Virus genome (UHGV): UHGV-0235795
DNA: 37,388 bases
Strand: one strand, 5' to 3'
Source: a virus
Shown in pieces: positions 1 to 37,388 of this stretch. How positions within the stretch are numbered: position 1 is the first letter of the stretch; each line of letters starts with the position of its first letter. The notes below the pieces were generated by a model. It searched no databases, had not been told where the DNA came from, and worked only from the letters and a program-made list of their open reading frames with translations. Both the position numbers and the translations under genes were made by a program.

Positions 1-129
1 CGGCGAACCAATATATTGAATTGTACGTTCTACAATTTCCATCACGCATTCTCCACAATGCGGACAGTAATTTGCATTTTCCGGAAGATCATCAAAACAC
101 CTCGGGCAAATTTTTGTCACTCTCCTCAC
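1..129 (-). CDS. Partial small zinc-ribbon protein (CPRC...CPHC), continues beyond window start
   Basis: Minus-strand frame open from GTG at 129..127 (GTGA overlap with stop of upstream gene) to position 1; translation VRRVTKICPRCFDDLPENANYCPHCGECVMEIVERTIQYIGSP; absent from ORF track because truncated. Confidence 0.3.
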   Translation of the reverse strand, partial: MRRVTKICPRCFDDLPENANYCPHCGECVMEIVERTIQYIGSP

Positions 130-284
130 CTCGCTTCATCTTTCTTATCCATCGCTTCTTCTTTTTTTCTGCTCATTGCCGCAGCAGTAGCAATCGTTCC
201 CTCGAGATATCCTCTCTCCCTCTCGCTCATTACTGACAGCTTGTCTGCCAGCTCTTCAATTATTTTCTTTTCTTTTTCCGACAT
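126..284 (-). CDS. Small hypothetical early protein (52 aa)
   Basis: Internal ATG at 284 preceded by GAGGTGA RBS, directly downstream of the Cro-like gene; the track ORF 126..329 overlaps the upstream gene so the shorter start is preferred. Confidence 0.35.
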   Translation of the reverse strand: MSEKEKKIIEELADKLSVMSERERGYLEGTIATAAAMSRKKEEAMDKKDEAR

Positions 285-288
285 CTGA

Positions 289-492
289 TCACCTCGCTTT
301 CTCTTCATCTGTTGCAAACAGATAATCAAATTTCACCTTGAATATCTTGCACATTTTCTTCGCTTCGAGTGCAGTGAATTTCCCAGTTTTTTTCTTATTC
401 TCATAAGATACTCTTGAAATTCCGACCATATCTGCCATTCGCTGATTTGTGTAAGAATGTCTTGCCTGCTCAGCATCTAAATTTTTAAACAA
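289..492 (-). CDS. XRE-family HTH regulator, Cro-like (divergent from repressor)
   Basis: 67 aa with HTH segment QRMADMVGISRVSYENKKKTGK; divergently oriented to the CI-like gene across an operator-rich intergenic region; TTG start with GGGAG about 10 nt upstream. Confidence 0.55.
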   Translation of the reverse strand: MFKNLDAEQARHSYTNQRMADMVGISRVSYENKKKTGKFTALEAKKMCKIFKVKFDYLFATDEEKAR

Positions 493-747
493 TTCCTCTT
501 CGCTCCCTTCTGCTATAATATTGGTGCGGACTGCAAATCGCCTCTATGAAAGGAGGTGGTATCATTGAAGATTTATAAAACTGTAAAATCAAGTAAACTC
601 ATTCAGAAATATGAGAAACTCGGATATAAGCTTCTGTATTTTACTTACACGGGTAACGACCTCTCCACAATGTCAGCCCATTTAGAAAAGAAACTGTAGT
701 GTTCCAGTAACTGTCAACCTCGCTCCAATGCAGTCCGCGTTTCAAAA

Positions 748-827
748 TTTGCATTTCGCAAACTTTAATTATACTATAATTGCTTATCGCAAACTTGTCA
801 ATAGTTTTCTTTTCATTTTGCAAACTT
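748..827. promoter_or_regulatory. Three operator-like sites (TTTGC-N5-GCAAA, TTGC-N5-GCAA, TTTGCAAA palindrome) spaced 31 bp apart
   Basis: Direct repeats YCGCAAACTT at 756-765, 787-796 and 818-827, each embedded in an inverted repeat; located between the divergent Cro-like and CI-like genes. Confidence 0.5.
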
Positions 828-832
828 TTTTA

Positions 833-861
833 TTGACACTTTTTCAATACGCAACTATAAT
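833..861 (+). promoter_or_regulatory. Consensus sigma-A promoter for repressor operon
   Basis: TTGACA (833-838), 17-nt spacer, TATAAT (856-861), then AGGAGG RBS at 873-878 before ATG 887. Confidence 0.6.
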
Positions 862-886
862 CTTAATTAACAGGAGGTACTAAAAT

Positions 887-1195
887 ATGGGTGAGCACTT
901 CAATGAAAATTTAAAAGAAGCAAGACTAAAATCTGGGCTATCTCAGAAAGATCTTTCAGAAAATATAGGTGTTGCAAAATCAACATATTCTCTATATGAA
1001 AGCGGAAAACGCGAGCCAAATGTAGATACGATTAAAAAAATAGCATCTGCATTAAATGTTTCTGCCGATATGTTACTCGGACTTGAAGCTGAACCAACCA
1101 CTCTTGCCGCCCACTTTGACGGTGATGAATACACAGAAGATGAAATGGAAGAAATCAAAAACTTCGCTGCATTTGTAAAGAACAGAAGAAAATAA
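887..1195 (+). CDS. XRE-family HTH repressor (CI/ImmR-like)
   Basis: N-terminal HTH_XRE motif LKEARLKSGLSQKDLSENIGVAKSTYSLYESGKREPNVDTIKKIASALNVSADMLLG; followed by ImmA-type protease gene. Confidence 0.8.
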   Translation: MGEHFNENLKEARLKSGLSQKDLSENIGVAKSTYSLYESGKREPNVDTIKKIASALNVSADMLLGLEAEPTTLAAHFDGDEYTEDEMEEIKNFAAFVKNRRK

Positions 1196-1243
1196 GACAT
1201 TTTTATTGGACAGATAAGCTGATATGCTGTAGTGGGAGGTGTT

Positions 1244-1714
1244 ATGCATATGAACACATACGAATGTTTACAAGACGAAGCCTGCAGGGACAGTATAAAT
1301 GTTATAGATTATACATTTCACAGTGACCGGATAAAAGGATTGTACTGTGATGGTACTGTAGCAATCAAAAAAGATATGAATACAATTCAGAAAACCTGCA
1401 CACTGGCTGAAGAGCTTGGACATCACCACACATCCGTTGGTGATATTATAAATACAAATTCCGTACAAAACCGCAAGCAAGAACGACAGGCTCGTTTGTG
1501 GGGATACAATAAATTAATTGGACTCATGGGGATTGTCCGGGCATTTAATGCCGGATGTCAAAACCAATATGAAATCGCAGAGTACTTAGATGTTACAGAA
1601 GAATACCTGCAAGAATGCATTAACTGCTATCAGAGTAAATACGGAATCTGTACTACTGTAGATAACTATGTTATTTACTTTGTTCCTTATCTGACAGTTA
1701 CAGAAATGATATAA
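1244..1714 (+). CDS. ImmA/IrrE-family metallopeptidase (anti-repressor protease)
   Basis: HEXXH-type motif in LAEELGHHHTSVGD; classic XRE + ImmA pairing; start could be ATG 1244 or 1250 after GGGAGGTG RBS (track lists GTG 1232). Confidence 0.7.
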   Translation: MHMNTYECLQDEACRDSINVIDYTFHSDRIKGLYCDGTVAIKKDMNTIQKTCTLAEELGHHHTSVGDIINTNSVQNRKQERQARLWGYNKLIGLMGIVRAFNAGCQNQYEIAEYLDVTEEYLQECINCYQSKYGICTTVDNYVIYFVPYLTVTEMI

Positions 1715-1790
1715 CCCCTCGTGGGATTATATAAATGAATAAGTGGTGTTATTCATAAAGAACGGTTCTTATTAACAAAGGAGAAAACAA

Positions 1791-3383
1791 ATGGGTATAG
1801 GGAATATTTTTAAAATCAAGCAATTCAAAGAACGGATTGCCAGTCTTGAAGCGGAGAATCAAACGCTTTCGCAAAATAATGCAGACTTACAGTCAGCTAC
1901 TACTGAATTAAGAGGAAAGCTTTCTGAAATTGGTGGATTTGACTACTATAAAGTAAAATCCATGACCGAACAGATGGAAAAAGAGTACGCTGTCAAACAA
2001 AGAGATCTGAGTATAGAGTATGATGTAAAAGTAGATACTCTGAAAAAGGAATACGAAAGAAAGCAGGCAGAAGCTGAAAAAGGCTTACGAGAGCAACTTG
2101 TCCAACTTGAAAGAATGATTTCTGACCGCACAGACAAATCGCAGTCATTACAGGAAAAAATTGCAGAAGAAATGCTTCAGGAGAGTAAGCTCACCAAACA
2201 GATCAAAACCCAAACTAATAAACTCGGACGATCAAAAGAGTTGGTAAAAGCAATCAATTACAGTTTGGACAATTTCTTTAATTATGATCCTGCAATCAGT
2301 TCTTTAAAATTTAGTGAAAAAGATTTAACCGATTTGGAAGAAATCAGTCCTTCCGTTATCCTGAAGCTCCATTGTATGGATGTAAAAGATCTCCGTAAAG
2401 CCTACCGCCAAAATGATAAGCAAATCAATGATCTTTTAGCAAAATATTCTGCCCGGTACACCACTAAAGCAAATCAGGCAATTTATAAACTTATGGTCAT
2501 TGCTCTTAGAGCAGAGCTTCAAAATATCCTGTATAACCTTAAATTTGAAAAGCTTGAAAAATCTATTGATGATATCAAAGATGTAACTCATAAATATCTT
2601 GAGATTGCAGGAAATGGAAATCAGAGCATCGCAGGAACTCTCACCAAATTTATTGGAGAAATAGAGTATTTGTTTATTAATGCAGCAAAGATTGAATATA
2701 ATTACTACGTTAAAAAAGAACAGGCTCGTCAGGAACAACTTGCTATCCGTGAGCAAATGAGACAGGAAGCCGAGGAACGTAAAGCACTGGAAGCTGAACG
2801 TAAAAAAATAGAACAGGAAGAATCAAAATACAATTCCGAAATTGAAAAGCTGAGAACCCAACTCACCAGTGCTAAAGACGAGGAGGTTGAAAAATTAAAC
2901 GCAAGAATCCTTGCACTACAGGCTCAACTTGCTGACGTTGCTATAAAGAAAGACGAAATTTCTACTCTTGCCAATGGAAAAGCTGGTAACGTGTACGTTA
3001 TCAGTAATCTTGGATCTTTTGGCGAAAATGTATTTAAGATTGGAATGACCCGAAGACTCAATCCACAGGATCGAGTAGATGAACTTGGTAATGCATCTGT
3101 TCCATTCCGTTTTGACGTACATAGCTTTATTTTTTCTGATGATGCAGTTGGTCTTGAAAACAAACTCCATACTATCCTGACTGACAAACGTGTAAATAAG
3201 GTAAATATGAGAAAAGAATTTTTCAATGTATCACTTGATGAACTGGAACAACTTGTTACAGAAATAGAACCTACAGCAGAGTTCAATAGGACTATGGCTG
3301 CTGAAGAGTTCAGACAATCACAATCAACAGACAGCATTTATTCGTCCGATTATACTTATAGTGATGATGAAGACGATGAATAA
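1791..3383 (+). CDS. DUF4041-like coiled-coil protein with C-terminal T5orf172/GIY-YIG-like domain
   Basis: About 380 aa of K/E/Q-rich coiled coil, then VYVISNLGSFGENVFKIGMTRRLNPQDRVDELGNASVPFRFDVHSFIFSDDAVGLENKLHTILTDKRV, which matches the T5orf172/Mug113 GIY-YIG-like signature; acidic C-terminal tail; AT-rich relative to structural genes. Confidence 0.55.
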   Translation: MGIGNIFKIKQFKERIASLEAENQTLSQNNADLQSATTELRGKLSEIGGFDYYKVKSMTEQMEKEYAVKQRDLSIEYDVKVDTLKKEYERKQAEAEKGLREQLVQLERMISDRTDKSQSLQEKIAEEMLQESKLTKQIKTQTNKLGRSKELVKAINYSLDNFFNYDPAISSLKFSEKDLTDLEEISPSVILKLHCMDVKDLRKAYRQNDKQINDLLAKYSARYTTKANQAIYKLMVIALRAELQNILYNLKFEKLEKSIDDIKDVTHKYLEIAGNGNQSIAGTLTKFIGEIEYLFINAAKIEYNYYVKKEQARQEQLAIREQMRQEAEERKALEAERKKIEQEESKYNSEIEKLRTQLTSAKDEEVEKLNARILALQAQLADVAIKKDEISTLANGKAGNVYVISNLGSFGENVFKIGMTRRLNPQDRVDELGNASVPFRFDVHSFIFSDDAVGLENKLHTILTDKRVNKVNMRKEFFNVSLDELEQLVTEIEPTAEFNRTMAAEEFRQSQSTDSIYSSDYTYSDDEDDE

Positions 3384-3487
3384 TTAAAAAACCGCCCCTT
3401 CCCCAAAACATTACTACCATTCAAATGATATGAAAAATTTTATCAAAGTATCTCTGTTTATTTTATACGTGTTTGCACTTCTTTTTA

Positions 3488-3516
3488 TTGACATACGTGT
3501 CGGCACGTGTTATAAT
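3488..3516 (+). promoter_or_regulatory. hicAB promoter with operator-like palindrome in spacer
   Basis: TTGACA (3488-3493), 17-nt spacer TACGTGTCGGCACGTGT containing inverted repeat ACGTG..CACGT, TATAAT (3511-3516); related half-site TACGTGT also at 3467. Confidence 0.5.
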
Positions 3517-3538
3517 AATATCATAGAAAGGAGATATA

Positions 3539-3721
3539 ATGAAAACACAGGAATTATTAAAAATGCTAAAGAAAACGAAATGCGAATTGATTCGGAATGG
3601 TAGCCGGCATGATATTTGGTACAGTCCTATAACTGGAAAACAATTCGCAGTTCCAAGACACAAAGCAGAAATTCCAACAGGAACTCTCAACAACATTCTG
3701 AAAGATGCGGGACTTAAATAG
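3539..3721 (+). CDS. hicA: HicA-family type II toxin (mRNA interferase)
   Basis: 60 aa, CELIRNGSRHDIWYSPITGKQFAVPRHKAEIPTGTLNNILKDAGL is the YcfA/HicA signature. Confidence 0.8.
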   Translation: MKTQELLKMLKKTKCELIRNGSRHDIWYSPITGKQFAVPRHKAEIPTGTLNNILKDAGLK

Positions 3722-3771
3722 TCCCCTTCTTTTCCAGTCTTATATATTATATATTTGAAAGGAGAATTGTT

Positions 3772-4170
3772 ATGGCAAAATATGCTTATCCCGCAATTTT
3801 TACCCCTGAAGATGATGGAAGTTTTTCGATTAATTTTCCTGACTTGGAAGGTTGTTACACTTGTGGGGATTCACTGGAAGACGGTATTGAAATGGCAGAA
3901 GACGCACTCGCTCTAGTTCTTTACGGATACGAAAAGGACGGACGCAAAATCCCTGCCCCTTCTGCTCCATCAGAAATTACACTTTCTGATAACGACTTTA
4001 TTAATTATATTGCTTGCGATACAATGGCTTATCGTAAGATGTATAACAACAAAGCTGTCAAAAAAACTCTTACCATTCCAGAATGGTTAAATGAATCTGC
4101 TTCTGCTATGGGACTTAATTTCTCTCAGGTGCTTCAAGAAGCATTAATGCAGAAAATGCAGATGAAATAA
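3772..4170 (+). CDS. hicB: HicB-family antitoxin
   Basis: N-terminal YAYPAIFTPEDDGSFSINFPDLEGCYTCGDSLEDGIEMAEDAL is the HicB/UPF0150 RNase-H-like fold signature; immediately downstream of hicA. Confidence 0.75.
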   Translation: MAKYAYPAIFTPEDDGSFSINFPDLEGCYTCGDSLEDGIEMAEDALALVLYGYEKDGRKIPAPSAPSEITLSDNDFINYIACDTMAYRKMYNNKAVKKTLTIPEWLNESASAMGLNFSQVLQEALMQKMQMK

Positions 4171-4187
4171 TAATATAACTAAAAAAT

Positions 4188-4208
4188 CCCGGTGCTACCA
4201 ACACCGGG
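4188..4208. terminator. Stem-loop (7-bp perfect stem CCCGGTG/CACCGGG) after hicB, A-run upstream
   Basis: Seen directly; the T-run lies on the minus-strand side, so it may terminate antisense read-through or act weakly for hicAB. Confidence 0.35.
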
Positions 4209-4338
4209 AGATGAATAATGATCTCCGAAGAAATACATCATTCAACGACCAATGAATATTGTATCATCTTCGGAGCAGTCACGCAAGCGGAACAACCGTT
4301 CTGTGCTGGCTGTTATTTTTATACTAGGAGATGATAAT

Positions 4339-5454
4339 ATGGCTACAGCTAAAAAGTTACCTTCAGGATCTTGGAGGTGCTTAGTTTTTTCGCACTATGA
4401 AAACCTGTTCAACGAGGACGGAAGTCCTATGATTGACGAGAAGACGGGAAAACAGAAGCGGAAAAGGATTTATGAATCGTTTACGAGTGACTTACAGGGG
4501 AGACGTGGAAAGCGGGATGCAGAAGCTCAGGCGGCTCAGTTCCTTGCAGAGAAAGACCGGAAGAAACGCCCTGAGAACTGGACAGTGAAAGAAGCTTTTG
4601 AAAATTACATAAAGTTAAAGGATCATGTGCTGTCCGAGACTACTCTCCGTGGCTACGAGACGATCGCCCGGAATCAGATCGGACAGATAGCGGATATCAG
4701 CCTCCGCAAGCTCTCGCAGGAAGACGTACAGAGCTGGATTAACATTCTGTCGGTAAAGTTATCGCCTAAGACCGTAAAGAATGCCTACGGGCTGTTTACA
4801 GCGGTCATGCGGATGTATCTGCCAGATATGCACTTCCATACCACTCTGCCGTCCGCAAAGGCCTATGAGGGTTATGTTCCATCCGATCAGGACATCACGG
4901 ATCTGATCTGCTATATCCGGGGAACCGAACTGGAAAAAGCAGTGCTTCTCGCAGCGTTTGGAAGTCTCAGGCGTGGAGAAGTCTTCGGGCTGACGAAAGA
5001 GGATATCAAGGGGAACTCCATACGGATCAGAGAGACGAAAGTCCGGGGACGTAGTGGCATCATCAAAAAAGGACCCAAGACACAGAGCAGCTACCGATAC
5101 ATTATCATGCCGGAATTTGTGATCCGAAAATTTGACGATATCGAAAGCGGTCCGCTTGTCAGGATGCACCCGGAAGATCTATCTAAAAACTTTAAAAAGG
5201 TGCTTCGCTCTGCTGGGATTCCTGAATTTCGATACCATGATCTCAGACATTATACTGCGTCCATCATGCACGCCCTGAACATTCCGGATCAGTACATCAT
5301 GAAGCGTGGTGGATGGAAGTCTGACAGAGTCCTGAAAAGGGTATACCGTGGCACGATTGCACCGGAAGAAGAGAGATTTACAGACCGAATCAATGAGCAT
5401 TTTACGGAAATGATGCAACACGTCATGCAACACGATAAACGAAAAGCCTTATAA
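4339..5454 (+). CDS. int: Tyrosine site-specific integrase
   Basis: C-terminal catalytic region HDLRHYTASIMHALNIPDQYIMKRGGWKSDRVLKRVY (R..HxxR..Y); ATG 4339 preceded by GGAGATG RBS (track ORF starts upstream at 4252). Confidence 0.9.
   Translation: MATAKKLPSGSWRCLVFSHYENLFNEDGSPMIDEKTGKQKRKRIYESFTSDLQGRRGKRDAEAQAAQFLAEKDRKKRPENWTVKEAFENYIKLKDHVLSETTLRGYETIARNQIGQIADISLRKLSQEDVQSWINILSVKLSPKTVKNAYGLFTAVMRMYLPDMHFHTTLPSAKAYEGYVPSDQDITDLICYIRGTELEKAVLLAAFGSLRRGEVFGLTKEDIKGNSIRIRETKVRGRSGIIKKGPKTQSSYRYIIMPEFVIRKFDDIESGPLVRMHPEDLSKNFKKVLRSAGIPEFRYHDLRHYTASIMHALNIPDQYIMKRGGWKSDRVLKRVYRGTIAPEEERFTDRINEHFTEMMQHVMQHDKRKAL
5413..5434. repeat. Two tandem copies of ATGCAACACG (putative integrase arm-type sites), inside int 3' end
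   Basis: ATGCAACACG at 5413-5422 and 5425-5434; two further copies at 5628-5637 and 5650-5659 on the other side of the core. Confidence 0.4.
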
Positions 5455-5477
5455 ATACAGCATTTTCCTGTAGGTTT

Positions 5478-5504
5478 TCTGGGTTCGATTCCCGCCAGGT
5501 CCAC
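5478..5504 (+). other. tRNA 3'-end fragment (T-loop GGTTCGATTCC plus acceptor 3' strand), putative att core
   Basis: CTGGGTTCGATTCCCGCCAGGTCCA matches a tRNA T-arm/acceptor 3' half; no matching 5' half upstream, so it is a fragment typical of attP/attL carried next to int. Confidence 0.45.
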
Positions 5505-5534
5505 TTTTTCAAAAAGTGCGTAATTTCAAGGATA

Positions 5535-5579
5535 GCGGAGAAAGCCTTTAAAATAAGGGTTCTCCGCTTTTTCTTTTAC
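5535..5579 (+). terminator. Rho-independent terminator (GCGGAGA...TCTCCGC then T-run)
   Basis: 7-bp stem with long loop followed by TTTTTCTTTT; sits just after the tRNA fragment, where it would terminate the reconstituted tRNA or int transcript. Confidence 0.45.
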
Positions 5580-5627
5580 TGAAATGATTCTATTATTTCG
5601 GACTTTTTAAGCGTATTTTACAATCTT

Positions 5628-5659
5628 ATGCAACACGAAATACGCAAAAATGCAACACG
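5628..5659. repeat. Two copies of ATGCAACACG(AAA) in attP arm
   Basis: TGCAACACGAAA at 5629-5640 and 5651-5662, direct orientation, same as the copies at 5413-5434. Confidence 0.4.
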
Positions 5660-5682
5660 AAAACAGATGATACAATATTCAG

Positions 5683-5704
5683 CCCCGGAGTGACTGCTCC
5701 GGGG
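5683..5704 (-). terminator. Hairpin (8-bp perfect stem CCCCGGAG/CTCCGGGG) immediately 3' of endolysin stop
   Basis: Seen directly; positioned as terminator of the late operon although the trailing U-run is imperfect. Confidence 0.4.
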
Positions 5705-5709
5705 TAATC

Positions 5710-6738
5710 TTATTTCACTCTGAGTTTCTGACCAACATAAATCTTATTCGGATTTTTGATGCCGCTCAGCGTTGCAATCTTCTGATAGGTTGTACCGTAT
5801 TTTGCCGCAATCTTTGACAGGGTATCCCCGGATTTTACCGTATAGTACACAGCAGACGATCCTGAGCCACTTCCGTTGATTACTTTCTGCACTTCTGCAT
5901 ACCGTTTTCCGAGTACCGTCTTACGGGTATCACCATTGCCATATTTTCCCGCCTTTGTCTCCGTTGCAAGCGTGGAGGCTGATGCAGTAGCGATATGGTT
6001 AATAAAAGTCTGCACCTCGGAGTAACGACTGCCAAGTTTCGTCTTACGTGTATCGCCATCACCATACTTGCCTGACAGCGTATCTACCACAAGCTGCAAT
6101 GTTGTTCCAATCGGCACGACTGCACTGGGACTGGATGCAGGCTGTGATGGCTTGCTGATCCCTGTGATTTCTGCCGGAAAATCACGATAGCAATAATTGA
6201 CATCCACCCGTCCACTAATGCCCGGAACACTTCCATCGGAGCTGTACTGCCACATATCAGCTTTCATCCCAAGTGTACTGTTATAGCGTGCAATCCACAG
6301 TGGATATCTTGTCCCCAGCGAACTTAAGTAATTATCCCACCAGGATTTATTACAATACACTCCACACTTATATCCTGCTGCTTCGATCAGTGCAGCAAAT
6401 TTCTTCATACGGTCAACCGCACCTGTCTGTGTTCCTGATTCTTCCAGGTCATAAAATACCGGATACGACAGTTTATATCCTTTCACCAGTCTCAGCACAT
6501 GTCTTGCCTCTGACTCTGCCTGTGCAGTTGTCTTTGCATACGAATAAATATAAACACCAAACGGAATCCCCAGTCTGGTACATTCATTTGCATTTCTCTT
6601 CCACTGCTTATCATCCTGGGAAGTCAGATCATCCCCGTAACCACACCGAATGATCGCATGATATCCTGCTGCCTTAACTTTCTCCCAGTTAATAGTTCCC
6701 TGATGATACGATATGTCTACTACATTAATTGTTGCCAT
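5710..6738 (-). CDS. Endolysin: GH25 muramidase + 2x CW_7 repeats + C-terminal LysM
   Basis: N-terminus [32 protein letters not shown] (GH25); duplicated [22 protein letters not shown] / [22 protein letters not shown] (CW_7-like); C-terminus [44 protein letters not shown] (LysM). Confidence 0.85.
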
Positions 6739-6740
6739 AA

Positions 6741-7154
6741 TTATTCTTCCTCCTTATCTGAATCTCTCAACTGTAAAAGTACATCTTTTAGCCGTTCCGG
6801 GATTGGAACAAATACCGCTGCATTTTCCAACAGACTCAACGCTTCGTTGCAAATGTAAAATGTAATAACCACTTCCCGGAGCGGAATCGTGCCACCGATC
6901 AGCATCTGAATCAGGTAAGCCACAGCGATCACAATAAACATCACGATCTTTTTCAGCAGTCCACGGAATCCTGTCTCGGATGAGAGCTGCTTCAGGTAAA
7001 TTCCTTTCAGCACTCCCGTGACATAATCCAGCACCGCAAGACACACGATCGTCTTAAGCAGTACGTCCCATCCTCCTAAAAAGTACGCAAGGACTCCACC
7101 CAGGAATCCAAATACAATGCTGATTTCATTAAATAACTTGTCCATTTTTTTCAT
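6741..7154 (-). CDS. Holin (phage_holin_4_1 / TcdE-like family)
   Basis: [27 protein letters not shown] and multiple TM segments; start ambiguous (ATG at 7178 with ATGA overlap, 7154 or 7145); sits directly upstream of the endolysin. Confidence 0.7.
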
Positions 7155-7174
7155 ATTCCTCACTTTCCTCTCTT

Positions 7175-8299
7175 TCATCCTACCGCAAATACCGGGCGAA
7201 TCCCGTAAGTGCTTGTAGCCATATCACTGCTAGCATCGCCGTATTGCGATATCAGGGTGTATGTCTGTGATCCTGCTACATTCCGCAACCAATAGTTTAC
7301 ACCAATAGTCTTCAATTCAGGAGCAAGCCGGAACAGTGCTAACTGCTGCGTATCGGATGTCTGCTTATTACTGTTGTCGGTGCAAATATAAGTTCCATGC
7401 ACCATTACTTCATTCATGAGATCTACAGATGCATTTCCCCAGGATCCATCGGAAAACATTCTATGTGATATCAGTATATTTTTAAATGCGTCCGGCAGCG
7501 AGTTAGCTATTTGATTTAACCGTGCATTTTTCATCGTCGAACTTTTGTAGCCGCCTGATGTACTGTTGCTTGTATGCATCTGTCCGCTCCCTAATATAGT
7601 ATCCGGGACTATTAATATATGGGGTTTTTGTACTTTTTCTGATTCCGGATAACCTACATTTCGCCAGTAATTAATGTCCGCTATCCTGTATTTGGTTCCG
7701 TTTATCTCCCAGTAGTCGCCGACGTACAGATTCCGAAAACTGCCCTTCCTGATTGCAATCATCTGTTCTTCTGTAATAGATTCACCCAGGCACTTACCTC
7801 GAAAGACGTTCCGGTGCATTTCCGGTGGCAATCCAACCATATATACGCTGACTGCCTGTTCTACCATCTCGGCAGTAGCCGCAAATTTTCTGGCATCTGC
7901 ATCATCCCGGACTGACTGGGCAATCTGCTGTGTCTCGTCCACTTTGTCAAGAATCTGCTGCCATACTGTCGGCTCAGGATCGGATGGAGTGCCACCGCTT
8001 AAGGTTGCCGGCAGTGAAAAACTCTTGATATCGGTCGTGATAACCGTCTCGCCTAGCGTCCCGGATACGGATACCCCGACCCGCCCGGGTGCGGTAAGGA
8101 CTTCTGCCGGCACGGTACAAGCGTCATTTTCCAGTAGCTGTGAATAGGTATTACCATTCGCTCCACGGAAGAAAGCCGTCTTTGTCAGCCCATCCCATTC
8201 CTCTGAGAAGCTGAACTCTGCCCGTAAATACTCCCTTGTCCCTTCTGCTGTCTCAGGCGGCTCAAGATAGAGCCGCTGATTTACTACTTTGATTTTCAT
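7175..8299 (-). CDS. Putative tail fiber / receptor-binding protein
   Basis: 374 aa at the last tail position before the lysis cassette; C-terminal Trp/Tyr/Gly-rich lectin-like region; no family recognised. Confidence 0.4.
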   Translation of the reverse strand: MKIKVVNQRLYLEPPETAEGTREYLRAEFSFSEEWDGLTKTAFFRGANGNTYSQLLENDACTVPAEVLTAPGRVGVSVSGTLGETVITTDIKSFSLPATLSGGTPSDPEPTVWQQILDKVDETQQIAQSVRDDADARKFAATAEMVEQAVSVYMVGLPPEMHRNVFRGKCLGESITEEQMIAIRKGSFRNLYVGDYWEINGTKYRIADINYWRNVGYPESEKVQKPHILIVPDTILGSGQMHTSNSTSGGYKSSTMKNARLNQIANSLPDAFKNILISHRMFSDGSWGNASVDLMNEVMVHGTYICTDNSNKQTSDTQQLALFRLAPELKTIGVNYWLRNVAGSQTYTLISQYGDASSDMATSTYGIRPVFAVG

Positions 8300-8442
8300 G
8301 CTTTTTCCTCATCCTCTTTTACAAGTTCTGCCATACCGGAATCCTCCAGAATCTCTTTTACCTTGTCCTTCAAGAGCCGTGGGACCTGTCCATATGTTTT
8401 CTTTCCTAAGATAATCTGCTGTGCCCATAACATTGCCATCAT
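8296..8442 (-). CDS. XkdX-like small phage protein
   Basis: 48 aa MMAMLWAQQIILGKKTYGQVPRLLKDKVKEIL... after a purine-rich RBS GGAAAGGAAGGAAAAGAA; typical position between tail genes and holin. Confidence 0.35.
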   Translation of the reverse strand: MMAMLWAQQIILGKKTYGQVPRLLKDKVKEILEDSGMAELVKEDEEKA

Positions 8443-8500
8443 TTCTTTTCCTTCCTTTCCTATAATAAATGTAAGTATATTGGTTAATAGAGTTACCATT

Positions 8501-8872
8501 TTACTGATACACCTGTTCGGACATTTCCAAGATGCATCCTTTCAACATTTCCACCTGTTCTTTTAAATCTGCATTCTCCCGGATCAGTGCGTCCATCTTT
8601 TCTGCCACTGTCTCTCCCGGCTTTGACAGAATAATGCCTATAATACCGGCTGTGTACTTGGTGATTCCCTCAAGAGTGGTATACCCCTCATATTCTCCGA
8701 CCGTCTGACTACGCTCTGATATAACCATCTTCCGGGTCTTCAGCTCATCCCCAAACATTCCCCGGAGATCCTCTTCCGTGGCTGATACAGTCTTGATCAG
8801 CAGTGTCCCATCCCCCTGGATGGATGCTGACTGGATCTGCAGATCTGTGCCATCGTTGTATATAAGTTTCAT
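8501..8872 (-). CDS. Hypothetical tail-associated protein with C-terminal coiled coil
   Basis: ORF in tail module, no recognised motif. Confidence 0.4.
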   Translation of the reverse strand: MKLIYNDGTDLQIQSASIQGDGTLLIKTVSATEEDLRGMFGDELKTRKMVISERSQTVGEYEGYTTLEGITKYTAGIIGIILSKPGETVAEKMDALIRENADLKEQVEMLKGCILEMSEQVYQ

Positions 8873-8890
8873 GGTCTCACCTCCCCAATC

Positions 8891-9706
8891 TTAATCTACC
8901 AACCATGCAATCTGTGAGCAGATATAGCCGTTATACTGCATCTGCACGTTGGCTCCACGGAAAAGTCCTACCTTTCCTGTCCCCATGCTTGCCGGTGTTA
9001 CAGAGATGAAAAAGTCCGGATAGGTCTGCCCTCGTACTACCGCCGGTGCGAATACATAATTCGCCGGACGATCATTTGCCGCAAGATTAATAATCGTTCC
9101 GTCTGCTGCGGAACTGGTGTCCACAAGATTCAGGATCCTTAACTTTCCCATCCGCTGCAGCCGCACTCCTGATTTCAGCGTTTCCGTGGACGGAGTCATA
9201 TCTTCCTGCATCGTAGCCATTGACGGCAGGACTTCTAATAGCTTTTTCACTCCCGTCACATTGATTCCCTCCAACGTAATCTCAAATACCGGGCAATCAT
9301 CCACAAGATCACCCTCCTGCAGATTCCCTTTTGTATATGCAGGAACTGTAGGTGTCCCGCTCGTTGGCGTTCCCATAATATACAGCCATTCATTTGTCTC
9401 GATACCGGTCTCTTTGTTCCGGGTATACCGGTTTACGACCAGGTCTTTTCTCTTCATTCCCTGCGTTCCGTTCGTGATCGTGACCTCGTCATAAGTACCA
9501 ATCTTCACAGCTGATACATTCCCGTGATGTGCCATGATTCCACTTCGGATCTTAAGCAGATTATTCGATGTTAATTCCGGTTCAAGATTTTCCCCGGAAG
9601 TCAGAATGCAGCTCCCCTGCCCGATCGTTCCCTCAAGGATCTGACGGAACTGCTGGCTGGTAACGTGAGGACTGCCAGTCTTTCCTGATACTATCTCCAT
9701 GTTCAA
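8891..9706 (-). CDS. Hypothetical baseplate/tail protein
   Basis: 271-aa ORF co-oriented in the tail module, ATGA-type overlap with the upstream gene. Confidence 0.45.
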   Translation of the reverse strand: MNMEIVSGKTGSPHVTSQQFRQILEGTIGQGSCILTSGENLEPELTSNNLLKIRSGIMAHHGNVSAVKIGTYDEVTITNGTQGMKRKDLVVNRYTRNKETGIETNEWLYIMGTPTSGTPTVPAYTKGNLQEGDLVDDCPVFEITLEGINVTGVKKLLEVLPSMATMQEDMTPSTETLKSGVRLQRMGKLRILNLVDTSSAADGTIINLAANDRPANYVFAPAVVRGQTYPDFFISVTPASMGTGKVGLFRGANVQMQYNGYICSQIAWLVD

Positions 9707-10680
9707 TCTCCTTCCAATTTATATTCTTTTGATATAACTCCATTTGTGACACTGTAAACGATATTTCCGACAGATTTTTTCATCGTCATGCCGGTCAGAT
9801 AATCTCGTCCACCGATGACATCACCGATTGCCACATCAATTCCCAGTTTTTCGATATCCATATCGAATGTCTTTTTATTGCAGATCCCTTTCAACTTTTC
9901 CACTGCTTTTGATTTAAGCTCCGCTGTCTCCGTTGACGTATTTTCGTACACCTCTGCAATCTCATTCAATCCTGTATAGTAAGGCTCTTCCCGAAAAGAT
10001 CCGTCCGGCCAGACATACAGATGGTATACAGTACGATCAGCAAGCTCCCCTTTTCCAGCTACGATCAGATGATTGATTCCGTTCCGACTGTCTTTCATCG
10101 TATAGTTCAGGCTGCAGTCTTTTGATAATTCCACCTGATCCGAATGATCTACAACCGGCACGGCACTGATCAGAACGTATCCGGGAATCCCTTCCTCTCG
10201 TTTGTGCCGGATCTTTAATCTGTACCCCTTACTTGCGAGCATTTCTACAATTCCATCGAGCAAGGTACAATATCTGTCGAACTGGTAGTTGCTCACAGAC
10301 ACCCCGGTATTCTCCTGGCTTACTACAAAGAGTCCGTCAAATTCCGGCTCGATCAGCGTCTTCAACACTTCATTCAGTTCCCCGGATATTTTTTTATAAT
10401 CACTTCCGGCTGGCGGCTGGATAATTTTATGCTCCAGCATTCCACGCCATGTATAGCCTTTCAATTCCACGTAATCCAGAGTTGTATCGGTCAATACACT
10501 TCCTATGATTCCACCGTATTCCGTATCCGGGACGTACACCAACGCATCAAATGTCAGCGACTGTGTCCAGTAGCAGCGTGCAATCTGCACTGTAAACATC
10601 TTTTTGTCGTTGACATCAAATTCAACATTTGCGTCCTTCAGACTTCCGATTTCTCTTTGTGCATCTGCCAAAATCACCAT
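9703..10680 (-). CDS. Tail-associated (Tal/baseplate-hub-like) protein
   Basis: Position immediately after Dit; size and placement as in siphophage tail tip modules. Confidence 0.45.
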   Translation of the reverse strand: MVILADAQREIGSLKDANVEFDVNDKKMFTVQIARCYWTQSLTFDALVYVPDTEYGGIIGSVLTDTTLDYVELKGYTWRGMLEHKIIQPPAGSDYKKISGELNEVLKTLIEPEFDGLFVVSQENTGVSVSNYQFDRYCTLLDGIVEMLASKGYRLKIRHKREEGIPGYVLISAVPVVDHSDQVELSKDCSLNYTMKDSRNGINHLIVAGKGELADRTVYHLYVWPDGSFREEPYYTGLNEIAEVYENTSTETAELKSKAVEKLKGICNKKTFDMDIEKLGIDVAIGDVIGGRDYLTGMTMKKSVGNIVYSVTNGVISKEYKLEGD

Positions 10681-11462
10681 GCTGCTTCCCTCCGTTCCGG
10701 GAAGATATCCAAATCTATCCCATACGTTCCCGCCCAGTTCACCCGGATGAGACCGCTTGGGATCTTTTCAAAAATGGAATATTCATAACCTCGTTCATTA
10801 AACAGATTGGATACAGTTCCATTTGTCAGATATTTATATACTGTCTGCTCTGCGGAATCAATAATCATGTATTCATTGCGTTCCAGTGTGGTTCTGACTT
10901 CGTACGGGTATCCGTTGATTAATATCTTCGGATTTGTGCAAGGTCCGTATATCGTCATCTTAAAATCTGATGCAGAGGGATGGTCAATTTCAAATTCAGC
11001 CGTCCCCGCCCGAACATCTGCGAAATCAAAAGGAAAATCAAAGGGGAAGTCCAGTCCGCTTGCCGCTGTCATCTGACTTTGCGGAAAAAGCTGCTGACTT
11101 ACCACTGTCATCCATGACAAGGATGGGGCTGTAAAAGTAAGCTCCACCTCTGCCATATCGAACCCTTTCCAGTTCGACTTCTTTGACTTCTCCACACGGC
11201 AGGAGAGAAATGTATCATTGACGTACAATTTTCCATGTACTCCGAGATCTGCATCTACAGCAAGCACGCTGTACAGTTTTTCCATATTTTTCGCAAGACC
11301 TTCCCCGCTGCCATATACATCCACCTGTACCGTCTTCTGATATCCGCTTGCAGTCTCATCCCATTCGGAATCATACCAGTCTGCTTCTGCCGTATAATAC
11401 GGATCAACAAGAAAATTCAGGATCACTCCTTTTGAATTTATGTAATACGCTTCTCTTATCAT
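10674..11462 (-). CDS. Distal tail protein (Dit-like)
   Basis: 262 aa directly after tape measure, canonical Dit position. Confidence 0.55.
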   Translation of the reverse strand: MIREAYYINSKGVILNFLVDPYYTAEADWYDSEWDETASGYQKTVQVDVYGSGEGLAKNMEKLYSVLAVDADLGVHGKLYVNDTFLSCRVEKSKKSNWKGFDMAEVELTFTAPSLSWMTVVSQQLFPQSQMTAASGLDFPFDFPFDFADVRAGTAEFEIDHPSASDFKMTIYGPCTNPKILINGYPYEVRTTLERNEYMIIDSAEQTVYKYLTNGTVSNLFNERGYEYSIFEKIPSGLIRVNWAGTYGIDLDIFPERREAAW

Positions 11463-14400
11463 ATTTTCGGCACCGCTCCTTTCGGCAGTTCCCGGTCTAA
11501 CCGGGTCGTACCCAGGTATACCGGTCTGCTCTGCATCTTCTTAACACCGGCAGCCGTTGCATTCCCTACTTTCGTTGCCAGTTGCGTCAGATCCTCGTCT
11601 GAAATCCTCATAGTACTCTGTACGCTCTGCTGATTTATGATCTTTTCTGTACTCTGCAAGGCAAATGAGCTGGTGATCCTATTTGTATTCACCGCCATCG
11701 CCTCCCGCACCCGATTGGACAGATCTGCCATGTCCAGCGAATTCAGTGCCGAACGTGCCATTCGTTCTGAAGCCTTTTTTACAGCCGGAATCTGATCGTC
11801 AATTCCAAGTGCGAATCCCTTGCCAGAAAAACGCCCCGCTCCTCGCATTACTTTTGATGGTGAATGAATCCCCAGTACGCTCTTGACTTTTTCATAAGCC
11901 GTACTTGCCATCTCTGCCGCTTTTGATGCAGCTTTTCCAACCCAGTCACCAATTCCACGAACAAATCCTGATCCGAAATTAGACCCGGTATCGTATGAAT
12001 TAATACTTCCTGCTCCGCTTTTTGCACTGGTAGCAAGGGATGTTCCTTTTGCCCTTGCATCCCCTGCCTTACTTCCGACAGCAGAAGAATATGCTGTTCC
12101 GAACGATTTTCCAGTACTTCCCGGATTCACCGATCCAGCTCCACGCTTCGCACTGTCTGCCAGTCCTTTTCCTCTTGTCAACAGCTTCCCGACAAAACTG
12201 CCGATCGCTGTATCGAAAAATCTTCCAAATGCACTACCGGTCGAGGTCGGGTCAACAGCCCCTGCTCCTCTTTTTGCAGCTTCTGCATTCGCTTTTCCCT
12301 GTTGTTCCGAAACTGACAGCTGTGATCCGATTCCTTCATTAAAAGAAGTCATCAACCCTGATCCGATTTCTTTCGTATCTCCTACTGATCCCCGCATAGC
12401 ATCAAGCAGCCGGGAGATCACGCCAGTACCGGAAGAAGTAAGTTCCTCCTGACCTTCGTTCAATCCTTCAACCGCTCCTGGCCAGACATACGAAAAGATT
12501 TCTTTCACCGCACGGGACGGACTGTGGACATCAAGAGTCGTGATCAGGCTTTGCAGGAATGCATCCGCACCTTGCTCTGCCGGATCAACCAGCGTTTCAA
12601 ACCCTTCCAGTCCTTCCAAAGCTCCATACCACGCCTGTGACCACGTCTCTTTAGTTTTTTCGTCCAGTCCTGAAAATCCTTTCAGAAAGCTTTCCATTCC
12701 TGCCTGTGCCTCAGTGCTCAGCGTACCGGATATCTTTGCCTGTGCCATAGCCGCTACAAGTTTTGCAGAGCCATCCTTACCGGCATTTTTTAATATTTCC
12801 TTGATCTGATCCGCACCAGTTCCTACCTGATTCAGGGCAATCCCCATAGCCTCCGTCAAGCCATCTTTGGTCTGCTGGGTTAATTGCATTGTTCCATCTT
12901 TTTCAGCGAAAAAAATACTGGTAAGCTTATCTGTCATTGCACTGGCCTGCTCAATGGCTGCTTCTGATCCAATCTCCAAGGTTGTGTCAATTCCGCTCTG
13001 AATCTCTGCCAGTGCAGAGTTGATCGTATCAGTATTTCCACTCATTGCTGCCTCTGTCAGGCTACTGTAATCGGAGATGACTTTCTGATTATCCTGCATC
13101 GCCGCATTGGCAGCGTCAAAGTTTGCCTGCAATTCTTCCAGTCCACTACCTGCTTTTTCAAGCTTTTCCTTCAGTTCTCCGTACTTTTCAGTATTCCGCA
13201 CAATAGCTTCGCCCTGGGCATCATACCCCATTACTACAGCATTTGCCGATTCTGCTTCAAGTTCCTTCTCAAGTTCTGCGATCTTGCTTTTTTTGCTACT
13301 AAGCTTTTCGTAAGCGTCTGCCAGTTCAGCTGCCTTGTCTGCCTGCTCTTTCATTGCATCCGCATAGTCTGACTTCATGGAGTCAAGAACGGCTTCTGCT
13401 TTCTTTGCTGCGATCAGATCGTAGACAGATTTCTTCAAGTCGCTGTAGTTCTGAATCAGTCCATCGTTCAGGCTGATTTCTACACCTAACGCACTGGACA
13501 GCTCACCTGTGATATACGCTGCCCTTGCCTCCTGTCCTGCCTGCACCTTTCCATTCGCATCAACAATCTTTTGCAGTTCTCCCCACAATGCTTCTGCATT
13601 GTCGATCTCAGATGTGGCTGCCTGAATATTTTTCTGCCTTGCCGCTGCCTTTTCGTTAATACTGTCAATTTCATCCTGTGCCGCCTGGATATTTTCCTTT
13701 TGTGCCTCCGTCAGCCGATCTGTTGATGCCGCTTCATCATCCGTCAGCAGGATTGCTGTTCCGATACAGGCTGCCAGTGCCGCCCCTGCGGTAACAAGCA
13801 GACCGATTGGATTTGATGCCATAGCAGCGTTCAGGGCTGTCTGTGCTTTCGTCCACAGTCCGGTCAGGGCAGTCGTGACTCCGATCTGACCGCTATAGAC
13901 TCCCATCAGCGTTTCCCGGAGTGTCAGACCGCCGTTAGATGCTACAAGCTGTAAAGCATTGGCTTTTTCCATCGCAGTCAGCCTTGCCAGGGCTGCCGCA
14001 TTCAGGTTCGTCTGATTCTTGCTGACCTTTGTGGCTGTGCTATACAACTTCAATGCTGTTGTAGCTCCAGCCACCAATGGAGCTACGACACCCAGATTCC
14101 CACTCAACAGGTCGATGGCTTTTGTGACCGGTGGGAGTGCCACTTTCGCAAGCGTTCCTGCCGCTTTGGTCAGATTCTTGAATACAGATACTGCTTTTTT
14201 CCCGGCTGATTTCAACCCACCTGAATTGAGCGACTCTGACAAGGCTTCTACTGCATCCTGTGCCGGTTTCTTTAATTCTGCCGGCAGAAGGCTTGCAAGT
14301 CCTCCCGCTATTGATTCTGCCACTTCTGCTGCGGCTGTCAGAAGTCTTCCTTTATTTCCTGACACGCCGGAAATGAAAGATTCGATGAAATCAACCGCTG

Positions 14401-15601
14401 TATCCACCATTTCCGGTGCGTGGGATGCTGCATCCACGGCAAAATCTGCAAAGATGTTCCCGGCTTCTTTTACAGCCGATTTCAGACCGCCATTTTTAAA
14501 AGCGTTCGTCATATCACCTACAGCCTGAGTGGCTTGCACCGCCGTATCTTTCAGTGGCGTATCAAGAGATTCATAAATTTCAATGCCTAAACCCTCAAGG
14601 CTGGATTTCAAAATTGTAACCGCACCCTCGAGGTTGTCCTGCATCGTCTCCGACATATTCGCTGCTGTTCCATCAGCATTCTTTATAGCAGATGCGAGCT
14701 TGTCAAAATCGCTTTCTGACGCATTGACTATAGCCAGCAATCCTGACATAGCCTCCTGCCCTCCAATTGCCGCTGCCGCCGCTGCCTGCTCATCCGCGGG
14801 CAACCCCTGAAGGGAATCCCGCATATTCTCCATGACTTGCATCAGGGTTTTCATGCTGCCATCTGCGTTTTTCATGGATATATCATATTTGTCCAATGCC
14901 GCTGATGCTTCTTTTGGCGGCTTGGCCAGTCTGGTCAGCACACTCCTGAGGGCAGTACCTGCCTGGGTTCCCTTGATTCCCGAGTTTGCCATCAGTCCGA
15001 TAGCTTGGGACAGGTCTTCAATGTTATACCCCAACGCTCCTGCTACTGGTGCAGCATATTTAAATGTCTCACCCATCATAGAGACATTGGTGTTCGCATT
15101 ACTGGATGCTGCCGCAAGGACATTTGCGAAATGGGTGGAGTCCGATGCAGCCAGTCCCATCGCTGTCAGTGCATCTGTAACGATGTCAGAAGTCGTTGCA
15201 AGATCTTCACCGGATGCCGCTGCAAGATCCATGATCCCCTCAATACCGGACAGCATATCCTGTGTCTTCCATCCTGCCATAGCCATGTATTCCATAGCCT
15301 GAGCAGATTCAGAGGCACTGAACTTCGTCTTTGCCCCCATCTCCTTTGCCTTGTCAGTCAGCTTCTGCAGATCATCTCCTGTAGCTCCTGAAATGGCTGA
15401 TACTTTCGACATCTCGGACTCGAAACTGACACCAACCTTTACAGCTGCCGCTGCTGCACCTCCGAGAGCTGTGGACACTGCACTCACTGCTGTTGCTACG
15501 GTTTTCAGTCCGGTTTTCGCAAGTTTTCCCATTTTGCTTAAATCTTTTTCAATACCGGATGTGTCCAGTCCAGTATCGATAATCACTTTTCCGTCTGCCA
15601 A
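11459..15601 (-). CDS. Tail tape measure protein
   Basis: 1380 aa, Ala/Gly-rich with long coiled coils, C-terminal triplicated KRGAG(A/S)V(D/N)P.STG.(S/N)FG modules; TTG start right after the chaperone gene. Confidence 0.9.
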   Translation of the reverse strand: MADGKVIIDTGLDTSGIEKDLSKMGKLAKTGLKTVATAVSAVSTALGGAAAAAVKVGVSFESEMSKVSAISGATGDDLQKLTDKAKEMGAKTKFSASESAQAMEYMAMAGWKTQDMLSGIEGIMDLAAASGEDLATTSDIVTDALTAMGLAASDSTHFANVLAAASSNANTNVSMMGETFKYAAPVAGALGYNIEDLSQAIGLMANSGIKGTQAGTALRSVLTRLAKPPKEASAALDKYDISMKNADGSMKTLMQVMENMRDSLQGLPADEQAAAAAAIGGQEAMSGLLAIVNASESDFDKLASAIKNADGTAANMSETMQDNLEGAVTILKSSLEGLGIEIYESLDTPLKDTAVQATQAVGDMTNAFKNGGLKSAVKEAGNIFADFAVDAASHAPEMVDTAVDFIESFISGVSGNKGRLLTAAAEVAESIAGGLASLLPAELKKPAQDAVEALSESLNSGGLKSAGKKAVSVFKNLTKAAGTLAKVALPPVTKAIDLLSGNLGVVAPLVAGATTALKLYSTATKVSKNQTNLNAAALARLTAMEKANALQLVASNGGLTLRETLMGVYSGQIGVTTALTGLWTKAQTALNAAMASNPIGLLVTAGAALAACIGTAILLTDDEAASTDRLTEAQKENIQAAQDEIDSINEKAAARQKNIQAATSEIDNAEALWGELQKIVDANGKVQAGQEARAAYITGELSSALGVEISLNDGLIQNYSDLKKSVYDLIAAKKAEAVLDSMKSDYADAMKEQADKAAELADAYEKLSSKKSKIAELEKELEAESANAVVMGYDAQGEAIVRNTEKYGELKEKLEKAGSGLEELQANFDAANAAMQDNQKVISDYSSLTEAAMSGNTDTINSALAEIQSGIDTTLEIGSEAAIEQASAMTDKLTSIFFAEKDGTMQLTQQTKDGLTEAMGIALNQVGTGADQIKEILKNAGKDGSAKLVAAMAQAKISGTLSTEAQAGMESFLKGFSGLDEKTKETWSQAWYGALEGLEGFETLVDPAEQGADAFLQSLITTLDVHSPSRAVKEIFSYVWPGAVEGLNEGQEELTSSGTGVISRLLDAMRGSVGDTKEIGSGLMTSFNEGIGSQLSVSEQQGKANAEAAKRGAGAVDPTSTGSAFGRFFDTAIGSFVGKLLTRGKGLADSAKRGAGSVNPGSTGKSFGTAYSSAVGSKAGDARAKGTSLATSAKSGAGSINSYDTGSNFGSGFVRGIGDWVGKAASKAAEMASTAYEKVKSVLGIHSPSKVMRGAGRFSGKGFALGIDDQIPAVKKASERMARSALNSLDMADLSNRVREAMAVNTNRITSSFALQSTEKIINQQSVQSTMRISDEDLTQLATKVGNATAAGVKKMQSRPVYLGTTRLDRELPKGAVPKI

Positions 15602-15606
15602 TCATC

Positions 15607-16224
15607 TCACCATCCTTTTAGCAGCTCGCTTACATCTTCGCCCCGTTCCAGTGCCTCCTCCAAAGCTTTCAATTTCGCCTTATCCGGTGCTTTCTCTGTA
15701 TCCAGTCCGTAATATTCCTGCATCGCCTGGTAGAATTTCTTTTGATCCTTCGATAAACCTTTTGCCGACAGATCCAGCGTCCGGTACTCCATGATCTTCT
15801 GAAATCTTGTATCTCCTCCGAGATTTTCAAGTAAGATCATAAATTTCCACCAGTGCATCTCCTCTGTCTGCAGGTCGATTCCGTACTGCTGGATAAATCC
15901 CGCATAGATCAGATCGGCATCTGCCTCAAAATCAAATGCCTGCTTGCTGTTGATCCCGGCGATCTTCCGTGGAAAATGTTTCCGTTCCGGCTCTCTCCCA
16001 CAAGAGAAAAACCACAGCATCTTGTCAAAATGTTCTTCCGTATACCAGGTGTACTGACCGTAAAAAAGCCTGAGCATTCTCGCCATCTCGTCCTCAGTCA
16101 GCTCTCTGCCTGCATCCTGGAGGATTTTCTGACAACACAAAACGGTGCGAAAATCCCAATGGATCGGACATTTCACACCGCTAATGGTCAGACTTACCGG
16201 AAAAGGCTCTGTCAGGGAACTCAT
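15607..16224 (-). CDS. Tail assembly chaperone (Gp15-like)
   Basis: Position between major tail protein and TMP; ATGA overlap with the preceding chaperone ORF. Confidence 0.5.
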   Translation of the reverse strand: MSSLTEPFPVSLTISGVKCPIHWDFRTVLCCQKILQDAGRELTEDEMARMLRLFYGQYTWYTEEHFDKMLWFFSCGREPERKHFPRKIAGINSKQAFDFEADADLIYAGFIQQYGIDLQTEEMHWWKFMILLENLGGDTRFQKIMEYRTLDLSAKGLSKDQKKFYQAMQEYYGLDTEKAPDKAKLKALEEALERGEDVSELLKGW

Positions 16225-16547
16225 TCAGCCCCTTTCATTCCCAGTCGCTCTTTTACTGCTCTATACCTCTCGCACTGTCGGATCTGTTCGTTAAGCAGTG
16301 CTTCATAAGCTTCCAGACATAAGAGGTGATCGTGACCCGTTCCGCATACTTTTTCCCCTGTGCCTTCCCCAAAAGTCACATCGAAAAGGTGCTTAACTGT
16401 ATCACACTGCTGTCTGATCGCATCTGGTTCCGTTCCTGTATCTCCAATCTTTGAGATTTCTTCCAGTTCTTTCAGATATGCCTTTTTACCCTCCTCAAAA
16501 TCCGGGTCAAAAAATGAAAAATTTAATGTAACTCCGTTAATCTGCAT
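16221..16547 (-). CDS. Tail assembly chaperone (gpG-like)
   Basis: ATG 16547 with GGAGGAG RBS 7 nt upstream; MQINGVTLNFSFFDPDFEEGKKAY...; canonical position after major tail protein. Confidence 0.5.
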   Translation of the reverse strand: MQINGVTLNFSFFDPDFEEGKKAYLKELEEISKIGDTGTEPDAIRQQCDTVKHLFDVTFGEGTGEKVCGTGHDHLLCLEAYEALLNEQIRQCERYRAVKERLGMKGAE

Positions 16548-16634
16548 TGTCTTTCTCCTCCATCTGTTCAAATAAATCTTTTTCTGCTTCGTCCGCTACA
16601 GCCTCACCAACTGAAGCATTATCAGTGAGGGAGA

Positions 16635-17165
16635 TTATTTCCCCTCTGTAAATGCCTTGGTTGCTGTGTTGAACGTACCCTTTACCCAGTCAGTCTTGCC
16701 AAGCAGGTTGCCGGATCCCTGAATTTCACCATCGTTATCCTTAAATTCAGAAATCTCAACCGCAACTTTTCTGCGTTTTGCTTCATAAGTTCCGGCTGAG
16801 CCGCTCACCGGTTTGTCCAGGTATACCTTCACGTAAAATGTATCTGCCTCCACTCCGGTCTTTTCGTTCTCGCCGATCTCCGAAATGTAAGCGATTGCCG
16901 GTTCACTCTGGATCAGATCGAACTCAAGCGGTGCTGTCCATTCATAACCGCCAATGCTCTGTGTTGCACTTTTCTGATTGACGTATCTCTTTGACGTAGT
17001 CTGTGCGGACGGTGAATCATCCAACTGGGTCACACCAATTCCGAGAAGCTCATATTTCGGGGAATCAGATCCTCCTGTAACATCAATGTAATCTGCACGC
17101 TGGTAACGCTGCGTTACACCAGTGTCTTTTGCTGCTTCAAAAATCTGTAAATTCATTCTTTTCAT
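16635..17165 (-). CDS. Major tail protein with L27-like N-terminal leader
   Basis: ATG 17165 with GGAGGT RBS; begins MKRMNLQIFEAAK; Ser/Thr/Gly-rich 176-aa protein in the tail tube position. Confidence 0.6.
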   Translation of the reverse strand: MKRMNLQIFEAAKDTGVTQRYQRADYIDVTGGSDSPKYELLGIGVTQLDDSPSAQTTSKRYVNQKSATQSIGGYEWTAPLEFDLIQSEPAIAYISEIGENEKTGVEADTFYVKVYLDKPVSGSAGTYEAKRRKVAVEISEFKDNDGEIQGSGNLLGKTDWVKGTFNTATKAFTEGK

Positions 17166-17169
17166 TGCC

Positions 17170-17598
17170 TTACCTCCGTTTGTAATATAAAAAGCGGCAC
17201 TGAATGCGGTACTGACATTTCGTGCCTTCGTTATCGTATAAATAACCGCCTGTCGTAGCCTGAATAGACTTACTCGTGAGATTTCCCGACAGTGCCGGAA
17301 GTCTTCCCTGCTCCGTACATTCATCCAGCCAGTCAGAGAATTTTTCGTAAAATTCCGCTGTGTCCTTGTTGCTCTCTTCTCCGTACCATTCCCGGGAACA
17401 AAGAGAAAATACCATCTGTCGGATCGCATCTCCGTTCGTATACCGTTTGACGATCGGGTCTGCCGGAGTAAGCTCCAGACTATACGCTGTTGCATCCTCT
17501 CCCAGCAGATCCACGTTCACGATCGGGAACATCTGTTCAAACTCTTCCAGGAACGGACAGCCTGCTATAAATTCAGCGACTTTGGTTGCTACACTCAT
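17170..17598 (-). CDS. Tail component protein (tail terminator/completion-like)
   Basis: ATG 17598 in ATGA overlap with the upstream gene; position between gp10-like protein and major tail protein. Confidence 0.45.
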   Translation of the reverse strand: MSVATKVAEFIAGCPFLEEFEQMFPIVNVDLLGEDATAYSLELTPADPIVKRYTNGDAIRQMVFSLCSREWYGEESNKDTAEFYEKFSDWLDECTEQGRLPALSGNLTSKSIQATTGGYLYDNEGTKCQYRIQCRFLYYKRR

Positions 17599-17924
17599 CC
17601 TGCTTTTCCTCCGCAAAAACTGGCTACTGCCTTTACAATCTCCGGCCCTCTGTCTGCCCACATCCGCTCTGCCCAGTGTGAACCCCGAAGACCATCTCCT
17701 TTGTGTTCATAATACTGCCGCCTTGCATAAGGTGCATTGTACGTGATCGTAGAGATTGCTTCTGTGGCATCCGTCTTCAATCGTCCAGTCAGCCGTGGGA
17801 CATAGGGGTCAGACAGTCTTCTGACTTCGCTTGTAAAAAACCTCTGCCCTTTTCCGTTCTTGTTCAGGCTTCTCCTGAGCAGGATCTGATCTTTCGGGTC
17901 TAACTGCATTCTGATTACCATCAC
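17595..17924 (-). CDS. HK97 gp10-like head-tail joining protein
   Basis: 109 aa, position and size; C-terminal GLRGSHWAERMWADRGPEIVKA. Confidence 0.45.
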   Translation of the reverse strand: MMVIRMQLDPKDQILLRRSLNKNGKGQRFFTSEVRRLSDPYVPRLTGRLKTDATEAISTITYNAPYARRQYYEHKGDGLRGSHWAERMWADRGPEIVKAVASFCGGKAG

Positions 17925-18325
17925 GCACCTCCACTGATTCTGATATGCGGGGATGATCCGACGAAGTTCTCGGAATGGCTCTTCACCACCCCGACTACTC
18001 CGCTATACTGCTTTTTCAGGTCATCAATCCCTGTGACTTCTCCACCGCACCATTCTCCCTGGATAAAGAGATCCCCATTCTGAACAGTCCAGCAAGATCC
18101 TTTCTGCCCTGTCGCAAATTGATCCACAGTTTTCCAGTCTGCACACTGATCAAATGGGATGCGGATCATATGCTCGTCCGAGCTGATCAGGCCACCCTGT
18201 GATGGCGTAGTCTTCCTGCTGACGTGATACCATGCCCAGTCAATCCGGTGCGGCAGATACACTATCTTTTTCTGCTCCTTATCCGGGTAACGGTTAAAGA
18301 GCGTGATCACTGCATTTGTAAGCAT
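17921..18325 (-). CDS. Head closure / head-tail adaptor protein
   Basis: ATG 18325 with GGAAGGTGG RBS; position after connector protein. Confidence 0.45.
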   Translation of the reverse strand: MLTNAVITLFNRYPDKEQKKIVYLPHRIDWAWYHVSRKTTPSQGGLISSDEHMIRIPFDQCADWKTVDQFATGQKGSCWTVQNGDLFIQGEWCGGEVTGIDDLKKQYSGVVGVVKSHSENFVGSSPHIRISGGA

Positions 18326-18707
18326 CACAATATCCCACCTTCCTGGACAGCCATCCCAGCGGAAGCAGATAGGTCCGTGCAACTTCGTAAGCTTTGCGGG
18401 ATGCGACCGCTTCTGCCGTCTCTCCGTCCACCTGCTCGTTTACATAAGTCACACTGTATCCGTCCGTATTTTCCGACTTTACAGATCCATTTCCCTGCTG
18501 ATTTTTCAGGTCGCAAGAATAATAAATCTCTGCAACTGCACATACAGCATCTTTTACGGTATCGTTTTCACAAGCAAAAATATCTCCGTGCATATAAGTC
18601 AGATGCCTTATATAGGCTTCTGCTTTTTTTTCTGCTTTTGCAAATTTTTCAAGTGGAATCAGCTCACCACCGTATTCAGACAAATAATAGAAATGATCCG
18701 CATACAT
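18294..18707 (-). CDS. Head-tail connector (gp6-like) protein
   Basis: ATG 18707 with AGGAAGGAG RBS; directly downstream of the major capsid gene. Confidence 0.45.
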   Translation of the reverse strand: MYADHFYYLSEYGGELIPLEKFAKAEKKAEAYIRHLTYMHGDIFACENDTVKDAVCAVAEIYYSCDLKNQQGNGSVKSENTDGYSVTYVNEQVDGETAEAVASRKAYEVARTYLLPLGWLSRKVGYCDAYKCSDHAL

Positions 18708-18724
18708 ATTGTCTTGCTCCTTCC

Positions 18725-19705
18725 TTATTCTCCCGCTTTCAGGATCGCAAACGGGCATCTCTTGGTCTTATCTTTTGCAAGAGCATTGATTGGATTCGGG
18801 ATTTCCCATCCAAGACGCATCACCGCACGAAGAGCAATCATATCATTCTGCATCAGGTTGTATGCGATAGTTCCATCGGTGTTCTGAATCACGCCTTCCG
18901 TGAATAACTTGAATGTAATATCCTGTCTGATGGAATATACAAGCTGAGAGAAGTCTCCTGAAATCATCAGTGCCTTTGATTTGTCAAACGCTCCGTTGTT
19001 TGGGAAATTCATCGGAGAGCCATCTAAAGCATACTGCGTTGTTCCCTGCAGATCCTGCTTGAACAGCGGATCACCATTCGCATTCTTCAATCCCCTGAGC
19101 TTTGCTCTCATGGAGATATCTGCCATGTGACCATTCACAAAGTAGCCGGACCCCTCGACTTTTGCGATGACACCATCTTCTGCCATAATCTTGTCATAAA
19201 GGCTGTCAGATGCTCCGAGTGTTACGACTGCACTCGCCTTTGTTGCAGTTGCAACAACATCTTCTCTCCATGTTGACGGCTTATTTTCTCCAAAAAGCAC
19301 CGCTCCATCAATGACTTTTCCAAATGCTTCTGTTACTCTTGGCTTTACTTCTGACCAAATATCATATTCTGAATCATCCAATACGGCTTCTGGAATCGGA
19401 ACAATTACCGCAATTTCTTCTGCAGTGATAAACTTCTTGTCCCATTCCTGCTTTGCTGTCTTTTTCTGACCGTTATCTCCGTTTACGAAATACGCAATCG
19501 GTAACATATCCAGAACTGGCATTTTATACTGTTTACTTGTCATATTCGCCAGCTTACGTCCTCTTGACAGAACTGCTGACTGTGCGATCGTTCCCTGGAT
19601 GATCTCGTTGGATTCCTGAATCGGAATTAAAGCCTCTGCCCCGCTACGATCAATGATATTTACGTCTGTTTCAAATAATTTTAAATTCATTCTGGTTCTG
19701 TTCAT
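18725..19705 (-). CDS. Major capsid protein with L27-like N-terminal leader
   Basis: 326 aa beginning MNRTRMNLKLFETD; follows the scaffold gene; canonical order. Confidence 0.75.
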   Translation of the reverse strand: MNRTRMNLKLFETDVNIIDRSGAEALIPIQESNEIIQGTIAQSAVLSRGRKLANMTSKQYKMPVLDMLPIAYFVNGDNGQKKTAKQEWDKKFITAEEIAVIVPIPEAVLDDSEYDIWSEVKPRVTEAFGKVIDGAVLFGENKPSTWREDVVATATKASAVVTLGASDSLYDKIMAEDGVIAKVEGSGYFVNGHMADISMRAKLRGLKNANGDPLFKQDLQGTTQYALDGSPMNFPNNGAFDKSKALMISGDFSQLVYSIRQDITFKLFTEGVIQNTDGTIAYNLMQNDMIALRAVMRLGWEIPNPINALAKDKTKRCPFAILKAGE

Positions 19706-19717
19706 CTTCTACCTCCA

Positions 19718-20323
19718 TCACTTTCTTGCTGCAGCACGGATACGTTCATTGATAGAAGTATTCATGCTTCCACCAGCTCCCTCCGAAGAGCTTCCTGAAG
19801 ACGTAGACACCCGATACGTGCCACTGCCTGTATATTTCGGATTTTCTTTCAAATACTGTTCTGCAGCTTTTTCAAATGTTGTCTTGTCGTTTACAAGTTT
19901 CGATACCTTGAACATGACATAATCAAGATCCTCTGTCTTCACACCTTTACCTGACAGAAATTTCTCATTTTTCATCTGCTGAACTTCCTTCAAAGCGTCA
20001 TCACGTTCTTCCTGCAGCTTTGCCGTGTCCGGCTGATTTGCCGCACGTTCTGCCTTGAATTTTGTGATTGCTTCTGTGACTTCTCCCTCTGTCATTCCCT
20101 GACCACGGAAAAAGCTTGCAAGAGCTGCACGTTCCGACTTGCTTGCCCTGGCACTTGCAATTTCTTCCAGCTGTTCATAGGTATAAGTTCCGGAATTGGC
20201 AGCTCCGGTTGCACTTCCAGCGGATCCCTGACCGCTGTTCCCAGTCCCGGCATTTCCACTCTGTCCATTAGAGCCAGCTCCGCTGCCGTCCTCGAAAAGC
20301 TGTAACATCATTCTTTTTCTCAT
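19718..20323 (-). CDS. Scaffolding protein with L27-like N-terminal leader
   Basis: Begins MRKRMMLQLFEDG; Gly/Ser-rich N-terminus, central coiled coil, basic C-terminus; between Prp and capsid. Confidence 0.7.
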   Translation of the reverse strand: MRKRMMLQLFEDGSGAGSNGQSGNAGTGNSGQGSAGSATGAANSGTYTYEQLEEIASARASKSERAALASFFRGQGMTEGEVTEAITKFKAERAANQPDTAKLQEERDDALKEVQQMKNEKFLSGKGVKTEDLDYVMFKVSKLVNDKTTFEKAAEQYLKENPKYTGSGTYRVSTSSGSSSEGAGGSMNTSINERIRAAARK

Positions 20324-20380
20324 TTCTACCTCCGTTTATGCTTCGTTGAGCTCCCGAGCTTTTAACGCCTTCACGTTTTG

Positions 20381-20408
20381 GGCAAAAGAAAAACACCCCT
20401 CAGGGTGT
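20381..20408 (-). terminator. Intra-operon rho-independent terminator between Prp and scaffold genes
   Basis: Minus-strand hairpin ACACCCTGAGGGGTGT followed by TTTTTCTTTTG. Confidence 0.45.
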
Positions 20409-20411
20409 CTC

Positions 20412-20735
20412 CTACAAAAATGTTATACAATTATATTCCCGGTTGATATCTGTCAATCCGAGAAACCACGAATCCAGTAGCAACTTCCCTCTGTCAGAAA
20501 GCCGCTCCCATTCGATTACGGTTCTTCCGCTCCCGGTATCTGCCCTGATCCGGTCACCTGTCAGATCATTCAGCGAATTGATCAGGTTGCAGGTGAGAGC
20601 AGATACCGCTGCACACGCCCGGTCAATCCCGTCTGAACCTTTTCGGCAGGCATGACCGGTCATGTGGATGTTGCTCGGTGTTATGGTTATCTCAATCACT
20701 GGATCACCTCCTGAAAATGAGTACAAAAATACCAC
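20412..20735 (-). CDS. prp: Prp-family cysteine protease (ribosomal-processing protease homolog)
   Basis: GHACRKGSDGIDRACAAVSALTCNLINSLNDL carries the Prp/YsxB His...Cys catalytic dyad signature. Confidence 0.7.
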   Translation of the reverse strand: MVFLYSFSGGDPVIEITITPSNIHMTGHACRKGSDGIDRACAAVSALTCNLINSLNDLTGDRIRADTGSGRTVIEWERLSDRGKLLLDSWFLGLTDINREYNCITFL

Positions 20736-20757
20736 CGGTCATTACGACTGGTGGTGA

Positions 20758-20961
20758 CTATACAAATTCTACTGTATTTCCAACAAATTCCCCTTTTCCT
20801 TCAATTGCAATATGCTTTGGAAGATCATAAACAGGGACGGGCTCATATTCCTTACCTTCAATTCTGTATTTACTATATTTTTTCAACGGAATATCCTCAT
20901 TTAACTCAAGTGCAGTATATTTTCCTATTTGCCATTGACTTAAAACCGTTCTCATCATCAC
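20758..20961 (-). CDS. Small protein, candidate immunity partner of MuF-fused toxin
   Basis: 67 aa, starts with ATGA overlap at the stop of the MuF gene. Confidence 0.35.
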   Translation of the reverse strand: MMMRTVLSQWQIGKYTALELNEDIPLKKYSKYRIEGKEYEPVPVYDLPKHIAIEGKGEFVGNTVEFV

Positions 20962-22601
20962 AGCTCTCCTTTCCTAAATTTTTCCAGTTGTTTCTGATAT
21001 TCTACAAGCTGTTTCTGTGTCACTTCTATCTCATTTCTAGGAATTTTATATTTATTAGCATTATCCAATAAATATTGTTTCGCATCTATTTCGTTTAATA
21101 TACTGCGAAGGGGTTCCCCTTTATCATCATTCATTTTAGCTATGTTTTGTTCAAAATGATATGTTTCTTCCAACACTTCGCTAATGCATACATCCTTACG
21201 AAAGATTAGAGCATCCCCCACAATTGAAGCTGCTGCCCCCTGTTTTTCCAAATGTTCCTCTGCTTCTTTTGTTCCACGAATAATAATTGCCCCCTTCTTT
21301 TTAACGGCTATAGTCAAATTATTAAAGACATCATCGCTAATGAATTTCAATCCTTTTCGAGGATCAGAAGCTTTCCTCTTCAATTCTATTATATCAGAGC
21401 TAAACGGTTTTTCAATATATTCTCCAACTCTTTTATATTTTGCATTTGAGATTCTTCCCCGTCCATCAATATAGATTCTCTCCCGTTCTTCCTTGAGTCC
21501 CATCTTCCGAGAGAATACCGCATATTCATTAAGCTGTCCTTGGTACTTTGCTTTTTGGAGCATTACTTCCTGTGGATCAGCACCGCCTTTTTGCAATAGC
21601 TGCACCTTTTCACGCTGTGCCCGCATAGCAGTTTCCATTTGACGCTGTCTTTGCTTTGCTTCATACAGTGTATATTCTTTACCACGGAACTCGGTCGGCT
21701 CGCTTTCTTTCCGATTCTGTTCGTCTAGCCAGTCATCCGTATAAGTTCGTACCGATACACCGGGAACAAAAGGGAAATAAGTATGGTAGCAGTTTGCTCC
21801 ACATAGTCCGGTTACTGTACCGAGTCCACAGACATCATACAATTGCTGTTGACTCCACACTCTGCCCTGCCATATCGTATGCGTTGGTCTTGCCCCTGCG
21901 TGCCATTCCACTTCAAAATATTCCGTACCGAGCTTTTCTGCATTATACTCCGCAATCTTTCCGGAAAGTTGTGTAAGCCCGGTCATAACCGCCCGCCTTG
22001 CCGCAACCTCGATCCGGCTTGCATACCCCGATGAATATTCGATCTGCCGGAGTCCACTATTTGTAAGTTGAGTGACTACCCGCCTAAGAACTGCATTATA
22101 ATCAAACGCTCCTGTCACAATATCCATGCAGGCATTATCAAGATACCCACTGTATACCTGCGACAATGGAGTTAATACCTTTCTGCCGCCATAATCCAAA
22201 TAAAAGCCCAGAGATCTTGTTATATTTTCCAAGTCCTCAAGGCTTTGCTTTTTGATAGCTGATGTCACCTGTATCAGATGTTCATTTTCTTCAAAAGGTA
22301 TGTATTCCGCATTGATCTGTTCATAGATGTCCTTGTTCCTGACATATTCCCAGTCGATCACTTTGTCGTACAGTTCAAACATTTCCGGGTAAGAAGCATT
22401 CAGAGTGTCTTTCAATGCATTTTCAATGTCCTCCGAAGAATACCCCAGTATTTTTAACCGGTTAATCTGCCAGTCTGCTGTGCTGGTGATTTCGCCCGTC
22501 TTCTTAATTCTCCGAACAATATCCTGCATGATCCTGACTTCAAGATCTGCGTATCTTGCCGCAATCTTGCTGGCGATCTTTTCCTTGTATTCATTTCTCA
22601 T
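20958..22601 (-). CDS. Head morphogenesis protein (SPP1 gp7 / MuF-like) with ~200-aa C-terminal extension (putative polymorphic toxin domain)
   Basis: N-terminus IASKIAARYADLEVRIMQDIVRRIKKTGEITSTADWQINRLK and GANCYHTYFPF match minor-capsid-2/MuF; the domain ends near residue 340, followed by a coiled-coil linker and a C-terminal domain of unknown family. Confidence 0.7.
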   Translation of the reverse strand: MRNEYKEKIASKIAARYADLEVRIMQDIVRRIKKTGEITSTADWQINRLKILGYSSEDIENALKDTLNASYPEMFELYDKVIDWEYVRNKDIYEQINAEYIPFEENEHLIQVTSAIKKQSLEDLENITRSLGFYLDYGGRKVLTPLSQVYSGYLDNACMDIVTGAFDYNAVLRRVVTQLTNSGLRQIEYSSGYASRIEVAARRAVMTGLTQLSGKIAEYNAEKLGTEYFEVEWHAGARPTHTIWQGRVWSQQQLYDVCGLGTVTGLCGANCYHTYFPFVPGVSVRTYTDDWLDEQNRKESEPTEFRGKEYTLYEAKQRQRQMETAMRAQREKVQLLQKGGADPQEVMLQKAKYQGQLNEYAVFSRKMGLKEERERIYIDGRGRISNAKYKRVGEYIEKPFSSDIIELKRKASDPRKGLKFISDDVFNNLTIAVKKKGAIIIRGTKEAEEHLEKQGAAASIVGDALIFRKDVCISEVLEETYHFEQNIAKMNDDKGEPLRSILNEIDAKQYLLDNANKYKIPRNEIEVTQKQLVEYQKQLEKFRKGEL

Positions 22602-22602
22602 A

Positions 22603-24018
22603 TCACTCCATCACCTGATTTTGCTCGGGAAGATTCTGACGAGCCTGCTCAACCGTTTCTCCATACCACTTCGCCCGATATTCTTCCAACCTCATCACGC
22701 CCATGCTCACATCCTGCCGATCCTGCTGACGTTCCGAATCCTTATCCTCAATGATGGAATCATCAAAGTCTATCGTGATTTCTGTATCAGGATCCAGTAC
22801 ATTCCCCGTGACCTGACCAAGCCGGATAATAATTCTGATTAATCTTTTTAACACGTCCTCCAGGATAATTTCATGCTTTTTCAGCATCCGGTACATGTCC
22901 GAATTTTCGGAAATGATTTCCGTGGCTGTTTTTGCCTCAACGCCATTAAATTGATACCGGTTCGTACCAAATCCGCACTTCAAGGAAAGATAATTCAGAT
23001 CGTCATTGATTGCTTTGCTGTGCTGTTCTACCCGGAGCTGCATATCAACTTCTTTGATAAGCCCTTCACCTTTTTCGTTATAATCATCCGGCAGTTTGTA
23101 AAATACTGCATCCTCTGGGTCAAATGCCGGTGTTCCGTCATCATTTGTCAGCAACTCAGGTGCGACAAAAATACGTTTTCGACCAAGATCAAATTCATTA
23201 CAGTACGAATCATATTCAGTATCCAGCTTTCTCAACGTATCAACAGCATTCGCAAAAATCGCAATCCCCATCGGGTTGCTCGTATCTGTATTATTGGTTA
23301 TGTTTAAACGGTCAAGCACAAACTGCGGCTCTGTCGATCCGGTTTGAACAGTAGCTGTCAAATTCTTAAATGGTCGCAATTCTTTCCATTCTTTCTCATC
23401 AACTTCTGTTCCTGAAGACTCACCGGATCCACATCTGAGAACTTTATTTTCTATGATGTAATTTCCATCTTCTGCTTTTCGATGATGCTGCAAATGCACA
23501 TATTTCTTTCGATTGGCTGTATGCGGAAAAGCAAAAATACACTCCGAAACTTCTCCATTCTTCCAACTCACTGGAAAAATATTGGGTGCATCCACATATT
23601 CAATTCCAATCTTTCCTGATAGTACGGAGCCGTCCTCGCTCACTTCCGTATCATACAAATACGGAATGTATGCAACTGTTCCAGTGTATGCCTTACGCTC
23701 CTGGAAGTCATTTCCGATCACCAGAAAATGGTTTTCATCTAATATTTCCTGCACAAATTTTTGTGTAGCATCATCTTCCAATGTGATCATAACCTTTTCG
23801 TTTAGCAGCAGGTCTGCAATATCCTCAGAAATCTTTTTCGCCATCCCCATGCTCTTTCGCCTGCATCGGTTATACGTTCCACGCCCAGTATACGCCTTGT
23901 AAAAAGAAAACCCTCTTACATTTGAGTTGTACCAGCTGATCCATTCGTTTATCTTTTGATAAAATGACGTATCCACAGTGTCTATTCCTGCTTTCCTGAA
24001 ATAACTAAAAATATTCAC
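22603..24018 (-). CDS. Portal protein
   Basis: 471 aa immediately downstream of terminase large subunit. Confidence 0.75.
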   Translation of the reverse strand: MNIFSYFRKAGIDTVDTSFYQKINEWISWYNSNVRGFSFYKAYTGRGTYNRCRRKSMGMAKKISEDIADLLLNEKVMITLEDDATQKFVQEILDENHFLVIGNDFQERKAYTGTVAYIPYLYDTEVSEDGSVLSGKIGIEYVDAPNIFPVSWKNGEVSECIFAFPHTANRKKYVHLQHHRKAEDGNYIIENKVLRCGSGESSGTEVDEKEWKELRPFKNLTATVQTGSTEPQFVLDRLNITNNTDTSNPMGIAIFANAVDTLRKLDTEYDSYCNEFDLGRKRIFVAPELLTNDDGTPAFDPEDAVFYKLPDDYNEKGEGLIKEVDMQLRVEQHSKAINDDLNYLSLKCGFGTNRYQFNGVEAKTATEIISENSDMYRMLKKHEIILEDVLKRLIRIIIRLGQVTGNVLDPDTEITIDFDDSIIEDKDSERQQDRQDVSMGVMRLEEYRAKWYGETVEQARQNLPEQNQVME

Positions 24019-25373
24019 CTTTCATCACCTCCCTCATCTATTGGTAACCAATGCTTTATCCTGCTCCATGCTCCCATCACTGCGTAACGGATCGCATCCA
24101 TGCAGTGATCATCCATTTTTACTGGCACTTCCTTACCTCTTTCAATAGATTTTTTATCATATTCATAAGTTCCAAATTCTCTGTCTGCATTCTCCTGACT
24201 GGGATCAATCGACATTACCTCAAACGAAAGTGCTTTTTGCACTCTGCTAATGCCAAGAGCAACACTGTTATCTGCGTCACGTAACTTTACAGAATATTCC
24301 AGGCTTCTCGTTGCTCTCCTGACCTCTTCCGCAAGCCCTTTTGCTGACGGATCCAGGAACAGATAAAAAACTGATGTCCCATATTTTTCCCTGATGTTTT
24401 TTGTAAAATCCACAAAGTCCTGAGCATATTCTGACGGACTTTTCTGCCGCCCGGAATCACGCCCACTGTGGTAGTATTCTCCAAGTCCGGGGAATTTCTT
24501 GCGGTACAGATCTAGTCCGAAAGCTTCAAAGGTTGTGGCGTTCTGCTGTCCATAGTCGCCACCGATATAGACTCTTTCATAAATCCGTTGCGAATCTGCT
24601 TTCTGCCTGTGGCGATTGCCGTACATATAGTAGATCAATTCGTCCACACCGATCGCCTCGCCCAGCCAAACCCATCTATACATTTTTGGATCAGATTTCT
24701 TCATAGCTTCAGCAGATGCAATCAGGTCAGGACCAAGCCAGTCCACCGGCACGTCCCGGTAATCCGTATGAATATGGATGCAGTCCTCTCGTTTTTCCAT
24801 CTTCTTGCACCACAAATTGATGGGGGCATTCGGATTCTTTGGAGGATTATAGAGATAGATCATCTGAAATCCACCTTTATTTCCACGAACAAACGTCGCT
24901 TCAATATTGGTCAGTTCATCTTCTCCCTCTCCATCGTCAAAAAACTCTGTCAACTCATCCAACACAACCAACTTGATTGGCTTATCTTCATCAATGATAC
25001 CTTTTGTATCATCGATCCCGTCTGACCCAGCAAAATACATTGTCGTCCCATGCTTTTTATATGTTATTTCCATCGGGGATTTTGTAACCAGGAATTTACT
25101 TTTGGGAATTTCCAACCGATTGATCCCCCTTAGCATTTCTTTGTAGACTGTTTTTCTCAGCTTATTATGGTGTTTTCTTAAAACAACAACCGATCCATTC
25201 GCATCTGATACAAGCTGATAATCCGATCTTACCGCTGCGTAGCTCGACTTCGTTCCGGCTCTTCCGGAAGTCAGTATAATGTGCTTAATATGCCGATTAT
25301 TAAATATCGGCAGGTATTTCGGGATTATTATCTCCGATATCTTCACTTGCTTCTTTCGGTGCGTCATTGACAA
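24015..25373 (-). CDS. terL: Terminase large subunit (PBSX-type)
   Basis: Walker-A-like ILTSGRAGTKSSYAA near N-terminus; acidic nuclease-region residues in C-terminal half. Confidence 0.85.
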   Translation of the reverse strand: MSMTHRKKQVKISEIIIPKYLPIFNNRHIKHIILTSGRAGTKSSYAAVRSDYQLVSDANGSVVVLRKHHNKLRKTVYKEMLRGINRLEIPKSKFLVTKSPMEITYKKHGTTMYFAGSDGIDDTKGIIDEDKPIKLVVLDELTEFFDDGEGEDELTNIEATFVRGNKGGFQMIYLYNPPKNPNAPINLWCKKMEKREDCIHIHTDYRDVPVDWLGPDLIASAEAMKKSDPKMYRWVWLGEAIGVDELIYYMYGNRHRQKADSQRIYERVYIGGDYGQQNATTFEAFGLDLYRKKFPGLGEYYHSGRDSGRQKSPSEYAQDFVDFTKNIREKYGTSVFYLFLDPSAKGLAEEVRRATRSLEYSVKLRDADNSVALGISRVQKALSFEVMSIDPSQENADREFGTYEYDKKSIERGKEVPVKMDDHCMDAIRYAVMGAWSRIKHWLPIDEGGDER

Positions 25374-25854
25374 TCTCTACTCCCCCATCTTCATCTCCAT
25401 CGCCGCCGCTCATCCTTGCTGTATTCGCACGGATCTGTTCAATTCTTGCCTGCTGCTCCTCTTCATCCAGTTCTGTCTTTTCCGTCCAACCCTTGAAGTT
25501 GTTTCTCAGGCTGAACTGAGCCCCGCTCGACCCGTCCCGGTCAAAGAGCCGTTCTTCTGCATACGCTTCCACCCTTGCCTTCGCACGTGTTATCGTGTTC
25601 ATAAACTCCTTTTTCCCTTGATAGTTCAATAATGACAGCCTCGTGGAAAATCCAAGTGCTAAAGCCAGTCCTGTGACTGTTGGCGGGCGCTGATTAATAA
25701 TAACTGGATTTCCAAATTTATTAAAAACCGTATTTCCATTGTTGTCTTTCAGGACTTCACCCTCGCACTGTTTAAAATAAGCATCTATTTTTTCTTCGAT
25801 TTCTTCTTTACTCTTATACTTTGGCGGTCTTCCGACTGCCTTTTTTGTAGCCAT
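25300..25854 (-). CDS. terS: Terminase small subunit
   Basis: N-terminus MATKKAVGRPPKYKSKEEIEEKIDAYFKQC (HTH DNA-binding), acidic tail; precedes terL. Confidence 0.75.
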   Translation of the reverse strand: MATKKAVGRPPKYKSKEEIEEKIDAYFKQCEGEVLKDNNGNTVFNKFGNPVIINQRPPTVTGLALALGFSTRLSLLNYQGKKEFMNTITRAKARVEAYAEERLFDRDGSSGAQFSLRNNFKGWTEKTELDEEEQQARIEQIRANTARMSGGDGDEDGGVEIVNDAPKEASEDIGDNNPEIPADI

Positions 25855-25872
25855 TTGACCACCTCCATGCTA

Positions 25873-26250
25873 TTAAATGCCTCTACGTCCTCCACGGCGA
25901 CCTTTCGTAGCTCTCCTCTGATCTCCACGGTTGCCGCCCATCGATGTGTCTGCCTGGTTAAGAAAATCGTTCGTTGCTTTCCTGTCTGCCTCATATGCCT
26001 TCTGTTCTGCTGCTTTCGCCGCTGCAGTTACCGGCTTTACAGTTGCCCCATTTGCCTGGACTCTTTTTGTAAAATCCCTTACTGTCATATTCAGCGGAGT
26101 AGGCTGTGGCGTTCCTCCCACTCCCCGCTGATAATAATTCATTCCGTTTTTCTCGGAAAAATAATACCTTGTAGTCTCTCCGTTGTGCGTTACATCAACA
26201 CCACTTCCACCTCCGCCGCCACCAGATTTACTTCCTCTACCACCCATCAC
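25873..26250 (-). CDS. Hypothetical Gly-rich / Arg-rich protein
   Basis: N-terminal GSKSGGGGGGSG and C-terminal RRATKGRRGGRRG low-complexity tracts; upstream of terS. Confidence 0.4.
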   Translation of the reverse strand: MMGGRGSKSGGGGGGSGVDVTHNGETTRYYFSEKNGMNYYQRGVGGTPQPTPLNMTVRDFTKRVQANGATVKPVTAAAKAAEQKAYEADRKATNDFLNQADTSMGGNRGDQRRATKGRRGGRRGI

Positions 26251-26869
26251 ACGATGCCTCCTTAAATTTTTCCTGAAATGCCTTTATTCGTACAATGTTC
26301 CCCGTACACTCTTCCGGGATCTGCCCGTAAAATATAATCTTAGTCGGATGCAACTTCTTAACCATTTCTTTGTATCCGGCAAGAAATAGTTCCCGGCTCT
26401 TTTTATTTTGCATGCACCCCACACTGGATACTGCCACCGTGCCTCCTGTGGGCTCTCCATCAAAGCACCAGGAATATGAATCCTCTGTACTCCATGCGAT
26501 CGTTGGGATCACTTTTACCCCGTACATCTGCATATAAGCACCAATCCAATGCTTTCGGTAATGATTAAAGATCTGAACAGCTTTCGGAAAATCTGTATAA
26601 AGACTAAAATCCGGAGTAAATACGTACTGAAACTGCTGAAGCATCGGTATATATCTATCCGGATCATTCCATAATCTTATAAATTGATAGTCGTCAATAA
26701 AGAAATGAATGCTTTTCTTTTCTCTATCCTTACTTGTTGCTGCAAAATTGAATGGAATAAACTCTGTATCTCCATCAAAATCTACTGGCTTAAGTGTAGG
26801 TATCCCATACTCGCCCACACCATCAAATACCATACGTTCTAAATTTTCATATCTTTTCGGATCTCGCAA
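26237..26869 (-). CDS. DUF4417-like phage protein
   Basis: 210 aa, first gene after the late-operon terminator; family assignment from memory of conserved W/Y-rich motifs. Confidence 0.35.
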   Translation of the reverse strand: MRDPKRYENLERMVFDGVGEYGIPTLKPVDFDGDTEFIPFNFAATSKDREKKSIHFFIDDYQFIRLWNDPDRYIPMLQQFQYVFTPDFSLYTDFPKAVQIFNHYRKHWIGAYMQMYGVKVIPTIAWSTEDSYSWCFDGEPTGGTVAVSSVGCMQNKKSRELFLAGYKEMVKKLHPTKIIFYGQIPEECTGNIVRIKAFQEKFKEASCDGW

Positions 26870-26900
26870 TCATTTCACCACCTCATATCTCACCGCACAC

Positions 26901-26923
26901 AAAAAGACACCCTTTTCAGGGTG
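26901..26923 (-). terminator. Rho-independent terminator between ArpU gene and late (packaging) operon
   Basis: Minus-strand hairpin CACCCTGAAAAGGGTG followed by TCTTTTTGTGTG; stem similar to the terminator at 20381-20408. Confidence 0.45.
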
Positions 26924-27013
26924 CCTTTGTACGGTGAGGATTCGTCGAAAGTATCCCAAGAAGCTTTTCACTTCTTGCATTCTAACTATAACATATTCAA
27001 AATGTTAATAATG

Positions 27014-27427
27014 TTAATCTTTTATAAGACTTCCAACTATCTGTGCAATCCTGCTCCTGCTATATCCCGTCATCCTCGCCACCTCTTCTTGCGTCATATC
27101 ATCCAGGTATATGGATTCCAGTATTGTCTTTTCCAATCCTTCCGGCAGTCCGGCTATGTAAGATTCTACGGTATCCAGTTCTGCCAGTACGGCTGTCTTC
27201 TGCCGTTCTTTTTCGCTGATCCGCAGCTTGATCCGTGTCGCTTCTGCTGGCTCCGGCACTTCCACTCTGATATGCTCCCGGATGTATGGAAAGTCATCCC
27301 CGGATTTTTCCACCTTCCCCGATACGGTCGGAACGCTCTCAAGACGGTCATACAGCCGTTCCAGTGACTGCTCAAGAGTCAGCAGTTCTTTCTTTCGCTT
27401 TTTGTATCGCCTTAGTAAGCCTTTCAT
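27014..27427 (-). CDS. ArpU/RinA-like late transcriptional activator (sigma-70 region 4-like HTH)
   Basis: C-terminus IYLDDMTQEEVARMTGYSRSRIAQIVGSLI is a region-4/LuxR-type HTH; about 140 aa, directly upstream of the packaging genes. Confidence 0.65.
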   Translation of the reverse strand: MKGLLRRYKKRKKELLTLEQSLERLYDRLESVPTVSGKVEKSGDDFPYIREHIRVEVPEPAEATRIKLRISEKERQKTAVLAELDTVESYIAGLPEGLEKTILESIYLDDMTQEEVARMTGYSRSRIAQIVGSLIKD

Positions 27428-27659
27428 CCTTGTCCACTTCCTTCCGTATCCTGTCTATAATGTAATCACCGTCAACGTCCATATATGCTCCGGCATCCCT
27501 CCGAAAGAATCTTTCAATGTTCATCTTTTCCCACTGTGCCTGACTGTCTTCGGGATTCCTCTTCAATTTTTTCAGGACTGCCCGGTAGTCTTTCCCAGCT
27601 TTTTCCACGATCGCATGGGCAAGCCTGACATAGCCATCAATGTTCCGCTCCACCGGCAT
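27372..27659 (-). CDS. Hypothetical protein
   Basis: 95-aa ORF in co-oriented early/middle gene string. Confidence 0.4.
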   Translation of the reverse strand: MPVERNIDGYVRLAHAIVEKAGKDYRAVLKKLKRNPEDSQAQWEKMNIERFFRRDAGAYMDVDGDYIIDRIRKEVDKDERLTKAIQKAKERTADS

Positions 27660-27849
27660 CCACTCCCTTCCTCGTATCTACTCCCCACTTTTTCAGTGCA
27701 TCCTCCACTGTATAATTCGGGTATGCCGGACGGCGGAAGTCCGCACTGGCTTTCCGATCCGGTGGATGCTCTGCCATCCCGGCATAGTGTTCTTTCTGAT
27801 TCTGCCGGATTTCTGCTGGACTCCAGCGTCTGTCTGTACTTCGTTTCAC
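27637..27849 (-). CDS. Hypothetical protein
   Basis: 70-aa ORF starting with ATGA overlap to the upstream gene; the alternative overlapping frame 27572..27889 was judged less likely. Confidence 0.3.
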   Translation of the reverse strand: MKRSTDRRWSPAEIRQNQKEHYAGMAEHPPDRKASADFRRPAYPNYTVEDALKKWGVDTRKGVDAGGAEH

Positions 27850-28025
27850 GAAAAATCACTCCATTCTTCCGATGCAAGCCAATCTTCATATCCTGTATGT
27901 CCCTCGTAGCACATTTCCTGTGCTATACAATCGGAGCAGCATCTTGTTATTTTGCACAGCATATCAGCCAATTCCTTGTCTGTTGCTTTCTTTATGCGGT
28001 CGGCATTTGTCATTTTCTCAGCCAT
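27846..28025 (-). CDS. Small hypothetical Cys-containing protein (59 aa)
   Basis: Internal ATG at 28025 (MAEKMTNADRIKK...) placed 1 nt after the stop of the upstream gene; CxxC-like CCSDCIAQEMC. Confidence 0.35.
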   Translation of the reverse strand: MAEKMTNADRIKKATDKELADMLCKITRCCSDCIAQEMCYEGHTGYEDWLASEEWSDFS

Positions 28026-28026
28026 T

Positions 28027-28251
28027 TCATAACGCCTCCAACTCTTTTTCATACTCTGATTTTTTCTGTCGCAGCCACTCACACAACTCTTTTTGGAATC
28101 GGAGCGACTGCCCATAATTGCAGGGAAATGAGCTGGATATGTGTAATCCATCCCCTTTCTCATAGTCCTCAGTCAAGCTCCTAATGCTTTCAATATCTTT
28201 TTCCAAATCTTTTGCTCTATTTAAAACGTCTTTAGTCATGACTTTCCTCAT
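28027..28251 (-). CDS. Small hypothetical protein (74 aa)
   Basis: ORF co-oriented, charged/coiled-coil. Confidence 0.4.
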   Translation of the reverse strand: MRKVMTKDVLNRAKDLEKDIESIRSLTEDYEKGDGLHISSSFPCNYGQSLRFQKELCEWLRQKKSEYEKELEAL

Positions 28252-28388
28252 CCTTTCTACCTGTTTCTACTGGAACTTTCCTCTTGAAATGTTTCTCGCA
28301 TCCCGCAAGATCGCAGTTGTAAAAATTCAATGGGTTTTCATTTCGGTGTAGCTGCCATAATATTTTCCTTTCAAATTTGTCGCATGGC

Positions 28389-28703
28389 TTATACTGTTTC
28401 TATGTTTTTGAGTTTTCTTTGCAGAAGCTTGATTACTTTATAATATCTGTAATTCTGTCGCAATCCAATCTTTTTGACATATCGAAACTTGATTGTAAAT
28501 TTAATATGTTTACAAAGAAAATAGTTGCAAAAATCAACGGGTGTCAGATGGTTCAGATGTTCAGAATCACCTATAAAGCCCATAAAGCCATTCTGTTCAT
28601 CATAGCTAAGTGGCTTTGTAAATACATAGACGATGCTGTCGGTGGCAAACTTTTCCATATCAGTGAAGTCTTTGTTTGCCGACTGCCATCTTAGTCTGGT
28701 CAA
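28389..28703 (-). CDS. Hypothetical protein in AT-rich moron
   Basis: 104-aa ORF of markedly lower GC than its neighbours, preceded by a 290-bp AT-rich non-coding region (28704-28995). Confidence 0.4.
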   Translation of the reverse strand: MTRLRWQSANKDFTDMEKFATDSIVYVFTKPLSYDEQNGFMGFIGDSEHLNHLTPVDFCNYFLCKHIKFTIKFRYVKKIGLRQNYRYYKVIKLLQRKLKNIETV

Positions 28704-28995
28704 AAATATGTTATGGTCTTTTATAGGATTTTTTTTCTAATGTATTGCACATAGCATTTTTCTCCATTCTTCGAGTTAATCGGTTTTTTATTTGAATAAA
28801 TTTCAGTTTACTGCGCCTATTCTAATCAATATCTGCATTATTTTATACTTATCACATTTCACGTGTTTACAATTTCTACATCTCAACAGAGATGCTTTAC
28901 TACACTCAATCATAAAATCGCTCCTCATACCAAATATCTGCCATAGCCCTTGTCAGTTGGACACCCTCCAAAATAGTGTATCGTTCAGCCTTTTT

Positions 28996-29181
28996 CTACT
29001 CAATTACATAATCTTCATCCAATAATGCAATATCTAAACCATTGAAATTGTAATCAGATTCAAACCAAGTGTGATTCGTTTTTATATACTGTATTGCTTT
29101 TTCTCTTGCAGATTCATAGCTATCCGCTTTTATTACAACTTGATAGCTATCGTCTGCAAACCTAGCTATATACAATTCCAT
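28996..29181 (-). CDS. Small hypothetical protein (61 aa)
   Basis: ORF co-oriented. Confidence 0.35.
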   Translation of the reverse strand: MELYIARFADDSYQVVIKADSYESAREKAIQYIKTNHTWFESDYNFNGLDIALLDEDYVIE

Positions 29182-29213
29182 ATTTTCACCTCAATCTCCC
29201 ATGAAATCGTCAT

Positions 29214-29483
29214 TCAATCTGCCTCGCATTGCTTAGCACCGGATTTCACAATCTCAATACATTTACATATTCTTTGGTATTCATTAATGCCATGTGCTGG
29301 TGTTCCGTCAATCAGTTCCATGTCTTTGAAATCTTCCAACATATCAACAACCTTGTCCACGTCATAGGCTGTTGGCTGTTCTTTTAGCATATCTTCAATA
29401 TCGGGAATACAAAACTCGTAGCCTCTCCCTAGATACTTTGCAATTTCACCACTCGTAATCTTGTCAGCATCAATCAATCTCAT
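29214..29483 (-). CDS. Hypothetical protein (89 aa)
   Basis: ATG 29483 in TAATG overlap with the upstream gene stop. Confidence 0.4.
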   Translation of the reverse strand: MRLIDADKITSGEIAKYLGRGYEFCIPDIEDMLKEQPTAYDVDKVVDMLEDFKDMELIDGTPAHGINEYQRICKCIEIVKSGAKQCEAD

Positions 29484-30046
29484 TATCTTCCGCTCCTTAA
29501 CATACAAAAAAGTAATTCTGTCATAGATTTTTTTCTTAGTCCCATTCTGCAAGGCTTTACTACCTTTAATTCCCACCCCGTCACATTCGCATTTACATCT
29601 ATTGCCGTTGGATTCTGAAATTCATCCTCCAACTCTTTCATGCATGGAACTGCTACCATAATTCCCCAATATTTAGAGGATTCCGGGTTGCATTGGTGTA
29701 AATGTTCATCAAACTTACCGCTTCGCATATCAGGTAATAATTTTTTGTAACATTCCATTGTAGTTACTATATAGTTCTTTTCTCCATAAAAATTTAATCC
29801 ATTCCCACTATATACATCATCCTTGCAGCTTTTAATTTCATAACACGTAAATATTCCTTTTTCTATCCCTGATACAGACATTTGATCTTCCGGTGAAAAC
29901 TGCATATAATCCACTCTTTTCGCATTGGATGTCCACGGATCAATGCTCACTTCTTTTGCATAATGTTTTCCAAAGACGTTTAGTTTTGTACGTTCAAGAA
30001 TATGTGACAGGAAAAGTGTAATTTCTTTTCTATTCATCTTCTTCAC
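29483..30046 (-). CDS. PD-(D/E)XK nuclease-like protein (MmcB-like)
   Basis: D...E.K arrangement around VDYMQF and CYEIKSCKDD; 187 aa. Confidence 0.3.
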   Translation of the reverse strand: MKKMNRKEITLFLSHILERTKLNVFGKHYAKEVSIDPWTSNAKRVDYMQFSPEDQMSVSGIEKGIFTCYEIKSCKDDVYSGNGLNFYGEKNYIVTTMECYKKLLPDMRSGKFDEHLHQCNPESSKYWGIMVAVPCMKELEDEFQNPTAIDVNANVTGWELKVVKPCRMGLRKKSMTELLFCMLRSGR

Positions 30047-30215
30047 TCCTCCCTAAACAGTTCCGGCAGTGGCATCCAGGAAATGACGCAATCACCGTCA
30101 TCTTCCCAATGCCCGTCTTTAAAATACGACTGCCCTGTAAATGCTTCATCTGTTCCAATCAATTCCCCTGATAAATTTCCATCTTTTTCTCCTTCATCTT
30201 CGAAGCTCTTCGCTT

Positions 30216-30515
30216 TTATCTCAATGAATTCATTTGCATTTCTTCGAAGATTTTCTCATAACCTATCTGCTGATCGCGTTCTTTCAGATGCTCAACACGG
30301 TTATTCCATTTCTCAACAGCTTCTTCTTTGGAATTCGCTCCATGTACCGCATAGCAATCTTCCTCGGCTGTGTCTATTGTTGTTCCGTGTATTCCATCGT
30401 AGTGGCAGTATCTCGGACAGCCAGCCGACCATCCGAAATAAAATCCGTCTGCCACATCTCTTGAAAGATATGCTTTCGCTCCACATCTAGGGCATGGTTT
30501 TAATTCTTCCATCAA
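30216..30515 (-). CDS. lar: Lar-family restriction alleviation protein
   Basis: N-terminal zinc ribbon LKPCPRCGAKAY...CPRYC and conserved EEAVEKWNNR motif of the Lar family. Confidence 0.65.
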   Translation of the reverse strand: MMEELKPCPRCGAKAYLSRDVADGFYFGWSAGCPRYCHYDGIHGTTIDTAEEDCYAVHGANSKEEAVEKWNNRVEHLKERDQQIGYEKIFEEMQMNSLR

Positions 30516-30895
30516 TCATTCCTCCTTATCACTATCTGAATCCCAAGCTCTTCTCTGATCTGCCCGATAAAATCATCCCATGTTGCAAGATCATCTACGA
30601 TGCACTCTGCCTTAAGATTCATCCTTTCTATAAATCGCTGACACCTTTTCGCACCAAAATCAAATTCATCATGCAAGGTAGCCACTGAAAGAGTCAGCAT
30701 AGTATCAAGAGTCATCTCTTTTATTTTGGTGCAAGCCTTATTCAACTCTTTCTTGCTCATTGCTGTATTAATTCCTTTTGCCCCACGGAACTTAATCTCT
30801 TCCCGTAAAGCGTCCACTCCATCTTCCTCTACGATTTTCAGTGCTAACAGCAAACCGTCATTTCTGCCTGATGCATATTCATCAATTTTTCCCAT
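30512..30895 (-). CDS. Hypothetical protein
   Basis: 127-aa co-oriented ORF. Confidence 0.4.
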   Translation of the reverse strand: MGKIDEYASGRNDGLLLALKIVEEDGVDALREEIKFRGAKGINTAMSKKELNKACTKIKEMTLDTMLTLSVATLHDEFDFGAKRCQRFIERMNLKAECIVDDLATWDDFIGQIREELGIQIVIRRND

Positions 30896-30916
30896 GTTCT
30901 TTCTCCCAATACTCCA

Positions 30917-32296
30917 CTACGCAAATCTCAATTGTTCTTCTGTATCATCAATTCTCATGTTCGGTACTCTCTCGCCGACCTTAAGATACGGACAGTTTGC
31001 TTCTACGAGCTTTTCTGCCATGATCGGCACTACGCTGTTACCGATTCTTGCGACTTGCTTAGCTATCGGATATTTCTTCCAGTTGTAATCTCTGTCGATA
31101 ATGTAATCCTTTGGAAACCCTTGCATCAGCTTTAGTTCTTCCGGTTTCAGCATCCGAAGAAAAATGTCTGATATGATATATTGCTCTCCGTCAATATCCA
31201 ATATCACATTTACCAGTCCGAACCGATCTTTCGTAGTGATCGTATCAAGCGGTCTATCCAATGTCTGTCCGCATCCACCGCCGTAATACTTAATCAGAAA
31301 AGCAGATACCAAACCAAAGTGACCAGGCGAAGTTGTGATTGTATGAAGTGGTTCGTCACAGCCTTGACCTATGCCGGTCTTGTAATACTTCGTAATGAAC
31401 GCCGTAACCAATCCGTATCGGTTCGATGTATCAATCGTCTTGATTGGTTCCGTCAAAAGCTGTCCTCTTGAATCACCGGCTCTCGTCTCTCCGTGATACT
31501 GGATGATATATGCCAGTGCTTCTCCATTCCTCACGATATAAGGAGATTCTGCATCGATAATATATTTCTTAATACCGTTTGCGATTCTCTTCTGTGTAGC
31601 TTCTGCAAGTGGCTTCTTGCGGTCAAATATCGAACTGCCAAGGTCAGACCAATCAATGTAATCTCCGCAAGGTTTCCACTTCTCAAATCCGATACCATCT
31701 GCACTGTGAGTCTGTTTTGGAAATCTGATTTCTTTTCCATCTCTGCGAAACACTGCATACCATCTCTTTCTTGTGGTCGGTGCTCCGTAGTCCGCAGCTG
31801 CCAATTCTCTGCTACCGAAACGGTACCCGAGGCTCTTCATTGCTGTAATGAATTTTTTATAATCCTCGCCTTTTTTCTCCGGTATTGGATAACCTTTTTC
31901 GTCTAACGGCCCCCACTGTTGTATCTCTTCAACATTTTCCATCAGCACCACGTCCGGAAGAATCTCCTTTGCGTGTTTGTATACCGCCCACGGAAGAATC
32001 CGAAGCCCTTTTTCTCTCGGCTTACCGCCCTTTGCTTTTGAATGGCTTGTGCAGTCTGGACTCGCCCACATAAGAGCTACGTGTCGCCCTTTAACATATT
32101 TCTTCAAGTTGACCTTAAAAATATCCTCAGTCAGATGAATTGTGTCCGGGTGGTTTGTCTTATGCATCAATATGGCATCTGGATCATGGTTAATCGCTAT
32201 ATCAACAGGTCTTCCGAGTGCCATTTCTATTCCTACGGATGCACCGCCACCACCGGCAAAGGCATCTATAATCAAGTCTTTCATCACATCCCCCAA
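30917..32296 (-). CDS. DNA cytosine-5 methyltransferase (orphan, phage-encoded)
   Basis: Motif I IIDAFAGGGGASVG, ENV motif VVLMENVEE, catalytic-Cys motif as divergent ASPDCTSHS; internally duplicated block (R/D)(Y/F)GLV.AF..KYY..G.GQ..D.PL.TITT in C-terminal half; no adjacent restriction gene. Confidence 0.7.
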   Translation of the reverse strand: MGDVMKDLIIDAFAGGGGASVGIEMALGRPVDIAINHDPDAILMHKTNHPDTIHLTEDIFKVNLKKYVKGRHVALMWASPDCTSHSKAKGGKPREKGLRILPWAVYKHAKEILPDVVLMENVEEIQQWGPLDEKGYPIPEKKGEDYKKFITAMKSLGYRFGSRELAAADYGAPTTRKRWYAVFRRDGKEIRFPKQTHSADGIGFEKWKPCGDYIDWSDLGSSIFDRKKPLAEATQKRIANGIKKYIIDAESPYIVRNGEALAYIIQYHGETRAGDSRGQLLTEPIKTIDTSNRYGLVTAFITKYYKTGIGQGCDEPLHTITTSPGHFGLVSAFLIKYYGGGCGQTLDRPLDTITTKDRFGLVNVILDIDGEQYIISDIFLRMLKPEELKLMQGFPKDYIIDRDYNWKKYPIAKQVARIGNSVVPIMAEKLVEANCPYLKVGERVPNMRIDDTEEQLRFA

Positions 32297-32544
32297 TCCT
32301 GTCTCGCACCGGAATTTCCGGCAATTCCATTGCTGTAAGCCGTGGTCTTGCCATTTGCTCCGTAAGCATATCTAAGTCCTTTATCTGCATTGATTCCTTG
32401 CCAGTGCATGTTGCCCTCATGCAAGACAATCAGGTCATTCATGCTGTAGTCCTCTTTCGGATTCAGCTCTACATACTTTTCAGCACCTTTTTTCGTACCG
32501 TATCCGCATTTCTGCACGGTCTTTATAAATTCTTCTGCCGTCAT
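32284..32544 (-). CDS. Hypothetical protein
   Basis: 86-aa ORF overlapping the MTase start by 13 nt. Confidence 0.35.
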   Translation of the reverse strand: MTAEEFIKTVQKCGYGTKKGAEKYVELNPKEDYSMNDLIVLHEGNMHWQGINADKGLRYAYGANGKTTAYSNGIAGNSGARQDWGM

Positions 32545-32921
32545 TTTCTCACTCGGAGCAAAGATATCTTTTCTGTGCGCACAAATCTCCTGCTCCTTTC
32601 TGTTTTACTGTCTAGTTGCTGTAATTCTTTTTTTCGCTATCTCGTAAAAATGAGAATCTAGTTCAAAACCGATAAAATTTCTTCCGGTATTCACATATGC
32701 TACACCTCTTTCGCTTTACAGGTCAGACCTTTGTGGAAATACATTTCTGTCCTTCTTCTAGTTTTCACATAGTCATAATCCCCAATGATCTGTTCGCCAC
32801 ATCTTGCACAGATCAGCACATCCTCTTCCTTTGCCTGCTCTTTTTTCTCAATTTTTCCTTTTTTTCAACGCATTCGTCCTCCCACATTGTTTATATAAAT
32901 TTCTGCTCGTTTCAAACACAT

Positions 32922-33734
32922 TTAACTCTTTCCGACCAACTGGGCTTCCAAAGAGTCCATGTCATATCTCCTCCGTTCAAAGTTGTTATTGTTCCTTACC
33001 GCCGCCTTTTGTGGCGATCGGCTTTCCTCATACTGCCCTTCAAGCACTTTCGGGAAGTTGTTTGGCTTCACAAACCAGTCAAAGGTGATCTGCCATCTTC
33101 CGTCCGTCTTGCCCTGTAAAAACTCGCTGTGCTTTACGTTCTCGATTGCCCGAAGTACTTCCGCTTCTCCGTATTCCCTGATCCGGGCAGTCAGATTTTG
33201 TAATCTCTGCGATCCCCTGTTCAGCTTGCATACAGGTTTGATTCCGTATCGTTCAAGATCATTCCATGCCTCCATGATCTGCCGGATATCGCCGGGGCGA
33301 TGGATAGATACGTTAGTATCTTTATATTCTTCCTTTCTTTCCTTCTTCCTTTCTTCTATTGTTGTCGCTTGCTTGTCGCTTGCTTGTCGGTTGCCTGTCA
33401 CCTGCTTGTCAGCTTGCGTGTCGCTTTGCTGATATGCACAGTAGTTATTTACCGTAAATACGCTATATTTACTATGTCGGTTGATTGTCACCTCGCCTGT
33501 CTTTTCAAGGTGATTTATCGCTGTCCGTACCTCTCTAACTGAAAGGTTTGTTTCGTCAGATAACTTAGACAATGAAGACACAAAAGACCCTCTTTTTATC
33601 TCTTCTCCTCTGAAATTTCCGTCTTTCCAGTTAGCCCTCAGGAGCATATGGACGAATAATCTACAGGTGTTGATATCGCCATACCAGTCCCAGTCAAGCA
33701 ACGATCTGTTGATTTTTATGTAATCACCTTTCAT
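32922..33734 (-). CDS. Replisome organizer / DnaD-like replication initiation protein
   Basis: N-terminus MKGDYIKINRSLLDWDWYGDINTCRLFVHMLLRANWKDGNFRGEEIKRGSFVSSLSKLSDETNLSVREVRTAINHLEKTGEV is the phage replisome-organizer winged-helix domain; Q/D/K-rich linker encoded by direct repeats; C-terminal DnaD-like region. Confidence 0.65.
   Translation of the reverse strand: MKGDYIKINRSLLDWDWYGDINTCRLFVHMLLRANWKDGNFRGEEIKRGSFVSSLSKLSDETNLSVREVRTAINHLEKTGEVTINRHSKYSVFTVNNYCAYQQSDTQADKQVTGNRQASDKQATTIEERKKERKEEYKDTNVSIHRPGDIRQIMEAWNDLERYGIKPVCKLNRGSQRLQNLTARIREYGEAEVLRAIENVKHSEFLQGKTDGRWQITFDWFVKPNNFPKVLEGQYEESRSPQKAAVRNNNNFERRRYDMDSLEAQLVGKS
33353..33421. repeat. Iteron-like degenerate 12-bp direct repeats (G-YTTGCYTGTCR) inside the replisome-organizer gene; putative ori
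   Basis: GTCGCTTGCTTGTCGCTTGCTTGTCGGTTGCCTGTCACCTGCTTGTCAGCTTGCGTGTCGCTTTGCTG seen directly. Confidence 0.45.
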
Positions 33735-34047
33735 ACATCTTCATCCATTCTTTCAGCGGCATTGTAACCAGCCACTCTCTTCTATTCTTCCGGTGCATCA
33801 CAACAGGTATTTCGACCTCTCTCGCATCGTTCCTAGACTGTTCTACAGCCGCATAGAGGTTCAATTTCTCAACCCTCTTGCACTCGATATGGACACCAGG
33901 AAGACCCACCACATCAGCATCGCCATTGGATCCACAGAACTGCTGTCCTCTGCGGCAGCCGTAGCCGTATTCCTTAAGCAGATTCGCAAGTTCTCTCTCC
34001 CCTTCTTTCCCCTTCCTGTTCGAGTTCATTTGTATCCACCTCCACAT
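33724..34047 (-). CDS. PD-(D/E)XK Holliday-junction resolvase-like nuclease (Hjc-like)
   Basis: E...D...E.K spacing: GERELANLL, GDADVVGLPG, HIECKRV; 107 aa. Confidence 0.45.
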   Translation of the reverse strand: MWRWIQMNSNRKGKEGERELANLLKEYGYGCRRGQQFCGSNGDADVVGLPGVHIECKRVEKLNLYAAVEQSRNDAREVEIPVVMHRKNRREWLVTMPLKEWMKMYER

Positions 34048-34360
34048 TACAATTCCTAGCCATTTTCCTGGCTGCTTTCAACGCCCAGCCTATGCTTTTT
34101 AATCTGCTCTCTTCCTGCTGGATATACTGCACAAGCATGATTCTTTCTTCAGGGAGATTCATGTCTGGGATAAAATATCCCTCGCCATCCTGGAGATTAA
34201 GAATCGCTATCTTCCGTCTTGCGTAATGGATCATATCTCTTATTGCCCTGTCTTTGATCCCGGTCTGATCCATCAGTTCTCTTCTTGTTACGGCATTATC
34301 ATGTCCTGTCGGAATGTAATCCAAAATATCAAATTTAATCAATTTGCAAAATTTACCCAT
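33974..34360 (-). CDS. Hypothetical HTH-containing protein
   Basis: ATG 34360 with AAAGGAGAAAG RBS; NAVTRRELMDQTGIKDRAIRDMIHYARRK looks like an HTH. Confidence 0.4.
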   Translation of the reverse strand: MGKFCKLIKFDILDYIPTGHDNAVTRRELMDQTGIKDRAIRDMIHYARRKIAILNLQDGEGYFIPDMNLPEERIMLVQYIQQEESRLKSIGWALKAARKMARNCNVEVDTNELEQEGERRGERTCESA

Positions 34361-34486
34361 CCGTAAATCTTTCTCCTTTCCCTCCCCGGATAAACCGGGG
34401 AGATCATCAATCATGGCTTACAAAGGGTACTGTGACATACTGCCGTAAACCATAGGAGTTTTATATCAAGCCAAACGGCTTAATAC

Positions 34487-34795
34487 CTACAACCACGATT
34501 TCCCGAATATGGAACGGAACTCTTCCCTGCTGCCGATGTTCTTCTCAAAATATCTCTGAGCCATCTGCTTTAATTCCAAGTCCAACCCGTGGTTCGGGTT
34601 CTCGTGTACGCTCCCCCTGCCAAATTCATGGAGATATGGGGCAAGGGGAATTACAAACCCATATCTCTCTGAAAGTTTTCTCCGTGATCCATAGAAAATA
34701 TGGTGAATATGTGGATAAGGTGCTTCAGTGAAATAGCAATGGTTCATATCTTCCGTAAATACACTTTTCAGTTTTTTAGCCAATATCCACACCAT
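34487..34795 (-). CDS. Hypothetical His-rich protein
   Basis: 102-aa ORF, HIHHIFYG and several further His; no family recognised. Confidence 0.35.
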   Translation of the reverse strand: MVWILAKKLKSVFTEDMNHCYFTEAPYPHIHHIFYGSRRKLSERYGFVIPLAPYLHEFGRGSVHENPNHGLDLELKQMAQRYFEKNIGSREEFRSIFGKSWL

Positions 34796-35357
34796 ATCTT
34801 TCTTTCAGGATTCGCTTTTCATCTGGGGATGCAATCTCTGCATCCGGGACTCCTGCCTCTTTGCAGCTCGTCACAAGTCCATCAATCAGTCTTGCCATCT
34901 CTGCTGTGTCATACGTATGCGAGCCTCTCAGGAGCTTATATGTACGGTACATTACACCGTCCACGCCTTCCCTGACTTGTGAAGTTGGCTGCAGGTGATA
35001 GTCTGTCGCATTCAGCACTTTTCTCTCTGCTTCTTCCGTGTCAGGGATCGTCATGTAGATTGCCTTACCTTCAATGATCTCCGGCTGTCCGTAATGGATC
35101 AGCATCCGGTTATGCATCTCGGGATTTGATGTCTGCATGGCATTTGCGAGTTTTGTCAGGAGTACCCAATAATATGCATTTGCATCCAGACTTCTCTTTC
35201 TCCTGTATCGCTTGATTTCAAGGCTTAACTTTTCACAGTCTTTCAATTCCTCATATGCCTGTGAAAAGTCCTGCTGTGGCTCGAATAGAATGGTCAGGCG
35301 GTGAGTTGCAAAGTCAATAATCGGTTCTTTCAGTCTGCCGGTAAATCTCATCAGCAC
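34776..35357 (-). CDS. NinB/Orf-like recombination mediator
   Basis: RSLDANAYYWVLLTKLANAMQ parallels the lambda NinB RSLDQNRKLWACLGDVSRQV segment; adjacent to the annealing-protein gene. Confidence 0.4.
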   Translation of the reverse strand: MLMRFTGRLKEPIIDFATHRLTILFEPQQDFSQAYEELKDCEKLSLEIKRYRRKRSLDANAYYWVLLTKLANAMQTSNPEMHNRMLIHYGQPEIIEGKAIYMTIPDTEEAERKVLNATDYHLQPTSQVREGVDGVMYRTYKLLRGSHTYDTAEMARLIDGLVTSCKEAGVPDAEIASPDEKRILKERYGVDIG

Positions 35358-35905
35358 TCACCCATTTTACGCATCAAAATATTAAACTGATTTATATTCA
35401 GATCCTGAAGCTCCTGCACGCCAAAGAATTGGCACACTGCTTCTACCGTCTGTCCGTGTACAGGAATACACTTCATTAGTGTATTAACATGATACTCCTC
35501 CAGCTTTTTCATGCTTTCCTGCTGCTTCATCGCATTCAGAACCTCTTCCGCACTAGCTACGCTTACATCAATGCCAATGCCACACATTCCCAACGCCCTG
35601 CCTACCGCAGAAGTTTCACAATTTTCCAAATAGGAAGTATTATTGATAAATGTTGATCCCTCTTTTTCATAAGCATGACCGGTTCCGATAACTGCACCGA
35701 AATCATCTTTCACGACCGCACGGATCACGCACACACCGTCACTATTGCTGACCAGTTCCGTCTCGATGGCTCCGTTCGGGTATAAAAGACGGAATGCCTT
35801 GATCCGCTGGTTTACTTCTGCATACGCCTTTCCTTTTACCTCGATTTTGCTGATGGTGCTATTCGCAGCCTGTAATGCTTCAAATGTCATTTTCTTCCTC
35901 CTCAA
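35351..35905 (-). CDS. Single-strand annealing protein (Rad52/Sak-like)
   Basis: NCETSAVGRALGMCGIGI resembles the Rad52 N-domain motif ([23 protein letters not shown]); 184 aa. Confidence 0.4.
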   Translation of the reverse strand: MRRKKMTFEALQAANSTISKIEVKGKAYAEVNQRIKAFRLLYPNGAIETELVSNSDGVCVIRAVVKDDFGAVIGTGHAYEKEGSTFINNTSYLENCETSAVGRALGMCGIGIDVSVASAEEVLNAMKQQESMKKLEEYHVNTLMKCIPVHGQTVEAVCQFFGVQELQDLNINQFNILMRKMGEC

Positions 35906-36062
35906 TCCAGTTACCTGAAAAGAACCATTCGACCAGCTCTTTTCTGAACTCCTGCCGGTCTTCTTCTGTTCCTTTCAGGCATCTTTCTAAGGCGTAATCA
36001 TACGCTTTATCTTCTGCTACAATCGTATCTTCTTCCGGTCCGATTCCTCTGTATATCTTCAT
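35880..36062 (-). CDS. Small hypothetical acidic protein (60 aa)
   Basis: ORF track; co-oriented. Confidence 0.35.
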   Translation of the reverse strand: MKIYRGIGPEEDTIVAEDKAYDYALERCLKGTEEDRQEFRKELVEWFFSGNWIEEEENDI

Positions 36063-36229
36063 TCGTACACCCCGATTATCGCTCTTATGGTTTCTCTATT
36101 TGAGAATGGTGTTGACTCTTCCTCGTCTTCGTGCTTCAGAAACGTGATTAATGCGTCTATCTTTCCTTCCATCAGGCACAGGCTCTTATATCTGTCTTCG
36201 TCAACGAAAATTTCTTTCTTTTCTTCCAT
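36059..36229 (-). CDS. Small hypothetical protein (56 aa), not in ORF track
   Basis: ATG 36229 preceded by GAGGAGGATGTGGCA; MEEKKEIFVDEDRYKSLCLMEGKIDALITFLKHEDEEESTPFSNRETIRAIIGVYE; stop overlaps the start of the next gene. Confidence 0.35.
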   Translation of the reverse strand: MEEKKEIFVDEDRYKSLCLMEGKIDALITFLKHEDEEESTPFSNRETIRAIIGVYE

Positions 36230-36313
36230 TGCCACATCCTCCTCGATTTGTTATTATTATGTTGGTTATTTTCTAAGTGCCTGAGAGGTTGCCGCCTCGC
36301 TACGGCACTTTCC

Positions 36314-36805
36314 TTACGCATTTTTAAACTTGTACTCCATCAGATCGGCAAGCATAAGGTACTCCTTCCCCATCTTGCTTTCTTTGTGAGTTTCCTTAAC
36401 TTTTTCCCTAAACTCTTCAAGCGTTCCGCAGAAGCATCCGCATCGAACGCCAATTCCTCCGTCTTGCAGCCTGAAAAAAGTAGTGGTCCTATACTCTCGA
36501 CCAAATCCTTTTGCCGCAGCGTAATCATTCTCTCCGCTTACCCTTGCATCTCCGCTTACCCGTGCATCTCCGCTTACCCTTGCATTTCCGTATACCCTTG
36601 CATTTCCGTATACCCATGCATTTCCGTATACCCGTGCATTTCCGCTTACCCATGCCTCTCCGCTATGGTCGAGATTATCTTCTTTTTCCACGTATCCACC
36701 AAGATCGCCCTCTTCCACGTCTGAAAAGCTTTTCAAAGCCTTGATCCGGTGGAGTATTCTGCCACCTACCGTAATAGTGTCATCTGTTAATTCATATTTT
36801 TTCAT
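36314..36805 (-). CDS. Hexapeptide-repeat (beta-helix-like) phage protein
   Basis: ATG 36805 after GGAGAGGAG RBS; MKKYELTDDTITVGGRILHRIKALKSF... then seven consecutive xVxGNA/xVSGDA hexapeptides encoded by 18-bp tandem DNA repeats. Confidence 0.55.
   Translation of the reverse strand: MKKYELTDDTITVGGRILHRIKALKSFSDVEEGDLGGYVEKEDNLDHSGEAWVSGNARVYGNAWVYGNARVYGNARVSGDARVSGDARVSGENDYAAAKGFGREYRTTTFFRLQDGGIGVRCGCFCGTLEEFREKVKETHKESKMGKEYLMLADLMEYKFKNA
36531..36656. repeat. Seven tandem 18-bp repeats (TCTCCGCTTACCCTTGCA and variants)
   Basis: Seen directly; in-frame within the hexapeptide-repeat CDS. Confidence 0.8.
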
Positions 36806-36821
36806 TTTTCTTCTCCTCTCC

Positions 36822-36983
36822 TTATATCTGCCCGAAAGCCACACAGCAGACCATTAATGCCACTGAAAAGCCGATCACGAACCAAAAGGCTTTCTCTACG
36901 ACCTTATCGTATGTATCCGGCTGTCTTACCGGTCCTTTTGTCTGCTTTCTCTTCCTGATCTGAATCACCTTTAACTGCTCCAC
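36822..36983 (-). CDS. Small membrane protein (53 aa), not in ORF track
   Basis: GTG 36983 after AAAGGAGGTGAGAAAC RBS; C-terminal hydrophobic helix AFWFVIGFSVALMVCCVAFGQI; an overlapping alternative 54-aa Cys-rich ORF from ATG 37053 exists. Confidence 0.3.
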   Translation of the reverse strand: MEQLKVIQIRKRKQTKGPVRQPDTYDKVVEKAFWFVIGFSVALMVCCVAFGQI

Positions 36984-37064
36984 GTTTCTCACCTCCTTTA
37001 AATGATGTGCAGATACCTCTGTGCCGTTCCATGCAGTATCTGATTTTTCTGCAGTCTTTGCAGG

Positions 37065-37313
37065 TCATATGACCTCCCTCCCTATTCGTTCTTTTTCCTC
37101 TTCTGGAATCTTAAGGACTTTCAGGATCTCTCTTAGCTCACCCAGTCTAATGTCTTCCGGCACGCTGAACCTTTGGTACAGTGTGCTTTTCGGGATTCCT
37201 GTCAGCTTGGAAAGCTTCTCCACGCTGACCCCCTCCATCACCTTTCCTGACTGGATGATGGCGATCAGCGTCCTGTTCTGTCGCTCCCGGTCTGAGAGCT
37301 TTAATTTCGGCAT
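37065..37313 (-). CDS. Small HTH DNA-binding regulator
   Basis: VSVEKLSKLTGIPKSTLYQRFS helix-turn-helix; GAGGTGA RBS upstream. Confidence 0.5.
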   Translation of the reverse strand: MPKLKLSDRERQNRTLIAIIQSGKVMEGVSVEKLSKLTGIPKSTLYQRFSVPEDIRLGELREILKVLKIPEEEKERIGREVI

Positions 37314-37388
37314 TCTGCATCACCTCGTTTTCTTAAACTCTTCGGTAGAAATAGCACTGTCTTTTACACTAACCTCCACCGTTTTGGG

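What the first reader, a model, noticed from the sequence alone, without database searches (positions are those of the whole stretch)
1791..4210. Accessory cargo between integrase and repressor: DUF4041/T5orf172 protein plus a HicAB pair
The slot between int and the ImmA/XRE repressor module is the classic moron position where temperate phages carry superinfection-exclusion and anti-phage systems. Here it holds a 530-aa protein with an N-terminal coiled coil of about 380 aa, a C-terminal T5orf172/Mug113 GIY-YIG-like domain and an acidic tail. It is followed, under its own promoter, by a hicA-hicB toxin-antitoxin pair. Both genes are AT-richer than the structural genes. I know of no characterised function for this architecture. 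A nuclease-like effector tethered to a long coiled coil could be a single-gene abortive-infection or exclusion factor, and HicAB could be an independent Abi module or could stabilise the lysogen.
Basis: partly seen in the sequence, partly recalled or inferred. Interest (0 to 1): 0.72.

Follow-up and report, generated by a model that had tools for sequence, protein, structure and literature searches.

The report
Prophage SNIPE-like nuclease plus HicAB cassette
A gut temperate phage carries, between its repressor and integrase genes, a divergent, anchor-less relative of the already characterised SNIPE (PD-lambda-1) anti-phage nuclease, plus an independently acquired HicAB toxin-antitoxin cassette, so this is a recognisable defence cargo and not a new kind of system.

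Summary
All lie on the + strand: XRE 887-1195, ImmA 1232-1714, a 530-aa ORF 1791-3383, hicA 3539-3721, hicB 3772-4170, integrase 4339-5454.

The 530-aa protein matches the PADLOC PD-Lambda-1 model (E 2e-82). It is 47% identical over its last ~190 residues to E. coli PD-lambda-1, now called SNIPE (Nature 2026). SNIPE is a membrane-anchored GIY-YIG nuclease that cuts phage DNA during injection. The catalytic Glu is conserved (E456 = SNIPE E414). The claim of "no characterised function" is therefore out of date.

The window protein differs from SNIPE in three ways:
- It has no transmembrane helix.
- Pfam DUF4041 does not hit it, nor any of 54 clade representatives. Only profile-profile comparison links the middle domain to DUF4041 (probability 87-95%).
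- Many clade members, including this one, end in an acidic tail.

Homologues recur in the repressor-integrase slot of many prophages.

hicAB is a discrete ~0.8-kb cassette with a perfect sigma-70 promoter. Near-identical relatives lack it, and elsewhere it sits beside different cargo, so it is independent of the nuclease.

Verdict: new member of a known kind. The most likely function is exclusion of superinfecting long-tailed phages. Interest is modest.

The parts
833..861 (+). Perfect sigma-70-type promoter upstream of XRE. It probably drives XRE, ImmA and the nuclease gene in the lysogen. A divergent promoter at 801-773 (-) faces the cro-like gene 289-492.
   Evidence: 12/12 consensus match, one of two in the window with 0 expected. 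No convincing + strand terminator lies between 1195 and 1791. Co-transcription is inferred.
887..1195 (+). XRE/HTH_3 repressor-like protein (102 aa)
   Evidence: Pfam HTH_3 1.1e-19; PHROG transcriptional regulator.
1232..1714 (+). ImmA/IrrE M78 metalloprotease-like protein (160 aa)
   Evidence: Pfam Peptidase_M78 4.1e-6; phrog_87 metallo-protease 9.6e-36.
1791..3383 (+). 530-aa SNIPE/PD-lambda-1-like nuclease (whole gene)
   Evidence: PADLOC PD-Lambda-1 2.2e-82; phrog_1847 9e-100; BLASTP 47% identity over aa 319-510 to E. coli PD-lambda-1; strong RBS aaggag 8 nt upstream of the ATG.
1791..2276 (+). N-terminal helical/coiled-coil region, aa 1-162. It has no transmembrane helix. The N-terminal motif MG-x-G-D/N-I-F-K/R-I is conserved among close relatives.
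   Evidence: AF2 helices 5-46 and 52-162. Maximum KD19 hydrophobicity is 0.98 for the whole protein, against 3.37 in E. coli SNIPE. The DivIC match is sub-threshold at 1e-3. The motif is seen in alignment A1.
2316..2621 (+). Conserved helical bundle, aa 176-277. It is the core of a divergent DUF4041-like middle domain; the homologous stretch is about aa 140-320.
   Evidence: pLDDT >90 for aa 190-320. This is the most conserved pre-nuclease region in the family. hhalign against 11 canonical DUF4041 proteins gives probability 94.9, E 4e-8; a stricter cut gives 87; a reversed control gives 0.5. Pfam PF13250 is negative.
2622..2972 (+). Long helical hairpin (aa 278-394) linking the middle domain to the nuclease
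   Evidence: AF2 helices 278-360 and 363-394. It aligns with the equivalent SNIPE helix.
2976..3338 (+). GIY-YIG-type T5orf172/MUG113 nuclease domain (aa 396-516). The predicted catalytic Glu, E456, is encoded at 3156-3158.
   Evidence: Pfam hits. E456 aligns with SNIPE E414. Y402, K416, G418, R421, R422, E456, N469 and N472 are >=90% conserved in 54 clade representatives. BFVD fold hits are T5orf172/Bro proteins.
3339..3380 (+). Disordered acidic C-terminal tail (aa 517-530)
   Evidence: Net charge of aa 496-530 is -9. pLDDT is mostly <50 (segments 517-519, 521-524, 527-530). Acidic tails occur in about 55% of clade members regardless of TM status.
3409..4222 (+). hicAB cassette as an insertion/deletion unit relative to related prophages
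   Evidence: blastn against L013/L014 is colinear over 1468-3408 (96.7%), has a gap, then resumes at 4223-4325. Against L003/L005 the gap is 3392-4174.
3465..3516 (+). hicAB promoter (TTGACA-17-TATAAT with TG, 3488-3516). Two copies of ATACGTGTnnGCAC lie at 3465 and 3493; they are a putative HicB operator.
   Evidence: promoter; repeat D1. The operator role is inferred from the known autoregulation of HicAB by HicB.
3539..3721 (+). hicA toxin (60 aa)
   Evidence: Pfam HicA_toxin 2e-14; phrog_353 toxin 1.6e-20; aligns over its full length with HicA 4c26, including the GS-x-H motif.
3772..4170 (+). hicB antitoxin (132 aa) with a C-terminal ribbon-helix-helix-like tail
   Evidence: Pfam HicB_lk_antitox 1.9e-13; phrog_497 4.7e-43; full-length match to HicB 9svk_B 1.8e-15 and to 5yrz.
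4187..4209 (.). GC-rich hairpin between hicB and int. It is terminator-like, with an A-run before it and no T-run after it on the + strand.
4339..5454 (+). Tyrosine integrase. The ORF opens at 4252, but the start at 4339 has the RBS.
   Evidence: Pfam Phage_integrase 7e-10 and SAM_3; phrog_1 2.4e-44; sequence context.

Best explanation
The 530-aa gene encodes a divergent member of the SNIPE (PD-lambda-1) family of single-protein anti-phage nucleases. It is carried as lysogenic-conversion cargo in the repressor-integrase module of a temperate long-tailed phage of gut Clostridia.

Proposed mechanism, by analogy with E. coli SNIPE:
1. The protein is made in the lysogen, probably from the repressor promoter at 833-861.
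2. Its variable N-terminal region takes it to the site where a superinfecting phage injects DNA.
3. The DUF4041-like middle domain binds DNA and/or the incoming tape measure protein.
4. The C-terminal GIY-YIG/T5orf172 nuclease cuts the entering genome, and the cell survives. This is exclusion, not abortive infection. The resident prophage is spared because its DNA never passes through the entry site.

Shown here: family membership of the C-terminal half; conserved catalytic residues; remote homology and equivalent position of the middle domain; recurrent prophage placement. Inferred: expression in the lysogen, localisation, target, and the direct-defence phenotype.

hicAB is a separate, self-promoted type II toxin-antitoxin moron. 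HicA is an RNase toxin and HicB an antitoxin-repressor. Its most likely role is stabilising the element or causing growth arrest on infection, independently of the nuclease.
For: Family membership:
- PADLOC PD-Lambda-1 hits at E 2.2e-82 and 5.3e-77.
- The protein is 47% identical over 194 aa to the PD-lambda-1 of E. coli phage PhiR26_1. That protein carries all nine residues named in the SNIPE paper.
- E456 aligns with the catalytic E414. GIY-YIG-type residues are >=90% conserved in 54 clade representatives.

Architecture:
- The middle domain lies at the same distance from the nuclease as DUF4041 does in 11 canonical proteins: a constant gap of about 105 aa in 10 of them (95 in phage Mask).
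- It is linked to DUF4041 by hhalign at probability 94.9, E 4e-8, with a reversed control at 0.5.
- 34 of 54 clade representatives have a strongly hydrophobic N-terminal segment, as about two thirds of SNIPE homologues do (paper). The clade therefore keeps the SNIPE architecture.

Genomic context:
- Homologues at 99%, 77% and 70% identity sit between the repressor module and a tyrosine or serine recombinase.
- Canonical DUF4041 genes occupy the same slot in phages EJ-1, CDMH1 and PMBT9.
- A recombinase lies within 3 genes downstream in 31 of 74 genomic loci.

Published mechanism:
- Direct defence, cleavage during injection, contact with the tape measure protein, and no effect on prophage induction (PMC13190303).
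- A PD-Lambda-1 homologue protects Gram-positive S. thermophilus.

hicAB independence.
Against: - There is no transmembrane helix and no exceptional N-terminal amphipathic helix. In E. coli, SNIPE lacking its TM is toxic and cuts host DNA. How this protein is localised or restrained is unknown.
- The N-terminal 320 aa alone give no PADLOC PD-Lambda-1 hit, and Pfam DUF4041 is negative for the whole clade. The part of SNIPE implicated in DNA and tape-measure binding is therefore only remotely related, at 14% identity. On the strictest cut the hhalign probability falls to 29%.
- There are no expression, localisation or phenotype data for this clade.
- The resident phage itself has a 1380-aa tape measure protein. 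Specificity against relatives as opposed to self cannot be predicted.
Confidence: 0.65

Rival explanations
1. The protein is a soluble, infection-triggered nuclease that acts as an abortive-infection effector. It is held inactive, for example by its acidic tail or by coiled-coil oligomerisation, and on infection it degrades DNA indiscriminately. Only its nuclease module is shared with SNIPE.
For: - There is no TM helix.
- The N-terminal 320 aa alone are not recognised by PD-Lambda-1 or DUF4041 models.
- Anchor-less E. coli SNIPE cuts host DNA.
- The acidic tail is a recurrent clade feature.
Against: - 63% of clade representatives do have N-terminal hydrophobic anchors.
- The middle domain is remotely homologous to DUF4041 and lies in the same position.
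- The acidic tail does not correlate with loss of the TM (p = 0.41).
- The characterised family member gives direct defence.
Confidence: 0.15
2. The protein serves the phage's own life cycle and not defence. It could be a Bro/T5orf172-type DNA-binding regulator, a homing-type GIY-YIG endonuclease, or a factor in host DNA degradation.
For: - T5orf172/Bro-like domains are widespread in lytic phages and eukaryotic viruses.
- Database names such as 'helicase', 'chromosome segregation ATPase' and 'replication' are attached to homologues.
Against: - The gene lies in the lysogeny module on the repressor strand, not among the early or lytic genes.
- It is dispensable and variable among otherwise near-identical prophages, where other cargo occupies the same slot.
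- The full-length family has a demonstrated anti-phage phenotype.
- The database names are unsupported by any domain hit.
Confidence: 0.08
3. The nuclease and hicAB form one functional three-gene system. For example, HicAB might sense or back up the nuclease, or HicB might control it.
For: - The genes are adjacent and on the same strand in the window and in several metagenomic prophages (L027, L031, L033).
Against: - Nuclease genes at 99%, 77% and 70% identity occur without hicAB.
- The identical hicAB occurs with unrelated upstream genes of 177, 262 and 290 aa.
- hicAB has its own perfect promoter.
- No HicA was found, and only one HicB-like ORF, near 78 homologues in genomes.
Confidence: 0.04

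Closest known systems
SNIPE / PD-lambda-1 of E. coli (Vassallo 2022, PMC9519451; Saxton 2026, PMC13190303)
   Same: - Single-gene system of about 500 aa.
- Same domain order: variable N-terminus, helical region, middle domain, long helix, C-terminal GIY-YIG/T5orf172 nuclease.
- 47% identity over the last ~190 aa.
- Catalytic Glu conserved.
- Hit by the PADLOC PD-Lambda-1 HMM.
- Often carried by prophages.
   Different: - No N-terminal transmembrane helix.
- The middle domain is not recognised by Pfam DUF4041 and is only about 14% identical by profile-profile alignment.
- Acidic C-terminal tail.
- Gram-positive (Clostridia) host, so no ManYZ-type partner can be assumed.
- No experimental data.
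Canonical DUF4041 + T5orf172 proteins of temperate phages (EJ-1 ORF3, CDMH1 gp42, PMBT9, ES18 gp19, PLE3 gp32)
   Same: - Same C-terminal module.
- In EJ-1, CDMH1 and PMBT9, the same position between repressor and integrase.
- Annotated as morons or hypothetical proteins.
   Different: - All carry a Pfam-detectable DUF4041 (1e-11 to 3e-25).
- Most have an N-terminal hydrophobic anchor.
- The window protein has neither.
HicAB type II toxin-antitoxin systems (e.g. PDB 4c26 HicA; 9svk and 5yrz HicB)
   Same: - Toxin-first gene order.
- HicA of 60 aa with the GS-x-H motif.
[quoted passage not shown]
- Own promoter with repeats in and next to it.
   Different: Nothing notable. It is simply phage-borne and sits immediately upstream of the integrase. 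An anti-phage role for HicAB is proposed in the literature (bioRxiv 10.1101/2023.12.08.570793) but was not tested here.
HK97 gp15-type superinfection exclusion and other prophage morons acting at DNA entry
   Same: - Prophage-encoded and expressed in the lysogen.
- Expected to act at genome injection, with dependence on the tape measure protein.
   Different: gp15 is a small membrane protein without nuclease activity. There is no sequence relationship.

Membership tests
SNIPE / PD-lambda-1 | C-terminal GIY-YIG (T5orf172/MUG113) nuclease domain with the catalytic Glu (E414 in SNIPE) | tested here: met
   Pfam MUG113 1.2e-18 and T5orf172 5.4e-15. E456 aligns with E414. Motif residues are >=90% conserved in the clade.
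SNIPE / PD-lambda-1 | Match to the family's full-length detection model (PADLOC PD-Lambda-1) | tested here: met
   E 2.2e-82, aa 57-515 against profile positions 38-474 of 491. The score comes from the C-terminal ~210 aa; aa 1-320 alone give no hit.
SNIPE / PD-lambda-1 | Central DUF4041 domain, as detected by Pfam PF13250 | tested here: not met
   No hit at E<=10 and 0 of 54 clade representatives hit, against 11 of 11 canonical homologues.
SNIPE / PD-lambda-1 | Middle domain homologous to DUF4041 and in the equivalent position (about 105 aa before the nuclease) | tested here: inconclusive
   hhalign on the middle regions only gives probability 94.9, E 4e-8. The cut aa 140-296 gives probability 87. 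The core aa 196-296 gives probability 29. A reversed control gives 0.5. The position is equivalent. Remote homology is likely but not proven. No DUF4041 structure was available to compare folds.
SNIPE / PD-lambda-1 | N-terminal transmembrane anchor (present in about 66% of published homologues; essential in E. coli SNIPE) | tested here: not met
   Maximum KD19 is 0.98 against 3.37 in E. coli. The ORF cannot extend further upstream. 34 of 54 clade relatives do have such a segment. The paper reports 34% of homologues without a TM, so this does not exclude membership.
SNIPE / PD-lambda-1 | Works as a single gene (no obligate partner) | tested here: met
   Neighbours vary: with or without hicAB, and with a Tyr or Ser recombinase.
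SNIPE / PD-lambda-1 | Membrane localisation, cleavage of phage DNA during injection, association with the tape measure protein, direct (non-abortive) defence | not testable with these tools
   Needs microscopy or fractionation, injection assays with labelled DNA, and plaque and survival assays.
HicAB type II toxin-antitoxin | HicA toxin domain (PF07927) with a conserved His in the GS-x-H motif | tested here: met
   Pfam 2e-14. Alignment to HicA 4c26 covers aa 1-59, with H24 in the motif.
HicAB type II toxin-antitoxin | Adjacent HicB antitoxin with a HicB fold plus a DNA-binding C-terminus, downstream of hicA | tested here: met
   Pfam PF15919 1.9e-13. Full-length match to HicB 9svk_B at 1.8e-15. 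The gap between the genes is 50 nt.
HicAB type II toxin-antitoxin | Toxicity of HicA and its neutralisation by HicB | not testable with these tools
   Needs expression assays.

The most novel reading that the evidence does not exclude
The Pfam-DUF4041-negative clade, and this anchor-less member in particular, may localise or gate a SNIPE-type nuclease by a mechanism not yet described. One possibility is docking of the conserved N-terminal MG-x-G-D-I-F-K/R-I motif and its ~160-aa coiled coil to a Gram-positive membrane, divisome or phage-entry component. Another is autoinhibition by the acidic tail acting as a DNA mimic. If so, it would show how such nucleases avoid cutting the host chromosome without a membrane anchor.
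Probability: 0.2. Interest if true: 0.55.

Novelty: new member of a known kind. Interest (0 to 1): 0.3.

Why it matters
It places a validated and recently explained defence mechanism, nuclease attack on phage DNA at the moment of injection, in the lysogeny module of a common human-gut Clostridia prophage family. It also shows that the repressor-integrase slot of that family is a swap site for cargo.

For annotation, Pfam-based searches for DUF4041 miss a whole Bacillota-centred clade (218 clusters at 50% identity) that PADLOC still calls PD-Lambda-1.

For mechanism, anchor-less natural variants such as this one are useful test cases. In E. coli, removing the anchor makes SNIPE toxic, so these variants bear on how SNIPE-type nucleases are kept off host DNA. 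None of this is a new kind of system.

Tried and rejected
- **Pfam DUF4041.** It was negative on the whole protein and on its N-terminal and middle parts, even at E<=10. NCBIfam gave only sub-threshold noise, TrlF at 22 bits against a cut-off of 350.
- **PADLOC on aa 1-320, 134-320 and 1-133 separately.** There was no PD-Lambda-1 signal. The whole-protein hit therefore rests on the C-terminal half.
- **First AlphaFold2 run.** A shallow alignment of 35 sequences at 71-86% identity gave pLDDT 68.5, and I did not use the model. The second run, with 54 diverse sequences, was usable.
- **Fold searches.**
  - afdb50 was not available.
  - The PDB sequence-profile search found nothing relevant.
  - BFVD confirmed only the nuclease fold.
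- **Amphipathic N-terminal membrane-binding helix.** The hydrophobic moment of aa 1-18 is 0.27, equal to the protein-wide mean of 0.25. Not supported.
- **Acidic tail compensating for loss of the TM anchor.** Rejected. Tail charge does not differ between 65 members with a TM and 71 without (Mann-Whitney p = 0.41; Fisher p = 1.0).
- **Nuclease and hicAB as one system.** Rejected because each occurs without the other.
- **Alternative cargo in the same slot.** The 177-, 262- and 290-aa proteins gave no PADLOC hit.
- **Terminal repeat test for a circular assembly.** There is no exact overlap. Colinearity with L013 nevertheless indicates that the window's two ends are contiguous.
Full report
**What is in the sequence**

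Window 1-5500 holds a lysogeny module, all on the + strand:
- XRE repressor-like gene, 887-1195
- ImmA/M78 protease-like gene, 1232-1714
- a 530-aa ORF, 1791-3383
- hicA, 3539-3721
- hicB, 3772-4170
- a tyrosine integrase. The ORF opens at 4252, but the ATG at 4339 has the ribosome-binding site.

A cro-like gene (289-492) and the lysin, holin and tail genes lie on the - strand. These include a 1380-aa tape measure protein at 11459-15601. The integrase is followed directly by the lysin. Comparison with a related contig also shows that the two ends of the window are contiguous. The window is therefore a permuted temperate-phage genome, not an integrated copy. Integrated relatives sit next to a D-Tyr deacylase/Rce1/sigma-70/cysS locus in gut metagenome contigs.

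**Checking the observation**

The T5orf172/MUG113 domain, the acidic tail and the HicA-HicB pair are all real.

The hicAB promoter is a 12/12 TTGACA-17-TATAAT match with an extended TG at 3488-3516. Only one other perfect match exists in the window, at 833-861 upstream of XRE, and shuffles give none.

The low GC is also real: about 36-39% against 45-50% in the structural genes. It applies equally to the XRE, ImmA and cro-like genes, so it marks the whole regulatory arm and not the cargo alone.

Two points fail.
- Pfam DUF4041 (PF13250) does not hit the protein at any threshold.
- The '380-aa coiled coil' is really several parts. In a confident AlphaFold2 model (pLDDT 84.6) there is an N-terminal helical region (helices 5-46 and 52-162), a linker, a conserved helical bundle (about 176-277), and a helical hairpin (278-394) leading into the nuclease.

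**What the 530-aa protein is**

PADLOC assigns it to PD-Lambda-1 (E 2.2e-82). [quoted passage not shown]

It has since been characterised as SNIPE (bioRxiv 10.1101/2025.11.03.685801; Nature 2026, PMC13190303). The published findings are:
- An N-terminal transmembrane helix anchors it in the inner membrane.
- DUF4041 binds DNA and probably the phage tape measure protein.
- Cells survive, so this is direct defence.
- Prophage induction is unaffected.
- Removing the anchor makes the protein toxic because it then cuts host DNA.

A PD-Lambda-1 homologue also protects Gram-positive S. thermophilus.

As a reference I used the PD-lambda-1 of E. coli phage PhiR26_1. It carries all nine residues named in the SNIPE paper at the stated positions. 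The window protein is 47% identical to it over aa 319-510, and E456 aligns with E414. GIY-YIG-type residues are at least 90% conserved across 54 clade representatives. The BFVD fold search finds T5orf172/Bro-type domains.

**How it differs from SNIPE**

1. *No transmembrane helix.* The highest 19-residue Kyte-Doolittle mean is 0.98, against 3.37 in E. coli SNIPE. The ORF cannot be extended upstream.

2. *The N-terminal 320 residues alone match nothing in PADLOC or Pfam*.
   - A whole-library HMMER search with those residues finds only 218 clusters at 50% identity. They share mainly aa ~80-320 and have variable N-termini.
   - Of 54 full-length representatives, 53 have MUG113 and 52 have T5orf172, but none has Pfam DUF4041.
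   - By contrast, 11 of 11 canonical phage-borne homologues have DUF4041. These come from E. coli, Salmonella, Klebsiella, Marinitoga, Streptococcus, Clostridioides, Staphylococcus, Lactobacillus, Mycobacterium and Synechococcus phages. In 10 of them the domain ends a constant ~105 residues before the nuclease (95 in Mycobacterium phage Mask).
   - Profile-profile comparison restricted to the middle regions links the two groups. The probability is 94.9% (E 4e-8, 14% identity). It is 87% with the shared helix trimmed off and 29% for the 100-residue core alone. A reversed control gives 0.5%.
   - I read this as a strongly diverged DUF4041 homologue in the equivalent position. That is likely but not proven.

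3. *An acidic C-terminal tail is common in the clade.* About 55% of members have at least 5 D/E in the last 15 residues, and such tails are rare among the canonical proteins. The tail is not linked to loss of the anchor (p = 0.41).

The clade as a whole keeps the SNIPE plan. 34 of 54 representatives have a strongly hydrophobic N-terminal segment. This is close to the two thirds reported for SNIPE homologues, of which 34% lack a TM. The window protein belongs to the anchor-less minority. Its relatives share a conserved N-terminal motif, MG-x-G-D-I-F-K/R-I, followed by a coiled coil that has only sub-threshold DivIC/ZapB similarity.

**Genomic context**

Homologues at 99%, 77% and 70% identity lie between an XRE/ImmA module and a tyrosine or serine recombinase in gut prophages. 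Canonical DUF4041 genes occupy the same slot in EJ-1, CDMH1 and PMBT9.

I examined 78 homologue loci from species-representative genomes. They are mostly Clostridia and Bacilli, with some Treponema and Bacteroidales.
- 31 of 74 have a recombinase within three genes downstream, and in 19 it is adjacent.
- 39 of 78 have an XRE/ImmA gene within three genes upstream.

These are lower bounds, because I detected the neighbours with seed-based HMMs.

No convincing terminator separates ImmA from the nuclease gene. Transcription from the repressor promoter in the lysogen is therefore plausible, but it is inferred.

**hicAB is independent of the nuclease**

- Related phages are colinear with the window up to 3392-3408 and again from 4175-4223, and they lack the ~0.8-kb cassette in between.
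- The identical HicB is very common in the public collection (more than 3000 index blocks). In the eight places shown it is always in the order hicA-hicB-integrase.
- The gene upstream of it varies. It can be the 530-aa nuclease, unrelated ORFs of 177, 262 or 290 aa, an HNH protein followed by the nuclease, or a split nuclease gene.

The slot upstream of hicAB-int is thus a cargo-exchange site. The nuclease and hicAB each occur without the other.

The promoter region carries two copies of ATACGTGTnnGCAC, at 3465 and 3493, which are a candidate HicB operator. HicAB's role here cannot be decided from sequence. It could be element stabilisation, as shown for plasmids (PMC11878559), or phage defence, as proposed in bioRxiv 10.1101/2023.12.08.570793.

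**Conclusion**

The finding is real, but it is explained by known biology: a prophage-borne SNIPE/PD-lambda-1-type nuclease plus a HicAB moron.

The best-supported mechanism is exclusion of superinfecting long-tailed phages by cutting their DNA at entry. I put this at about 0.65 for this protein. The uncertainty comes from the missing membrane anchor, the divergent middle domain and the lack of any experiment on this clade.

It is a new member of a known kind. The open and mildly interesting question is how an anchor-less natural variant is localised or restrained.

Noticed in passing
L027-L034, about 3000-4620 in each locus (equivalent to window 1791-3400): In prophages carrying the identical hicAB-int, the gene just upstream varies. 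It can be the 530-aa nuclease, unrelated ORFs of 177, 262 or 290 aa with no Pfam or PADLOC hit, or an HNH protein followed by the nuclease. The slot looks like a cargo-exchange hotspot that may hold unrecognised defence genes.
   Followed up: partly
L029:3016-4612: The nuclease gene is split into ORFs of 96 and 422 aa in one integrated relative. This is probably a frameshift or decay of the gene.
   Followed up: no
window 748-861 and 289-492: A divergent promoter pair forms a compact cI/cro-type switch. One is a perfect TTGACA-17-TATAAT at 833-861 (+). The other is TTGACA-17-TATAGT at 801-773 (-), facing a 67-aa cro-like ORF that has no Pfam hit.
   Followed up: no
window 4326-5664: The integrase is mosaic. 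It is 47.8% GC against about 37% for its neighbours. It has no nucleotide similarity to the integrase of the otherwise 93-97% identical phage L013, but it is 76% identical to that of L003/L005. This implies exchange of the integration module. A terminator-like hairpin at 5682-5705 lies in the probable attP region, 5455-5709.
   Followed up: partly
window 3465-3506: Two copies of ATACGTGTnnGCAC lie 28 nt apart. One is inside the spacer of the hicAB promoter. They are a candidate HicB operator.
   Followed up: no
clade representatives P0136, P0146, P0150, P0163, P0189, P0213 (N-termini): Several anchor-less clade members begin with a Cys-rich motif such as FLKVNS-G-CK-CE, which looks like a zinc ribbon. 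This type of N-terminus is not among those the SNIPE paper lists for TM-less homologues in the text I read.
   Followed up: no
C-termini of 136 SNIPE-like proteins (alignment A2, L035-L114): Strongly acidic C-terminal tails occur in about 55% of the Pfam-DUF4041-negative clade, but in only one of 11 canonical DUF4041 proteins (ES18). They are independent of TM presence. Their function is unknown.
   Followed up: partly
window 11459-15601 (-): A 1380-aa tape measure protein shows that the phage is long-tailed. Its best annotated relatives are Ruminococcus, Oscillospiraceae and Clostridium phages. A 95%-identical fragment occurs in a human faecal virome record (MT837478.1).
   Followed up: partly
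window 1709-1732: A 10-bp-stem hairpin (ATATAACCCCTCGTGGGATTATAT) overlaps the ImmA stop codon, just upstream of the nuclease gene. No T-run follows it on the + strand. Its role is unknown.
   Followed up: no

What the first reader, a model, noticed from the sequence alone, without database searches (positions are those of the whole stretch)
16635..20735. Phage-encoded Prp protease and L27-type cleavable leaders on three structural proteins
Scaffold (MRKRMMLQLF-EDG), major capsid (MNRTRMNLKLF-ETD) and major tail protein (MKRMNLQIF-EAA) all begin with a basic stretch followed by M-x-L-x-(L/I)-F-E. This mirrors the N-terminal extension of Firmicutes ribosomal protein L27 (...MNLQLF-A), which the Prp cysteine protease removes. 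The phage also encodes its own Prp homolog, with a GHA...C(A)AVS dyad, directly upstream of the scaffold gene. In staphylococcal phage 80alpha the host Prp trims scaffold and capsid. A leader on the major tail protein, together with a phage-borne Prp, would extend that mechanism.
Basis: partly seen in the sequence, partly recalled or inferred. Interest (0 to 1): 0.55.

Follow-up and report, generated by a model that had tools for sequence, protein, structure and literature searches.

The report
Phage-borne Prp protease with three cleavable leaders
A temperate gut phage of Lachnospiraceae carries its own copy of the small protease that bacteria use to trim ribosomal protein L27, and its scaffold, capsid and tail-tube proteins all begin with the matching L27-like tag; the same arrangement recurs in hundreds of phages of Gram-positive bacteria but is barely described in the papers I could read.

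Summary
On the minus strand, a 95-aa Prp-family cysteine protease gene (20412-20699; true start GTG 20699, not 20735) lies just upstream of the scaffold gene (19718-20323), the major capsid gene (18725-19705) and, 3 kb further on, the tail tube gene (16635-17165). The three products begin MRKRMMLQLF|E, MNRTRMNLKLF|E and MKRMNLQIF|E. The motif occurs only at these three sites in all six frames (0.16 expected). The protease passes Pfam PF04327, has the Prp fold (TM about 0.8 to S. aureus Prp), and keeps the His/Cys/Ser active-site residues. The tail protein matches a solved tail tube protein, and leaderless orthologs show the leader is an N-terminal add-on.

The arrangement is not unique. It recurs in 51 Prp clusters of viral contigs and in cultured phages (Brochothrix BL3, Enterococcus phiFL3A, Acutalibacter Fontainebleau, Dorea DO134P1). 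The leaders sit on at least eight major-tail-protein families.

In this tail-protein family, all seven leader-bearing genome types I examined encode a phage Prp, and the one leaderless phage without leaders on its head proteins has none. In three relatives the tail tube protein is the only tagged protein.

Known precedents are host Prp with phage 80alpha, a published note on the phi13 tail protein, and the Cp-1 protease. I rate this a new variant of a known kind, of moderate interest.

The parts
20412..20699 (-). Phage-encoded Prp-family (MEROPS C108 / PF04327) cysteine protease, 95 aa. Start is GTG 20699, after an AGGAGG site. Proposed active site: His16, Cys29, Ser33.
   Evidence: Pfam 51.3 bits against cut-off 27. 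PHROG 4478 'peptidase', 88.9 bits. PDB sequence hits 2G0I, 2IDL and 4PEO with His and Cys aligned. AF2 model pLDDT 89 with bb-a-bb-a-b topology. The 14 best Foldseek PDB hits are all Prp structures, TM 0.71-0.81.
19718..20323 (-). Head scaffolding protein, 201 aa. The leader MRKRMMLQLF is encoded at 20294-20323. Predicted cut F10|E11.
   Evidence: PHROG 2303 'head scaffolding protein', 143.6 bits. Sequence and RBS. Nearly all related IMG/VR loci that contain the scaffold gene keep a leader on it.
18725..19705 (-). HK97-fold major capsid protein, 326 aa. The leader MNRTRMNLKLF is encoded at 19673-19705. Predicted cut F11|E12.
   Evidence: PF05065 98.9 bits. TIGR01554. PDB 8EDU E=4e-66 and 80alpha capsid protein 6B0X E=5.7e-17. 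Leader conserved in relatives.
16635..17165 (-). Major tail (tail tube) protein, 176 aa. The leader MKRMNLQIF is encoded at 17139-17165. Predicted cut F9|E10.
   Evidence: PDB 11ok_A 'Phage tail tube protein', E=1.1e-36, aligned from residue 16 of the window protein to residue 2 of the chain. Profile search gives E=1.6e-50. PHROG 3099. Synteny: it lies between the tail-completion gene and DUF6673, Gp15 and the tape measure gene. Orthologs without a leader start at the conserved GV.QRY.
20715..20760 (-). Hairpin followed by a U-run immediately upstream of the protease gene.
   Evidence: RNA fold -13.3 kcal/mol, z=-3.08. The consensus terminator scan did not list it.
20375..20415 (-). Hairpin followed by a U-run between the protease stop codon and the scaffold gene.
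   Evidence: RNA fold -13.4 kcal/mol, z=-1.79, a weak signal.
20958..24018 (-). Upstream head genes: SPP1-type portal (22603-24018) and minor capsid protein 2 (20958-22601). No other protease gene lies in the morphogenesis module.
   Evidence: PF05133 and PF06152. No ClpP, U35 or S49-type prohead protease was found in Pfam or PHROG scans of the module's genes from terminase to tape measure.
11459..16571 (-). Genes downstream of the tail tube gene: DUF6673 (16221-16571), Gp15-like (15607-16224) and tape measure protein (11459-15601). They fix the identity of 16635-17165 by gene order.
   Evidence: PF20378, PF06854 and PF10145.

Best explanation
The window is a temperate siphophage or prophage of human-gut Lachnospiraceae. 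It uses a phage-encoded Prp-family cysteine protease as its virion maturation protease.

Proposed mechanism:
- Scaffold, major capsid protein and tail tube protein are each made with a 9-11-residue N-terminal tag: a basic stretch followed by M-(N/M)-L-(Q/K)-(L/I)-F. The tag copies the removable extension of host ribosomal protein L27.
- The phage Prp (His16/Cys29) binds positions P6-P1 of the tag and cuts after the Phe.
- The mature proteins then begin at E11 (scaffold), E12 (capsid) and E10 (tail tube).
- The tag probably keeps the subunits assembly-incompetent or chaperoned until they are cut. This couples head and tail-tube polymerisation to one enzyme.

Shown here:
- Family membership, fold and active-site residues of the protease.
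- The identity of the three substrate proteins.
- That the tags are non-random, N-terminal add-ons.
- That they co-occur with phage Prp genes across many lineages.

Inferred, not shown:
- That cleavage happens.
- That the phage enzyme rather than the host enzyme does it.
- The exact cut site.
- The role of the tag in assembly.
For: (1) The protease is genuine.
- PF04327 above threshold.
- His, Cys and the Ser at Cys+4 align with S. aureus H22, C34 and S38.
- The AF2 model (pLDDT 89) has the C108 topology. Its 14 best PDB matches are all Prp structures, including the substrate complexes 7KLD and 7JVS.

(2) The tags are real. There are 3 motif hits against 0.16 expected, all 4-6 residues after RBS-preceded starts of structural genes.

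(3) There is experimental precedent. Host Prp cuts F|A in the homologous N-terminal tags of 80alpha capsid and scaffold (PMC5744158). The window capsid protein is a homolog of the 80alpha capsid protein (6B0X).

(4) The tail-protein tag is a detachable module. Orthologs in L052, L017, P0094 and PDB 11ok start directly at the conserved body.

(5) Tags co-occur with phage Prp genes.
- In this tail-protein family, leader-bearing members from 7 of 7 genome types examined sit beside a phage Prp gene (window, L137, L260, L262, L265, L266, L267).
- The leaderless P0094 phage (L264) has no Prp and no head leaders.

(6) The pattern is general.
- 249 loci with a phage Prp fall into 51 clusters at 70% identity.
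- 43 of those clusters have at least 6.5 kb of downstream sequence. Of these, 40 have at least one tagged structural ORF, about 26 have a tagged tail-protein-sized ORF, and 18 have all three.
- The tagged third proteins hit eight PHROG families, seven of them named major tail protein. The only invariant alignment columns across them are M, L, Q and F of the tag.

(7) In L260, L262 and L267 the tail tube protein is the only tagged protein next to a Prp gene.

(8) No other protease gene lies in the morphogenesis module.
Against: - There are no protein-level data for this phage or for any relative I could find.
- The host has its own Prp, and the 80alpha precedent shows that a phage can rely on it.
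- The commonest tag in this tail-protein family, MKMNLQFF|A, matches the L27 extension of a likely host relative (R. torques MMKMNLQFF'AHKK). The host enzyme could therefore process at least some tags.
- P1' is Glu here, whereas every characterised Prp substrate has Ala or Ser. Prp enzymes are reported to be highly specific (PMC9261936).
- In 80alpha, cleavage of the capsid protein is dispensable, and for the scaffold it is the presence of the tag, not its removal, that is required. Cleavage may therefore not be the essential step.
- Co-occurrence was counted on loci that were mostly fetched through the Prp gene itself. ORFs were called with my own simple heuristics.
Confidence: 0.68

Rival explanations
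1. The host chromosomal Prp removes the tags, as in 80alpha. The phage copy would be a dosage booster or serve another purpose, for example keeping host L27 maturation going, or subverting it, during infection.
For: - 80alpha precedent.
- Tail-protein tags such as MKMNLQFF|A match the Lachnospiraceae L27 extension over M-K-M-N-L-Q-F-F-A.
- P1' is not uniform within genomes L265 (D, E, A) and L266 (E, E, A). This allows a division of labour between the phage and host enzymes.
Against: - The gene sits inside the head module next to its presumed substrates in every lineage.
- Presence and absence of tags track the phage gene.
- The window's three tags all carry E at P1' and L or I at P2, unlike host L27, which has F-F|A.
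- The phage protein scores far below the chromosomal Prp equivalog cut-offs (36.6 against 166 bits).
Confidence: 0.17
2. The tags are not removed. They would act only as assembly, chaperone-docking or translation-regulatory tags. The Prp-like protein would bind them without cutting, or cut something else.
For: In 80alpha the scaffold N-terminal sequence is required for assembly, but its cleavage is not. Capsid cleavage is dispensable (PMC5744158).
Against: - His, Cys and Ser of the active site are invariant across all phage homologs aligned.
- The P4-P1 core L-Q-x-F that positions the scissile bond in the 7KLD complex is the best conserved part of the tags.
- Leaderless orthologs, including the tail tube protein in a solved structure, begin close to the predicted mature N-terminus.
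Confidence: 0.08
3. The resemblance is a coincidence of basic, hydrophobic N-termini or an artefact of start-codon choice.
For: None beyond the shortness of the motif.
Against: - 0 of 300 shuffles reach three hits.
- Each start has a GGAGG site.
- The tags are conserved in hundreds of relatives and across non-homologous tail proteins.
Confidence: 0.01

Closest known systems
Host Prp (MEROPS C108) processing of Staphylococcus phage 80alpha capsid (gp47) and scaffold (gp46) proteins, and of ribosomal protein L27
   Same: - Same protease family and fold.
- Same kind of short N-terminal tag: basic or hydrophobic residues, then N-L-Q-x-F, with the cut after Phe.
- The tag is on both scaffold and capsid.
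- The capsid proteins are homologous (6B0X, E=5.7e-17).
   Different: - Here the protease gene is carried by the phage, in the head module.
- A third substrate, the tail tube protein, is tagged.
- P1' is Glu and P2 is Leu or Ile, instead of F-F|A or H-F|A.
- The phage enzyme scores far below the chromosomal equivalog models.
The remark of Kizziah et al. 2017 that the Prp motif also occurs on the major tail protein of staphylococcal phage phi13
   Same: A Prp-type N-terminal motif on a major tail protein. The authors suggest that Prp associates with self-assembling complexes, including tails.
   Different: - That was a one-line sequence remark about a phage assumed to use host Prp.
- Here the tag is seen on tail proteins hitting eight PHROG families, beside phage-encoded Prp genes.
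- In some phages the tail protein is the only tagged protein.
Streptococcus phage Cp-1 maturation protease (Martin et al. 1998; placed in MEROPS C108 with Prp)
   Same: A phage-encoded member of the Prp clan or family that trims the N-terminus of the major head protein and is needed for maturation (PMC12445089). Cp-1 orf13 weakly matches PF04327 at 18.5 bits.
   Different: - Cp-1 is a phi29-like podovirus.
- It removes 48 residues.
- The residues around position 48 of its head protein do not match the L27-like motif.
- No scaffold or tail substrate is reported.
- The window protein is a much closer relative of bacterial Prp.
Classical prohead proteases (HK97 gp4/U35, ClpP-like S14, S49, T4 gp21)
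   Same: Same functional slot: a protease gene between portal and scaffold/capsid that trims head proteins.
   Different: - Unrelated fold and catalytic type.
- Those enzymes work inside the procapsid and remove long delta or scaffold domains.
- They are not known to process tail tube proteins.

Membership tests
Prp cysteine protease family (Pfam PF04327, MEROPS C108) | Sequence match above the curated family threshold | tested here: met
   PF04327 51.3 bits against a gathering score of 27, covering profile positions 1-86 of 90. The precomputed Pfam domain is PF04327 for all 120 listed homologs.
Prp cysteine protease family (Pfam PF04327, MEROPS C108) | [quoted passage not shown] | tested here: met
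   The AF2 model (pLDDT 89, pTM 0.81) has elements E-E-H-E-E-H-E. The Foldseek top 14 PDB hits are all Prp structures (7KLD, 7JVS, 2G0I, 2IDL, 4PEO, 1S12), TM 0.71-0.81. The next hit has E=7e-3. The topology is as described in PMC9405229.
Prp cysteine protease family (Pfam PF04327, MEROPS C108) | Catalytic His-Cys dyad, plus the Ser four residues after the Cys | tested here: met
   GHA(16) and C29-A-A-V-S33 align with H22, C34 and S38 of S. aureus Prp. G, H, A and C are invariant in alignments A1 and A4. These residues are invariant in 33 close homologs.
Prp cysteine protease family (Pfam PF04327, MEROPS C108) | Endopeptidase activity after Phe in an L27-type leader | not testable with these tools
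   This needs an enzyme assay or mass spectrometry.
Chromosomal ribosomal-processing Prp (YsxB ortholog) | Gene lies between rplU (L21) and rpmA (L27), and scores above the NCBIfam equivalog cut-off | tested here: not met
   The gene lies between a minor-capsid/67-aa ORF and the scaffold gene of a phage head module. The best NCBIfam Prp equivalog scores 36.6 bits against a cut-off of 166. NCBI nevertheless names close prophage copies 'ribosomal-processing cysteine protease Prp'.
Prp-cleavable L27-type N-terminal extension | Short N-terminal extension (about 8-14 aa) ending in L-Q-x-F | tested here: met
   The extensions are 10, 11 and 9 residues long. P4 is L, P3 is Q, K and Q, and P1 is F. 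For comparison see L27 Table 2 of PMC9405229 and the consensus of 233 phage leaders.
Prp-cleavable L27-type N-terminal extension | Small residue (Ala, rarely Ser) at P1' and an aromatic residue at P2, as in characterised substrates | tested here: not met
   P1' is Glu in all three, and P2 is L, L and I. Acidic P1' is typical of this clade and of the Fontainebleau clade. Most other clades have Ala.
Prp-cleavable L27-type N-terminal extension | The extension is dispensable for the fold, that is, absent from some orthologs | tested here: met
   Tail tube orthologs L052, L017, P0094 and PDB 11ok start at the conserved body.
Prp-cleavable L27-type N-terminal extension | The extension is absent from the mature protein | not testable with these tools
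   No virion proteomics were found for this phage or its relatives. Literature searches are.
80alpha-type host-dependent maturation | The phage encodes no maturation protease of its own | tested here: not met
   A Prp gene is present at 20412-20699.
Siphophage major tail (tube) protein | Homology to a structurally defined tail tube protein, and a position between the tail-completion gene and the chaperone and tape-measure genes | tested here: met
   PDB 11ok_A, E=1.1e-36. Gene order. My own AF2 model of this protein was too poor to use (pLDDT 43.7).

The most novel reading that the evidence does not exclude
Phage-borne Prp proteases may form a widespread, essentially undescribed maturation system of Firmicutes siphophages. 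The system would gate tail-tube polymerisation as well as head assembly through one portable L27-like tag.

- In some lineages (L260, L262, L267) the tail tube protein is the only tagged protein.
- In the window's lineage the enzyme-tag pair has drifted to an acidic P1'. This goes with Arg instead of Tyr/Phe two residues after the GHA motif. The phage system may therefore be partly insulated from the host Prp/L27 pathway.
- A corollary: prophage copies could back up, or interfere with, host L27 processing. This bears on Prp as an antibiotic target and on why Firmicutes L27 carries the extension at all.
Probability: 0.35. Interest if true: 0.72.

Novelty: new variant of a known kind. Interest (0 to 1): 0.55.

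Why it matters
1. The arrangement would show that a ribosome-maturation protease family has been taken up by phages as a general virion maturation enzyme. A single transplantable 9-11-residue tag would be placed on non-homologous head and tail proteins.

2. A cleavable tag on tail tube proteins points to proteolytic control of tail assembly. The papers held here carry only a passing remark on this.

3. Prp is promoted as a narrow-spectrum antibiotic target. A 2026 preprint shows that a mobile-element protease (Rrp) can bypass Prp in S. pneumoniae. Prophage-encoded Prp copies are common in gut Lachnospiraceae and are auto-annotated as the ribosomal enzyme. They are obvious candidates for similar redundancy.

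4. The system is experimentally reachable. Cultured phages with the full arrangement exist: BL3, phiFL3A, Fontainebleau and DO134P1. TP712, in Lactococcus lactis, has the protease and tagged head proteins but an untagged tail protein.

5. It bears on the open question of why Firmicutes L27 has the extension. The Dokland group speculates on a phage-related origin.

Tried and rejected
- **Strict P1' co-adaptation.** I tested whether all substrates in a genome share the P1' residue dictated by their own Prp. This held for the window (E, E, E), Fontainebleau (D, D, D), and BL3 and L137 (A, A, A). It failed in L265 (D, E, A) and L266 (E, E, A).
- **Loop residue against P1'.** The association between GHA+2 = Arg and acidic P1' is strong in counts. 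It is confounded by shared ancestry, so I keep it only as a hypothesis.
- **AF2 model of the tail protein.** It was unusable (pLDDT 43.7). I replaced it with a direct PDB sequence hit.
- **Terminator scan.** The consensus scan did not report the hairpins that flank the protease gene. Folding supports the upstream one (z=-3.1) but the downstream one only weakly.
- **Literature.** All ten full-text searches found no paper that describes phage-encoded Prp homologs with L27-like tags. Several primary papers are not held: Wall 2015 and 2017, Martin 1998, and Liu & Mushegian 2004. An earlier mention therefore cannot be excluded.
- **NF5 virion structure.** The Brochothrix NF5 paper says nothing on processing.
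- **Host L27.** I could not retrieve the L27 of the actual host. I used the published L27 N-termini of related Lachnospiraceae instead.
- **Cp-1 as closest relative.** Rejected. Its protease is only a marginal PF04327 match, and the residues around position 48 of its head protein do not match the L27-like motif.
- **DUF6751 protein.** Its N-terminus, MLTNAVITLF-N, is not a fourth tag. It is part of the conserved body and lacks the L-Q core.


Full report
**What is in the window.** All genes of the finding lie on the minus strand, in a standard siphophage late operon.

| Gene | Coordinates |
|---|---|
| Small terminase | 25300-25854 |
| Large terminase | 24015-25373 |
| SPP1-type portal | 22603-24018 |
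| Minor capsid protein 2 | 20958-22601 |
| 67-aa ORF | 20758-20961 |
| Prp homolog | 20412-20699 |
| Scaffold | 19718-20323 |
| HK97-fold major capsid protein | 18725-19705 |
| Adaptor, DUF6751, Minor_capsid_2 and tail-completion genes | 17170-18758 |
| Candidate tail tube protein | 16635-17165 |
| DUF6673 | 16221-16571 |
| Gp15-like | 15607-16224 |
| Tape measure protein | 11459-15601 |

Tail tip genes, holin, endolysin and an integrase follow. No ClpP, U35 or S49-type prohead protease is present in the module. Close relatives of the protease occur as prophages or contigs of Mediterraneibacter, Blautia, [Ruminococcus] faecis and other Lachnospiraceae. NCBI holds one copy from [Ruminococcus] lactaris.

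**Checking the observation.** Each of the three genes has a GGAGG site 6-8 nt before its ATG. Their products start MRKRMMLQLF-EDG, MNRTRMNLKLF-ETD and MKRMNLQIF-EAA.
- The pattern M.L.[LIFVM]F[EAD] is found three times in the six-frame translation of the whole window, only at these N-termini.
- Shuffled windows give 0.16-0.17 hits, and none of 300 shuffles reaches three.
- The protease ORF as listed mechanically starts at GTG 20735. An AGGAGG site precedes GTG 20699 instead. The Pfam profile and all relatives align from that residue, and database homologs are 95-96 aa long. The protein is therefore 95 aa.

**The protease.**
- It passes PF04327 (51.3 bits, cut-off 27) and PHROG 4478 'peptidase'.
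- It aligns with the solved Prp structures with its GHA histidine and CAAVS cysteine on the catalytic His22 and Cys34 of S. aureus Prp. Ser33 falls on Ser38, which the 2022 review calls essential.
[quoted passage not shown] Its 14 best PDB matches are all Prp structures, TM 0.71-0.81.
- It is not the chromosomal ortholog. It scores 36.6 bits against NCBIfam Prp equivalog cut-offs of 133-225 bits, and it lies in a phage head module.

**The substrates.**
- The capsid protein is PF05065/TIGR01554. It matches solved capsids, including that of 80alpha (6B0X, E=5.7e-17), the protein whose tag host Prp is known to remove.
- The scaffold is PHROG 2303.
- The third protein has no Pfam match. It hits PDB 11ok chain A, 'Phage tail tube protein', at E=1.1e-36, or 1.6e-50 with a family profile.
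- That alignment begins at residue 16 of the window protein and residue 2 of the solved chain. Orthologs in L052 (MGVKQRYQEADY...), L017 and P0094 also begin there.
- The 9-residue tag plus a 6-residue linker is therefore an appendage on an otherwise complete tail tube protein.

**Relatives.** I fetched 66 and then 80 IMG/VR loci through the protease, with 62-94% identity.
- Nearly all those that contain the genes carry tags on scaffold and capsid. P1' is almost always Glu or Asp.
- The tail tag appears only where the window's tail-protein type is present (L002-L009). Other tail modules joined to the same head module have untagged tail proteins.
- Conversely, the window's tail-protein family is almost always tagged in the protein database. 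73 of 120 cluster representatives begin MKMNLQFFAE... and others have ...IF|EE or ...LF|EE.

I looked up genome context for representative members of this tail-protein family.

| Locus | Phage Prp | Scaffold tag | Capsid tag | Tail tube tag |
|---|---|---|---|---|
| L137 | yes | ...DLQLF\|A | ...NLQRY\|A | MKMNLQFF\|A |
| L265 | yes | F\|D | F\|E | FF\|A |
| L266 | yes | F\|E | F\|E | LF\|A |
| L260, L262 | yes | none (unrelated head proteins) | none | ...IF\|EE, ...LF\|EE |
| L267 | yes | none (unrelated head proteins) | none | ...NLQLF\|A |
| L264 | no | none | none | none |

Counting the window itself, that is seven tagged genome types out of seven with a phage Prp. In L260, L262 and L267 the tail tube tag is the only tag.

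**Generality.** Further scans used other phage Prp sequences and a mixed alignment.
- In total, 249 loci carry a Prp gene, falling into 51 clusters at 70% identity.
- 43 clusters have at least 6.5 kb of downstream sequence. Of these, 40 have at least one tagged structural ORF, about 26 have a tagged ORF of tail-protein size in the expected place, and 18 have all three. These counts rest on my own ORF and RBS heuristic, and a few classifications are wrong.
- Sixteen representative tagged third proteins match eight PHROG families: 238, 1407, 158, 584, 820, 41 and 3884, all named major tail protein, plus the unnamed 3099. When aligned together, their only invariant columns are M, L, Q and F of the tag.
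- 233 distinct tags give this consensus: K/R at P7, M/F/L at P6, N/D at P5, then L-Q-L-F, with A (49%), E (20%) or D (13%) at P1'. The modal length is 10-11 residues. P4, P3, P1 and P1' were constrained by the search pattern.

Cultured phages show the same arrangement.

| Phage | Tags |
|---|---|
| Brochothrix BL3 | LF\|A, KF\|A, KF\|A |
| Enterococcus phiFL3A | FF\|A, IF\|A, LL\|A |
| Acutalibacter phage Fontainebleau | LF\|D on all three |
| Dorea phage DO134P1 | LF\|A, VF\|T, VF\|S |
| Lactococcus TP712 | scaffold and capsid only |

In the GenBank records of cultured phages the gene is labelled 'peptidase', 'ribosomal protein', 'DUF464', 'unknown' or hypothetical, or is left unannotated. 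'YsxB-like' appears for a metagenomic Caudoviricetes copy in the protein database.

**Mechanism.** The most economical reading has four steps.
1. The phage enzyme recognises P6-P1 of the tag. This is the part that makes the specific contacts in the S. aureus complex, according to PMC9261936.
2. It cuts after Phe.
3. The tag holds scaffold, capsid and tail tube subunits in a pre-assembly state.
4. The tag is then removed.

The protease and substrate identities, the add-on nature of the tag and the co-occurrence are shown. Cleavage, the enzyme responsible and the assembly role are inferred.

The main rival is that host Prp does the work. In its favour, the commonest tail tag, MKMNLQFF|A, matches the Ruminococcus torques L27 extension MMKMNLQFF'AHKK. 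Against it are the gene's fixed position beside its substrates, the presence/absence pattern, and the acidic P1' in this lineage.

I tested whether P1' is dictated by the cognate enzyme.
- Counts link Arg two residues after GHA with D/E at P1', and Tyr/Phe/His at that position with Ala.
- The acidic group may be a single clade, and L265 and L266 mix P1' residues.
- The idea therefore remains a hypothesis.

**Comparison with what is known.**
- Host Prp cleavage of 80alpha capsid and scaffold is established.
- Kizziah et al. 2017 already remarked that the motif occurs on the phi13 major tail protein, and that Prp seems to associate with ribosomes, procapsids and tails.
- MEROPS places the phage Cp-1 maturation protease in the same family. 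Cp-1 orf13 is only a marginal PF04327 match, and the residues around position 48 of its head protein do not match the L27-like motif.
- None of the papers I could search mentions phage-encoded Prp genes. These include a 2022 review devoted to Prp bioinformatics and two preprints from the Dokland group, dated 2025 and 2026.
- The two original Wall papers were not available, so prior mention cannot be ruled out.

**Verdict.** The finding is real and correctly read in outline, but it is one instance of a widespread arrangement. I file it as a new variant of a known kind.
- New here relative to what I could read: a phage-borne Prp, tail tube proteins as substrates, and tail-only configurations in some relatives.
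- Known: Prp-mediated trimming of phage structural proteins.
- Interest is moderate (0.55).

Noticed in passing
window 20715-20760 and 20375-20415 (minus strand): The protease gene is bracketed by two hairpins, each followed by a U-run. The upstream one has z=-3.1 and the downstream one z=-1.8. They may attenuate read-through so that the enzyme is made in smaller amounts than scaffold and capsid, or they may mark a gene cassette.
   Followed up: partly
L260:1338-2437, L262:1182-2406, L068:8438-8932: In relatives with a different head module, the Prp gene is preceded by a 110-aa ORF with an HExxH motif (RHEIIH) and by a Tad2-like (PF11195) gene. Tad2 is an anti-Thoeris family. The 164-aa ORF just upstream of the unannotated Prp gene in Dorea phage DO134P1 looked Tad2-like to me by eye only; I did not scan it.
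   Followed up: no
L260, L262, L267 (tail protein at 6001-6549 or 3993-4529): These are phages in which a Prp gene is present but scaffold and capsid carry no tag. The tail tube protein is then the only recognisable substrate.
   Followed up: partly
L236:13766, L245:10336, L251:14232, L252:13520, L253:10285, L258:14579: Several tape measure proteins in Prp-encoding phages have ...LQ(D/E)(F/Y)|A about 21 residues from their start. This could be a fourth substrate class or just a conserved N-terminal helix.
   Followed up: no
proteins P0145, P0218, P0221, P0127: Close prophage copies of this protease are named 'ribosomal-processing cysteine protease Prp' by NCBI, in [Ruminococcus] lactaris and in Lachnospiraceae MAGs. 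Other sources call them 'YsxB-like protein [Caudoviricetes sp.]'. Genome surveys of Prp copy number or essentiality could be misled by this.
   Followed up: no
L137:358-2221 and L139:399-2196: A group II intron reverse transcriptase (RVT_1 + GIIM) sits immediately before a short terminase C-terminal fragment. This suggests an intron inside the large terminase gene of those relatives.
   Followed up: no
window 1-5500: This is a low-GC (36-37%) lysogeny and accessory region on the plus strand. It holds an ImmA/IrrE-type M78 peptidase (1232-1714), a 530-aa T5orf172/MUG113-domain protein (1791-3383), a HicB-like antitoxin (3772-4170) and a tyrosine integrase (4252-5454).
   Followed up: no
window 30917-32296 and 36314-36844: A C-5 cytosine DNA methyltransferase and a YdcK-type beta-solenoid repeat protein lie in the early region.
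   Followed up: no
window 17139-17182, 19673-19722, 20294-20340: The three tagged genes share very similar translation-initiation regions, (A/T)GGAGGTA(G/A)(A/G), as well as similar tag codons. Capsid and tail tags share AGAATGAATTTA...TTTGAA. This could reflect intragenomic copying of the tag.
   Followed up: no
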